Positions 1-64,000 of a DNA stretch of 64,000 nt are shown here, piece by piece. The DNA lies in contig NC_092378.1 in assembly GCF_030028105.1 (NCBI RefSeq), forward strand, positions 87,775,764-87,839,763. The letters run 5' to 3'. The stretch comes from Mobula birostris (lineage: Eukaryota). Within the stretch, counting starts at the first letter, position 1. Each line of letters begins with the position of its first letter. The position numbers and the translations under genes are program-made. The notes below the pieces were generated by a model that ran no database searches, was not told the DNA's origin, and saw only the letters and a program-made list of their open reading frames with translations.

Positions 1-2575
1 GGGGTGGTGGCAGCAGGAAGACAAATTGGCTTCTCCTCGTCTTTCACATTAACAGTTGGATTAGTTACTTATCTGTTGATGCAGGCAGCCAGCACCGGGA
101 TTGTGTAGTATTCCCATATTCCATATGGAATTTGTTGGTCAAAATTGATTGGCTTTCCCTGTACTCTACCAATGTAACTTTCAAACTGCCACTTAGAAAT
201 AGCATTTTCTGTTTTTGCCAACAGAGTAATGCCATTTCTTCTTTATATAGTATTGAAACTCTGTTTCTAACTTTTGATGAAATTGAAAAGCTAGGGTATT
301 TTTTTTAAAGAGCAGTGGAGTTCTTTGCCAGCATTTATTGCTCAGACATTTTCTTCTGTGCAAAGCAAACATCTGGTTATAATCATATTGCTATTGTGAC
401 AGAATGTATCTAACCTAGCTTTGTTTCTTTAAACAGTGTAACAGTGACTGCATTCAACAGTACATGTACTTCATTATATGTACTCGGATGTAACATGAGT
501 TTTACAAATGTTATCCGTTTTTACGCAAGAGTGGAAAAATACAAATGTATGTCTCCCAGGCTGCTGGTGAGCCTTGCAGAACACCATTACCAAGTTGTAT
601 TGTGTAACTGTGAATATGTTACTGGTTTAAAAATAGTGAGGGGAGAGGGTTATTGACACACTAAACGTTAAGTCACAGAGGGGTATTTTGGGAATTGGCA
701 AAAGTTGATTGTATTTTCTGTTTTGTTGTTTCTTGATTGCAAATGGATTTGTAATTCTAACCTTTCACCACCTACATTTTTACTTAGTGGTAGCAGGATG
801 GCTGTGAGATTATGTGAAGAGATATTTTCATCACTAAGTCAGTGGTTGCTCTTAGCAAATAGGAAATTGATAAGTGGCAGGAATGGGAAGTTTGAGAGGT
901 AGTGTGTTTTTAAGTAACTGCTTGCAGAACCCTGTTGTGGGCAGATGCCTCTTACACACCAACTGAAATGTTAGTTTTATTTTGAACATTTAATCAGTAT
1001 GCCTGCTGATACCACACTGGAAATGAGGCAGGTTCTCATCAATATTTTTACAATCAATTCAAGTAAGTTGGCAAATGGTTGATTCAACTGTTTAGGAGGT
1101 TGAAAGTAAAAACTGCAGATATTGGAAATCTGAAAATGGTGTAGATCTGTGGTGAGAGGAACCATCAAAAAGGGCTGCAAGTACCCTGCTGAGCAGTAAG
1201 GGGGAAAAACTAATGAAAACGGTGTTAGTTCAAATGAAAGGTCATCAAAATGAAACATTTACTACTATTTGCTCACAAAATTCTGTCTGATCTGCTGAGT
1301 ATTTCTGCTGTTTTTATTTAGTTTCTACAACATAGAATTTGTGACTAAAAATACAATACCTGTGGATAAAAGCAGAATTACTTCAGCAAGTTACAGTAAT
1401 TGTGGCCAGTTGCCTTATTTAAATTCTGTACATAAAATAATCCCAACCATAATTTGAGTGGGGTGGGGATGTCCACAGTTGTTTCCACTCTAGATTGGTA
1501 ATTCTGGTATCGCTTAATGAAGTTTTTATTAATCTGAGTACGCCTGCCCAGTAGCAATGTTTTCTTCAACATGGAGATTGCCCCTTTTGATTTTGGGCTG
1601 AGGTTGAAATGTGTAGCAATTTGCTAATGAGACTTGTATTACATTTTCTAGACTGGATTGAATGTAAAATTAGTTTAGTAGCCTTAATCCAGTTAATAGT
1701 AGAAAATACATTTCATTTGGCTTTCAGAATTGACCACCTTGCTTGAAACTTTAGAAAGGAGAAATATTGTAAACTTCCAGTAGTGCTTCTGGTAGTGGTC
1801 TCCTTTGGAGGCAGAAGCCATAATTTGTGCTGTTTGGGTGGAGGAGGGCCCTCAACTTGTAGCTGGCCAGATACCTTACCTTGGAGTGTTTGACACCAAT
1901 TCCCAGGCGTAACTCAAAAAATACTTTACAAGCAGCTATTGAGGCTATTCACCGTGATGGGGAGGGGTGTTTAAATATATGCTTAAAGTAGCATAAGAAA
2001 CTATGTGTTATCAAAAGAGTGATTTAAAGAATTCTTAGATGTCAGAATAAAATCTATGATTTGGGATTTTTTGTTTGTAGAGCCCCACAATATACTTCCT
2101 GAATAATATGCTTTACCAGCTCTAACATTTTCATTAATTAAATCATGTACCACTTGGGGTTGACCTTTGGTTTGGGCACTGTAGCTGGTTTTGCCTGTGC
2201 CTTGTGGTCAGTTATTCATTTATGAGCAATGGATACCTTCTGTATGGTTGTGGGGAGGAAGGAAGAAGCTGATGACACAGGAAACATTTTGGGAGTTGTT
2301 TACAGGGAAAAAACATTTAAGTATAATTGATTCTACAAAATCTGGAAAATTAAGTGTTTGTAATCATTGTAAAATTAGCTTTGTAAACGTGCTATCTGTA
2401 TTCAATTGATAGGGGTGTTTTAATATTTGGTGCACTTTATTAAGAAACATTTGTTAAAATCTTGGCAGATTTAAAGTATTACAAAATATTAAGCAAACTG
2501 ATGGTTTACTATATATATTTACTAAGTATAAGAAATATATCTTCAATAAATTGTATAAACAAACTTTTGAAAAAG
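1..2575 (+). other. Probable 3' UTR of the upstream gene (SNX8 by synteny), ending at poly(A) signal AATAAA 2545-2550
   Basis: No credible ORF and few repeats; AT-rich; AATAAA followed ~25 nt later by a GT-rich element (gtgtgtttgttct). Gene identity is inferred only from the human order SNX8-NUDT1-MRM2-MAD1L1. Confidence 0.4.
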
Positions 2576-3406
2576 TGTGTTTGTTCTAAGAGCAAAGAGT
2601 ACAGACTATTAAAAAAAATCTAACTTGAAAAGTTTTGATAGAAGACATCACTATATTTATGGAACGTGCTGATATCATAAGACTTTATATTGCTTTCAGA
2701 CTGGGTGCTAATGCAGGCACAAAACACTGCAGATGCTGGAGTTTACAGTCCTGATGTTGGGTTTCTGTCTAAAATGTTGACAATATCATTATCCCAGATG
2801 CTGCATGGCCTATTGAGTTCCTCCAGAACATATTGACCTGGTGTTAAGTCTCTGAATTTGCAGTCCTGCCAAGGTGAAGTTCTTGAAGAGCAGAAAGGAT
2901 AAATGGGACAAACAGTATCTTGGTGTTGCAGAGTAGTGAACAGTTGAAAGGGCCAAGAAGTTGATTTTTTTTAATCTGCTGGCAATTTTAAAGGAATGGT
3001 TATTTTTATTAGCACAGAAATTGTAAAGAGGTGAAGGAGATGGTTGAGACTAGGTGAAACTGCATTAAACCTAGAGCGCAAAATTAAAAGTGGGCGGCCG
3101 AAAGCTGCAAATCCATCTCAGATTTAGAATGGAAGAACTATGTTTGTGTCACACAAATCTGCCAAGAGACATTGGTTGAGGACATTATTTCCCTTAGTGA
3201 TTTGCCTGAAAGAATAATGGAAAATGTCACCTAGCAGTGTTTTTGTTAAAATGTGTTCCATTCCATGACCAGATGGGAGAGTTTCTCCTAGTGGTACCAG
3301 TAGTATTGCCTTTCCCATATGTTGAAGGTTGGCTTACAGCTCTCTAGCCACTGAAACCATTTATTGAAAATTAGCAACAACTCTGTTACTTGGAACTGTA
3401 CCCTCA

Positions 3407-4530
3407 AACATGGGATCCAAGGAGACATTGCTTTGTGGATCAAGAAATGGCTTGCCCACAGAAGGCAAAGAGTGGTTGTAGACGGGTCATGTTCTGCCTG
3501 GAGGCCGGTGACCAGTGGTGTGCCTCAGGGATCTGTTCTGGGACCCCCACTCTTTGTGATTTTTATAAATTACCTGGATGAGGAAGTGGAGGGATGGGTT
3601 AGTAAATTTGCTGATGACACAAAAGTTGGAAGTGTGGATAGTATGGAGGGCTGTCATAGGTTACAACGGGACATTGATAGGATGCAAAACTGGGCTGAGA
3701 AGTGGCAAACAGAGTTCAACCCAGATAAGTGAGGTGGTTCATTTTGGTAGGTCAAATATGATGGCAGAATATAGCATTAATGGTAAGACTCTTGGCAGTG
3801 TGGAGGATCAGAGGGATCTTGGGGTCTGAGTCCTTAGGACACTCAAAGTTGCTGTGCAGGTTGACTCTGTCGTTAAGAAGGCATACGGTGCATTGGCCTT
3901 CATCAATTGTGGGATTGAGTTTAGGAACCGAGAGGTAATGTTGCAGCTATATAGGACCATGGTTAGACCCCACTTGGAGTACTGTGCTCAATTCTGGTCA
4001 CCTCACTACAGGAAGGACATGGAAACCATAGGAAGGGAGCAGAGGAGGTGCGTTCACCAGCAACTTTGAAGTATGTTGCAGAGGAGATTTACAAGGTTCT
4101 TGCCTGGATTGGGCGCATGCCTTATGAGAATAGGTTGAGTGAACTCGGCCTTTTCTCCTTGGAATGACAGAGGATGAGAGGTGTACAAGATAACAAGAGG
4201 CATTGATTACGTGGATAGTCAGAGGCTTTTCCCCAGGGCTGAAATGGCTGGCATGAGAGGGCAGTTTTAAGGTGCTTGGAAGTAGGTACAGAGGAGATGT
4301 CGGATAAGTTTTTTTTACACAGAGAGTGGTGAGTGCGTGGAATGGGCTGCTGGCAGCAGTGGTGGAGGCAGAAACGATAGGGTCTTTTAAGAGACTCCTG
4401 GATGGCTACATGGAGCTTAGAAAAATAGAGGGCTATGGGTAAAGCCTAGGTAGTTCTAAGGTAGGGACATGTTCGACACAGCTTTGTGGGCCAAAGGGCC
4501 TGTATTGTGCTGTATGTTTTCTATGTTTCT
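3407..4530 (+). mobile_element. 5'-truncated CR1 (HER1-like) LINE
   Basis: RT fragments [30 protein letters not shown] with stops and frameshifts; tail ttttctatgtttct. Confidence 0.9.
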
Positions 4531-6374
4531 GTTTCAAACTTAAGGGTCAGTGAACAACAGAAGTAAACTTTATTCAGATCTGTCCCTGAAAGTCTGTGGG
4601 AGGGGTGGAGGGAGTAATTGTTGCTTGTGGATGAAGACCTTGGGCTTAATGTAGAAGTTCCACGAAATGATTTTAAAATGTTACCAGAAAAAACCTTTAA
4701 TTCATATAAATGTTCCAATGTACTTTTAAGAAGCCTTTCCAAGCAAAGGTGGATACTTGGCCATTAGATATCAGTACAAGTGTTCAATGGCTTGGTTAAA
4801 GATGAGCCTTTTTAGAGGAAAGCTGAGGTTTATGGAGGAAACTCAAGAGCTTTAAGCCCAAACATCTGATGCACAATTCCTAAAAAATAGCTTTATTTAA
4901 ATCAGTGATGCACAAAGAGCAAGGATTGAGTATACACTTTGAAGGACTTAAGAGAGTGGAAAGACAGTAGTTCCCATCAGTACCTGACTTCATCAGACCA
5001 GCTCGTGTAATGTGACTGTAATGCAAGCAGCATTTCTCTAAATAACATTAGTTTGCAGTTGGAAGTGAGTTTCATAATTTGGGGAAGATGAATCTAACAA
5101 ATTTTTGATTTTTAAAAAGAACATTATCAGAGGGGAGACGCACCTAAGAGAACTCCGGAGGTTCAGTCACTGAGTACATTCAAGATTTTAATAGGAGTTT
5201 AGATATTAAGGGAGTTGAAGGGTATGGGGTTACAGCTGGTAAGTGTCAAATGTTTTTAAAATAGATTTGACATGGTTGAATGGCAAAGCAAGTGTGAGGA
5301 ACTGAATGGCCCACTATTGCTTCTATTATGTCTCAGCAATTGTTGTCCAATCCCAGAGGAATGCACTGCTGCCTTGATCTTCTGCACTGTGACAGCTGTT
5401 TTGAGGATTTCAAGAATTTATATCCGATAACAAGATATTGGGTATATTAGATATATTTTTCAATTGTGTTGAAGAGGATGAAGAATCATGAATAGCCTGG
5501 TTCCAGCATCAATACCTGTGGTGGCTCACCAATCACAACCCAACAAACCTGAAAATGACTATTCCTACTTCTTTTTTGGCTATTAATTGACCCTCAATCT
5601 ATGGCAATATATTAGTGCTGCCATCATACATTCAATTTTGTTTCATAATCTATTGTACCATTTTATCAAAGGATTTCTGAAAGACCAAATACAAAAAATA
5701 GTTCACCCTTGTCTATTCTGCTCATTACAATATTACAAAAAAAAATTATATCTGATTATCTCATTCATAAATCATTGTTGAATCTAATACAATTTTATCA
5801 GCATTTTCACAAAAATCCCTAGTTAGGGACAAGGCATGAAGCAGTAGGGGGCCAAACCTATATCAACTGCTTCCTTCCTGAATATTGCAGGTTTAATCCC
5901 TCACAAGATACAGCCAACAACAGTAATCCAACTCACTCTAATAGGCCAAAGTTGAGCTATTGCTTGCAGCCATTCAGGCAGGCTGGACAGCAGAGACTCT
6001 ACTTGACCAGAAGGCTTTATTTCATAAATTGAAGAACAGTCTAATATCTGGGAGCTGGATCAAACTGTTTTCATTGCTTGGAGACAGAATACATCAAAAA
6101 TTAACTCGTGCTTGTAGCTAGTATTTGGCTGCCTTGTTTCCCTCCATTCCATTGTAAATCACCATGAGAAAGAGAACCATAGAATTGGGAATTAATGCAA
6201 GAAAAGCCACAAGAAAAACTAATGCGCTACAAGATCTTTTGATTATTTTAAGAAGCTTAGAATCTCTTTACATGCTGACTTAATCATTCTGTGTTTTTTG
6301 TTGAGACTTGACAATGTCAGCGAGTTTTCTGCCGTCAGTTCTAGATTTGGATTGTTGACAAAAAGCTTGCTGTT

Positions 6375-6393
6375 CTACACCACCTAGTGGATA
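6375..6393 (-). promoter_or_regulatory. Candidate CTCF site
   Basis: Minus strand TATCCACTAGGTGGTGTAG matches the CTCF core CCAC(C/T)AG(G/A)(G/T)GGC with one mismatch; lies between convergent 3' ends. Confidence 0.35.
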
Positions 6394-7267
6394 GTTGTGG
6401 AGCAACAGCCAAATCAAAATACTTTTCAAAAAACGTACCTTCCTATTGAGGATTTATCATGTACGTATCTACTTTTTAAGGTTTTGTATTAGTGAATAAT
6501 TGTTCAATTAAATCAGAACATCACATTTATGAAATCCAGTAACAACCTCATTCCTCTGTATTTTATCAAAAGTTACAATTTTGCATGTTAATATGCATAT
6601 TTAGGATCCTTGTAGATGATAGGGATAATGTTTTTCATGTAGCAAGCTCCATTTATATAGTATGACGAGTGAGTGTTTAATTGTGATATTGTGTTTCTAT
6701 TGTTCCAAAGTTTCCAATTATCCAACAAACTTGTAAGTGGAGGTTGTTGAGGGTAGTGGATTTTCTTGGGTCTTTGCACGACTGTAACAGATCATTTGGT
6801 TGAAAAGAATGCCAAAATTGGATTAGCGATGAAGTTCCAACCTCCACCTAGTTGCACAATATTTGCTGAACTAAAGCTTCAAGAACAGAGCATAAATCTG
6901 GGATAAAATATGGTTGAAAGTTATCTTAGTTCAAGGTATAGATATTACAACTCTAAACAACCAGGATGGAAAATTATTGAGTTGAACAAGGAACTGCTTA
7001 ACCAGTGTTAAAAAAAGTAACTACAAACGTTTGTAATAGCTGTGATCCTTAATTAGTCCCAGAAAAGATGAACATTCTGAATAAATGATTGGAGTGTGAT
7101 GCTTGAAGTTGGGAGGACAAGCTTTCAGGGTCTCCAAACAGAATTAGAAATAATGTCATCAATTAAATTTCCAAACACAGTTTTATAAAATGTTTGGATT
7201 CAATTTAAGGTTTTCACCATAAATTAACTAATTCCAATCTCCATTTGTATACTTTTGAGTGGAAGAA

Positions 7268-7455
7268 TCAGAATCCCTTATCTGCCAAATCATCCACTTC
7301 TTTGAGTGTGTAGTCTAGAATGGTGTTATGTCCTTCAAATTTGAAATAGCCTTTGAACATTTTTCTTTGAAGCATCAGGGGGAACCAGTAGATGTCATCG
7401 GGCCACATCTCATTGAATGGGAGCTTAGCCACGTCAAACCACTGTGGTCGCATCT
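7268..7455 (-). CDS. NUDT1: NUDT1/MTH1 (8-oxo-dGTPase) last coding exon
   Basis: Acceptor tttgcag|AG; encodes (E)[53 protein letters not shown], matching the MTH1 C-terminus including WPDD; stop TGA at 7268. Confidence 0.95.
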
Positions 7456-8848
7456 CTGCAAAGGAAAGATGAGGTTGTCATTGCTGAACAATTCATATTA
7501 AATTAAAAAAAAACAGAAGAGGGATTCAAAAATTAAAAAAAAGTTGAGTGACTGTTCAGCAGCAGTTCTTATATCATGTACTTTACAAAGTGATACCAGA
7601 TTAAAAACAGCACATGAGATATTAGAACAGTTCCCAAAGTAATTAATTTTAAGTAGCATCTCCAGGAAGAGAAAGTCACAGTGATTTGAAAAAAGAACCA
7701 TAATAAGTTGGAGACATGACTGATCATGGTAGATGGAGAAAATCAGGAATCCAAGAGGCCAGAAAAGCAGCAGTGGAAATCTTGGAGGACTGGAGTTGAG
7801 AAAGTTGGAGAGAGAATGTGGGAACACAGAAAATGCTGGAGGGATTCAGTAGGTTAGGCAGCATCTATGGAGGGAAATAAACAGTTGACATTCCCCTTCC
7901 CCACCACCTTATTCTGGTTTCTGCCCACTTCCTTTCCAGCCCTGAAGTTAGAATAAGAAGGTGGGGGAGGGATTATGATATGAGAAGTTGGGAGGTGATA
8001 GATTTAGGTGGTAAAGGGTTGAAGAAGAAATAATCTGAAAGGACAGGAATAAGGGCCATTTATAATGAAAATATTTTTAAATTTGCCCCTTGATCTTTCT
8101 GATCAGCAGAAAGAGATATTTGCAAACAAAGCAGGCACTGTACACACGTTCAAGATTATAATTACTTCATTTGAATATAAAGAATAAATACAAAAAGAAA
8201 GAAAAATGGGTAATGAAGTAGTAAAAGAGACAAAACAATACTTAACAACTAATCTCTAAGCCGCGCTACAAATATACTGCCAGAAAGAACCATGGTACTG
8301 ACAGTCTCTCTGTCCTTGCCTCGATTTCTGGCTATTAGCACTAGTCATGACGCTGCTGAAGAGAAGATACCCGGTAGCACAAATTACCCTTCAGAACTTC
8401 TTATCCTAATTTTCCCATGGGGCAGTGATGGGCGCCTGCAGAATCATACTCCCTTTCTCAGACAAACATGTTTTCCACCATTATCCACTCTCAGGTCTAT
8501 AGACTAGTTCTCATACCAAGTTCTCAAAATGTTGTTGTGGACTCGTCCCTTTTTACTTTTTCAAAACATTCTCACATTTTGTCTTACAAACATCCATTTT
8601 CTGTTACACATTTTAGCATATACCACGCAGGAATCAATTATAACTCTTTCTTTACATTAAGGAATAAAGGGAAGAAGGAGGGTAACCAAAGGGATGGGCA
8701 TGGGGGGGGTTGGAAGTTTGGAGATGTGAGAAGGGGGTCATCAATGGGGAATCCTTGTCAACATGTGAGATTAGGCAAAGGAAGTAACTGAGTTCATTGT
8801 CTCTTAAAAAAAACATGATCAATGATCTATTCATGAAGCAATTATTAC

Positions 8849-8994
8849 CTTCTGATTCAACGGGTTCCCCTTGGTAACTGTCTGTACGGAATATGTGAAC
8901 ATCTAGGAGTTCAGTCTCACCGACAAATTCAAAGCGGATCTGTCCAATTTTTTCCAAGCTCTGTACAGTCAGACTACTTTCCTCAAATAACTCC
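8849..8994 (-). CDS. NUDT1: NUDT1 middle coding exon (146 nt)
   Basis: ctttag|G...GAAG|gtaata; encodes (R)[48 protein letters not shown], second half of the Nudix box; phases match both neighbouring exons. Confidence 0.95.
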
Positions 8995-9798
8995 CTAAAG
9001 AAGATGAAAAGAATTTGGGGAATATGCACCATACAATACTGGCATCTCATTTGAGTGAATAAATAATTATCTGCCAGTAAGAGGACTCAGATTTCAGAAT
9101 ACTGGGAAAAAGACCAGAAAGTGATTTTGACAATTAAAAAAAAAAATTATACAATGTGGTGTCATGATCTGACAGAAGCAGATTCACCTGGACAAATAAA
9201 TGTGGAGAAAGATTAGTGCAAGTGAGACTAATTTTTAGACCTTTTAAAAAGGCAGCACAGACTTGATTCCTCCTACAGAGAAAGCAGTGGAGACTACCTC
9301 AGTAAATATATTTAAGACAAGGTTGGATGGATTTTTGCACTGTAGGGTAATTAAGGGTTATGGGGAAAAGGCAGATAGGTGGAGGTGAGTCCATGGCCAG
9401 ATCAGCCATGATCTTATTGAATGGTGGAGCAGGCTTGATGGGCCAGATGGCCTACTCCTGTTCCTATTTCTTAAGATCTTATGTTCTTTATAATTATTCT
9501 GTGAACTGAGCAGGGCTTTTAATAAATACCCTTGTTACATTTATACCTGAGGTGGAATATCAGTTAGGATAGTCACTATTAATTACTGGCTGGAGATTCA
9601 AATTGCAAAAAAAAACAAAACACATTCCTGGATCATGAAAGGACTTGCTTTACTTGTGATGCCTTTTCTCATTAAAAATTGCTGTTGGTCTTGGAGATAT
9701 AGTGAACGAATGCTTGTTTGAGGAATTTTGCCTCAACCAGAGTCAAGTTCCTTGGGTTGCAGACGTGAAATACTTAATGAAAAGCTTAAAAAACTTAC

Positions 9799-9950
9799 CT
9801 CTTTGCTCCTTCCTCTATGGTTTCTCCAGGCATCAGTTTTCCTCCAAACCCATTCCATCGTCCGGCCCCGAATCCCCGCTTCTTCATCCCCAGAAGGATC
9901 TGCTGCTGCTTTACCACCATCACAAGAGTCAACAGTTTCACCGTGACCAT
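9799..9950 (-). CDS. NUDT1: NUDT1 first coding exon (exon spans 9799-9977)
   Basis: ATG at 9950; [51 protein letters not shown]; donor AG|gtaagt; acceptor ttcttccag at 9978. Total CDS 152+146+188=486 nt, 161 aa. Confidence 0.95.
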
Positions 9951-10149
9951 TTTTCACATCAATGGCTGTTCAATGACCTGGAAGAAATGGGTAGAAAACA
10001 GCTTTGGTATGCAAATGTCCAACGACTTGTATTTCCACAGCGCATTTAATGCAGTAAAATGTCCCAAGGTGTCACAAGCATAATTAAGACACCAAAAAAA
10101 CCCAGTAAAATAACAAAAAAGCTTAATCAGAGACAGGATTTTACAAACG

Positions 10150-11470
10150 TAGAACAGTAAAGCAGAGGAAAAGGCCCTTCTGCCTACAGTTCCATTCCTT
10201 TATAATTCAGTTAGTAATGAAATGTCCAACTAAATTAATCCCTTCAGCAACACAATGTCTATATCCTTATTCATGGGCCTTTTGAACACCTCGATATACT
10301 TGCCTCCACAACCAGGTCAGGAAGCACTGCCCATTCTGTTTGAAAGACTTGCCCCATACATCTCTTTTGAACTTGCAGCTCTCACCTGAAATGCATGCCC
10401 TCTGGTATTAAGACATTTCAAAAGATATTGTTGTCACTGTCTTTCATAATCTTTCTCTTCAGTCTCTGCCACTCCAGAGAAAACTCAAGATTTTCCCAAC
10501 CTCTCCTCATGGCACCTGCCCTCTCTAGTCCAGACAGCATCCTAGTAAACTTCTGCACCTTCTCCAAAACCTTCATATCCTTCCTATAACAGGCATCCAG
10601 AATTGAATGCAATATTCCAGATGCAGCCTAACTAGAGATGTATTAACCTGCAACATAAATTCCTGTCTCAACTTCAATTCCTTGACTAATAAAGACATGC
10701 ATGCACATACCTTCTTTACCTATCTACTTTCAGGGAGCCATGTAGCTGGACCCCAAGATTATTCTATACATCAATGTTGTTAATGGGTCTTGCCTTTAAC
10801 AGTGTACTATTCTACACTGGGGTGTCCAGGGAGGGGTATCGCCTCTGGTGAATGGTCTCATTGTGTCCATTCTGGGAAACTCACTTACCTGTGGACCCCA
10901 CTGGACACTCAGCTCTCACCAGTGGCTCCAATTAGCTGTTTGCATGCGACAGAGGCCACATCCCGAGATAGGGCCATACCCACCCTAAGCAGTGAAGTCA
11001 GCTCCGATGGACTTGGCAGATGAGATCTACAGTGAGATCCAATGGCCAGGAAGGTGGTACTACAACACCAAAGGGCATGACAAGGCGCAGCAGACATCAT
11101 GGTCATCCTCTGCAACCAAGGAAGGCCCCAGTTTGTGACGCTTGTTGGTACCACTGGACCCAGACTTCTGAGGTTGAGAGTGGAACTGCCTCAGTGCAGT
11201 GGCTTTTCCACTTTGAAAACTTTCCTGCACAGGTTTCCTGTCATCGTCAGACAACCACCATCCTCCTACATTTGATTTTCCAAAGTGCAATACTTTATAT
11301 TTGGCTGGATAAATTCCATCTGCCATTTCTCCACCCGTATCTGCAACTGATCTATATCCTGCTGTAACCTTTGCCAATTCTCTATGCTATCCACAACAGC
11401 ACCAATCTTCTTATCATCTGCAAACTTACTAATCAGCACACCTATGTTCTCATCCAGGTCATTTACATAG
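10150..11470 (-). mobile_element. Degraded CR1 LINE interrupted by a ~450 bp SINE-like insert (~10812-11260, possibly RTE-related)
   Basis: CR1 peptide fragments (YRKDMKVLEKVQKFTRML; KYKVLHFGKSN) flank a GC-richer unrelated block. Confidence 0.65.
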
Positions 11471-12274
11471 CGGGGATTCTGGTTAATTTGGCCATCAGTT
11501 AATTGGGGCAGCTGCTTATTTGGGACAATTCCAAAACAAAAAACACTACTCGAGAAAGTACCTGGAATTCTCTTCAGTCATTTGGGACACTACACCATTT
11601 AATTGGGACAGGAGACTGTTGCCGAACAGTTTCTAACTAGCATCAGTCGCGTGCACTTTCATATCTGTTAGACACTACAGTACTTAGAACTAACAGTTTT
11701 TAAATAGCATTAGTTGCATGTGTTTGTGTTCAAAAAGCAGTGATTTTTGTCACTGATAGTTGGTGAGAAATAAGCCGTAATTCAGAACTGTTTTGCTCAC
11801 TGCAATTTCAAGCATTCAAGCTTGCTTGGAGATGCCAGAAACAGTCAGAAAATTAAACAATTTCACTACTAGGAAGAATTTGAAGGCATCGAAAATCATC
11901 TTGAATGTTACAATGAAAATTTGGAAGATATAGTTGTCAAAAGCATTTTATGAAGGCAGTCCATTATCTGCATTAGGCATTTGCGCTAATTTTGTTCATT
12001 CACAATCAATCAAAAGAATATGGGAGTGTAGAACAGATGAAATCCTCTATTGATAATTATTAGGAACCAATACACCAGTACTGTAGTCGTATTGGTAATG
12101 TTCTAATTAGTTCTGTATTACTTTTTAAAGTAAAATGTGTTACTCAGTTAAATGAGCTTGTCTTTTTTAATATACCTTTAACTATTTCCATGAAACTTTG
12201 GCTAATTGGGGCAGTCACTTAACTGAGCCAAAATGTACTGGTCTTGATGTGTCCCAATTATCCAGAGTTCACTG
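11471..12274. mobile_element. Non-autonomous DNA transposon (MITE, Tigger-like termini)
   Basis: Imperfect TIRs cggggattctggttaatt ... aattatccagagttcactg; a second, split copy occurs at ~51480-51640 plus ~58380-58815. Confidence 0.65.
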
Positions 12275-13172
12275 TGCACAGTATCAAACAGCAGAGGCCC
12301 CACTCTGCATATGCAGCCACAGACCTCCAGCCTGAATAAGTCTCATCTATCTCTACCCTCTTTCTCCTATGGGCAAGTGAATTCTGAATCCAAATAGTCA
12401 TTTCACTGTATATCCCATGATTCTTCATCTTTTGTTGAAGTATCTTGAAGGAAGAGCAAGAGAGACTGGGATTTAGGATGGAGGTTGTAGAGCTGAAAGC
12501 CCCATAGTTTGAGGAATGAATAATTCTCAAAGACTACAGCACCACAGGAAGTACTTTTAGAGTGAGAGCAAATTCAATCAGCCTCTACAAAAATGCAATT
12601 CAACAACTTCGATGGGCAACTTTGTCAAAAAAAAAACCTCCCTACAGACATCCTGGAAGCAGGAGAGGGAAAGGTACAAAACAGTCCTAATATTGCATCT
12701 TTCAAGACTATAGGACATGCTAGGAGGCTAGTCCAGAGACATGACTTAGAAATGTAGTAGTATTGGAGACGGCTATCTTTTTGGATGCAATTTTAAACTA
12801 AGGCTCTTGATTTAGTGTTTGCTGGTGTTCTGCACAATATTTGTTCTCTATCCAGAATTACTAAAACAAGAGGAGGTCTTGGGGGTTATCACGTTGTTAG
12901 TTTAAGTAATTTTACACACAGATTTCCTACAACGGAGACCAGGCATTAAAATAAGACATGATTGGGCACGAATAACTTACTGCTCTTGCTTACAGGCTGG
13001 CTGTCAAGTGCTTTGGCACGACCTGACCTTAAGCCAAGATTAAGTTACATGAATTGGGTCAATTTCCCCTGCACCAGGAACAGTGGATTCCGGTGAAGAG
13101 CCGGGCTTCTGCTGGATGAACGGTTACAATGAGACGGACCTGAGACCTCCGATGTGTCTGTGTGGATCCTGT

Positions 13173-13613
13173 CTGTCTGTATCTTGTTTTACGGCGGTTG
13201 GCATCCAGCTTAATGGTGCATTACCGCCACCCTCTGCTCCAGAATGTGCACTAGACATACATTCTAAATCCCTTCACCCAATCGCACACAATCTCACTCA
13301 CACACACACACACATATATATACAAACCTACACTTCACCCTCCCATCTTTGACCATCCTAGTATCCTATTCCTGTTTATTCGTCATATTCTATAAAAATC
13401 CCCTGTACCCCTTAAAAACGCTAAAAATACCCGGACTTGTGCTCTCTCACCCATGCCCAGCAACCCTTTTAATGTGAATTCCTGCATCCCCAACTCCCTT
13501 AATTTATTTCTCATCATCTCTCTCTGTATCCCATACTTCCTGCAACTCAGAACTACATGTTCTACTGACTCCTCTTCCTGACATTCCTCACACAATCCTG
13601 TCTGGTGTTTTCC
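13173..13613 (-). mobile_element. 3' fragment of I/Nimb-clade LINE with 15-bp target-site duplication
   Basis: C-terminal CCHC knuckle CEECQEEESVEHVVLSC; (CAGA)n tail; perfect direct repeats ctgtgtggatcctgt at 13158-13172 and 13614-13628. Confidence 0.8.
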
Positions 13614-13699
13614 CTGTGTGGATCCTGTGAGTGACCATGTGCTATAGGCCTCTATAATCACATTGAAGTTGTGTGGACATAGCGGTTAGTATACCGCTC

Positions 13700-14320
13700 T
13701 GCACGGTTTCCCCATCTCCTCCGGTTTCCCCCCACGTCACAAACACGCACCGATTAGGATTTGGGGACTGCGCTGGCCCCGGAAACGTGGCGACACTTGC
13801 AGGCTTCCCACACCACATCGTCGCAGATTTAAATTGATGCAAATGATTCATGTTGCTGAGGTACATGAGAAATAAAGCGTCTTTAAATTTTAACAGATAC
13901 CTGGGTGATTGACAGCTCGCTTCCCGCCACTGGCGCTCCGAGCGCAGCGCCAATCCTTCTCCCACGTGACCCCGCTTCGCCTCCCATCGGACCGGAGCTC
14001 GTGAGGAGGGGGCGGGGCCGAACGGAGAAATGTTTCCGGCCGGACTTCTCCGAAGGTGAGACCTTCTTCCGCTGTGTGCTAAACAAACGTGTGTCTTCCG
14101 GTCCGGAGGTTCGCTGGCGCGTTCCTACCCCCCCATTCCGGTTGGCTGTTCTCCTTGCCCCCCCCGTCTCGGCAGGCCCTGTGACTTTGGTGATGTAGCT
14201 AAAAAGTTCAAGACTTCCCAACCGTGTGATTGAGACGTTGGGGAGGCCTTCAAAGAAGATATTCAATGTTGATGGAGGACATATGGTGATTCTGCGGAGT
14301 GTCGCTAAGAGGTAAGGTGG
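13700..14320. promoter_or_regulatory. CpG-island bidirectional promoter shared by NUDT1 and MRM2, including non-coding first exons
   Basis: CpG-rich; CCAAT 13950-13954, E-box CACGTG 13963-13968, GC box GGGGCGGGGC 14009-14018, ETS-like CTTCCGG 14095-14101; minus-strand donor CAG|gtatct at 13901/13900 (NUDT1 exon 1); plus-strand donors at 14055/14056 and 14311/14312 (MRM2 candidates). Confidence 0.8.
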
Positions 14321-14639
14321 TGGTCATTAAGAGGTAAGAGTTGGGGATCTCAAGCGTACTGTGAGTTGCGCACTTATGACAACATAGATTGCCAACGGCC
14401 TAACATCACAGAATACTGGAGGACCGGGTCAGGGAAATGGACTGTGGACGTTTCGGGTCGAAACCCTTCATCTGGACTGAAATGACGATTGTACATTTTC
14501 TTTCAGAGATGTCAGCTGCCCCACTGAGTTCCTTGAGCACGTTGTGTGTTGCATCAGATGCCAGCCTCCGTATATACATTAAACAAGACTGCCCACTCCT
14601 CACATTTCCCTGCTGCTTATACTCTTCTTCATAAAACTC

Positions 14640-16790
14640 GTAAGACTTTGGAACAGAAATAGGCCAATAGACCTATTGAGTCTGCTCCGCCATTTCATCA
14701 TGGCTGATGCATTCTCCCACTCAACCCCATTGTCTTGCCTTCTCCCTCTAACCTTTTACGCTCTGACTAATCAAGAACTTCCTCCTTAAATACACCTAAT
14801 GACCTGGTCTTTACATCCGCCTCTGGCAATGAATTCCACAGATTCACTGTCTGGCTAAAGAATTTCATCCTCATCTCTGTTCTAAATGGAAGTCGCTCTA
14901 TTCTGAGGTTTTGCCCTCTTATCCTAGACTCCCCCACTAAAGGAAACATCTGCTCTGTCTAGGCCTTTCAACATTCATTAGGTTTCAATAAGATTCCCCC
15001 TCATTCTTCTAAATTCCAGCAAGTGCAAGTCCAGAACCATCAATTGCTCATCATATGATAAGCTGGAATCATTCCGTGATCTTCTGACACCCTCTTTAAT
15101 GTCAGAACCTTTCTTAAGGGGCCCAAAACTGCTCACAATACTGCAAGTGAAGCCTCACCTGTGTCTTATAAAGCCTCAGCATTACATCTTTGATTTTATA
15201 TTCTAGTCCTCTCGAAATGAATGCTAACATTGCATTTGCCTTCCTCACCACTTACTCAACTTGCACAAGAACTCCCAAGTCCCTTTGTACATTGGATTCT
15301 TAAATTTTCTCCCTATTTTTAAAAAAAAAAACCTATACTTGTATTCCTTCTACCAAGGTGCATGACCATACACTTCCCAACACTATGTGCCATCTACCAC
15401 TTCTTTGCCCATTCTCCTGATCTGTCCAACTCCTTCTGCAGTCTCCCTGCTCCTCTGCCTATCTTCATATTGTCCACAAATCTGGTCATAAAGCCATCAG
15501 TTCTGCTATCCAAATCATTGATATACAACACAAAAAGCAATGCCAAAATCTGTGGCCAATCAGAAGAGACTTCCTTTATTCCTGCTTTCTGCCTCCTGTC
15601 AATCAGCCAATGCTCTATCCATGCTAGTATCTTTCCTGTAATACCATGAGCTCTTGTTAATCAGAATCAGGTTTAATATCACCGGCATATGTTGTGAAGG
15701 TTGTTAACTTTGCGGCAGCAGTACAATGCAGTACAAGATAATATAGAAAAAGACTGTGAATTACAGTAAATGTGTGTGTAAATGCATGTGCGTGTGTGTA
15801 CATATATGTCTGCACGTACATGAATAGTTAAGTAAGTCATGCAAAAACAAACATAGAAGTATTGAGGTAATGTTGGTGGGTTCAATGTCCATTCACAAAT
15901 CAGAAGGCAGAGAGGAAAAATCTGTTCCCTAGTTGTTGAGATTTGCCCTAAGGTTTCTGTGCCTCCTCCCTGATGGTAGTGATAAGAAGAGGGCAAGTCT
16001 TGGGCGGTTGATGGACGCCGCCTTTTTGAGGCATCTTTCCTTGATGTTTTGGATACTGGTGCCCATGATGACTCTCTGCAGCTTACTTTGATCCTGTTCA
16101 GTAGACACCACAACCGCCACCCCCCCCACCCACCAAAACACCAGATTGTGATGCAGTTAGTTAGAAGGCTGTCCATGGTACATCTGTAGAAATTTGTGAG
16201 TGTTTTAGGTGACATACCAAATCTGCTGAAACTCCTAATGAAATACTGTCACTGTCTTGCATTCTTTATGGCTGCATCGATGTGTTGGGACCAGGTTAGG
16301 TCCTCAGAGATATTAACACCCGGGAATTTGAAATTACTCACTCTCTCTGCTTTTGATCCCTTTATGAGGACTGGTATGTTTTCCTTCGTCTTACTCTTTT
16401 TGAAGTCCCCAATCATCTCTTTGATCTTACACATGTTGAGTGCAAGTTTGCTGCTGCGACACCACTGCTGGTATATCTCACTCCTGTATGCCTTCTCATT
16501 AATACCTGAGATTCTACCAACAGTGGTATCATCAGCAAGTTTCTAGATGCCATTTGAGCTGTGCCTAGCCATGTGGTCATGGGCATTGAGAGAGTAGAGC
16601 AGTGGGCGAAGCACACATCCCTGGGCTGTTAAGCAGCCTCATGTGTGCCACTTTGTCTGTGTGCCTTCTGAAAATCCAGGTACACAACATCCACTGATTC
16701 TCTTTTGTCTATCCTGCTTGTTATTTCCTCGAAGAATTCTACCAGATTTGTCAGGCAAGATTTTCCCTAAAGGAAAGCGTGCTGACTTTC
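14640..16790 (-). mobile_element. CR1 LINE fragment interrupted by a Rex1/L2-like LINE (15661-16626)
   Basis: CR1 3' peptide MFPLVGESRIRGQNLRI; the insert has an (ATTCTG)n tail and peptide DLTWSQHIDAAIKNARQ / KTLTNFYRCTMDSLLTNCITIW; flanking tgttaa duplicated at 15655-15660 and 16627-16632. Confidence 0.75.
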
Positions 16791-17801
16791 ATGACTCTGC
16801 TAATGATCTGATCCCCAATCTTCTACTTTTTTATAATCTCCAATCATTACTTCTGATGGCTGGCCATTCCTTTGCTGGCCATTCACAATCCACCTTCTAC
16901 AATTATGGAAATCTCTATTTCTTACACCCTCTTCATATCTGAGTAATACCTACATGTGTCAAAAGAATCCTTCTAATTCCTGATCATACCTACTTTGACT
17001 CTTATAAATTTGTGGACTTGACTTTACAACATAGAACTGTTCAGCATGAGCCCCCAAATCCTCCAGACCTTCTACAGGGGCACCATTGAGAGCATTCTGA
17101 CTGGCTGTATCACCGCCTGGAACTGCACCAAACTTGATTGCTGAGTACTGCAGAGAGTGGTACGGACAGCCCAACACATCTATAGATGTGAACTTCCCTC
17201 CATCGAGGACATTTACAGCAGCGGGTGCAGAAAGATGGTGGAGACACCAGTCACCACAACAGTAAATTGTTTCAGCTGTTTCTGTCTGGCAAATGGTACT
17301 GCAGCATTAAAGCTATGACCAACAGGCTACGGGATAGCTTCTTTCTACACGCCATTACACTTTTAAATCCACATGTCTGTACATTATAACGGAGTTGTAA
17401 TGCAAAGATTTTAACTCCCTCATGTTGTGGGATGGATGTAAGATATAAATAAATTCAAATTCAAATACAGAAATAGGCCCACTTGTAGAATCTATCTGAA
17501 GTTAAAGGGGAAAATCTGTTTTATTTTAAATAAAAGCTGAAAGTATGGGACAATAAACAATTTGCTTCAGAAACTTGAGCAGCATCTATGAGAGGACAGG
17601 AATTGTTGATGTTTCAGGACAAAATCCTGCATCAGGACCTGCATTGAGTTTCATCCTAAAATGTCAAGAATACTTCTCCTAGATGCTGCTCAACCCACAA
17701 GAGTTCCTCCAGCAGATTATTAGTTGCTCCATTTTCCAGCATCTTCAGTTTATTTTGTCTCTTCTGAAAGCATTGTTTGTTCATCTCCCCAGTGTTTATA
17801 G

Positions 17802-18086
<285 letters not shown>

Positions 18087-18224
18087 TGATGCGGTACTAA
18101 ATGTTTTGTTCATTTTCAGGATGTAGGTGTCATTCCCAAGACCAACATTTATTTCTTTTTTCTAATTATAGAACTAAATGGCTTGTGTGGCTCATTTTAG
18201 GGAGCAGTAGGGAGCTACTGTGTC

Positions 18225-19453
18225 CTTTTTTGAGGATGCGACTAAAAACACTGATGAAGGAAGAGCAGTAGAAATGTATATAGATTTTAGCAAGACATTT
18301 GATAAGGTACCCCATGCAAGGCTTATTGAGAAAGTAAGGAGGCATAGGATCCAAGAGGACATTGCTTTCTGGATTAAGAACTGGCTTGCCCACAGAAGGC
18401 AAAGAGTGGTTGTAGATGGGTCATATTCTGCATGGAGGTCGGTCACCAGTGGTGTGCCTCAGGGATCTGTTCTGGGACCCGTTCTGGGACCCTTACTCTT
18501 TGTGATTTTTATAAATGACGTGGATGAGGAAGTGGAGGGATGGGTTAGTAAGTTTGCTGATGACACAGAGGTTAGAGGTGTTGTGGATAGTGTGGAGGGC
18601 TGTCAGAGGGTACAGTGGGACATTGATAGGGTGCAAAACTGGGCTGAGAAGTGGCAGATGGAGTTCAACCCAGGTAAGTGTGAAGTGGTTCATTTTGGTA
18701 GGTCAAGTATGATGGCAGAATATAGTATTAATGCTAAGACTCTGGGCAGTGTGGAGGATCAGAGGGATCTTGGGGTCCGAGTCCATAGGTTGCTCAAAGC
18801 AGCTGTGCGGGCTGACTGGTTAAGAAGGCGTACAGTGTCCTGGCCTTCATCAATCGTGGAATTGAATTTAGAAGCCGAGAGGTAATGTTGCAGCTATATA
18901 GGACCCTGGTCAGACCCCACTTGGAGTACTGTGCTCATTTCTGGTCGCCTCACTACAGGAAGGATGTGGAAGCCGTTGAAAGGGTGCAGAGGAGATTTAC
19001 AAGGATGTTGCCTGGATTGGGGAGCATGCCTTGTGAGAATAGGTTGAGTGAACTCAGCCTTTTCTCCTTGGAGCTATGGAGGATGAGAGGTGACCTGATA
19101 CAGGTGTATAAGATGATGAGAGGCATTGATAGTGTGGATAGTCAGAGGCTTTTTCCCAGGGCTGAAGTGGTTGCCACAAGAGGACACAGGTTTAAGGTGC
19201 TGGGGAGTAGGTACAGAGGAGATGTCAGGGGTAAGTTTTTACTCAGAGAGTGGTGAGTGCATGGAATGGGCTGCCAGCAATGGTGGTGGAGGCGGATACG
19301 ATAGGGTCCTTTTAGAAGTTTTTGGAAAAGTACATGGAGCTTAGAAAAATAGTTATAGGTAAGCCTAGTAATTTCTAGGGTAGGGACATGTTCAGCACAA
19401 CTTTGTGGGCTGTAGGTCCTGTATTGTGCAGTGGGTTTTTTATGTTTCTATGT
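18225..19453 (+). mobile_element. 5'-truncated CR1 LINE in MRM2 intron
   Basis: Long RT ORF pieces ([32 protein letters not shown]); tail tatgtttctatgt. Confidence 0.92.
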
Positions 19454-22051
19454 CCTCTTTGATAGGTCTGTAGCTGCGTACAAGTCAGACCAGAAAACTG
19501 AATTTTCTTTCCTTAATATTAATGAATGTTATGGGATTTTACAACTGCATAATACTTTAATGATCACTAGAATACTGATGGCAGCTTTTAATTTCAGTTT
19601 AGTTACTTGAATTTAAATATTCCAGCTGTTGAGTTAGGATTTAACGTGTCTCCGCATCATTACTCCAGCTCTGTTTTTCTAGTTCAGTAATGTAACTGCT
19701 GTGCCTTTAAACCCTTAAAAAGGGCATAAGCTTGAGATTCCATGAACTGATCATGATCCTCTCCGTTTGGCACAATGCACATTTTGTTGCAAATGTAATT
19801 TATTTTTGTTGCAGTAAAATAAATATTTTAATAACATGTAGCAGGCAATATTTTTGAAATGTGTGTCAAAGGGCTCTCAGAGCGGACTTTCTATTCAGTT
19901 TCCCTGGGGTGTCGAGTCTCTCTGTATTCACACCCCCGGGAGCATCCAGTCTCTCTGAGTCCTATTGATTATATCAGTACTTCCAGGACATTGTCAGTAT
20001 TTCATACTTGTGGGACAGCCTAAATAATTCAATTCAATTTGAGTTCAATTGTCATTCAACCATACATGAAAACAGCCAAACAAGACACCATTCCTCCGGG
20101 ACCAAGGTGCTAAACATGGTACCAATACTGTAGTTGCATCGCACAAAGCACACACAGCACTTCCAAGGTAGCAAGGACAGAAAGATAGCAGTAAGATACA
20201 GCCACGCAATAAACAAAGTTTAGTCTCAAGCCACGAATGCTGCAGAAATCTGCGGTCAACCACAATCCACTTTGTGTTCTGCCGAGTGGACCTCGGGGGT
20301 GGGGGGAGTGCTCCGTCTTCAGCCTGGATGCCATGCCACACTGGTCCCAGTGGAGCCAATAAATTTAAGAATTAAAAATAATTGAAATCTGGGCACCATT
20401 GACAAGGGTATTCAAAATTGAAAGTAAATTTATTATCGAAGTGTATACACCATATATATTCTTGTGGTTCATCTTCTTGCAGGCACCCACAAACAGAGAA
20501 ACACAATAGAATCCATGATAAACCACCTACAACAAATTCTGACAAACTTCCGATCTTTGAAAAAAGAATAAATTGTGCAAACAATGAAAACGTAAACTAA
20601 TAACGCATTAAATGTGAACTGCAGAATCTCCAAAAGTGAGTCCACAGGCTGGGAAATCAGTTCAGCACCGAGATGAGTGAACCTGGTCCAGGAGCTCGAT
20701 GGCTGCAGAGACCCTGAAAGTGGGTCCACAGGCTAGAGAGTCAGTTCAGCTCTGAGGCAGGTAAAGCCCAACCAGTAGCCTGATGGCTGCAGGGCAGCAA
20801 CTGCTACCAAACCTGGCAACGTAGGACCCAAGACTCCTGCAAGTAGTGAGAAAAGGGGGAGATGGGTCAAATGCAGGCAGACGGGACAGGCTTAGATGGG
20901 GGATCTTGCTGACACAAAGAAGTGATTTGAACACTAGTTTGTTTTCCACTTTAATATGGATCTTCACTTTAACTGGCGCAGAGTACTGAGTCACATTGTT
21001 GGTTTATTTTCTGCCCTCGGGTCTTGACGCTTTAATCTGGCTTTAAATCCTCTCCAGTGATGGCCATACCTGTGTTCTTGAGAGTCAAGTTCACTGAAAC
21101 CTTCAGGACATCACAATTGCTAGTTTGCTTAGATGGTTCAAAAGTACATTTCTCAGAGAGATATTACAGGCTTTAGATGGCAGTGATCATAGTCCAAAAG
21201 AAGTACGCTTGTAGAATAGCTATTAGTTTTGTGAGTCGCCCGCAAAATGTCGCCGTACGTTGTCATTATTTATTACTCAATCCTAACTGGCCTTCAGAAG
21301 GTGGTGAGCTGCTTTCTTGAATTGCTGTAGGCCTCCTGGTGAAGGCACTCCCATAGTGCAGTTAGTTTGGAGTTCCAGGATTTGGATTCATGAAAAAATT
21401 GTGTATTTCCAGGTCAAGATGGCATGTAACTTAGAAAGAAACCTGCAGGTGGCGGTATTTCAATGCACTTGCTAACCTTGTCCTTGGGAGTAGAGATTGT
21501 GGTTTGGGGATGTGTGCTGAGTGAGTGATTGCGATGCATTTTTTAGATGTACACATTGCACCCACTGTGTATTGGTGATGGATGAATTGAAGCAGACAAA
21601 TTATTCATTGCAAGCTGCCACAAAGAAGTATCATATTGGCTACATCACATGTTCTTCTAAGACCTTCATCTGGGGAATAAACACTGATAAGTACTGTGGG
21701 GAGAACAACCATATTATTCAACTATTGGTGCTATGGAAACTTTTAACACTCACCTAATGTAATGGAAACTGGTACACTTACAGTGCAGTATTCACTTATT
21801 CATACCTCATGAAGGTGCCTCACTGGACTGTCTCTGGGGTCAAGTATCAGTCAGAAGATTTGTTACACTTCTTTGATTTTGAATCAATATTGATGTGTCG
21901 TAGACTTAATGTGGTTTAAATAAAGGAAATAAATTGCATATCATATGATGAAGTTAACAGTGAAGGTGGGGGGAACCTTCTCTCAAAATACAAAATGTCT
22001 CTTATCTGTTCTGGCTTTTGGTAATTTTCATTTAATTTTATTTCTTTGCAG

Positions 22052-22476
22052 ATCTGCAGGCTGCAGTAGGTTCAGTGGTGGGAGTTGATCTTCTGCACAT
22101 CCCCTTGCTGGAGGGTGCAGTGTTCCTGTCTCATTGCGATCTCCTGGATCCTAAAGTTAAAGCTAAAATACAGGAGACCCTGCCAGGGGGAGAGGCTCAG
22201 GTTATTCTCAGTGACATGGCACCGAATGCAAGTGGTATCCGTGAGCTGGACCAGCAACAATTTGTCGAACTGTTCCTTTGTATCTTGGGCCTGGCTGAAA
22301 GGGTCCTGAGTCCCAGTGGTACTTTACTTTGTAAATTCTGGGATGGAGCAAACACATTCCTCCTCCAAAAGCAACTTGCCAAATTGTTTGGAGAGGTGAA
22401 GATTTTAAAACCATCTGCAAGCAGAAAGGAGTCATCAGAAATCTACTTTTTAGCAAGAAGATTCAGAAGAAGTTGA
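22052..22476 (+). CDS. MRM2: MRM2 last coding exon
   Basis: tttgcag|AT; (D)LQAAVGSVVGVDLLHIPLLEGA...VILSDMAPNASG...LLCKFW...KPSASRKESSEIYFLA; K-D-K-E tetrad complete; stop TGA; AATAAA at 22675 and 22705. CDS 274+425=699 nt, 232 aa. Confidence 0.95.
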
Positions 22477-23559
22477 TGTTACCAACTGATAATGCTCCAG
22501 GGAGTTTTGATTGCAGTGTAATAATTTGTAGGCTTTATCACCTATTTGTAATTTCTCCACGTCTGTCCAGCACTCATACCCAGGTGGATGGCAAATATCC
22601 ACTTCTTCAGCACAATTGACAGTAATCTGTTCTGAGGTGCTATGCAAAAATCTACAATGTTTTGTTTTATCAAGAATAAAAATTAATGTTTAGTCAGTCA
22701 GTTGAATAAAATCTAAGTTATTGAAAGAAAGATGTTTGCACAAATCTTTCCTCATCTCGTAACAATGAAGTGTTTTTAGTATTGGCTTATTATTATCGCA
22801 TGTACTGAGATACATTGGAAAAAAATGAAGTAGTGTCACTTACACAGTTGGAAAGTTCCAGTCAATTTAAACATATTAACATACATCATTTCAAAGTGAA
22901 AGTATTATCAATTTTGAAGCTCCCACGTTAAGCAAAAAGACAAGCATGATAAAAAGCTGAATATATGGTACAAATTGTATAGAATTTAGTGATTGTTGCC
23001 TATCTGGATTAGCTATTGATCATAGAATTTTTTTTATTGAATTCAGGGTTTTTCAGCAATGCAAAAAGTGGATATGTGGTCTGCTTTAAGTGTTGGCCAA
23101 TGCTGAAGTAGTGGCCAGGATGCTGGGGAGTAAAATAATGGCAAAACACTGACCTTGTAGGATGGGCATTGCTGCATGGTTTCTGTTGCCCAAAAAATAA
23201 GACATTAATCCAACATGCATCAGTTATTTAACATATAGTATGTGGATTCTTCTTGCATTCAAAGAAGAAAGCTGCAGGATTTATTCCAAATCTGAACTGA
23301 CCGTAGTCCCATTGTTTGACCTCTGGTCCTTGGGTGAGTTAACTCAGTCTGATAAACCCTGAGATTACCCAAGGGCACTGATAATACCGGATAACAATTT
23401 TTTTTTCCGGAAAGTGTTGCTTCCTCAGAATTTTTTTTTTGTTTATGATAGACTGGTTTGAAACTGGAAACAAATATAATTTCAGACTACTTGTATCATG
23501 CAGGAATTTGGCGAAACAAGAAATTAACTTTTATTGAATATAATGCATTTAATTGTATA

Positions 23560-24557
23560 GTGGTGCTGATGCTTTGCAATAGTTCAATTAAGCTAAAAAT
23601 ATTTTGTTGATGATTTTCATTTGTACTCAGTGTCTGAGGTTTCACACTTGCTATAAGTGTCCAACAATAATCAGCCAACATTGGTAGATTCCAGTTGCTC
23701 TGATATCATTTCTCCATGACCTTAATGTCCTGGTGACACCTTTCACCATGCTCATCACTGACAGTGCCAAGATTTGCAAGGAAGAAGTCTAAATGGGAAT
23801 TTAGAAAATAAACCTTCAGTGACATGTTGCTTGAAGCATGTTGTCAACCAGCTGCAAGTGATTTGGTGCTGTGTAGTTGCCAATAAGATTTTCAACAGCA
23901 TCCTTGAATGCCTTCTGTGTGATTTTCTCCAGTTCCTCTGGAAGGTCTTGGAATTACCTGTCATTGATGGAACTGTTTGATTTGTGAACCAACAAAAATG
24001 TCTTTGTTAATCTTAGACACGAGAAAGCCTGCAGATGCTGTACATCCAAAGCAACACAAACAACACTGGATGAACTCAGCAGGTCAGGCAGCATTTATGG
24101 AAAAGAGTAGACATTTTGGCCTGCTGAATTCCTTCTGTGTGTGTGTGTGTAGCTTCCTTAAGCTTGGCATCAGTTAATCTGACTTGAATTATGAATTGAA
24201 ATAACAAATATAGGTGATTTCAAAAAAAGTGTGATGGGGAAATTTCATGCAACACACACAAAATGCTGGAGGAACTTGGTAGTCCAAGCAGCATTTATGA
24301 AAAAGAGTACAGTCAAAGTTCAGTGTCCTGCCGAAGGGTCTTGGCCCAAAATGTCAACTGTACTCTTTTTCCATAGATGCTACCTGGCTTGTTGAGTTCT
24401 TCCAGCATTTTGTGTGTGTTGCTTGGACTTCCAGCATCTGCAGATTTTCTCTTGTCTGTGATAAGGGAAATTTGATGGTGATTTTCATGATCAGCAGCCC
24501 AAAATCCATAAGATACACCAAGAAGTATTGAGGAAACAAAATCTTTGTCGTCCAGTG
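23560..24557 (-). mobile_element. Chapaev3-like (CMC superfamily) DNA transposon remnant
   Basis: Minus-strand translation NMSLKVYFLNSHLDFFLANLGTVSDEHGERCHQDIKVMEK*YQ...MLADYCWTL resembles the Chapaev3 transposase C-terminus; ends in ...ccagtg followed by taa; interrupted by Penelope-type units. Confidence 0.65.
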
Positions 24558-26079
24558 TAATGCTCCAGGTAATTTCGATTGCTTGTAACAGTTTATAGGA
24601 TTTATCACCCATTTATAATTTTGCTAAATATCTCACTATTTTTCCTCTTTTTTTTTTGCACTACTTTTTCATTTAAAATTGTTGTATGTACATAATATAC
24701 TTGTAATTTATAGTTTTTTTATTATGTATTATGTACTGCTATCACAAAACAACAAATTTCACGACATATAGTATGTCAGTGATACTAATCCTGATTCTGA
24801 TTTCTCGTGGCTCTGACTCTGATTGAGGAAATTTTCTTCTCAATTCTCAACATCCTACTGGCAGTTGTTCTCTCAGGGGAAATATCTCGAACCTCATCAT
24901 TAAAGCCCTTTAAAACTTTGCTTTTAAGAAGAGTTCCAAAAACTTGTGCCTCTCTAAGGGAAATAATGTCATCTCATTTCCGTCTTAAAACGGTGACCCT
25001 TTATGCTGAAAATGGAGTGAATGTTTTTATAGAGAAAAAAAATGGACACTCCTTTGCTGTATTCTCTACAAAAAAAAAGGAAAGTCCTCTCTACATCTAA
25101 GTTTTTTTTAGGATTTGGATATCACTTTTAAATTCTGCTGGGTACAAGCCTATTTATATAAGATTCCCTACCCAGTCCAGGTATTAATTTAGTACATTGT
25201 AATATAAGGAGGTCAACACTGCAGATATGGTATTAACAATGCTTGAAGTTTACCTCGTTATTTTAGTATTCAAGTCTAAGAATAAAAACTGATAACATTT
25301 TGTGATCTTTTGAAATTACTGGCTGTGCCCGATTGTTATCCTTTTCCAAGTCATGCACTGGTGCATCTATATCCCTTTGCATTTCAGAGTTAAGCAGTCT
25401 CTCATAATTTATATGCTGCTATATTTTTCACATTTTCCTTACACTATTCTTACCTTTTTCCAAGTGTTTGATACATTATTTTAGTAATAGCTTTAACATT
25501 AGATGTTAAACTAACTGACTTGTAGTTTCTTTTTTAAAAAAAGATGTGATTGTTTTTCTTTTCCTTAAGCCTTTCCTTAATTTTAAGACTTGGAAAATGA
25601 AAATCAACTGTCTCCTCAGCCCTTTCTTCTAAGACACTAGGATAAAGTTCTCAGGACCTAGACAATTAGCCTGCTGCTGCAAATATTTGCTCAGTACCAC
25701 TTTCCTGACTATTATCATTTTCTTGAGCTTCTTGGCTGTAAGCAATGGCTAAGTAGACAGCAACTTTTGCCTTTGAGTCAAAAGGTCGTGGACCTTTCAT
25801 TGAGTATAACGTTTAGACAAATTTCATTTTAATATGAAATGGTTGAATGTGTTGGCAGGAGATCGCGTTGGAAATCAGTATGAAGATTTTTGTTATATTT
25901 GTCAGACGAGCTGTAATGAAATGTGACAGTTAATAACAGTTGATGTAAAATGAACTAAATCTCCTAAAATTTAATGCTATTACTACAGTAAGCCCTATCA
26001 AAGTGGAACATAATTTATAGCACTAAAAAAAGTCACGTAAATCAAGTTTTTCTCTTCTGCCAACCCACCATTCCTGACT

Positions 26080-27175
26080 GTAGAACATAGAACTGGACAG
26101 GAAGAGGAACAATCCCGTTGATCCACTATGTTGTGAGGAACTAATTGAATACCAAACTAGAATCCCTATTGCCTAAACAATGCCCATCTTCCTCCCTTCT
26201 CTGCACATCCATGCGTTTATCCAAGAGCCTTTTAAATACCTCTACGTATTTGCCTTCACTGCGACCCATGATTCTGCAATATACAAAAAATGCCCCACAT
26301 ATCCCCTTTGAACTTGCCCTCTCTCACTTCAAATGTAACCCTGGGGAGAAGATCACAGCTGTCTTCCTTTCTATGGCTTTGATAATTTTAATAAACTCAG
26401 CATCTGCTGCTCCAGGGAAAACAACCCAGGTTTGTCCAACATTTCTGAGTAGCACATGTCCTCTAATCCAAGCAGCATCCTGATAAACCTCTTCTGGACC
26501 CTTTCCAAAGCCTCCACATCCTTCCTATAGTGGGGCAACCAGAAAAGAAAGGATTCTCTAGAAGCATCTTAAGCGGAGTTTTATGAAGCTGCAACTTCCG
26601 CCATCATGAACTCAATGATTTGATTACTGAATGCAAGCATGCCATATGTTACCTTTACCACCCTAGCAACCACTATCATAGAGCTCAAGGTCCCTCAGTC
26701 ATCTTTAGGATACTACCATTAACTGGGTATTGTCCCTTTGCATTTGATGTCCCACAGTGCCACATCTCACACTTGGCTGGATTAAGCTGCATCTGTCATT
26801 TCTCTGTCCATAAGTGTAAAGGATCTACATAGAACATAGAATAGTACAGCACAGTACAGGCCCTTCAGCCCACAATATTGTGCCTGCCCTCAAACCCTGC
26901 CTCCCATATAAGCCCCCACCTTAAATTCCCCCATATTCTTGTGTATGTCTATCCTTCTGTATCATTCGGCAATTTTTCAACAATACTACCAATCTTTGTA
27001 TCATCTGTAAATTTACTAACACACCCATCTATGTACTCATCCATGTCATTTATATCTATCACAAACAGCAGAGGTCCAGTACAGATTCTTGTGGAATACC
27101 ACTTGTCATGGGCTTCTAGCACGTCATATTGACCACTACCTTTTGTCTTCTATGGGCAAGCCAATTTGACTCTAC
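26080..27175 (-). mobile_element. Degraded CR1 LINE(s)
   Basis: Reverse-complement similarity to the other CR1 copies; tagaacatagaa tails at ~26081 and ~26830. Confidence 0.65.
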
Positions 27176-27354
27176 ACCTTCTGCCCAGGTGGATAAACTC
27201 ACAAGACCACTGATCTGCTAAAAGCAGATTGTAGGCTAAATGAAACGCACACACAATACTGGAAGGTAGCATCTAAGGAGGGAAATGTACAGTGGATATT
27301 TCTGACTGTGACCCATCAACAGGACTCATGAAGGGTCTTGGCCTGAAATGTCAA

Positions 27355-28070
27355 CTCAGAATCAGAATCAGGTTTATTATCACTGGCATGTGTTGTGAGA
27401 TTTGTTAACTTAGTAGCAGCAGTTCAATGCAATACATAATCTAGAAGAAGAGAATAAATAAGTAGATAAATTACAGTATGTGTATGTTGAATAGATTAAA
27501 AATTGTGCAAAAACAAATAGTACATATTTAAAAGGTGAAGTAGTGTCCAAAGGTTCAGTATCCATTTAGGAATCGAATGGCAGAGGAGAAGAAGCTGTTC
27601 TTGAATTGCTGAGTGTGTGCCTTCAGGCTTCTGTACCTCCTACCTGATGGTAACAATAAGAAAAGGGCATACCCTGGGTGCTGGGGGTCCTTAATTAATG
27701 GGTGATGTCTTTCTGAGACACTGCTCCTTGAAGATGTCCTGGGTACTTTGTAGACTTGTACACAAGATGGAGCCAACTAAATTTACAGTCCTCTACAGTC
27801 TAACATCGGCCTCTAAGACAGAGATCACAGGGTCACCAGTTGCAGCAGGGATCTTCACAGTTGTAGTTATATTCTCCCTTTCAAAGCTGATATAGAAGGT
27901 GTTAAGTTCACTTGGTAGTGAAGCATCGCTGCCATTCATGCTATTGGGTTTCACTTTGTAGGAAGTAATATCTTGCAAACCCTGCTAGAATTGTTGTCAG
28001 AATCCGATGCCACCTTCAACCTCGTTTGAAATTGTCTCTTTGCCCTTGAAATAGCCCACCGCTAGTCATA
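27355..28070 (-). mobile_element. Rex1/L2-like LINE fragment
   Basis: (ATTCTG)n tail; peptides LLPSGRRYRSLKAHTQQFKNSFFSSAIR and SLPSELNTFY; same family as 15661-16626. Confidence 0.7.
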
Positions 28071-30211
28071 GCTGATAGATGAACAGCACAGTTCCTCAGC
28101 ATTTTGTGTGTGTGTTGCTGAAGATTTTCAGCATCTGCAGAATCTTTTGTGTCTCTGTGAGGATAAATAAGACCATAACATGTAGGAGCAGAATTAGGCC
28201 ATTCAGCCATTGAGTGTGCCCCACCATTCAATCATTGGCTGATCCATTTCGTCCAGTCGTCCCCACTCCCCTGCCTTCTCCCCATACCCTTTGATGCCCC
28301 AGCTAATCAAGAACCTATCTATCTCTGCCTTAAATACACCCGGTGACCTGGCCTCCTCAGCCACTTGTGGCAACAAATTCCACAGATTTACCACCCTCTG
28401 ACTAAAGTAATTTCCCCACATCTTTGTTCTAAATGGACATCCTAAAAATGACTGCATTTCAGACAGGAGGATGTTATTCAATAGAAATATGCATATTTGC
28501 AGATATGAAAGGATAACTTGTTATGACAAGGATCTGAGAAATTAGTATTTTAGGTGAAGATACAAGTATATAGAAGATTTTGCCTTATGAAGATTTTTAG
28601 TGGACACAGCTCAGTCCATTACAGGAAAAGCCCTCCCTACCATTGAGCACATCTACAAGGAGCACTGCCACAAGAAAGCAGCATTCAATGTCAATGACGG
28701 CCATCATCCAATCCATGATCTCTTCTCACTGCTGCCATTGGGAAGATGCACGGAGCCTTAAGTCCCACAGCACCAGCTCCCTCTCCCTCTGTACCCTCTC
28801 CATCTCCCTCTGTACCCTCTCTCTCTCCCTCTTAGCACCAATATCAGTCATGGCCTAGCCTAGGACTAAGCTCTCCTCCTGCACAAAGAAAGTCCCCCTT
28901 TAAAATTCCTTTAAAGCATCACATAATATTACTGCAGTACATTTCCTTTCCATGGTTGTACCAGCTGTGCCCATTTATCTCTTATGACCTTCAGCCCACA
29001 CACATAATTTAGGAAAACAGAGACAACAGGTCTGTAAGGAGGAAAACATTCATTGTCTCATCTCAGGGGTATGCATTGGTGCACATCTGAAGACTATCAC
29101 AACATTCCAAGGTGACGCCATTTTGTCTTCAAACTGTATACTGTTTACTAAGGTGGAATCACAATTAACTTTTTCCTTAAAGTATGTGGTGGCACATATA
29201 TACTTTGATATTAAATTTACTTTGAATTTTGAACTTTGACACATGCAGCAGAGGATGTACCACAAAGGTTCAGCAGATTGATTCCTGTGATTGAGAATTA
29301 AAACAAATGCTGAGGAAATAATTAGGATGGATAAAAAAGAACTTGATTGAAGAGATTTTCTTTGAGGATTTTCTTAAAAGGAAGAGGGGGTGGAGAGGTT
29401 TAAGGACCAGAATGTGGGGTCAAAACTAACTTGTATGATGATCAGTAATCAGATGTGGGAATGGGAAATTAGAAGCTCCACTCAGAGGACCAACATTCAA
29501 AGGTGGTCGTGGTGGGTTGGGAGGAGTGTGGGCGTGAGAATAGTGGTATTCTTAGAGACAGATTTAGGCAGGGCAGGAAGGGATTGAGGTAGAATGGGAT
29601 TGAGAGAGAATGCAGATCAGCAAGGTAATGGATACTAATTTGAGGGGACAATGCTGCAGAATTTTTATGAGCTGAGGGTTGGAGCCAGCAGGAAATGATC
29701 TATTGGTATAATCAAATTGAAGCAAAAACCATAGCAGATGAGGGTGTCATTTGCACATATTCAGGTCAGGTTAAATAGAACCAAGAATTTGCAAAGAATG
29801 CAGTAAATGGAAGGAATTCAGCTTTTTGTATGATTGTGGTGGTAACTCCAGTTTGTGAAAGCTTGTAATTGAAAAGAATTATGGTTTATCCAAAGCTGAA
29901 AATCACATGAACAGTCTGAGAACAAGAATAAGGGAATCGAGGCAAATGGTCTTGAATTTGGGATTGAGCAAATAAACTATTTTTGTCCTGAATGACTGGC
30001 TTCTGATTCTCAGCATCCACTTATGGGAAACAACACCCTTGCATCTATTCTGTCATGACATTTAAGAATTTTATTTGCTTCAGTGAGATCACTTGTGTCC
30101 TTCAAAAATCTGGAGATAAAGACTGCTTAATTTTTCTTCATAGGCCATACACCCCATCCCAGGGATCAATCTAATGAACCTTTTTCAACTCTCGTTTTTT
30201 TAACTCTGGTA

Positions 30212-30870
30212 ACTCAAGCTGCTGTGCAGCTTGACTCTGTGGTTAAGAAGGCATATGGTGCATTGGCCTTCATCAATTGTGGGATTGAATTTAAGAGCCA
30301 AGAGGTAATGTTACAGCTATGTAGGACCCTGGTCAGACACCACTTGGAGTACTGTGCTCAGTTCTGGTCACCTCACTACAGGAAGGATGTGGAAACTATA
30401 GAAAGGGTGCAGAGGAGATTTACAAGGATGTTGCCTGGATTGGGGAGCATGCCTCATGAGAATAGGTTGAGTGAACTTGGCCTTTTCTCCTTGGAGTGAC
30501 GGAGGATGAGAGGTGACCTGATAGAGGTGTACAAGATGATGACAGGCATTGATCGTGTGGACACTCAGAGGCTTTTTCCCAGGGCTGAAATCGCTAATAC
30601 AAGAGGGCACAGTTTTAAGGTGCTTGGAAGTAGGAACAGAGGAGATGTCAAGGGTAAATTTTTTACGCAGAGAGCGGTGAGTGCATGGAATGGGCTGCCG
30701 GTGTCAGTGGTGGAGGCGGATACAATAGATTCTTTTAAGAGACTCTTGGATAGGCACATGGAGCTGAGAAAAATAGAGGGCTATGGGTAACCCTAGGTAA
30801 TTTCTAAAGTAAGTACAGCATTGTGGGCCGAAGGTCCTGTATTGTGCTGTAGGTTTTCTGTTTCTATGTA
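30212..30870 (+). mobile_element. 5'-truncated CR1 LINE
   Basis: RHHLEYCAQFWSPHYRKD...RGDLIEVYK...IEGYG*; near-identical to 3407-4530. Confidence 0.9.
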
Positions 30871-31239
30871 ATTCAGATCATCCTTAACTTTAACATGTAA
30901 CTTATTTCAATAGAAATCAAATGAAATGTTTGAAATTCTTATATTCTTATATGGTGTGAAAGGGTAGGTGTGGAGATGATGTTCTGAATTAGGATTCATG
31001 CTCTCAGAAAAAGAAACTGCATTTTCAGGACTGAAATGAAAAGTTTTTTCAACGAGGTCAGTGAATCTTCCTAATTTCCTTCCCTAAATTTGAAGAAGGG
31101 GATAGGGAGGTCATTCATTGACTATATTTAAGATTGAGGACAATATCTTTCAGATACAATGGGAATCAAAAGATCTCAGCGTAGAATAAACCACAACGCG
31201 ATTGAACGTTAGCCTTCTGTTTCACTCTAGGTAAGGGCT

Positions 31240-31620
31240 GAAGCGGTTCAAAATGCTTTTATGGAAACTACAGGAAACACCGAGGCATAACTTCGCCGCC
31301 AGCGCGGTAAGAGGCGGCTCTCGCCCGGAAATCTCGCGAGACCTAGGAGAGGAGGGCGCCGGCGAGGAGGGAGATCCAAGCGCGAACGTGGGGTCAACGG
31401 GAGAGCGGCGGCCGGTCGGCCGGCAGGTGAACCAAGTCCCAGGGTACCCAGTTTAGGGTGACCGCACGACCCCATCAGGCAGGGCATTAGTGAGGTGTGC
31501 AATCTTCCGTGGAACTCCAGAGCGTCCTGGCCCTCCGCTCCAACCGGCACCGGAGCTCCGGCGCAGCGGCAGACTCTTCTCCCCAGCCCTAGGCTGTCGG
31601 CATTCTGCAGCGGTAGCTGA
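31240..31620 (+). promoter_or_regulatory. CpG-island promoter and non-coding first exon of MAD1L1
   Basis: CpG-rich island; TCTCGCGAGA palindrome 31332-31341; CCGGAAA ETS-like just upstream; TTCAAA (CHR-like) 31247-31252; GCGCGAA (E2F-like) 31380-31386; candidate donor CAG|gtgaac at 31426/31427. Only island upstream of the MAD1L1 ATG exon. Confidence 0.7.
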
Positions 31621-32349
31621 GCCTGCTCCTTTGCCCTGTAGAAAGGAGTTACTGAACTAGCCCCTTTACTCTCTGCAAGGAGCCAGTGGACCACAGTCCT
31701 CTTCAAACGTCAGTAGAAGGTCAGTAATCCCTCATCCCTGCTCCAGCACTCAGTGACAATGCCGCAACCCCTCTTTCCTCAGCTAACTCGACATCTTCGT
31801 TGAACTCTATTTTGAATACACTCAGTGACTGAGCCTGCACCGTCCTCCAGAGTAGAGAATTCCTGATTCACCATTCTTTGGATGAAGAGCTTTCTCCTTG
31901 TTTTGTGACTGTGACCTGCTTTTAGATTCCCGCGTTGCGGGCGTCGCTGTATAATGATTTGGAGGAGTTAAGAAACGAATCTAAAAAAAATATCTGTTGC
32001 ACCTTGACCCATCCCAACTGAAAGTTTGGGAACATCTTGGTTTTGGTGAGGTAGCTACTGGCTGCATGAACTCATTTCCCTTCTCAAGTGCAGTGGTTAG
32101 AAACTTGGTAGAAGAGGGCCCAAAAGACTGTCAGTACATTCACATACATTACCCTTGAGCCCATTAATGCAGATATAATTGAGCAACTGGGGCCACCATA
32201 CTGATTTCTTTGACACCAAAATTACATCTTTATTCCATGCTGTTTTTTTGTCTTTTAACCACTGCACAACCCTTATAACTAAATTATATTTAGTATTGTG
32301 TGCTCCAGTTTTGATGTGTGGCACCTTATCAGGGTCACTTAAAGGTTAC

Positions 32350-34070
32350 ATTAACAGACTTACCCTGGTTGGTCCTTCTGAAGTGCAGAACCTCACACTT
32401 GTCTGCATTAAATTACATCTGCCATCTTTCAGCCCATTTTACCAGCTGGTCCGGATCCCATTGCAAGCATTGATGATCTTTCTCACTGATCGCTACACCC
32501 TCAGTCTGGTATCATTCACAAATTTACTGATCCAGTTGACCACATTATCATCCAGGTCATTGATATAGATGACAAACATCAAAGGACCCAGCACCGATCC
32601 CTGTGGCACTCCACTAGTCACAGGCCTCCAGTCAGAGAAGCAACCATCTACTCACTAGCACATTCTGACTTCTCTCACAAAGTCAACGTTTAATCCAATT
32701 TACTACCTCAGCAAAGTGACTGAACCTTCTTGATCAACCTTCCATGCAGGATTCTATCATGTGCCTTGCTAAAGGCCACGTAGACAACATCCACTGCCTT
32801 GTCTTCTTCAACTTTTTTGGTAACTTCCTCGAAAAACTCAGTAAGATTTGTTAGACATGATCTACCACTCACAAAGCCAAATACTCATGTATCCAGTACA
32901 GTACCTTAGAATACCTTCCAATAACTTTCCCACTACTGATGTCAGGCTCATCGGCCTATAATTTCCTGGTTTATTTGTAGAGCTTTCTTAAACAGTGGAA
33001 CAACATTGGCTATCCTCTGCCCCCTCTTCTGTCTCTAAGGCTAGGGCTCCGGTAATTTCTGCGCTTGCCTCCCGCAGAATCTGAGAGAACACCCTTGTCA
33101 GGCCCTAGTTTGCTTCAAGATAGCAAACCCTCCTCCTCTGTAATCTGTATATGAGTTCATAAAGTTGATGCTGTTTTGCTGGTAGTCTCAGAGTCTGTAT
33201 CCTGAGTAAATACAGATACAATATATGCATTTAGATCTCCCCCCATCTCTTTGGCTTCATGCATGGATTACCATTCTGATCTTTCAGATGACCAATTTTG
33301 TCACTTGCAATCCATGTGCTCTTAACAGATCTGTAAAATCCATTAGGATTCCTTCACCTTGTGTGCTGGGACAACCTCATGCTTTCTTTTAGCCCACCTG
33401 ATTTCTTTCTTAAGTGTTCTCTTGCATGTCTTGTACTCCATAAGCACCTCATTTTTTTTCTTAAGCCTCAATATTTCTTGAAAACCAAGATTCCCTACAC
33501 CTGTTATTTTTACCTTTTAATCTGATAGGCTCATAGAGTCATAGAGTAGTACAGCCCAGAAACAGGCCATCTGGCCCATCTAGTCCATGCCAAAACTGTT
33601 TGAACTGTCTATCCCCATTGACCTGAACTGGGACCACAGCCATGCGTGTCCCTACTATCCATGTACCTATCCAAACTTCTCTTAAAGTTTGAAATAGAGC
33701 TCACATGTACCACTTGTGTTGGCAGCTCGTTCCACACACTCATATGAGTGAAGAAGTTTCCCCTCATATTCTCCTTAAACTTCTCACCTTTCACTCTTAA
33801 CCCATGACCTCTTGTAGTCCTACTCAATCTCAGTGGAAAAAGCCTGTTTGCATTTACCCTCATAATTTTGTATACCTCTGCCAAATCTTACGCAAGCTTT
33901 TTTCTTTCAAAATTTCACTTTTGAAGGCCTCAGAGTTACCAAGTACACTTTTGCCAGAAAACAGCCTGTCGCAATCCACACTTGCCAGGTCCTTTCTGAT
34001 GCCATCAAAATAATTTTTTTTCCAATTTAGAATCTGGACCCGTAGACCAGACCTATCTTTTTTGCATATT
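32350..34070 (-). mobile_element. CR1 LINE fragments (older copy with a nested CR1 3' end at ~33530-33880)
   Basis: Reverse-complement similarity to 55080-58375; peptide EVYKIMRVNANRLFPLR. Confidence 0.75.
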
Positions 34071-35839
34071 TCTAGCCCAGGAGTACCCAACCTTTTTTAT
34101 GCCATGGACTCATTCCATTAACCGAGGGGTCCGTGGTTGGGAACCCCTAGCCTTTGAATGATTTGCCCTAACTCTTAGATTGGGAATGTAGAATTATTAG
34201 TGGTGGAATTTCTATTATCCTACACCCTCCTTTTTAAAATAATAGGTCTGAAGTTGATCCACTGAGAAAACAGTGATTTGATGTGGATATGGTTTTTCTC
34301 ATTGGGAAGAAAGTGCTTCTTGATGGCATTATTGACAATGCTTTCTACCGCTTTGCTGATGATTGAAGCTGGAAGCTGTGGGGAATCCCAAACACAAAAT
34401 AATCTGCAGATGCTGGGGTCAAAGCAACACTGACAACACGCTGGAGAAACTCAGCAGGTGGGGCAGCATCTGTGGAAAAGATCGGTCGACGTTTCGGCCC
34501 GAAACCCTTCGTCATCCCCTCAATCCTTCCACTTTCTGTGACTTTTGCACAGTACTGTATCTTCCCCTCAATCCTTCCACTTTCTGACATGGTGCTCTGG
34601 TTTCCTCCCCTTGCCAAACTAATTTAATCTCTCCTAAGTTGCACCAGTAAACCCCTTTCCTAACTCCTTATACTCACTGTGCAGGCCCTCTTCCCCCTTC
34701 TTACCTTTGTCGTTGGTCCAATGTGCACCATGACCTCTGGCTCCTCAACCTTTTTCTTGAGAATGTTCTGTAGCCACTTTGAGATATTCTTGATCCTGGT
34801 AACCTGGAGGCAACATATCATCCTGCCCACATCTATTGTGGCTATGTCTACAGTCTCTTCCCCTACCTATTGATTCTCTTAGCCTCTTAAATGAATCAGT
34901 TCATTTTAAAAGGCAGCTATCAGATAAATAGCTGCTTTGGAATGAAAAACTATATATGCAATTATGTTTTTATGAATCTTGTAGAATTCCCTTGTCACCA
35001 TTTCTCCATAGAATCTTGACCTTGTACTGAAGAATATGTGTAGTTTAAAGGTAACTATTGGATAAACAGCTTCTTTGGTATGATATAGTTTATATGCAAT
35101 TATGCTCGAAGTAGCCTTATAGTATTCCCTTAAGTCACCATTTTTCATTGGAGTCTTGACCTTGTACTCTGTTTTTGATTGTATGGGAATGCTGCAATAT
35201 TAGCAGTGTTGGTCTTTGGATAACATGTTAAACTGGTACCACATGCTGTCTATTATTATGAAAAATAACAGTAGTGTTCAAGGGTATGAGTAATATTTAT
35301 CCTCCAACATAAATAGAGCTGGTGGAATCATGCTGCATTCAAGTTAGTTGCTATGTTATCTACATTTTGACACTTCATTAAAATACTTTATTGATATTTT
35401 ATGACATCAAGCAGTTTCCTATCGATATGCAAATCTTACTTTATGGATAATCAGAAATCCTAGAAATAATCTATTTGTGAAATAGACACTGGATATTTTA
35501 GTCCTAAAGGAGGCACCTGAATTCAGTTCTGTCCATGATTCATTAAGTCATCAAATCATCAGTATTTTGCTATGGATTGTATAACTGTTCATGTACCCTG
35601 CCTTGTCCCTTTTTAAAATACATTAGTGATTGTTGAGAAAAAGGCAGATACTGCTACTCTCATATCCGTGTCACTAGAGTGACTTGTTTAAAGGTGAAAT
35701 AGTAAGAGCTCAGGGTCAGCAAGTCTTTGTGAGAGTAAGAGGCAAGATGGCAACATTAGGGAACCTGGACTAATAAAAGAAGTTGACAATTTTGTTGGAA
35801 ATAACAAGGCCGCTTGTGTCAGGTATAGACACAGAAACA

Positions 35840-38800
35840 ATAGAAACATAGAAAACCTACAGCACAATACAAGCCCTTCAACCCATAATGCTGTGCCAAA
35901 CATGTACTTACTTTAGAAATTACCTAGGGTTACCCATAGCCCTCTATCTTCCTCAGCTCCGTGTACCTATCCAAGAGTCTCTTAAAAGACCCTATCGTAT
36001 CTGCCTCCACCACTGTTGTCGGCAGCCCATCCCATGTACTCACCACTCTCTAAAAGAACTTACCTCTGATATCTCCTCTGTATCTACTTCCAAGCACCTT
36101 AAAACTGTGCCCTCTCGCGTTATCCATTTCAGCCCTGAGAAAAGGCTTCTGACTATCAACACAATCAATGCCTCTCATTATCTTGTATACCTCTATCAGG
36201 TCAGCTCTCATCCTCTGTCGCTCCAAGGACAAAAGGCCAAGTTCACTCAACCTATTCTCATAAGGCAAGCTCCCCAAACGAGGCAACATCCTTGTAAATC
36301 TCCTCTGCACCCTTTCTATAGTTTCCATATCCTTCCTGTATGTAGTGAGGTGACCAGAACTGAGCACAGTATTCCAAGTGGGATCTGACCAGGGTCCTAT
36401 ATAGCTGTGACATTACAGGTTTCCCCCGCCATCTGAAGGTAGAGCGTTCCTATGAAATGGTTCGTAAGCCGAAATGTCGTAAAGTGAAGAAGCAATTACC
36501 ATTTATTTATATGGGAAAATTTTGTGAGCGTTCGCAGACCCAAAAATAACCTACCAATTCATGCCAAATAACACATAAAACCTAAAATAACAGTAACATA
36601 TGGTAAAAGCAGGAATGATATGATTAAGACACAGCCTATATAAAGTAGAAATGCTTTTCCACAATCATTGCTGCACTGTTTGCTGAAGCGAAAATTACAT
36701 GCAAGCGCTCTCGGCAGAAAATCTCACAAGCGCTCTCCGCAGAAACATGGCGCAGGCTCTCTCCAGTAACCTTTAAGCTATGAAGCTGCCAAATCATACC
36801 AAATAACACGTAAAAATACACAGCCGATATGAAGTAGAAATAATGTATGTACAGTGTAGTATCACTTAAGAGAACCGGGAAGACAGTGCAGAGCTCACTG
36901 ATGATGGTGTGTTAGACTGAGTTGTTGGAGTTTGGGTGGTGCAGTGGCCCTGCACCCTCCAGGCCACCGACCGATACATTGCCGCGAGGCACACAGGAGT
37001 CCAGCGGTAGCCGGGAGGCACACAGTACATATTTAAGAAAAAATCCGAAATAAACATGCTAATTAATTAGGTGCCACCCGACATGTAATTGTCGGCTCAG
37101 ATCAGTGCCGATTGCGGATTTTTCTTAAAGATGTGCTGTGTGTCTCCCGACTACTGCTGCATTCTCCGCGAATCGGTACTGTATCTGGGTGTTGGGGTGG
37201 TGGGACACTGGGGTGTCATCTTGTCGTCTGTTTCCATTAGAGCAGGCAGCTCATCTTCTCCTATAACTGCCCGCCTCGATGTTGGAAGGTCGAGGTTCGT
37301 CGTCTGCTGTGGCTGATGTGGAAAGCTTGCTTGACTGCTGAGCCTCGCGCATTTTTCTATCATACAGTTCTTTGTAAGGACTGAAACCATCTTGCAAATA
37401 TCCCCTAAACCGACGTACCCTTTCAAAATTAAAGTCGTACTTTATCATTGCAGCGAAAATCTCACGCAGTGGCTTCACGTTCATTTCGCTACTGCATTCG
37501 GTTTCGATTGTTATTCTTTCCTCTTCCAATTGCATCAACTCTTCATCTATCAGTTCTTGGTCATGGGATGCCAAAACCTCTTCAACATCATCTTCGTCAG
37601 CTTCCACAAGTCAAACTCACTTTGACTTCGTTCACCACGATCAAAACGCTTAATTATGTCTAGTTTTACGCTAAATCGAGCTCTTTCAGGCTTTTCCAAT
37701 ACCTCAGAACTCGTCTTGCAAACGGCTGCTCACTGCAACATGTTAAAGCAATGCCGTTCCGAATCCAAGGGAGAGTGGCTGCTTGGGGCGCGGCATTTTA
37801 TCGCGCGCTGATTTTTTTCGTAACAGTGAAAACACCTTCTGAAAGCGAAAACAGGGTACTAATGTAGGTCTTTCATAACAGTGAGGTTTCATAAAGCAAA
37901 CGTTCGAAAAGCGGCGGACACCTGCACCTCTCAGCTCTTGAACTCAATCCCATGGTTGATGAAGACCAATGCACTGTATGCCTTCTTAACCACACAGTCA
38001 ACCTGTGCAGCAACCTTTGAGTGTCCTATGGACTCGGACCCCAAGATTCCTCTGATCCTCCACACTGCCAAGACTCTTGCCATGAATACTATATTCTGCC
38101 ATCGTATTTGACCTACCAAAATGAACCACCTCACATTTACCTGAGTTGAACTCCATCTGCCACTTCTTAGCCCAGTTTTGCATCCTATCGATGTCCCACT
38201 GTAACCTCTGACAGCCCTCCATACTATCCACAGCACCCCCAACCTTTGTGTCATCAGCAAATTTACTAACCCATCCCTCCACTTCCTCATCCAGGTCATT
38301 TATAAAAATCAAGAAGAGAAGGGGTCCCAGAACAGATCCCTGAGGCACACCACTGGTCACCAATCTCCGTGCAGAATATGACCTGTCTACAACCACACTT
38401 TGTCTTCTGTGAGCATGCCAATTCTGCATCCACAAAGCAAGGTCCCCTTGGATCCTATGCCTCCTTACTTTCTCAATAAGCCTTGCATGGGCTACCTTAT
38501 CAAATGCCTTGCTGAAATCCATATACACTACATCTACTGCTCTACCTTCATCAATGTGTTTAGTCATATTCTCAACAAGTTCAATCAGGCTCGTAAGGCA
38601 TGACCTGCCTTTCACAAAGCCATGCTAACTATTCCTAATCATATTATGCCTCTCCAAATGTTCATAAATCCTGTCTCTCAGGATCTTCTCCATCAACTTA
38701 CCAACCACTGAAGTAAGACTCACTGGTCTATAATTTTCTGGGCTATCTCTACTCTCTTTCTTGAATAAGGAGGCATTTGCAACCCTCCAATCCTCTGGAA

Positions 38801-39545
38801 GCTCTCTTGTCTGCATTGAAGATGCAAGGATCATTGCCAGTGGCTCAGCAATCTCCTCCCTCTCTTTCCACAGCACCCTAGGGTATATCTCCTCGGGTCC
38901 TGGAGACTTATCCAACTTGGTGCTTTCCAAAAGCTCTAGCACATCCTCTTTCTTAATGTCTATATGCTCGGCTTTTCAGTCCACTGTAAGTCATCCCTAC
39001 AATCGCCAAGGTCCTTTTCCGTCGTGAATACTGAAGCAAAATATTCGTTAAGTATCTCTGCTATCTCCTTCGGTTCCATGCACACTTTTCCACTGTCACA
39101 CTTGATTGGTCCTATTCTCTCACTTCTGATCCTCTTGCTCCTCACATACTTGTACAATGCTGTGGGGTTTTCCTTAATCCTGCTCGCCCGCCAAGGCCTT
39201 TTCATGGCCTCTTCTGGGTCTCCTAATTTCACTCTTAAGCTCCTTCCTGCTAGCCTTATAATTTTCTAGATCTCTATGGTTACCTAGTTTTTTGAACCTT
39301 TCGTAAGCTTTTCTTTCTTGACTTGATTTTCAACAGCCTTTGTACACCATGGTTCCTGTACCCTACCATCCTTTCTCTGTCTCAATGGAATGTACCTATG
39401 CAGAACGCGACACAAATATCCCCTGAATATTTGCCACATTTCTGCCATACCGTTCTCTGAGAACATTTGATGCCAATTTATGCTTCCAAGTTCTTGCCTG
39501 ATATTTCCCCTTACTCCAATTAAACACTTTCCTAATTTGTCTGTT
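35840..39545 (-). mobile_element. ~2.2 kb CR1 LINE split by a Tigger-like insertion
   Basis: ORF2 fragments [52 protein letters not shown]; the sequence rejoins seamlessly across 36416-37924. Confidence 0.9.
36416..37924 (-). mobile_element. Tigger/pogo-like DNA transposon, internally deleted (copy 1)
   Basis: TIRs caggtttcccccgc / gcggcggacacctg; TA before and CA (decayed TA) after; acidic transposase C-terminal fragment EADEDDVEEVLASHDQELIDEELMQLEEE. Confidence 0.85.
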
Positions 39546-40391
39546 CCTAGACATTTGATACTGAGGGAACCCTTCGAGTTTAATAGGGGATGATGAGAAA
39601 TTTGGAGTGCAAAAAGAGGACTTTTAATAATCTTGGCTTTTAGGAATAAGGAGAAACACCAAAAACTTTTCAAAGATTTGAATGAATAGTTGTTTTATAT
39701 AATGTTATATGATTTTGTTATATAATGTTATATAATTTTATATAATGCTTATATGAACATTATTGTTCAATAATGAATATTGAATGAATAGTAGCTTTGG
39801 AATGAATAGTTCCCTTCAGAGACCAAAAGGAAATTCTTAAGTGTGGAACCAGAAGATTTTAGTGGAATCTGAAATGAGCACTTCCATTGGTAACTGCCAG
39901 GTAGAGGGATGTGCAAATGGAAAGCGAGGGGATGGGTATGCTGATGTTTTAGAACATGCCTGTGACAGGTAGGACGAATGTTAGAAATATTGGTACACGT
40001 TAACATGCACGAATCCCTAAGACCTAATGGGATCTATTCCAAGATTTCTGGGAAGCAAAAGATCAGATTGGAGATTTAAACATCTTTGTTGGTCGCAAGT
40101 GGGTTACAAAAACTGGAGGATAGCTAATTTTGTTCTCTTATTACAAAAAGGGTAAAGCTGAGAAGCTATATGCTGGTGAACCTGAGGGAAATTATTAGAA
40201 ATTTTTCTAAGGTCTAGGATTGATGTTCATTTGGGAAGCCAGAGATTGATTAGGAGTCAGTATGGTTTTTGAAGAAATCCTATTTCACAATCTGATAGAG
40301 ATTTTTGAGAGGTTACTAAGAAAAGTGATGAAGGTATGGTAGTATACATGAAATTCTGTAAGGTTTTGACTAAAGCTAGTCGTGGAGGTTA

Positions 40392-40635
40392 GGAAACACA
40401 CGCAAAATGCTGGTGGAACACAGCAGGCCAGACAGCATCCGTAGGAAGAAGCACAGTCGACGTTTCGGACGAAGGGTCTTGGCCTGAAATGTCGACTATA
40501 GTCCTGACGAAGGGTCTTGGCCCGAAACATTGACTGTGCTTCTTCCCATGGATGCTGTCTGGCCTGCTGTGTTCCACCAGCATTTTGTGTGTGTTGCTTG
40601 AATTTCCAGCATCTGCAGATTTTCTCGTGTTTGCC
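40392..40635 (+). repeat. Penelope-derived palindromic unit with tandem hammerhead cores, flanked by a 9-bp duplication
   Basis: Inverted arms ~40395-40468 and ~40522-40595; tggaggtta at 40383-40391 and 40636-40644; inserted in a decayed CR1. Confidence 0.8.
40488..40531 (+). ncRNA. Putative type III hammerhead ribozyme
   Basis: AAUGU-C(cleavage)-GAC-UAUA-GUC-CUGACGA-A-GGGU-CUUG-GCCC-GAA-ACAUU: all conserved core nucleotides and three pairable stems. Activity untested. Confidence 0.6.
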
Positions 40636-41791
40636 TGGAGGTTACGGCTTGGCAGTGGGAGGTAGAGGATAGTGGTCAAAGATTTCCTTGCCCGGAAATC
40701 TGATGGAGTAGTAGATTATGAAGAAGTTTGTGAAAGGAAAGAAGGGGGATATGAATGGTTGTGTTTGGCAGTGACAGAATTTAATCCAGCCCACTGAGGT
40801 AAAGGATTTGGTGTGTCATATCCTACCAGAACATAAACAATAAATGGAAAGGTCCTAAGGGAGTTGATGTACAGAGAAACCTTGAGGTGCAAGTTCAGAG
40901 CTTTCTAACAAAAAGGTAATGAAGAAGGCATTCAGCATACTTGTCCTCATCAGCTAAGGCACTGAGTATAACAGTTCCAATGTCATTTTGTAGGTGTGCA
41001 AAACATCAGAGTGCTTGACTATGGCACTGCAGGAAGGGCATGATGGTAACAGAGAGTGCAGAAGTGCTTCACCACGATGTTGTCTGGTACAGAGCACCTT
41101 ATTTATAAGGCACAATTCGAAGCTGTGTTTCGTATTTAGGAAGCTGAGGTGTGCCCTTACTGAGGTTTATAAAATTATGAGGTGCAAAGATAAAATCTTT
41201 TTCCTTAGATGTGGAGTTTAAAACTTAAAGGGGGTCTGAGACCCATGTTTTTCATGCAAACAGGAATGAGTTGCCATGAAGTGATAGAGGCAGATACAAT
41301 GATCATGTTTAAAGGGCACTTGAGCAGGTACTTGGATAAGACTGGATTTGGGTGATATGGACCTAATGCAGCCAATTTGTACTAATGTAGGTGGACATCT
41401 CAGTCACCATGGATGACTTGGGCTGAAGACCATGTTTCTGTACTGTACAATTCTGATTCTCCCCCGCCCCATGCAAACTATTCTTTAGCAATATTTTGTT
41501 AACAATTTATATCACCTGATCAGAGAAATGCTCTTTGCTGCACTCATTGGCCTCTCCACCTTCTTTATCACCTGGAGACTTTTTCTCTCTTTCTCAGCTC
41601 TGTTGAAGCGTCCTCGATCTAAAATTGTAACCGTTTTTCTTACCACAGATACTGTCTGACCTGCAGTTTTTTCCCCCCAAAATTTTCTTATTTTTGTGTA
41701 TTTTTATCAGTTTTGGATGATGTACAGTGTACCTTTGAATAAACTTTTTTTTGTCTGAATTGTTTCCTTTGATATACAGGGCAAAGTTAGA

Positions 41792-41941
41792 ATGGATGAC
41801 CCAGGAGAGAATACCACTGTTGTCTCCACCTTACGTTCCTTCAACAACTTCTTGTCACTAAGTTCAGCACCTGTGCACAGCACAGACGAACCAAGCTCAA
41901 CTTCACGTCTTTTGCTACTGCAATACCAGCAGAGGCTTGAG
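41792..41941 (+). CDS. MAD1L1: MAD1L1 (spindle checkpoint MAD1) first coding exon (exon starts 41780)
   Basis: MDDPGENTTVVSTLRSFNNFLS...LQYQQRLE resembles human MEDLGENTMVLSTLRSLNNFIS...QYQQSMQ; tacag| acceptor, GAG|gttagt donor; 150 nt. Confidence 0.92.
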
Positions 41942-43499
41942 GTTAGTACATTGTTCTGCAGTGTCACTGTGGTACTGATGGTAGTAAGCATTACTTTGTA
42001 TTTTAGTTTTCTCTTTTAGTTAAAGACTTCTGCAATACAGTGCAATGTGGACATTTCAATTATATTATGGCTCAAATAATGCGCATTCAGGAAATTAATT
42101 CAGTGAGTAGTTAAACCCTATAGATCGTCACAGAATCTTGACAGCTAAGATGGTTTATTTTTGATTACTGAGAGTTATGTGTTTAGTAATGTATGTACAA
42201 TGATGGTTTGGGGGAGGAAATAAAAGCAGCAAAAATTTGTGGGGTGGAAAGAGGAGTAAGTTGAAAATAATCTAAGGCCCTCATTTGTTTTTGTTTGGGG
42301 GATTATTGAGCTTGATTTCCTTTTGAGGTTGCTGGTAATGTCTTTTTTTCAAGCCTTGATTAATTTATTGTCTTACTCCAAACATTTTAATTTTTTGCCA
42401 CTTTGAGATGTGCTGTAGCCACATTTTGACAGACTAGCAATAAGGGGGGATTGTTGCTTTGCTGTTGCTTATGTGCGGCAGGGAGGGGAACTGGAGGAGA
42501 CTTTGGGGTTCTAACATTTAACTGCCATCCACTCTTTAGAGGCACTCCTCTTGTTTTCATGGATGTTTGCGAAGAAAAACCACTTCAGGATATATATTGT
42601 ATACATTTCTCTGACATTAAATGTACCTTTAAAACCTTTGAAAGCATTGGAGATCAGTCCTCTTGAGCTGTACAGCAGCTGCACTATCTAACACCATGAT
42701 GCCAGTCTTGCAAAAGCACAAGAAGCCAAAGTTGCATTCATGGCCATGTTCAGTTAAAGCAATGATTAAGTGTTTAATGTGTTGGTCCAGAGGTGAATGT
42801 TCTTTGAGTGGAGTGGATGAACCATAAGATTATTGATGAGAAAAGCATATAAAGAGGTTATTCAGGCCAACATGACTTTGCTGACTTTGAACTAACCTAT
42901 TGCTTTTCCATTTTTATTACCCCATAGCGATGAAATTCATTTTCTCTTCAAATAATAAATACTGAAGAGAACACAATAAAGGACCTTGGGGTTTAACTGA
43001 GGAATCTCTTTGCAGGCAGTATTCCAGACTATTTATGTTGTCCTTTTTAGAGCAGTGTTATCTCAGCGAAGTAGTTCTCCACTGTTGCTTTTGAACTGAG
43101 CAGACATTTGTCAATAGGGAGTGACAGAGAGAAATTTGATCTGAAGATTGAGCTATCTTTGATTTTTGTCTTTCTTCTCCTATGCAGAGTTGCTTTGCTG
43201 CTTTAATACTTTTGTTAAAAGAAATCACTAATTTGGCAGGAGTTGCCTTGAGTAAATATTTAGTTAGTGAAATAATTCCTGACCTGCAGGAACTTCAGCA
43301 ACTGAAACCAGCAATTGTTGATCATGCTTAATTTTTTTGATAACACAATGAATCCACTTTTAAAAACTTTCAGTGAAGGTGCCTCCACAGCCTTTTGAGT
43401 ACTGAATTTGAGGATGCTTTTAAGGAGGAACTATAATGTATTCCCAAGTCAGGATGTTATGTGACTTAGAGGAGGATCTGCAGGTGGTAACGTTAGAAC

Positions 43500-45010
43500 A
43501 TAGACCATAAGAAATAAGAGCAAGTGTACGCTGTGGTGATAATTGATGTTCTAGTTATCTTCTTCCAAAATTCTAAAGATCCTGAATAGTTCCAGTAGAC
43601 TGGAGGACAACAGATGTGACTTTGCTATTTAAGAAAGGAGGGGGAAAAACAAGGAACTGCTGACATTCTGGAGACACTGAAAATGTTAATAATTGATAGC
43701 ACTGTTGGCTAAACTTAAAAATAGTTATGTAACCAGAGCCAAATAGGATACACTCAAAGAATTTGAGAGAAATGTGTGAGGAAACTAGAGAAAACTGATC
43801 TTCCAATACTCTGGATACTGGAGTAATGTTAAAGAGATGGAGATTGATACACCTTTCAAAAAAAAAGCAAGTATGTGCCTAATAACCACAGGCCAATAGC
43901 TTAATCTCAGTGGTGAGAAGACTTTTGGAAACATAGATTTAGGATGGGATTAATTGCCACCTTGAGGAAACTTAAAGTAAACCAGCAAGAATTTGCTAAG
44001 GGCAAATTGTATTTAACAAATACAATGTTTTTTTTTTGCCTTCATTGTGGTATACATAAATTTCCAGAATGGTTTTGATAAAGAGCAGGGTTACAGGGTT
44101 AAGCTGAACTTGTGACTTAAGAGGGTCATTCACAGCATGGATACAAATTTAATTAAGTAATAAAGAGAGGGTCAGGGTCTTATGGATAGGAGGAGATGAT
44201 TAGTGGCATTTCCCATGATTGGTTTTGGGGATCGATGTCTTTTTTTGGATCTATATTTATTCCCAAGACTTCAGGATGCAAGAGAGTTTCTAAATTTGTA
44301 GATGACACAATATTTGGCAATGTTGTAAATTATGCAGAAAACAGTGTTAGGTTATACCAGGACACAGAGGATAGTTGAATAGCAGAGGTGTGGAACAATT
44401 ATGAGGAGATGCATTTTGATAGGAGAAAAGAGGAGGAGGTAACATAGCAAAAAGATTACTTCTCTAAATGGGGTGCAGGAGCAAAGGGGCCATGTGGGTG
44501 TGTTTACAGATGTCTTCAGAGGAGGCAGGATTGGAAAGCAGTTTATAAGAAATACATGGTTCTTAGTTTTATCAATAGAGGCTAGGGTATAAAAATAAGG
44601 AAGTGATGTTGAAACTTCATACAACACTAGTGTGGCCTCAAATAGAATATTGTATTAATTTCAAGTTACCTCATTATGGGAAATTATGTGAAAATATTAG
44701 AAAGGAACCACTCACAAGACTGGTTCTGGGATATGGATTGCAGCCACAAGGATAGGTTTGAGAAACTGGGACCATTTTCTTTGATAGAGTGGGGCTTTGG
44801 TAGAAACTTGCAAAATGATGGAGGGTTTGGATAGTTGTTGACTAGTTTTTGATTGAAATGTTGAGGACAAAAGGAATAAGAATATGGAAGAAAATTAAGA
44901 ATGACTTGAAGAATATTTTTATTTAGAATCTGGAATTTATACCCATAAGTGTAAGCAGGTTGCATAGCCTTTAAGAGGGATCTGGGTAAAAAAATATGTT
45001 GGAGAAGAAT
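43500..45010 (+). mobile_element. Old, heavily decayed CR1 LINE
   Basis: Residual motifs (SKFVDDT, ccacaggccaatagcttaatctcagtggt) collinear with CR1 ORF2. Confidence 0.6.
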
Positions 45011-45319
45011 AAGCAAGGCCACATAAAAAAGGACTCTTCGATGGAACTGGAGAATTGCTTGAGTTGAGAGCTAGTTGACAATGGCTTCTTTCATACGGTT
45101 GCTATCAAGACCCTGAGAAAATAGTATGATTATCCAGATTGTCTGTAGATGTTTGCGGATTTATTAAAAGGATCATTTTATGACTCACCGGTTGAAAGTT
45201 TTTTTTGAGGATGTATCTGGAAGAAAACATGAAAGGAAATCAGTGGATATGATTTATTTGGGCTTCTGATAAGATTCCCACATGAGGTTTGCAAACAAAG
45301 TTGAAGCATATAAAATTGG

Positions 45320-46290
45320 AAACACAAGAGATACTGCAGGTGCTGGAAATCCAGAGCAACATGCACAAAGTGCTGGAGGAACTCGACAGGTCAGGCAGCA
45401 TCCATGGAGAGGAATGAAGAGTCGATGTTTTGGACTAAGACCCTTTATCAGGACTGGGAAGAACAGGGAAGATGGCTGGAATAAAAATGTTGGGGGGTGA
45501 GGGGAAGGAAGACAAGCTAGAGGTGAAAGGTGAGGCCAGGTGGGTGGGGGGAATGAAGAAAGAAGCTGGGAGGTGACAGGTGGAAAAGGCAAAGGACTAG
45601 AGATGAAGGAATCGAAAGGAGAGGAGAGTGGACCATGGGGGAAAGGAGGGACACCAGGGGGAAGGTGATAGGCTGGCGAGGAGAAGAGGTAAGAGGCCAG
45701 AGTGGAGAATAGAAGAAGAGGGAAGGGGGAGGGGCAAAAATTACTGGAAAGAAAAACCAATGTTGCCACCAGGTTGGAGACAGAAAATGAGGTGTTGCTT
45801 CTCCATCTTGAGAGTGGACTCACCGTGGCAGAAGAGGAGGCCATGAACTGGCATGTCAAAACAGGAATGAGGATAGGAATTAAAATAGTTGGCCACTGGG
45901 AAATTCTGCTTTTTGCTGATAGTGCCTGACAATGCATTCCCCATTCCCCATCGATAATCATCAATATATAGGAGGCTGCATTGGGAGCGCCGGATACAGT
46001 AGACAACCCCAGCAGATTTGCAGGTGGAGTGTTGCCTTTCCTGGAAGGACTGTATGGTGCTCTGAATGGAGATGAGGGAGGAGGTGAATGGGCAGGTGTA
46101 GCACTTCTGTCACTTGCAGGGATAAGTGCCAGGAAGGAGGTTAATATAGTGGGATGAATGGACAATAGAATTATGGAGGGTGCAATACCTGTGGAATGCA
46201 GTTAGTGGTGGGGGGGGGGGGTAAAGATGTGGTAGGATCCCATTGAAGGTGTCGAAAGTTGTAGAGGATGATGTGTTGGATGCGTAGGAC
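45320..46290 (-). mobile_element. Penelope-like element 3' portion (GIY-YIG endonuclease remnant plus terminal repeat with decayed hammerhead)
   Basis: Frameshifted peptides PPPPLTAFHR...HNSIVHSS...PGTYPCK and PVANYFNSYPHS...HGLLFCHGESTLKMEKQHLIFCL, typical of the Penelope C-terminus; ends in the same ~135 bp unit dispersed across the window. Confidence 0.8.
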
Positions 46291-46519
46291 CTGGAGAAAG
46301 CCCACACATTCCATGGGAGGGGCTCCTTACAGAGGACACCGGGATTGACTTCAAACTCTGATGCCCTGAGCTGTAATAATGTTGTGCTAACTGCTACACT
46401 GCAATGGCACCTTCTTTTGTTGTGACTAAAAATTCCAATTTGTCTGTGATTGTTCTGAGTTCTTAAACTCTGTAATGATCATCCTGCTTACTGTTGTGGT
46501 TGTTGGTAGGATTATTCCA

Positions 46520-47385
46520 ATATCCTCCATCAGATGTCCTGCTTCCTCAATGCCACCTGTCTTCATATCGTCTGCAACTTTTACCACAAAATCATCAATT
46601 CCGTCATTCAAACCATTGACATATAACATGAAAAGAAGCGGTCCCAACACCAATCCCTGTCGAACACCGCTTTTCACTGGCAGCCAACTAGAAAAGGCCC
46701 TCTTTATTTCCATGCTTTGTCTCCTGCCAATTAGCCAATCTTCTGTCCATGCTGGTATATTCCCTGTAATACCATGGACTCATCTTGTTAAGCAGCCTCA
46801 TGTGCAGTACCTTGTCAAATGCCCAACATCCTTTGTCTATCCTGCTTGTTATTTCTTAAAAGAATTCCAGTAAATTTGCCAAGCATGATTTCCCCTTAAG
46901 GAAACTTTGCTCATTTTGGCCTATTTTATCATGTGCCTCCAAGTACCCCAAAACCTCATCCTTAATGATGGACTCCAACATTTTCTGAACTGCTGAAGTT
47001 GGGCTAAGTGGCCTATATTTTATTTTCTTCTGTCTTCCTCCCTTCTAAAGAGTGGAGTAACTTTTGCTAATTTACAGTCCTCCGTAACCTTTTCAGAATT
47101 CAGTGATTCTTGAAAGATCATTACTAATGCCTTCAGAATCTCTTCAGAACACAGGGGTGTAATCCATCTGGTCCAGGTGACTTATTTACCTTTAGACCTT
47201 TTAGCTTTCTAAGCACTTTCTCCCTCTCTCGAACTTCCAGCATACTGCTAGTATCTTCCACGGTGAAGACTGATGCAAAATATTTATTCAGTTCATCTGC
47301 CATTTCCTTGTACCGTATTAGTACCTCTCTAGTTTAATTTTCCAGCAATCTGATATATACTCTTGCCTCTCTTTCACTCTTTGAA
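46520..47385 (-). mobile_element. CR1 LINE fragment
   Basis: SWLPVKSGVRQGLVLGPLLFMLYVN...KVADDMK. Confidence 0.75.
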
Positions 47386-48031
47386 CAATTGGAGCAGAAG
47401 CCAATGATCATAATCTTACTGAATGGCAGAGTAGGTTTGAGAGACCATATGTTGACATCTTGTGTAGGTAGTTTATGTGTACCAGTTGTTTTCTTGGTCT
47501 TCAAGTACTTGCAATTAAATTTTTAAAGTTAATACGATGAAATTATAACCACAAACAGTGTCAAATGATAATTATCTGCTTTCAAAAGTGATGGAAAAAG
47601 TAGACCAAAAAACATGCAGTCTAGGAATCTTTGTTTAACAACTGATGGAACAGTGAACAAGGCGAGCACAGCACAATCCTTTTCTGCATTGATATCTCAA
47701 CAAGATACAGTAGCTAAGAATAGAATTCAGATTAAAAAAAAACTTAGCTGTTTCTGAATCCAAAGAAGATGATATTTTTGTTTTCTTGTAGCTTTCCAGT
47801 TTGATATTAACTACCCCACAAAGTTGGGGCTGTTGAATTTCAAAGTTAAAATTTATTCTCAAAGTACATGTATGTCACCTTATGCTACCCTGAGATTCAT
47901 TTTCTTGTGGGCATCCTCAGTCGATACAAAGAAACACAATCGAATCAATGGAAAAACCACGCACAACAAAGATAGAAAACCACTGTGCAAAAGACAACAA
48001 ACTGTGCAAATACAAAAATGAAAATATAATA

Positions 48032-50551
48032 CAGGTTTCCCCCGCTATCTGAAGGTAGAGCGTTCCTATGAAACGGTTCGTAAGCCCGAATGTCGTAAAG
48101 TGAACAAGCAATTACCATTTATTAACGTAAACACGAGGAATTCTGCAGATGCTGGAAATTCAAGCAACACACATCAAAGTTGTTGGTGAACGCAGCAGGC
48201 CAGGCAGCGTCTATAGGAAGAGGTACAGTCGACGTTTTGGGCCCAGACCCTTCGTCAGGACTAACTGAAAGAAGAGCTAGTAAGAGATTTGAAAGTGGGG
48301 GGGGGTGGAGATCCAAAATGATAGGAGAAGACAGGAGGGGGAGGGATGGAGCCAAGAGCTGGACAGGTGATTGGCAAAAGGGATATGAGAGGATTATGGG
48401 ACAGGAGGCCCAGGGAGAAGGAAAGGGGGAGGGGGGAAAAACTCAGAGGATTTTTTTTCTCCCTCTGTCCCTCTGACCAGACCCCTTGCCCATCCACTGG
48501 GTTCCCCCCCCCCCCCTTTTCCTTCTCCCTGGGCCTCCTGTCCCATGATCCACTCATATCCCTTTTGCCAATCACCTGTCCAGCTCTTGGCTCCATCCCT
48601 CCCCCTCCTCTTCTCCTATTATTTTGGACCCCCCGCCCCCCCAAAAACTTTCAAATCTCTTACTAGCTCTTCTTTCAGTTAGTCCTGACAAAGTGTCTCG
48701 GCCCAAAACGTCGACTACCTCTTCCTAGAGATGCTGCCTGGCCTGCTGCGTTCACCAGCAACTTTGATGTGTGTTACCATTTATTAATATGGGAAAAGTT
48801 TTTGAGCATTCCCAGACCCAAAAAATAACCTATGAAATCATGCCAAATAACACATAAAACCTAAAATATCAGTAGCATGTAGTAAAAGCAGGAATGATAT
48901 GATAAATACACAGCCTATATAAAGTAGAAATACTTTTCTACAGCACTGTCTAGCGCAATGAAAATCTCGCGGAAGCGCTCTCGACAAAAACATGGCGCAA
49001 ACACTGTCAGCAGAAGCACTCTCTCCAGTAACCTTTAAGCTACGAAGCTGCCAAATCATACCAGATAACACATAAAAATAGACAGCCTATATAAAGAAGA
49101 AATAATGTATGTACAGTGTAGTTTCACTTACCGGAATCGGGAAGACTCCAATAAATTGCAGTTTCATCACAGTTAAACGCTTATACGAATAACCACCTGA
49201 TGCAATCGGCAATCGCCTCTGATCTGGGCCGGCCGACATTTACATGCCCGGCGGCACCTAATTAATTAGATTATGAGGACACTCAGTCTTCGTTTATTGT
49301 CATTTAGAAATGCATGCATTAAAAATAATACAACTTTCCTCCAGAATGGTATCACAAGAAAACACAAGACAAACCAAGAATAAAACTGACAAAACCACAT
49401 AATTATAACATATAGTTACAACAGTGCAAAGCAATACCATAATTTGATAAAGAGCAGACCACGGGCACGGTAAAAAAAAACTTCTCAAAGTCCCGATAGA
49501 CTCATCACCTCACGCAGGCGGCAGAAGGGATGAACTCTCCCCGCCATGACCTCCAAGCGCCGCCAACTTGCCGATGCAGCACCATTGGAAGCACCCGACC
49601 GCAGCGGATTCTTGAGTCCGTCCAAAAACTTAGAGCCTCTGTCCAGCCCCTCCGACACAGCCTCGCCGAGCACCATCCTCTGCTGAGCGCTTCGACCCTG
49701 CCCCGGCTGCCGAGCAACAAGCAAAACCGAGGACTCGGGGGTTTTCTCCTCCAGAGATTCTGGACTTGTTTAGCTTGTTTATTTCAGCTTTTTTCTTAAA
49801 GATGTGCTGGGTGCATCCCGACTACCGCTGCACCACTGAGTCCTTTGCGGCCTGGAGGTTGGGGACCACTGCTTAAGCTATGATGCTGCCCTTGCCTCAG
49901 AAACCGATCAAACCACCCATGACTACGTTTAAATTCCACTTTTGCAACACTTTCATCACCATCGTCCAGTGCTTTTTGTTTCAGCTTATTAAAAAGACTG
50001 ACTGATTTCTCCTTAAGTATAAGAAAACTTAATGGAACACCACGCTTTGTACACCCATCAATCCACTCAAGCAATAGACTTTCCATTTTATCCATTATTG
50101 GATGCTGACTAAGAGAGACCACTTTACTACGAGCAGAACCAACAGTAACATCGGCAGCTTTCAAAATTCTTTCTGCGTATAAATAGTGCGAATGGTGGAC
50201 ACAGGCAAGTTCAACGCGCGGACAATGTCTTTACTTCATTCACCATGATTGAAACGCTTAATTATGTCTAGTTTTATGCTAAGTGTAACGCCCTTACGAG
50301 CTCTTTTAGGCTTTGCTGATATCTTAGAACTCATCTTGCTAACGGATGCACAAAATAAATCGAAATAAAGCACGGGTTTAAGCAATGCCGGCGAGAATGC
50401 AGTGCCGGGGGAGGAACTTGGCTGTTCGGGCGAGCGCTGCCTTTTTTTCGTAACAGTGAAAACTTCTGTTACCGAAAACAGGTAACTAATGTAAGTCTTT
50501 CGTAACAGTGAGATGTCGTAAACTGAACGTTCGGAAAACGGGGGCCACCTG
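48032..50551 (-). mobile_element. Tigger/pogo-like DNA transposon, internally deleted (copy 2), with nested inserts
   Basis: TA-caggtttcccccgc ... ggggccacctg-TA; CENP-B-type HTH fragments MSSKISAKPKRARKGVTLSIKLDIIKR and MESLLLEWID...LKEKSVSLF...FKRSHGWFDRF. Confidence 0.88.
48126..48773. repeat. Inverted (palindromic) Penelope terminal-repeat insertion with 14-bp target-site duplication
   Basis: ~270 bp inverted arms (~48166-48440 and ~48500-48775); ttaccatttattaa at 48112-48125 and 48774-48787. Confidence 0.85.
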
Positions 50552-51649
50552 TAATAAATAAATAATAAGTATTGCGAATACAAGTTGTAGAATCCTTAAT
50601 AGTCTGTCCATAGATTGTGGAGTCAGTTCAGTGTTGGGGTGAGTGAAGTTATTGCCTCTGCTTCAAGAGCCTTATGGTTGAGGTGTAATAATTGTGCTTG
50701 AACCTAGTGATGTGGGACCTAGAGTTTGTATGCCTTCTTGCTGATGGCAGCAGCTAGAAGAGAACATGGCATGGATGGTGGATGTCCTTGACGATGGAAA
50801 CTGCTTTCCTAGGACAGCACTTCTTGTAAATGCGCTGATTGGTGGGGAGGGCTTTACCCATGATAGACTGGGCTGTACCACTACTTTTTGTAGAGTTTTC
50901 TGTTCAAGGCATTGGTGCTTCCATACCAGCCCCTGATGCAACTAGTCAGGATATCTTCCACTGTGCATCTATAGAAGTTTAAAAATTTTAGATAACATGC
51001 CCTGTTCGTGCAAACTTCTAAGAAAGGAGAAGCACCCCAGTGCCTTCTTTGTAATGGCAATTACATGCTGGATCCATGACAGATCATCTGAAATGATAAT
51101 GCCAAGGAATTAAAGTTGCTGATCCCTCCACTGGCACATGGACCTCCTCCTGTAGTCAATAACCATCCCTTTAGTTTTGCTGACATTGAGTGAGAGGTTG
51201 TTGTGGCACCATCAGACAGATTTTCAATCTTCTTTCTTTTTCTGAATCGTCACCACCTTTGATCTGGCCAGTGGCAGTGGTGTTGTCAGCTAACTTAAAT
51301 ATGCCATTGGAACTGTACTTGTCTCCACAGTCATAAGCGTAAAGCGAGTAGAGCAAGGGACTAAGCACACAACCTTGTGCTGCATCTATGCTGATTGTGA
51401 TTGTGGTAAGATGTTGCCAATTCGAAGCGACCTGGGTCAGCAAGTGAGGAAATCGAGGATCCAGTTGCACCGTGCTTAGAGTGAATAGATTTTAAATAGC
51501 GTCAGTTGTGTGCACTTGTGTTCAAAAAGCAGTGATAGTGAGCAAGTGAAGAAACAGTAAAACAATTCAAAACTGTTTTGCTGACTGTCATTCAGGCTTG
51601 GTGATGTTAGAAATGGCCGAGAGCGAAAATGAAATGATTACACAGAGTT

Positions 51650-54600
51650 ACAAAATACACGTGGACTAAGATGTTAACTGTCCTGTGCTATCACCAGTGG
51701 GATCATCAGTTGATCTGCCACCTGTCTTCAGGAGTTTCAGCCCGCTTATGATCAAGACTCCCTTGAGGTGGTGGGCCAGCAGTGCTAAAGCACCACCTCC
51801 CACTGGTGAGCTTAAAAACTTGGCATCTGCCTCTATCAGAGTTGTTGGTCACTTCCATCCAACAGATAGTCTACTCTTCAGGTGTCTATGCAACTACTGA
51901 AGGGTTTGCAAGATATGTATACACTGTCTGACTATCTGCCCCTCTGGACATATTTGGTCCACTCCCATGCTGATCCTTTCTCTGCTGCCTCAGCTACAGC
52001 CCTGCTGGTTGACTTGATCTCTCTTCTAGTGAAGCCAGGGTCACGCAGCCACTTCTGGAGAGTGAACACAATAAAGCCATGGCAACCTACTTCGAATGGA
52101 TAGCATGAGACCTTCCACCCTCTGTCTCTGCACTCTGATTTTAATTCTGCATGCTTGGTTAACTTGCGCTCATGGGCTTCACTGATGTTGTCTTCCCAGG
52201 GGACTGTGAGTTCACCAATAACCACTTCTCTACTGGTGTCAGACCATACGATTCTATCTGGACACAATGTGGTGAAAGCTATTTGCTCCGGGAAACTGCC
52301 TTTCCCGTCCAGGTCAGCCTTAACACACCAATCATTGGCTGAAGAAAGTATGCTTGGTCGTGAGCCTGTGCTGCACACCCTTGACTTGGAGCCTTCTTTC
52401 ACAAATGATATGCGATGTTCTGTGCAGCATGGGGCATGAGATAAGTTGTTCTGCAGTACTCTCTGCTCAGCCACTTCTGTTACAACTTTGAGAACGTTGT
52501 TATGTCTCCAAGTGTACATGCCACTGGAAAGATTGACTCTGCATGCACTCAAAATATGTTGAAGTGTTCCCTTCTCACCACAAGCAGCACACCTGTCTGT
52601 CTTATCTTCATACCAGGTGCTGAGGTTGGCAGGTGTTGGGAGCAGATCGTACGCTGCTCTACATAGAAAAGAAATGCGGAGCGGTTCCATCTGTCACAGA
52701 ACATTCCAAGATAGATGTCGTTGTTCAACACTTTCCCTCCGGGTCCAAGCCCCTTGTTTGGCCGGGCCAGCTGTTTTAGCTAACCTCTTCTCCTATTCTA
52801 CCTCTCGTATTTCTTGTGTCACAAGCTCATGGCGCTCCTTACCTGTAGAAGATGACCACCACTCTTGTGGGTTGTCCATCCAAGTCCCTGGCGGCCTAGC
52901 TGGATAGCCCCAACTGTCTCCTTGTGCTTCAATCTAGACTCTACCTCATCAACTGCTACACGGGCTGACCACTTCTTGCCTGATCTCACATCCGGCTGGG
53001 TGTTCTTGATGATAGGGTCTTTTGAGCCTCAAAGCATCAAGAATGATCTTACCTTGGCTACCTTGACCTCCTCAACAAGGGATTGCACTGGGATGGTAAG
53101 CTTTGTCTGGCTACTGTGGATTGCAACATTGGTGAGGCTGCTTGGTACTCCAAGCCACTTCTTCACATACTTATTGATCTTCCGTTCCATTGCCTCAACA
53201 TGGAACATTGCCATTTCATAGACAGTTAGTGGCCACATTATCCATGGCATCAGTCCATACTGCAAGCACCACAACTTCAACTTGCCAGGCAAGCCACACT
53301 TGTCAACAGACATCAGACCTCTGCTGATCTGATCTCCTGTCTCTTGAACCCTCTTGGTGTCTCTCAGCTCCTCTGTATACCATCGCCCGAGGCTCTTAAC
53401 TGGTTGGTCCTGAATGGATGGAATCTCCTCTCCACAAAGGGTGAAATGAAAGTCAACCAGCTTTCCTCTCCTAAGAACAAGGCTCCTTGACTTCTTGGTC
53501 TTGAACTTCATTCTTCTCCAGTCCATTAGCTCTCGAGTCTAGATAGTACACTTTCCACTGCCTCCGTGCTGGAACCCAAAAGGGTAAGATCGTCCATGAA
53601 CGCTCATATTGCTGGTAACTCCCCTCTGCCATCAAGTGCGACACCTGGTCCCACTGATTCTGCAGCCCTCACAATGACCTCCATGGCTAACACAAAAAGG
53701 ATGTGTGAAATTGCACATCCCATTGGGATTTCAACATCCAGGCTCTGCCACCTGGTTGTAAACTGCTGAGTGGAAAACCTCATCTGGAAATCGTTGTAGT
53801 ACTGTATAACAAAGTTCCTCACCTTAGCAGGAATCCATAGGAATTCCATCGCAAACTCAATCAGGACATGGGGAACAGAACCATACGCATTTGCCAGATC
53901 AAGCCACACTACAGCTAGATTTCTTCTCAACCTTTTTGACTCCTGGCTGGTATGCCATAGCATACTAGAATGTTCAAGGCATCCTGGGAAGCCTGGTATT
54001 CCTGCTTTCTGCACAGATGTATTTACTAATCCATTCTCTATCACAAATGAAGATACTCTTTCTGCCAGAATGCCAAACATAATCTTCCCCTCTACATTCA
54101 GGAGTGAAATTGGTCGGAACTGATTCAATGGAGAAGAATTCTCTTCCTTTGGGATGTATACTCCTTCAGCCTCGCTCCATGACAAAGGAACAACACCTTG
54201 TCTCCACACCATCTTTAACAATCTCCACAAGTACTTCCTCAGCTGTTCACACTTCTTGAACACCTTATACGGCACTCCATTAGGTCCTGGCACTGAGCCT
54301 GACCTTGCCTTTCTAATGAACCATTGGACTTCTGCCAGTTTGGGTTCTGACAGATCGAACTTCACTCCTGGCTTGGTAGGCTTCACAAGCCCTGAAATGT
54401 CAAGCAAAGGAGCCTCCCGCTGTTCGTTAGAGTAAGTGCTTGCCAGGTGATCCTCAAGTTCTTGTTGAGAGATGTTAAGCTGCCTGCTCTTACTTGTTCA
54501 AACAGTTTCTTTGTAAACTCATGAGGGTTCTCAAAGAACGACTTTCTTGCCTTCTCTCTCTTCTTTCTCTTTTTACGTTGTGACTCTGCATGATGGAGTG

Positions 54601-55040
54601 ATGCTAACTTTATTTGAAAATGCTCTCGGAGATCAGCAAGCCCTGGCTTGTCACCCTCACTTGCTACCTTCCACCTCTGTCTCAACGATCTAAGCTCTCT
54701 CCTCAACCTACTTATCTCCTTCTGGCGCCTGCTTGGTTGCTGTGTAGGCTTTGCTTTCTTCAACTCAACCAAATCAGACCTGTACTTTCCAACATCGTAA
54801 ATCATATCGCCCATGACTTCCAACTTTCTCTTTGATGTTCCCCTGAGAGTGTTCTCCAACATCATACTTATATCCTCATCAAATACACGCCAAACCTTCT
54901 CTGCCATTGCTGGCCACTTGACCTTCCTCTTCTTCTCTACCTCCACACCACTGCCATCATGCGAAGGATCTACCTGGGTACTGTGGTCTGAAACCTGACC
55001 TGGGTTATCTCTCGTCTGACCTGGAGTATGATGACTCTCT
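51650..55040 (-). mobile_element. Long RLE-type non-LTR retrotransposon (HERO/NeSL/R2 group), mildly disabled
   Basis: RT (FRPISLLNVEGK, WLDLANAYGSVPH, MGCAISHILF, AFMDD), CCHC finger CAACGEKGTLQHILSAC, RHN motif WRHNNVL, and restriction-like endonuclease CPDRIVWSD...GELTVPWE; few stops and frameshifts. Confidence 0.88.
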
Positions 55041-55079
55041 CCAGAGCAAATCGCTGTGGCTTGTGAATCAGTAGTTGAA

Positions 55080-58000
55080 CATATTAGAGGACTAAATGGG
55101 AATAAAGTTTGTCAAATGTGTTCAGAAAAGTCTTTTTCATCAGTATGTAGAAGTCCCAATGAGAGAGTATGCGATACCGCATCTGCTATTAGGGAATGAG
55201 ACAGGGCAGATGACAGAAGTTTGTGTAGGGGAACACTTTGCATCTCTTGACCACAATGCCATTAGTTTCAAAATAAATATGCAAAAAAGTAGATCTGGTC
55301 TGGGGGGGTGGGGTTGAGATTCTAAGTTGGAGAAAGGTCAATATTGATTGTATCAGGCAGGATAGGCTGTTCTGGGACCTCTACTTTTCCTGATTTTTAT
55401 TAACGACCTGGATGTGGGGGTAGAGGGGTGGGTTGGCAAGTTTGCAGATGACACAAAGGTTGCTGGTGTTGTAGATAGTGTAGGGGATTGTCAAAGATTG
55501 CAGAGAGACTTTGATAGGATGCAGAAGTGGGCTGAGAAGTGGCAGATGGAGTTCAACCTGGAGAAGTGTGAGGTGGTACACTTTGGAAGGACAAACTCCA
55601 AGGCAGAGTACAAAGTAAATGGCAGGATACTTGGTAGTGTGGAGGAGCAGAGGGATCTCGGGGTACATGTCCACAGATCCCTGAAAGTTGCCTCACAGGT
55701 GGATAGGGTAGTTAAAAAAGCTTATAGGGTGTTAGCTTTCATAAGTCGAGGGATAGAGTTTAAGAGTCGCGATGTAATAATGCAGCTCTATAAAACTCTG
55801 GTTCGGCCACACTTGGAGTACTGTGTCCAGTTCTGGTCACCTCACTATAGGAAGTATGTGGAAGCATTGGAAAGGGTACAGAGGAGATTTACCAGGATGC
55901 TGCCTGGTTTAGAAAGTATGAATTATGATCAGAGATTAAGGGAGCTAGGGCTTTACTCTTTGGAGAGAAGGAGGATGAGAGGAGACATGATAGAGGTGTA
56001 CAAGATAATAAGAGGAATAGATAGAGTGGATAGCCAGCGCCTCTTCCCCAGGGCACCACTGCTCAATACAAGAGGACATGGCTTTAAGGTAAGGGGTGGG
56101 AAGTTCAAGGGGGATATTAGAGGAAGGTTTTTTACTCAGAGAGTGGTTGGTGCGTAGAATGCACTGCCTGAGTCAGTGGTGGAGGCAGATACACTAGTGA
56201 AGTTTAAGAGACTACTAGACAGGTATATGGAGGAATTTAAGGTGGGAGGTTATATGGGAGGCAGGGTTTGAGGGTTGGCACAACATTGTGGGCCGAAGGG
56301 CCTGTACTGTGCTGTACTATTCTATGTTCTATGTTTTCTGGCAGAGGTGTACTTGGTAAGTGGGAGGCCTTCAAAAGTGAAATTTTGGGAGTACAAAGCT
56401 TTTATGTCCCTGTCAGAATTAAAGATAACAAGTTCAGGGAACGCAAACAACAGTTCAGGGAACATTAATTTTTCAAGAGATATTGAGGCCCTGGTTAAGG
56501 AAAAAAAGGAGGTGTTTGTGCTTATGGAGTGCAAGAAGTGCAAGAGAATATTTAAGAAAGAAATCAGGAGGGCCAAAAGAAGGCATGAAGTTGCCCTAGC
56601 AGACAAGGTGAACGAGAATCCTAACAGATTCTATGTATGTTAAGAGCAAAAGAATTGCCAAGGTCAAAATTGGTCCCCTGGGAGATCAGAATGGTAATCC
56701 AGGTGTGCAGCCAAAGCAGACTGGAGAGAGATCTTAAATAAATTTGTTGCATCTGTATTTACTCGGGAGATGGACACAGGGTCTATAGAAGTGAGACAAA
56801 ATAGCATCAACTTCATGGATCCTGTACAGATTACAGAGGAGGAGGTGCTTGCTGTCATAAGGCAAATCAGGGTTGATAAATCCTTAGTGCCTGGTGTTTC
56901 CTTGGGAGGCAAATGCAGAAATTGCTAGGGGCCTAGCAGAGATATTTAAAATATCCTTAGTGACAGGAGAGGTACCAGAGGATTGGAAGATAGCCAATGT
57001 TGTTCTGCTGTTTAAAAGAGGCTCTAAACATAAACCAGGAAATTATAGGCAAGTGAGTCTGACATCAGTTGTGGGAAAGTTACTGGAAGATATTTTAAGG
57101 GACTGGATATATTGATATTTGGATAAGCATGGACTGATAAAAGATAGTCAGTATGGCTTCCTGCATGGTAGGTCATGTCTAGTCAATCTTAGAGAGTTTT
57201 TCGAGGAAGTTACCAGGAAAGTGGATGAAGGCAAGGCAGTAGATATTGTCTACATGGACTTCAGCAAGGCAGTTGACAAGGTTTGACGTGGGAGTTTGGT
57301 CAGTTGCTCGGCATTCAAGATGAGCTAGTAAATTGGAGTAGATGGTGGCTTTGTGGTAGAAGTCAGAGAATGGTAGTAGATGGTTGCCTCTCTGACTGGA
57401 GGCCTGTGACTAATTGTATGCTGCAGGGATCAGTTCTGGCTGCTTTGTTGTTTGTCATCTATATCAATAATCTGACTGATAATGTGGATCAGCAGATTTA
57501 TGGATGATACCAAGATTGTGGGTGTAGTGGACAGCAAGGAAGTTTATCATGGCATGCAGAAGAATCTGGACCAGCTGGGAAAAATGGTCTGAAAATGGCA
57601 GATGAAATTTAATGCAGACATGTTTCAGTTTTTGCACTTCGGTAGGACCGACCAGAGTAGGTCTTACACAGTGAACGGTAGGGCACTGAGGAGTTTGGTA
57701 CAACAAAGGGATCTGGGAATACAGGACCATAATTTGTTTAAATTGCGTCACAGGTAGATAGGGTCATAAGGAATCTTTGGGCACGTTGTCACTCATAAGT
57801 TAATGTATTGAGTACAGGAGATGGGATTTTATGTTGAGGTTGTATAAGATGTTGGTGAAGCCTAATTTGGGGTATTGTGTGCAGGTTTGGTGAACAAGGT
57901 TGAAAGAGTACAGAGAAAATTTACAAGGATGTTGCAGGGTCTGGAGGACCTGAGTTATAAGGAAAGATTGAATAGGTTAGGACTCTATTCTTTAGGATGT

Positions 58001-58375
58001 GGAAGATTGAGAGGAGATTTGATAAAGTATACAAAATTATGAGGGGATTTGATAGGGCAAATGCAAGCAGGCTGTTTCCACTGAGGTTGGGTGGAACTAC
58101 CACCAGAGGCCATGAATTAAGTGTGAACGGTGAGAAGTTTAAGCAGAACATGAGGGGAACCATCTGCACTCAGAGGGTTGTGAGAGTGTGGAATGAGCTG
58201 CCAGCACAAGTGGTGCATGTGAGCTCCATTTCAATGTTTAAGAGAAGATTGGATGGTAGGGGTATAGAGGGCTATGGTCCCGGTGCATGTTGATGGGAGT
58301 AGGCAGTCTAAGTGGTTTTGGCATGGACTAGTTGGGCTGAAGGGCATGTTTCTGTGCTGTACTTCTTTATTACTC
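55080..58375 (+). mobile_element. Older ~2.3 kb CR1 LINE with a younger CR1 (55369-56333) nested inside
   Basis: The younger copy has an uninterrupted 247-aa RT C-terminal ORF (55414-56157) and a (tctatgt)n tail; host sequence ataggctgt|ttttctggcagagg rejoins across it. Confidence 0.9.
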
Positions 58376-58814
58376 TTTGACACTACTTCTACAAGTAGAA
58401 ACTATGAAGAATTTAAAGGTATCGACAATCATCTTGAATGTTACAATGAAATGAACGTTTGTAGGATGCATTCGTTGATAGCATAGTATGAAGGCAGTCC
58501 ATTATTTACACTAGTCACCTGTGCTGATTTTGTTCATTTCATTGATTCAAAAGAGCGTGTACACTGGATGAATTCCTCTGTTGATAACTATTAGGAACTA
58601 ATACAGTTTTTTAGTACTGTAGTAATATTGATAGTGTTCTAATTTGTTCTGTATTTCATTTAAATACATCATTTGTTACTCAGTTAAATGATAGTTTGTC
58701 CTTTTTTAAAATATCTTTTTAAATATTTCCATGGAACTTAAGCTAATTTGGTCAGCCTCTTCTTAATTGGACCAAAGTGTGCTGGTCCCAATGTGTCCCA
58801 ATTATCTGGAATTG

Positions 58815-59290
58815 TTCCTCAGACATTGAGCGTTTGTCTTTAGGCTTCTGTACTTCCTCTCTGATGGTTGGTAATAAAAATCGGGCATATCCTGGGTAAG
58901 AGTGGGGATCCTTACTGATGGACACTCCCCTTTGAGGCACCGCCTTTTGAAGATGTCATCAATGGTGGGGAAGCCAGTGCCCATGATGGAGCTGGCTGAG
59001 TTTACAACCATCTGCAGGTTTTTTTGATCACGTGGGGTGGCCCCACTCTACCAGATGGTGATGTAACCAGTTAGAATGCTCGCCACTGTACATCTGTACT
59101 GAATCTCCTCAAACTCCTAATGAAATATAGCTGCTAGTGTGATCTGTTTGTAATTGCATCAGTATGTTGGACCCAGGATAGATAGATTTTCAAAGATGTT
59201 GACACCCAGGAACTTGAAACTGCTTTCCCTTTCCACTGCTGACCTCTCGATTAGGACTGGAGTTGTGTTCCTTTGACTTCCCCTTCAATT
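58815..59290 (-). mobile_element. Rex1/L2-like LINE 3' fragment
   Basis: VVNSASSIMGTGFPTIDDIFKRRCLK...PSERKYRSLKT; same family as 15661 and 27355. Confidence 0.7.
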
Positions 59291-59810
59291 TTTATTTATT
59301 GAAAAATATTTGTTGTGAATGTACAACCTATTTTTATGCCTGTAAGGATTTGGATATATGCGTACATGTCCTTTAAGATCTCAGGATTTTTAAACTTAGT
59401 TGGTACAGTTTAGTAATTTAGGTTGTTGAGGAAATCCACCAGCAGAAAACCATTTCACTGGGATTACAAACTACTTTTTGTGGAATGGCTATGAAACCAA
59501 ATCTTTTGTTTCTGTGGTGAGAATATTTATTTAGTTTGGATGATGTTCTTTTAGGTCATGACATAGGTCTGTATTTTATGAAAGTGAAAAGATCATGTAT
59601 TGTCCAAAATTAAAGAATATTTATATCATTAATGTATATTTAATCAAAATACGCTATCACGTGGATATAAACATTGCTCATCTAATTTTTTTGTGCTGAT
59701 ATTGTTTTCTGTCTCTCATTCTTCTAAACCCTTCTCTAAAACTACCCTAACCCCTCATAATTCCTTAAAAAACACTACAGTTTAAAAACCGCTTGACATA
59801 TATTTTCTAG

Positions 59811-59951
59811 GTTGAAGAACAGGCTGAATATATTCTTTCCCACTCTCGCACTTTAGAGGCGGAACGAGAAAAACAGAAAATGGAAGTTAGTCATAAACGA
59901 GCTAGGATTGAGCTGGAGAAGGCAGCACAGTCCAGCTCCTGGAACCATGAG
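59811..59951 (+). CDS. MAD1L1: MAD1L1 coding exon 2 (141 nt)
   Basis: ttctag|VEEQAEYILSHSRTLEAEREKQKMEVSHKRARIELEKAAQSSSWNHE|gtttgt; matches human [22 protein letters not shown]. Confidence 0.95.
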
Positions 59952-60815
59952 GTTTGTATATTTGAACAGGCAATTGTGAAATGTAAACTTTTCTGGCACA
60001 AAACATTCTTCGTACTTTGTTGTTCTGTGCTGCCTGTCAGTCTCCTTTTGATAGAACTGAAGAGTAATTAGTTGGAAGATTTATGAATTTCTCTGGATTA
60101 TTAATTTAGATCCTCTAAATACAGGCCAGCAGCATAATAACTACATCAAGGGAAGAATGGTCAATCTGTAACCTGTCAGACTCAATTAAATTTTAAATTC
60201 TCAATACTTCACAGTATGATAGATTCGCACAGCATAGAAACAGGCCCTTCAGCCCATTCTGTTTATGCTATCAATATTAATCCCATTTATCAGCACTTTA
60301 TCTATAGCCAACAAGGAAATTGAAAAAAAGGTGTGAAAATAATGATAGTCATGGGCTGTAATTTCTTTTTGTTTATGAGCATTTTTTTGAGATTGTGTAA
60401 ACTTTCCATTGTCTTAATGTGACTTTTAAAACAAAGATAGCTTTTATTTGTATATAATATTATGTGAGGCATAGGCCCAGTACCAAGGTAGACAATATTT
60501 GGAGGGACTTAAAGTAAAAGGATATGATAGAACTTGATAAAGTGTCGTTTCACCCACATTGTGATGATGGTATAGTAAGGTTGTGGCCTTGGATATTGGA
60601 AAAGTCTGAAATACTTCTGTTTTAAACTTGACACGGCCATTGATGGCCTAAATGCTCATCCTCAGTTTTTATTTTTTTTATTTCTGTGATTCTGCTTGTA
60701 AACACGAAAGTAATTGACTGCAGACTATTGCAGATTTTCAACTTGTGGTTTTTATTATTTTCTATGACTATTTTTACTGTGATTTGTCCTTTTTTAATAC
60801 TTTCTCCCAATGTAG

Positions 60816-60995
60816 CGAGAGGCTGATCGAAACCAGGAGCTAGTTACCCAATTGAAACAACTTCAGGAAAAGGAAGCAGAGGCTGAGGCAAAATTGAAGG
60901 GTCAGATTAAAGTGACTAATTCATTGAAAGAGGATCTTGTGCTCCAGGATAAGAAGCTGCAAGAAAGAGAAGAAAAACTTGCTGAAGCCAATCAG
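60816..60995 (+). CDS. MAD1L1: MAD1L1 coding exon 3 (180 nt)
   Basis: tgtag|READRNQELVTQLKQLQEKEAEAEAKLKGQ...EEKLAEANQ|gtaaat; coiled coil; matches human REVDRNQELL. Confidence 0.95.
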
Positions 60996-61709
60996 GTAAA
61001 TTCATCAGGCAACAAAAATGAAATGGTATGGTCTTTCAGGCTGCATAACACCTAATCTGGTTATTCAGATTCCTGGTGACAGAATGTATTCTGTTAAAAC
61101 ATACAGGTATTTAAATTCTCACTATGTGCCATTATTGATTTCACCCTTGCAAACTTGTATCTATTAATAGTAGCTTGCAATGTTCTGCATTGTCTTATAG
61201 AGAGAGGCCCAGTGTTGGATGGACCTTTGGGATTAGTCAGAGAGTTGTTTTCAGCCACAGCTTTCTCCAGGATGTTCCTGGCCATCTTAGATTAATATTG
61301 CATCTGAAACATTGACAATGATTTGTGGGATTTGTAGCTAGAATATTTTTCCCAGCCTAGGAGATAAGAGTAATTTTCTAGTACAGTGTACATATGAACT
61401 CTTCACCTGCATATTGAGGAGCTCCAATGGTAGAAACCTAGTACTGGAGTTTAATACAAGAAACATTATGCTCTCCCAGTCTTGCTATTTTTACTGGAAG
61501 AGAATGCTTACCTGTATAGTTAATAACATTTATTTTTCTGCATTGATGTAATAAGCAATTATCTGTAAATATTCAGTCCTTAAACTTTAATTTTCCGTTT
61601 AAATAATTTTGTAATACTGAATGATAGTATGAAGTTTTATTTTGACATAACATAATTGAATTAGCCAAAAATGCCTCCATGTGTAATCCAAATAATACCA
61701 TGAATACAA

Positions 61710-61842
61710 GTCCTGACGAAGGGTCTCGGCCTGAAATGTCGACTGCACCTCTTCCTAGAGATGCTGCCTGGCCTGCTGCGTTCACCAGCAACTTTTATGT
61801 GTGTTGCTTGAATTTCCAGCATCTGCGGAATTCCTGTTGTTT
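61710..61842 (+). repeat. Solo Penelope-derived hammerhead-bearing unit with 12-bp target-site duplication
   Basis: gtcCTGACGAagggtctcggcctGAAAtGTCgac...; flanks ccatgaatacaa (61698-61709) and ccatgaatgcaa (61843-61854). Confidence 0.8.
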
Positions 61843-62677
61843 CCATGAATGCAATCATCCTTTCAAAAGTTAAAACTTTGAACAAACTCAGAATATTGAA
61901 TGTATAGTTTTATTCTTAGAACTAGTGTTATGACTATTACTTCCAGTTTTTTCTCTACTTTTTTACTTTTATTCAGAGCAGCGACTTTTGTTGCAGAGAT
62001 GAGCAGCAGCTGCTCTCTCCTCTTAGAGGCATTTGTGATAAGGATTGTTTGTTGCTGTTGAGTTACTAGAACAAGTAAGAATGTACAATCAAGCATGACT
62101 TCTATTATTATAATTTTATAATTTTTATAAGTATAATTTCTACGTGAGTCACTGGACAGCGATTGGTATAGGGAGCAGTTACTAATTTCTATCTATCATC
62201 CCTCCTTTTATAACTGCCCATGCTGAAGTACCAAAATATTAAGTAATGTACCAAATTGGGTTCGTACTGTTTAATGTTTTCCTATAAAAATAATTTAAAT
62301 TGTATTTTTTTTTTTTAGTTAAGTTGTATTTCTTCTGATGTGATTTTGTATATGGTAGGTCCTGCTGTCATGTACGTGTTCCTATTTGCTAATTTTATGC
62401 TGTATGTCGTGTAACATTTAATTCAATAATGCTAACAGAAAGAAAATGTTTTACTTATTTATTGTACTGAATATCAGCAACTGTAAATCTTTTATCGATC
62501 ATATGATGGAATGTGTATTATTTGAAATTACAGTTCAAAATTATGCCTCTTGTATATGTACAGTCCAGTATTGATGCTGTTAAGGAAATAGAAGATATGA
62601 ATGCAATCTAAAAATTTTTAAAGCATCTTTAATATTTTAACATTTCTGATAATAGTGCTCTCTTTATTGTCATGTAG

Positions 62678-62802
62678 ACAATTGAAGTCTTGAAGGCCAA
62701 GATATCAGAGCAACAACGGAAACAAATGGCACAGGAGATGCAGCTAGCAACATTGACAACAGAGCGTCAAGAGCTGCTTGAGCAACTAGAAGTACAGCGC
62801 AA
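62678..62802 (+). CDS. MAD1L1: MAD1L1 coding exon 4 (125 nt); gene continues beyond the window
   Basis: atgtag|TIEVLKAKISEQQRKQMAQEMQLATLTTERQELLEQLEVQR(K)|gtatgg; matches human TINALKGRISELQ...QELQEQLDLQHK. Confidence 0.93.
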
Positions 62803-63589
62803 GTATGGCAAAAATCAAAATTTGGAGATCATTGGATGTCCACCTTTGTAGTGGTTGCTTTCATCCGCATCACTTCTCACCTGTCACTGTTTAGATTTCT
62901 TGATGGAAATAGAATTTTTAAAGGCAACCATAATTGTTTCTTTATAAAGATATTAATTTTTAATCTTCCAGTATCGACTTTCTCCTCTTGCTATTTGATA
63001 GTGTGAACTATTGTTTTAAAAATAACAGCTCTTGAATATTTTTCCCAAGACAGTAAACTGCATGACAAATCCAGATACTGTGCATTAACTTCAGTTAGCC
63101 ATTAGGCTGAACCACAATCCATATCTCCATGGTTTACTTCAGATGTATACTGTAAGAGCTGAAGTTATTGACTCATCACTTGGGTCTAAAATCATAAGTA
63201 TAGTTGTTAGTTGCCTCATTCAGGTATCAACTCTTCACAATTGAGCCAGATTGACAAGCATCAAGAAAGCTTTTGGCAACAAGGTGTTCACAAGAAAATC
63301 TGATTTATTTTCTTTAGAGTTGTAACAACTGGAAATGGAACTCTGATATTTCTTCAACTCCACTTTTTTGGCCTAGAGCACTAAGATACATGTGAAAAGG
63401 AAATTTACCTGAAATTTTGTTTGTCTAGTTGGCTGTGAAATGAATATTTTCCTTGTTCCTCTATTGACAATGTAAAGTCGGAAATGTTTATGGACTTAAT
63501 GAGAAAAATACTATAAGGTTACGAGGAAAGGAATTTTTTTTCATGGGGCATTATTTGGTCCTTTGAGATTGTGTCTGTGTTTTCTTTTG

Positions 63590-64000
63590 TTTTGTAATTT
63601 ATTTTTTTTATTGAAGTTTATCATCAAACATTTCCATAAGATGTATTTCAGATACTGTATGTGTGTGTATATATATCATAATCATATTTGTCACAAGTCT
63701 CCACATAATATTTATCTGAGGTATACACTTATAGAAAGGAGTCGAAAGAAAGAACAATCTAAAGAAGAAAACTATGTACAAAGTAGGGAGTGATTTTTTT
63801 TTTACAAGATATTCATTGACTTGTGAGAATAAGATCAGGCCTATGAGGTGTTATGTAGTTAAACCATTTTTCCCAGTATGAATCAAATTGTTCCAACTTA
63901 TGATTAACAGATGCTGTTATCTTCTCCATTTTGTAAATGTCCATTGTAATTTCCATTCATACATTTAAAGTAGGGCTCTCCTGTGATAACTATTTCCTGG
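63590..64000 (-). mobile_element. Probable L1/Tx1-like LINE 3' end
   Basis: T-rich run with tttatt (AATAAA plus A-tail on minus) followed by Trp/Lys-rich coding-like sequence on minus. Confidence 0.45.

Follow-up and report, generated by a model that had tools for sequence, protein, structure and literature searches.

Host gene and anatomy of the insertion

The window (the whole stretch of 64,000 nucleotides analysed here) carries the first coding exon of MAD1L1 at 41780-41941 on the plus strand. Its ATG lies at 41792, and its AG acceptor and GT donor were read from the sequence. Taken alone, this exon gave no Pfam match. Three further exons (59811-59951, 60816-60995, and 62678-62802) were recognized by splice signals and open frames. 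The last two match the Pfam family MAD (PF05557) weakly, and past the end of the window the same strand carries seven additional MAD matches, arranged in order. We take the MAD family in vertebrates to be MAD1L1. The preliminary description had placed the site in this gene in the sense orientation, and both points are borne out by the splice-read exons and the same-strand matches. The intron after the ATG exon is 17.9 kb long (41942-59810), and the gene spans more than 1.09 Mb up to the last MAD match (C11:88910033). Upstream, a CpG island on the plus strand with a donor-like GT at 31427 (31200-31600; GC 57-67%, CpG o/e 0.7-1.2) is a likely candidate for the MAD1L1 promoter and a non-coding exon 1.

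A 244-nt insertion lies at 40392-40635. It is a 5'-truncated Penelope-like element (PLE), flanked by a 9-bp target-site duplication (identical 9-mers at 40383-40391 and 40636-40644). The ATG exon begins 1.15 kb past its end. Assignment of the site to intron 1 is plausible, as it lies between the CpG island and the ATG exon, although exon 1 is itself a candidate feature. The anatomy of the insertion is directly observed: an inverted arm is followed by a partial hammerhead core and then by a full core with its tail. The left arm (40392-40467, minus strand) is a truncated stretch of the PLE 3' tail in inverted orientation, recognized from the inverted repeats, the arm alignment (69/73 matching), and the folds. 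Partial unit 1 (40468-40499, plus strand), recognized by direct repeat and unit comparison, starts at G5 (40468), with U4 and the 5' strand of stem I replaced by the inverted arm. Unit 2 (40500-40535, plus strand) is a complete minimal type I PLE hammerhead, with its core at 40504-40510, an A at 40511, stem II at 40512-40523, and GAAA at 40524-40527. The non-coding PLE 3' tail (40536-40635, plus strand) is on average 89% identical to the right arms of 21 family members. Both cores lie within an 80-nt inverted repeat (40395-40474 and 40516-40595, 91% complementary). In the plus-strand RNA, the left arm is complementary to the cleavage-site strand 40478-40497 and to the right arm. Two tandem cores had been proposed here. 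The 30-nt direct repeat agrees with this (87% alike, 38 nt apart), but the upstream unit is incomplete.

PLE insertions are described as normally including partial tandems and inverted copies next to them (PMC8557442). The locus resembles the insertions of Craig et al. 2021 (PMC8557442) in having a truncated copy, a partial tandem before it, and an adjoining inverted copy. It differs from them in being only 244 nt long and in having a tandem unit of exactly one ribozyme length.

The formal hammerhead at 40488-40531

The letters of the hammerhead can be read directly. Stem III consists of AAUGU (40488-40492) and ACAUU (40527-40531), which form five Watson-Crick pairs. The GUC triplet occupies 40491-40493, and a cut is predicted after 40493, conditional on the active fold. 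Stem I is formed by GAC (40494-40496) and GUC (40501-40503), 3 bp closed by the loop UAUA. The core CUGACGA (40504-40510) is followed by the extra A (40511), by stem II (GGGU 40512-40515 with GCCC 40520-40523, 4 bp including one G-U; loop CUUG), and by GAA (40524-40526). The core region 40504-40527 is intact (CUGANGA...GAAA, with stem II present). Unit 1 contributes the 5' strand of stem III, C17 at 40493, and the stem I strand 40494-40496. All letters and pairings given previously were found at their positions.

Stems I and II are closed by loops, stem III is open, and the NUH triplet is GUC. The site on the plus strand is thus matched by a type III descriptor, and the formal layout claimed for it is upheld. 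It gives the single match to the generic descriptor in the 64-kb window on both strands; the antisense strand of the window has none. The same descriptor matches 4 of 100 dinucleotide shuffles, and the match at 40488-40531 exceeds the expectation for random DNA. Rfam hammerhead models gave no match at the gathering threshold over the window and none at E<=10 over 2 kb and 101 nt, a check that had been suggested for this site and that came out negative at every threshold tried. This does not count against PLE membership, because minimal motifs are defined by a separate descriptor.

The sequence features of PLE minimal type I hammerheads are present. The closing pair G10.1-C11.1 is G40512-C40523, and the extra nucleotide between 9 and 10.1 is A40511. 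Positions 15.2-16.2 are palindromic without a loop III, the TG and CA dyads of the two units being decayed CG. The minimal hammerheads described by Cervera and de la Pena 2014 in the pLTRs of metazoan PLEs (PMC4209133) share with the locus the core letters, the extra nucleotide, G10.1-C11.1, the palindromic 15.2-16.2 without loop III, a short helix I, and a position downstream of a GIY-YIG ORF. They likewise occur as tens of thousands of truncated copies, and the members of a tandem pair supply each other's helix III (PMC4209133). The extra A had been taken for a viroid-like peculiarity. The CChMVd hammerhead does carry it (PMC2632901), but it figures among the hallmarks given for the minimal hammerheads of PLEs (PMC4209133).

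The locus also departs from these relatives. The partner core lies 38 nt away here, and about 3 kb or one retrozyme unit away in the known cases (PMC4209133). With the partner this close, a 4-nt loop closes one of the two sites and gives it the look of type III. The other site that a double hammerhead would have, with its cut at 40531, was considered and rejected: U4 and the stem I strand are missing from unit 1, and this truncation, a further difference from the known double hammerhead (PMC4209133), leaves that site dead. Helix II has 4 bp, compared with 7-8 bp in Schistosoma (PMC4209133). The natural hammerheads of type III that occur in viroids, satellite RNAs, and plant LTR retrozymes (CChMVd, PMC2632901; PMC6155905) share the open helix III and the core. 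They also share the extra A where stem II begins and the U at the 5' end of loop 1 (PMC2632901). In contrast to them, stem I here has 3 bp and a 4-nt loop, and loop 2 (CUUG) has neither a 5' purine nor a 3' A (PMC2632901); the hammerhead is not the preferred predicted fold, has no Rfam match, and bears no sign of selection.

Non-LTR retrozymes of animals also contain PLE-derived, head-to-tail type I hammerheads capable of acting as dimers (PMC7229834; bioRxiv 10.64898/2026.07.22.740005), and the same sources report them in one chondrichthyan genome. The unit here is 38 nt, as against 51-972 bp, with one complete core (bioRxiv 10.64898/2026.07.22.740005), and its surroundings are a PLE tail and an inverted arm. 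Identity as a retrozyme was rejected, since it needs at least two consecutive complete hammerheads (PMC7229834; PMC6765202) and unit 1 starts at G5. Judged by its letters, the locus is a PLE minimal hammerhead arranged as half a double hammerhead.

The Penelope-like family and its tandem junctions

An exact genome search with a 34-letter degenerate core pattern gave 57,677 matches; the reversed-pattern control gave 0. Five further family cores lie inside the 64-kb window. The upstream part of a longer window copy (48480-48700), used as a query, retrieved 30 loci, 12 of which have an ORF that ends 338-347 nt upstream of the core on the same strand. Both ORFs scanned (2/2) match GIY-YIG (PF01541) with E 0.003, below the curated cut-off. 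Pfam gave no match to an RT domain in the ORF fragments of the longer copies. Because GIY-YIG ORF ends precede the core on the same strand, the core family is the 3' end of a PLE, and the Penelope origin proposed earlier stands. Membership of the locus in this family is a direct observation. Among the literature matches listed for hammerheads or Penelope in elasmobranchs there was nothing on this core family, and supplements (e.g., the alignments of PMC4209133) may include it.

In the first 42 copies listed, an inverted arm is found within 450 nt in six, and the stem III dyad is CG in 31. The canonical G10.1-C11.1 pair, kept at 40488-40531, is present in only eight. In this sample (L125-L164) the other 34 cores have U in place of C at 11.1, which gives a G10.1-U11.1 wobble; the main subfamily thus lacks the canonical pair that closes stem II. 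Longer copies (48660-48682 in the window and most of L125-L164) have a pyrimidine run and CAG, similar to a 3' splice site, 3 nt upstream of stem I. This resembles the intron end of Drosophila virilis Penelope (PMC4209133). It is absent from the copy at 40500. A longer, tail-to-tail inverted pair of the core family lies at 48129-48775, inside a MAD1L1 intron, within another repeat that is also present at 36420-36640. The CpG-rich segment 36420-37920, with repeated sub-terminal blocks, is probably a DNA transposon within a LINE fragment.

Searching the genome for head-to-tail core junctions with exact patterns gave 66 in about 59 loci, and the reversed-pattern control gave 0. As mismatches were disallowed, 66 is a floor; on the other hand, a few of the loci are so nearly alike that they may go back to a single event by duplication. 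Tandems make up roughly 0.1% of cores. All 66 junctions were examined for a complete type III hammerhead, defined by an intact core, stems II and I of at least 3 pairs, and stem III of at least 4. This layout was found in 36, of which 31 have GUC, 23 have a longer stem I than the site at 40488-40531, and four have a 5-bp stem III. The recurrence of the layout is directly observed, and the layout cannot be called special to this site. PLE hammerheads reportedly cleave as dimers (Lunse et al. 2017). In the published dimer model, head-to-tail minimal type I units of PLEs act as a double hammerhead (PMC4209133; PMC6155905). When a downstream core is combined with an upstream triplet, the linker closes stem I and stem III stays open, and type III topology results by construction. 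The type III fold at this site amounts to half of the double hammerhead already described for PLEs, the linker being very short. No report of single-unit tandem hammerheads was found among the literature matches listed.

Several loci hold longer arrays at 37-40-nt spacing, with five matching cores in L044 (G000:C4:178772300-178772560) and three in L041; L031, L034, L064, and L087 are further arrays of this type. Their repeat unit is the ribozyme alone, below the 51-bp minimum reported for non-LTR retrozymes. In context, the active fold is predicted to be most accessible at L031 (7e-3), which however has a GUU triplet. The palindrome L048 (G000:C5:193194939-193195032) carries a tandem core on both arms, with a linker common to the L044 array. 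As the tandem is on both arms, it predates the fold-back.

The three changes that shape stem III (40490, 40529, and 40531) are all CpG transitions, as can be seen directly. CpG decay had already been named as their source, and this part of the earlier account is correct; the complementarity of the two copies, pointed out there with the caveat that it might be coincidental, is at the chance level. Dyad pairs of the TG/CA or CA/TG kind occur in 3 of 66 junctions, compared with 2.5 expected from the margins, and compensatory evolution was rejected on this count. A CA mismatch breaks stem III in 17 of the 66. Relative to the majority of 21 close copies, the right arm differs at 6 of 135 sites, and four of these differences are of CpG type. 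On these sequence comparisons, nothing at the locus points to selection.

The 5' junctions of the first 42 copies listed are unevenly placed: 12 are no more than 8 nt from stem I (a diverged subfamily accounts for one of them), four in the next 52 nt, and 26 beyond 60 nt. Genome-wide, 97 copies have an antisense core joined to a sense tail, with the four letters of stem I as the exact point of junction. The clustering of junctions together with the 97 fold-backs marks stem I as a hot spot for template jumps and fold-backs. The ribozyme stem seems to steer the errors of reverse transcription. In a check for a footprint of cleavage in vivo, insertion 5' ends fall at the cut site in 266 copies, compared with 216 at -4 and 153 at +4, an excess of about 2.7-fold when the looseness of the patterns is allowed for; of the first 100 cut-site ends listed, 47 (counted by eye) are of one junction type, the fold-back through the stem I tetramer. 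Two junctions (L051 and L065) match that at 40488-40531 save for one transition. The 66 junctions hold 43 different linkers, some of which recur at separate loci (5 and 5 times). Because of this diversity, repeated accidents are favored over a single tandem lineage.

Judged from the junctions, a template jump is the likely route to the tandem at this locus, with later slippage or a tandem source copy as alternatives. Reverse transcription would have run from the tail through the core and halted at the 5' edge of stem I (40500). A restart just past the 3' strand of stem I would have copied part of the core again, and a template switch would then have made the inverted arm. Later CpG transitions would have happened to leave stem III paired.

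Predicted folding and likely fate of the site

Folding was calculated with ViennaRNA, with the active fold defined by three enforced core-proximal pairs per stem and an unpaired core. The fractions below come from a model that lacks Mg2+, tertiary, and kinetic terms and is uncalibrated on a known active hammerhead. The predicted active fraction is 0.6% for the 44-mer, 0.6-1.3% (about 1%) in isolation, and 0.1% for 40480-40540. For 40470-40540, which includes stem II of unit 1 and in which the stem II sequences of both units pair with each other, it drops to 5e-9. For the full insertion it is 4e-11, and the active fold there lies 14.7 kcal/mol above the ensemble. In the trimmed RNA the active fold is only about 3 kcal/mol above the ensemble. 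The active fraction was no better at 25 C. In two analyses the hammerhead was the minimum-energy fold in 0 of 5 and 0 of 9 stretches folded, and the preferred predicted fold of the 44-mer pairs GUC with the core. The RNA had been said to fold as a hammerhead; in the folding of short RNAs and of 40392-40635, the hammerhead is never the structure of lowest energy. Among the 36 complete junctions, the site ranks third in active fraction when trimmed and 16th in context.

For transcripts growing from 40300, the predicted active fraction is at most 4e-11 at every 3' end considered. Before unit 2 emerges, 40488-40496, which includes the cleavage site, is predicted to pair with the left arm at 0.98-1.0. 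During transcription the inverted arm would thus pair with 40478-40497 and bury the cleavage site, and emergence of the right arm would give a 70-bp hairpin with the two cores paired together at its tip. The inverted arm had been named as a caveat because it can sequester the 3' strand. Sequestration is indeed predicted, but it would not be limited to that strand, as the cleavage site itself pairs with the arm. If the active fold is held by constraint, it fits the tip of the long hairpin with the outer arms unbroken; a chaperone could therefore in principle open the site.

The loop-loop docking motif of natural type III hammerheads consists of a 5' U in loop 1 and a purine-rich loop 2 ending in A (PMC2632901). 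Loop 2 ends in A in 22 of 27 natural cases, and the contact lets type III hammerheads work at low Mg2+ (PMC2632901). At this site the first letter of loop 1 (UAUA) is indeed U, but loop 2 reads CUUG. With both the loop motif and, by prediction, an accessible monomer fold in the transcript lacking, the site is a type III hammerhead on paper only.

We consider it most probable (roughly 0.8) that the locus is an ordinary, inactive by-product: a 5'-truncated PLE insertion with one and a half hammerhead units in head-to-tail order, whose formal cleavage site is predicted to be folded shut. Probably, then, the motif is real, its origin ordinary, and the site silent. This is compatible with another reading, which differs only in the behavior of an isolated fragment: a trimmed RNA of 44-60 nt might work as a minimal hammerhead in vitro at high Mg2+ while the natural transcript stays uncut. 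The chances of such activity seem to us about even. The intact core letters, the GUC, the G10.1-C11.1 pair, the 5-bp stem III, and the small energy gap of the trimmed RNA speak for it, and other PLE motifs cut to some extent with a lengthened helix III at non-physiological Mg2+ (PMC4209133). The 3-bp stem I, the pairing of GUC with the core in the 44-mer, and a loop 2 that ends in G and not in the docking A (PMC2632901) weigh against it. Even with helix III lengthened, cleavage of PLE minimal hammerheads was weak (PMC4209133).

Self-cleavage of the MAD1L1 pre-mRNA as a monomer, the main suggestion of the preliminary description, does not hold up in the folding model, given the active fraction predicted for the transcript and the early burial of the cleavage site. 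The site might still cut in cis after refolding by a chaperone or a PLE protein, and might then lower or reshape MAD1L1 transcripts. It lies with intact core on the sense strand between the CpG island and the ATG exon, PLE protein aids cleavage in Anolis (PMC11167929), and amniotes have domesticated intronic hammerheads (PMC6155905). Against this stand the penalty of 14-15 kcal/mol and early sequestration in context, the rank of 16th of 36, a tail whose six differences in 135 positions (four of them CpG transitions) are those of a neutrally ageing copy, the lack of excess compensation, and the lack of an Rfam hammerhead match at E<=10. The Anolis PLE hammerhead did not cleave without its protein, and cut ends were not found in RNA-seq (PMC11167929). 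We regard cleavage in the pre-mRNA as the least probable of the readings. Scarcely more credible is the compound proposal that template jumps at stem I mint type III-like hammerheads from dimer-dependent cores (at least 36 here) and that the protein-refolded site cuts the MAD1L1 pre-mRNA. It is also improbable, if somewhat less so, that the locus is a decayed descendant of mobile micro-retrozymes, a lineage in which a ribozyme-only unit of 37-42 nt spreads as tandem arrays. The arrays of three (L041) and five (L044) cores at 37-40-nt spacing, the linkers that recur at separate loci, and the tandem on both arms of L048 would fit such a lineage, but the 43 linkers in 66 junctions point to many independent origins. 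Tandems are moreover about 0.1% of copies and end in an ordinary PLE tail, unit 1 (40468-40499) is incomplete, and described units measure 51-972 bp (bioRxiv 10.64898/2026.07.22.740005).

On the by-product reading the locus, as it stands, joins tens of thousands of other truncated Penelope ends. If it cut, a spindle-checkpoint gene would contain a transposon ribozyme that a copying error had made self-contained and freed from its dependence on a dimer. That, if true, would be a route for the de novo gain of an intronic cis-acting ribozyme by an animal gene. The natural tandem cores of 37-42 nt without an inverted arm (e.g., L031, L056, L080, and L084) are better test pieces than this locus, and the question they address is whether minimal PLE hammerheads can cleave in cis without protein.
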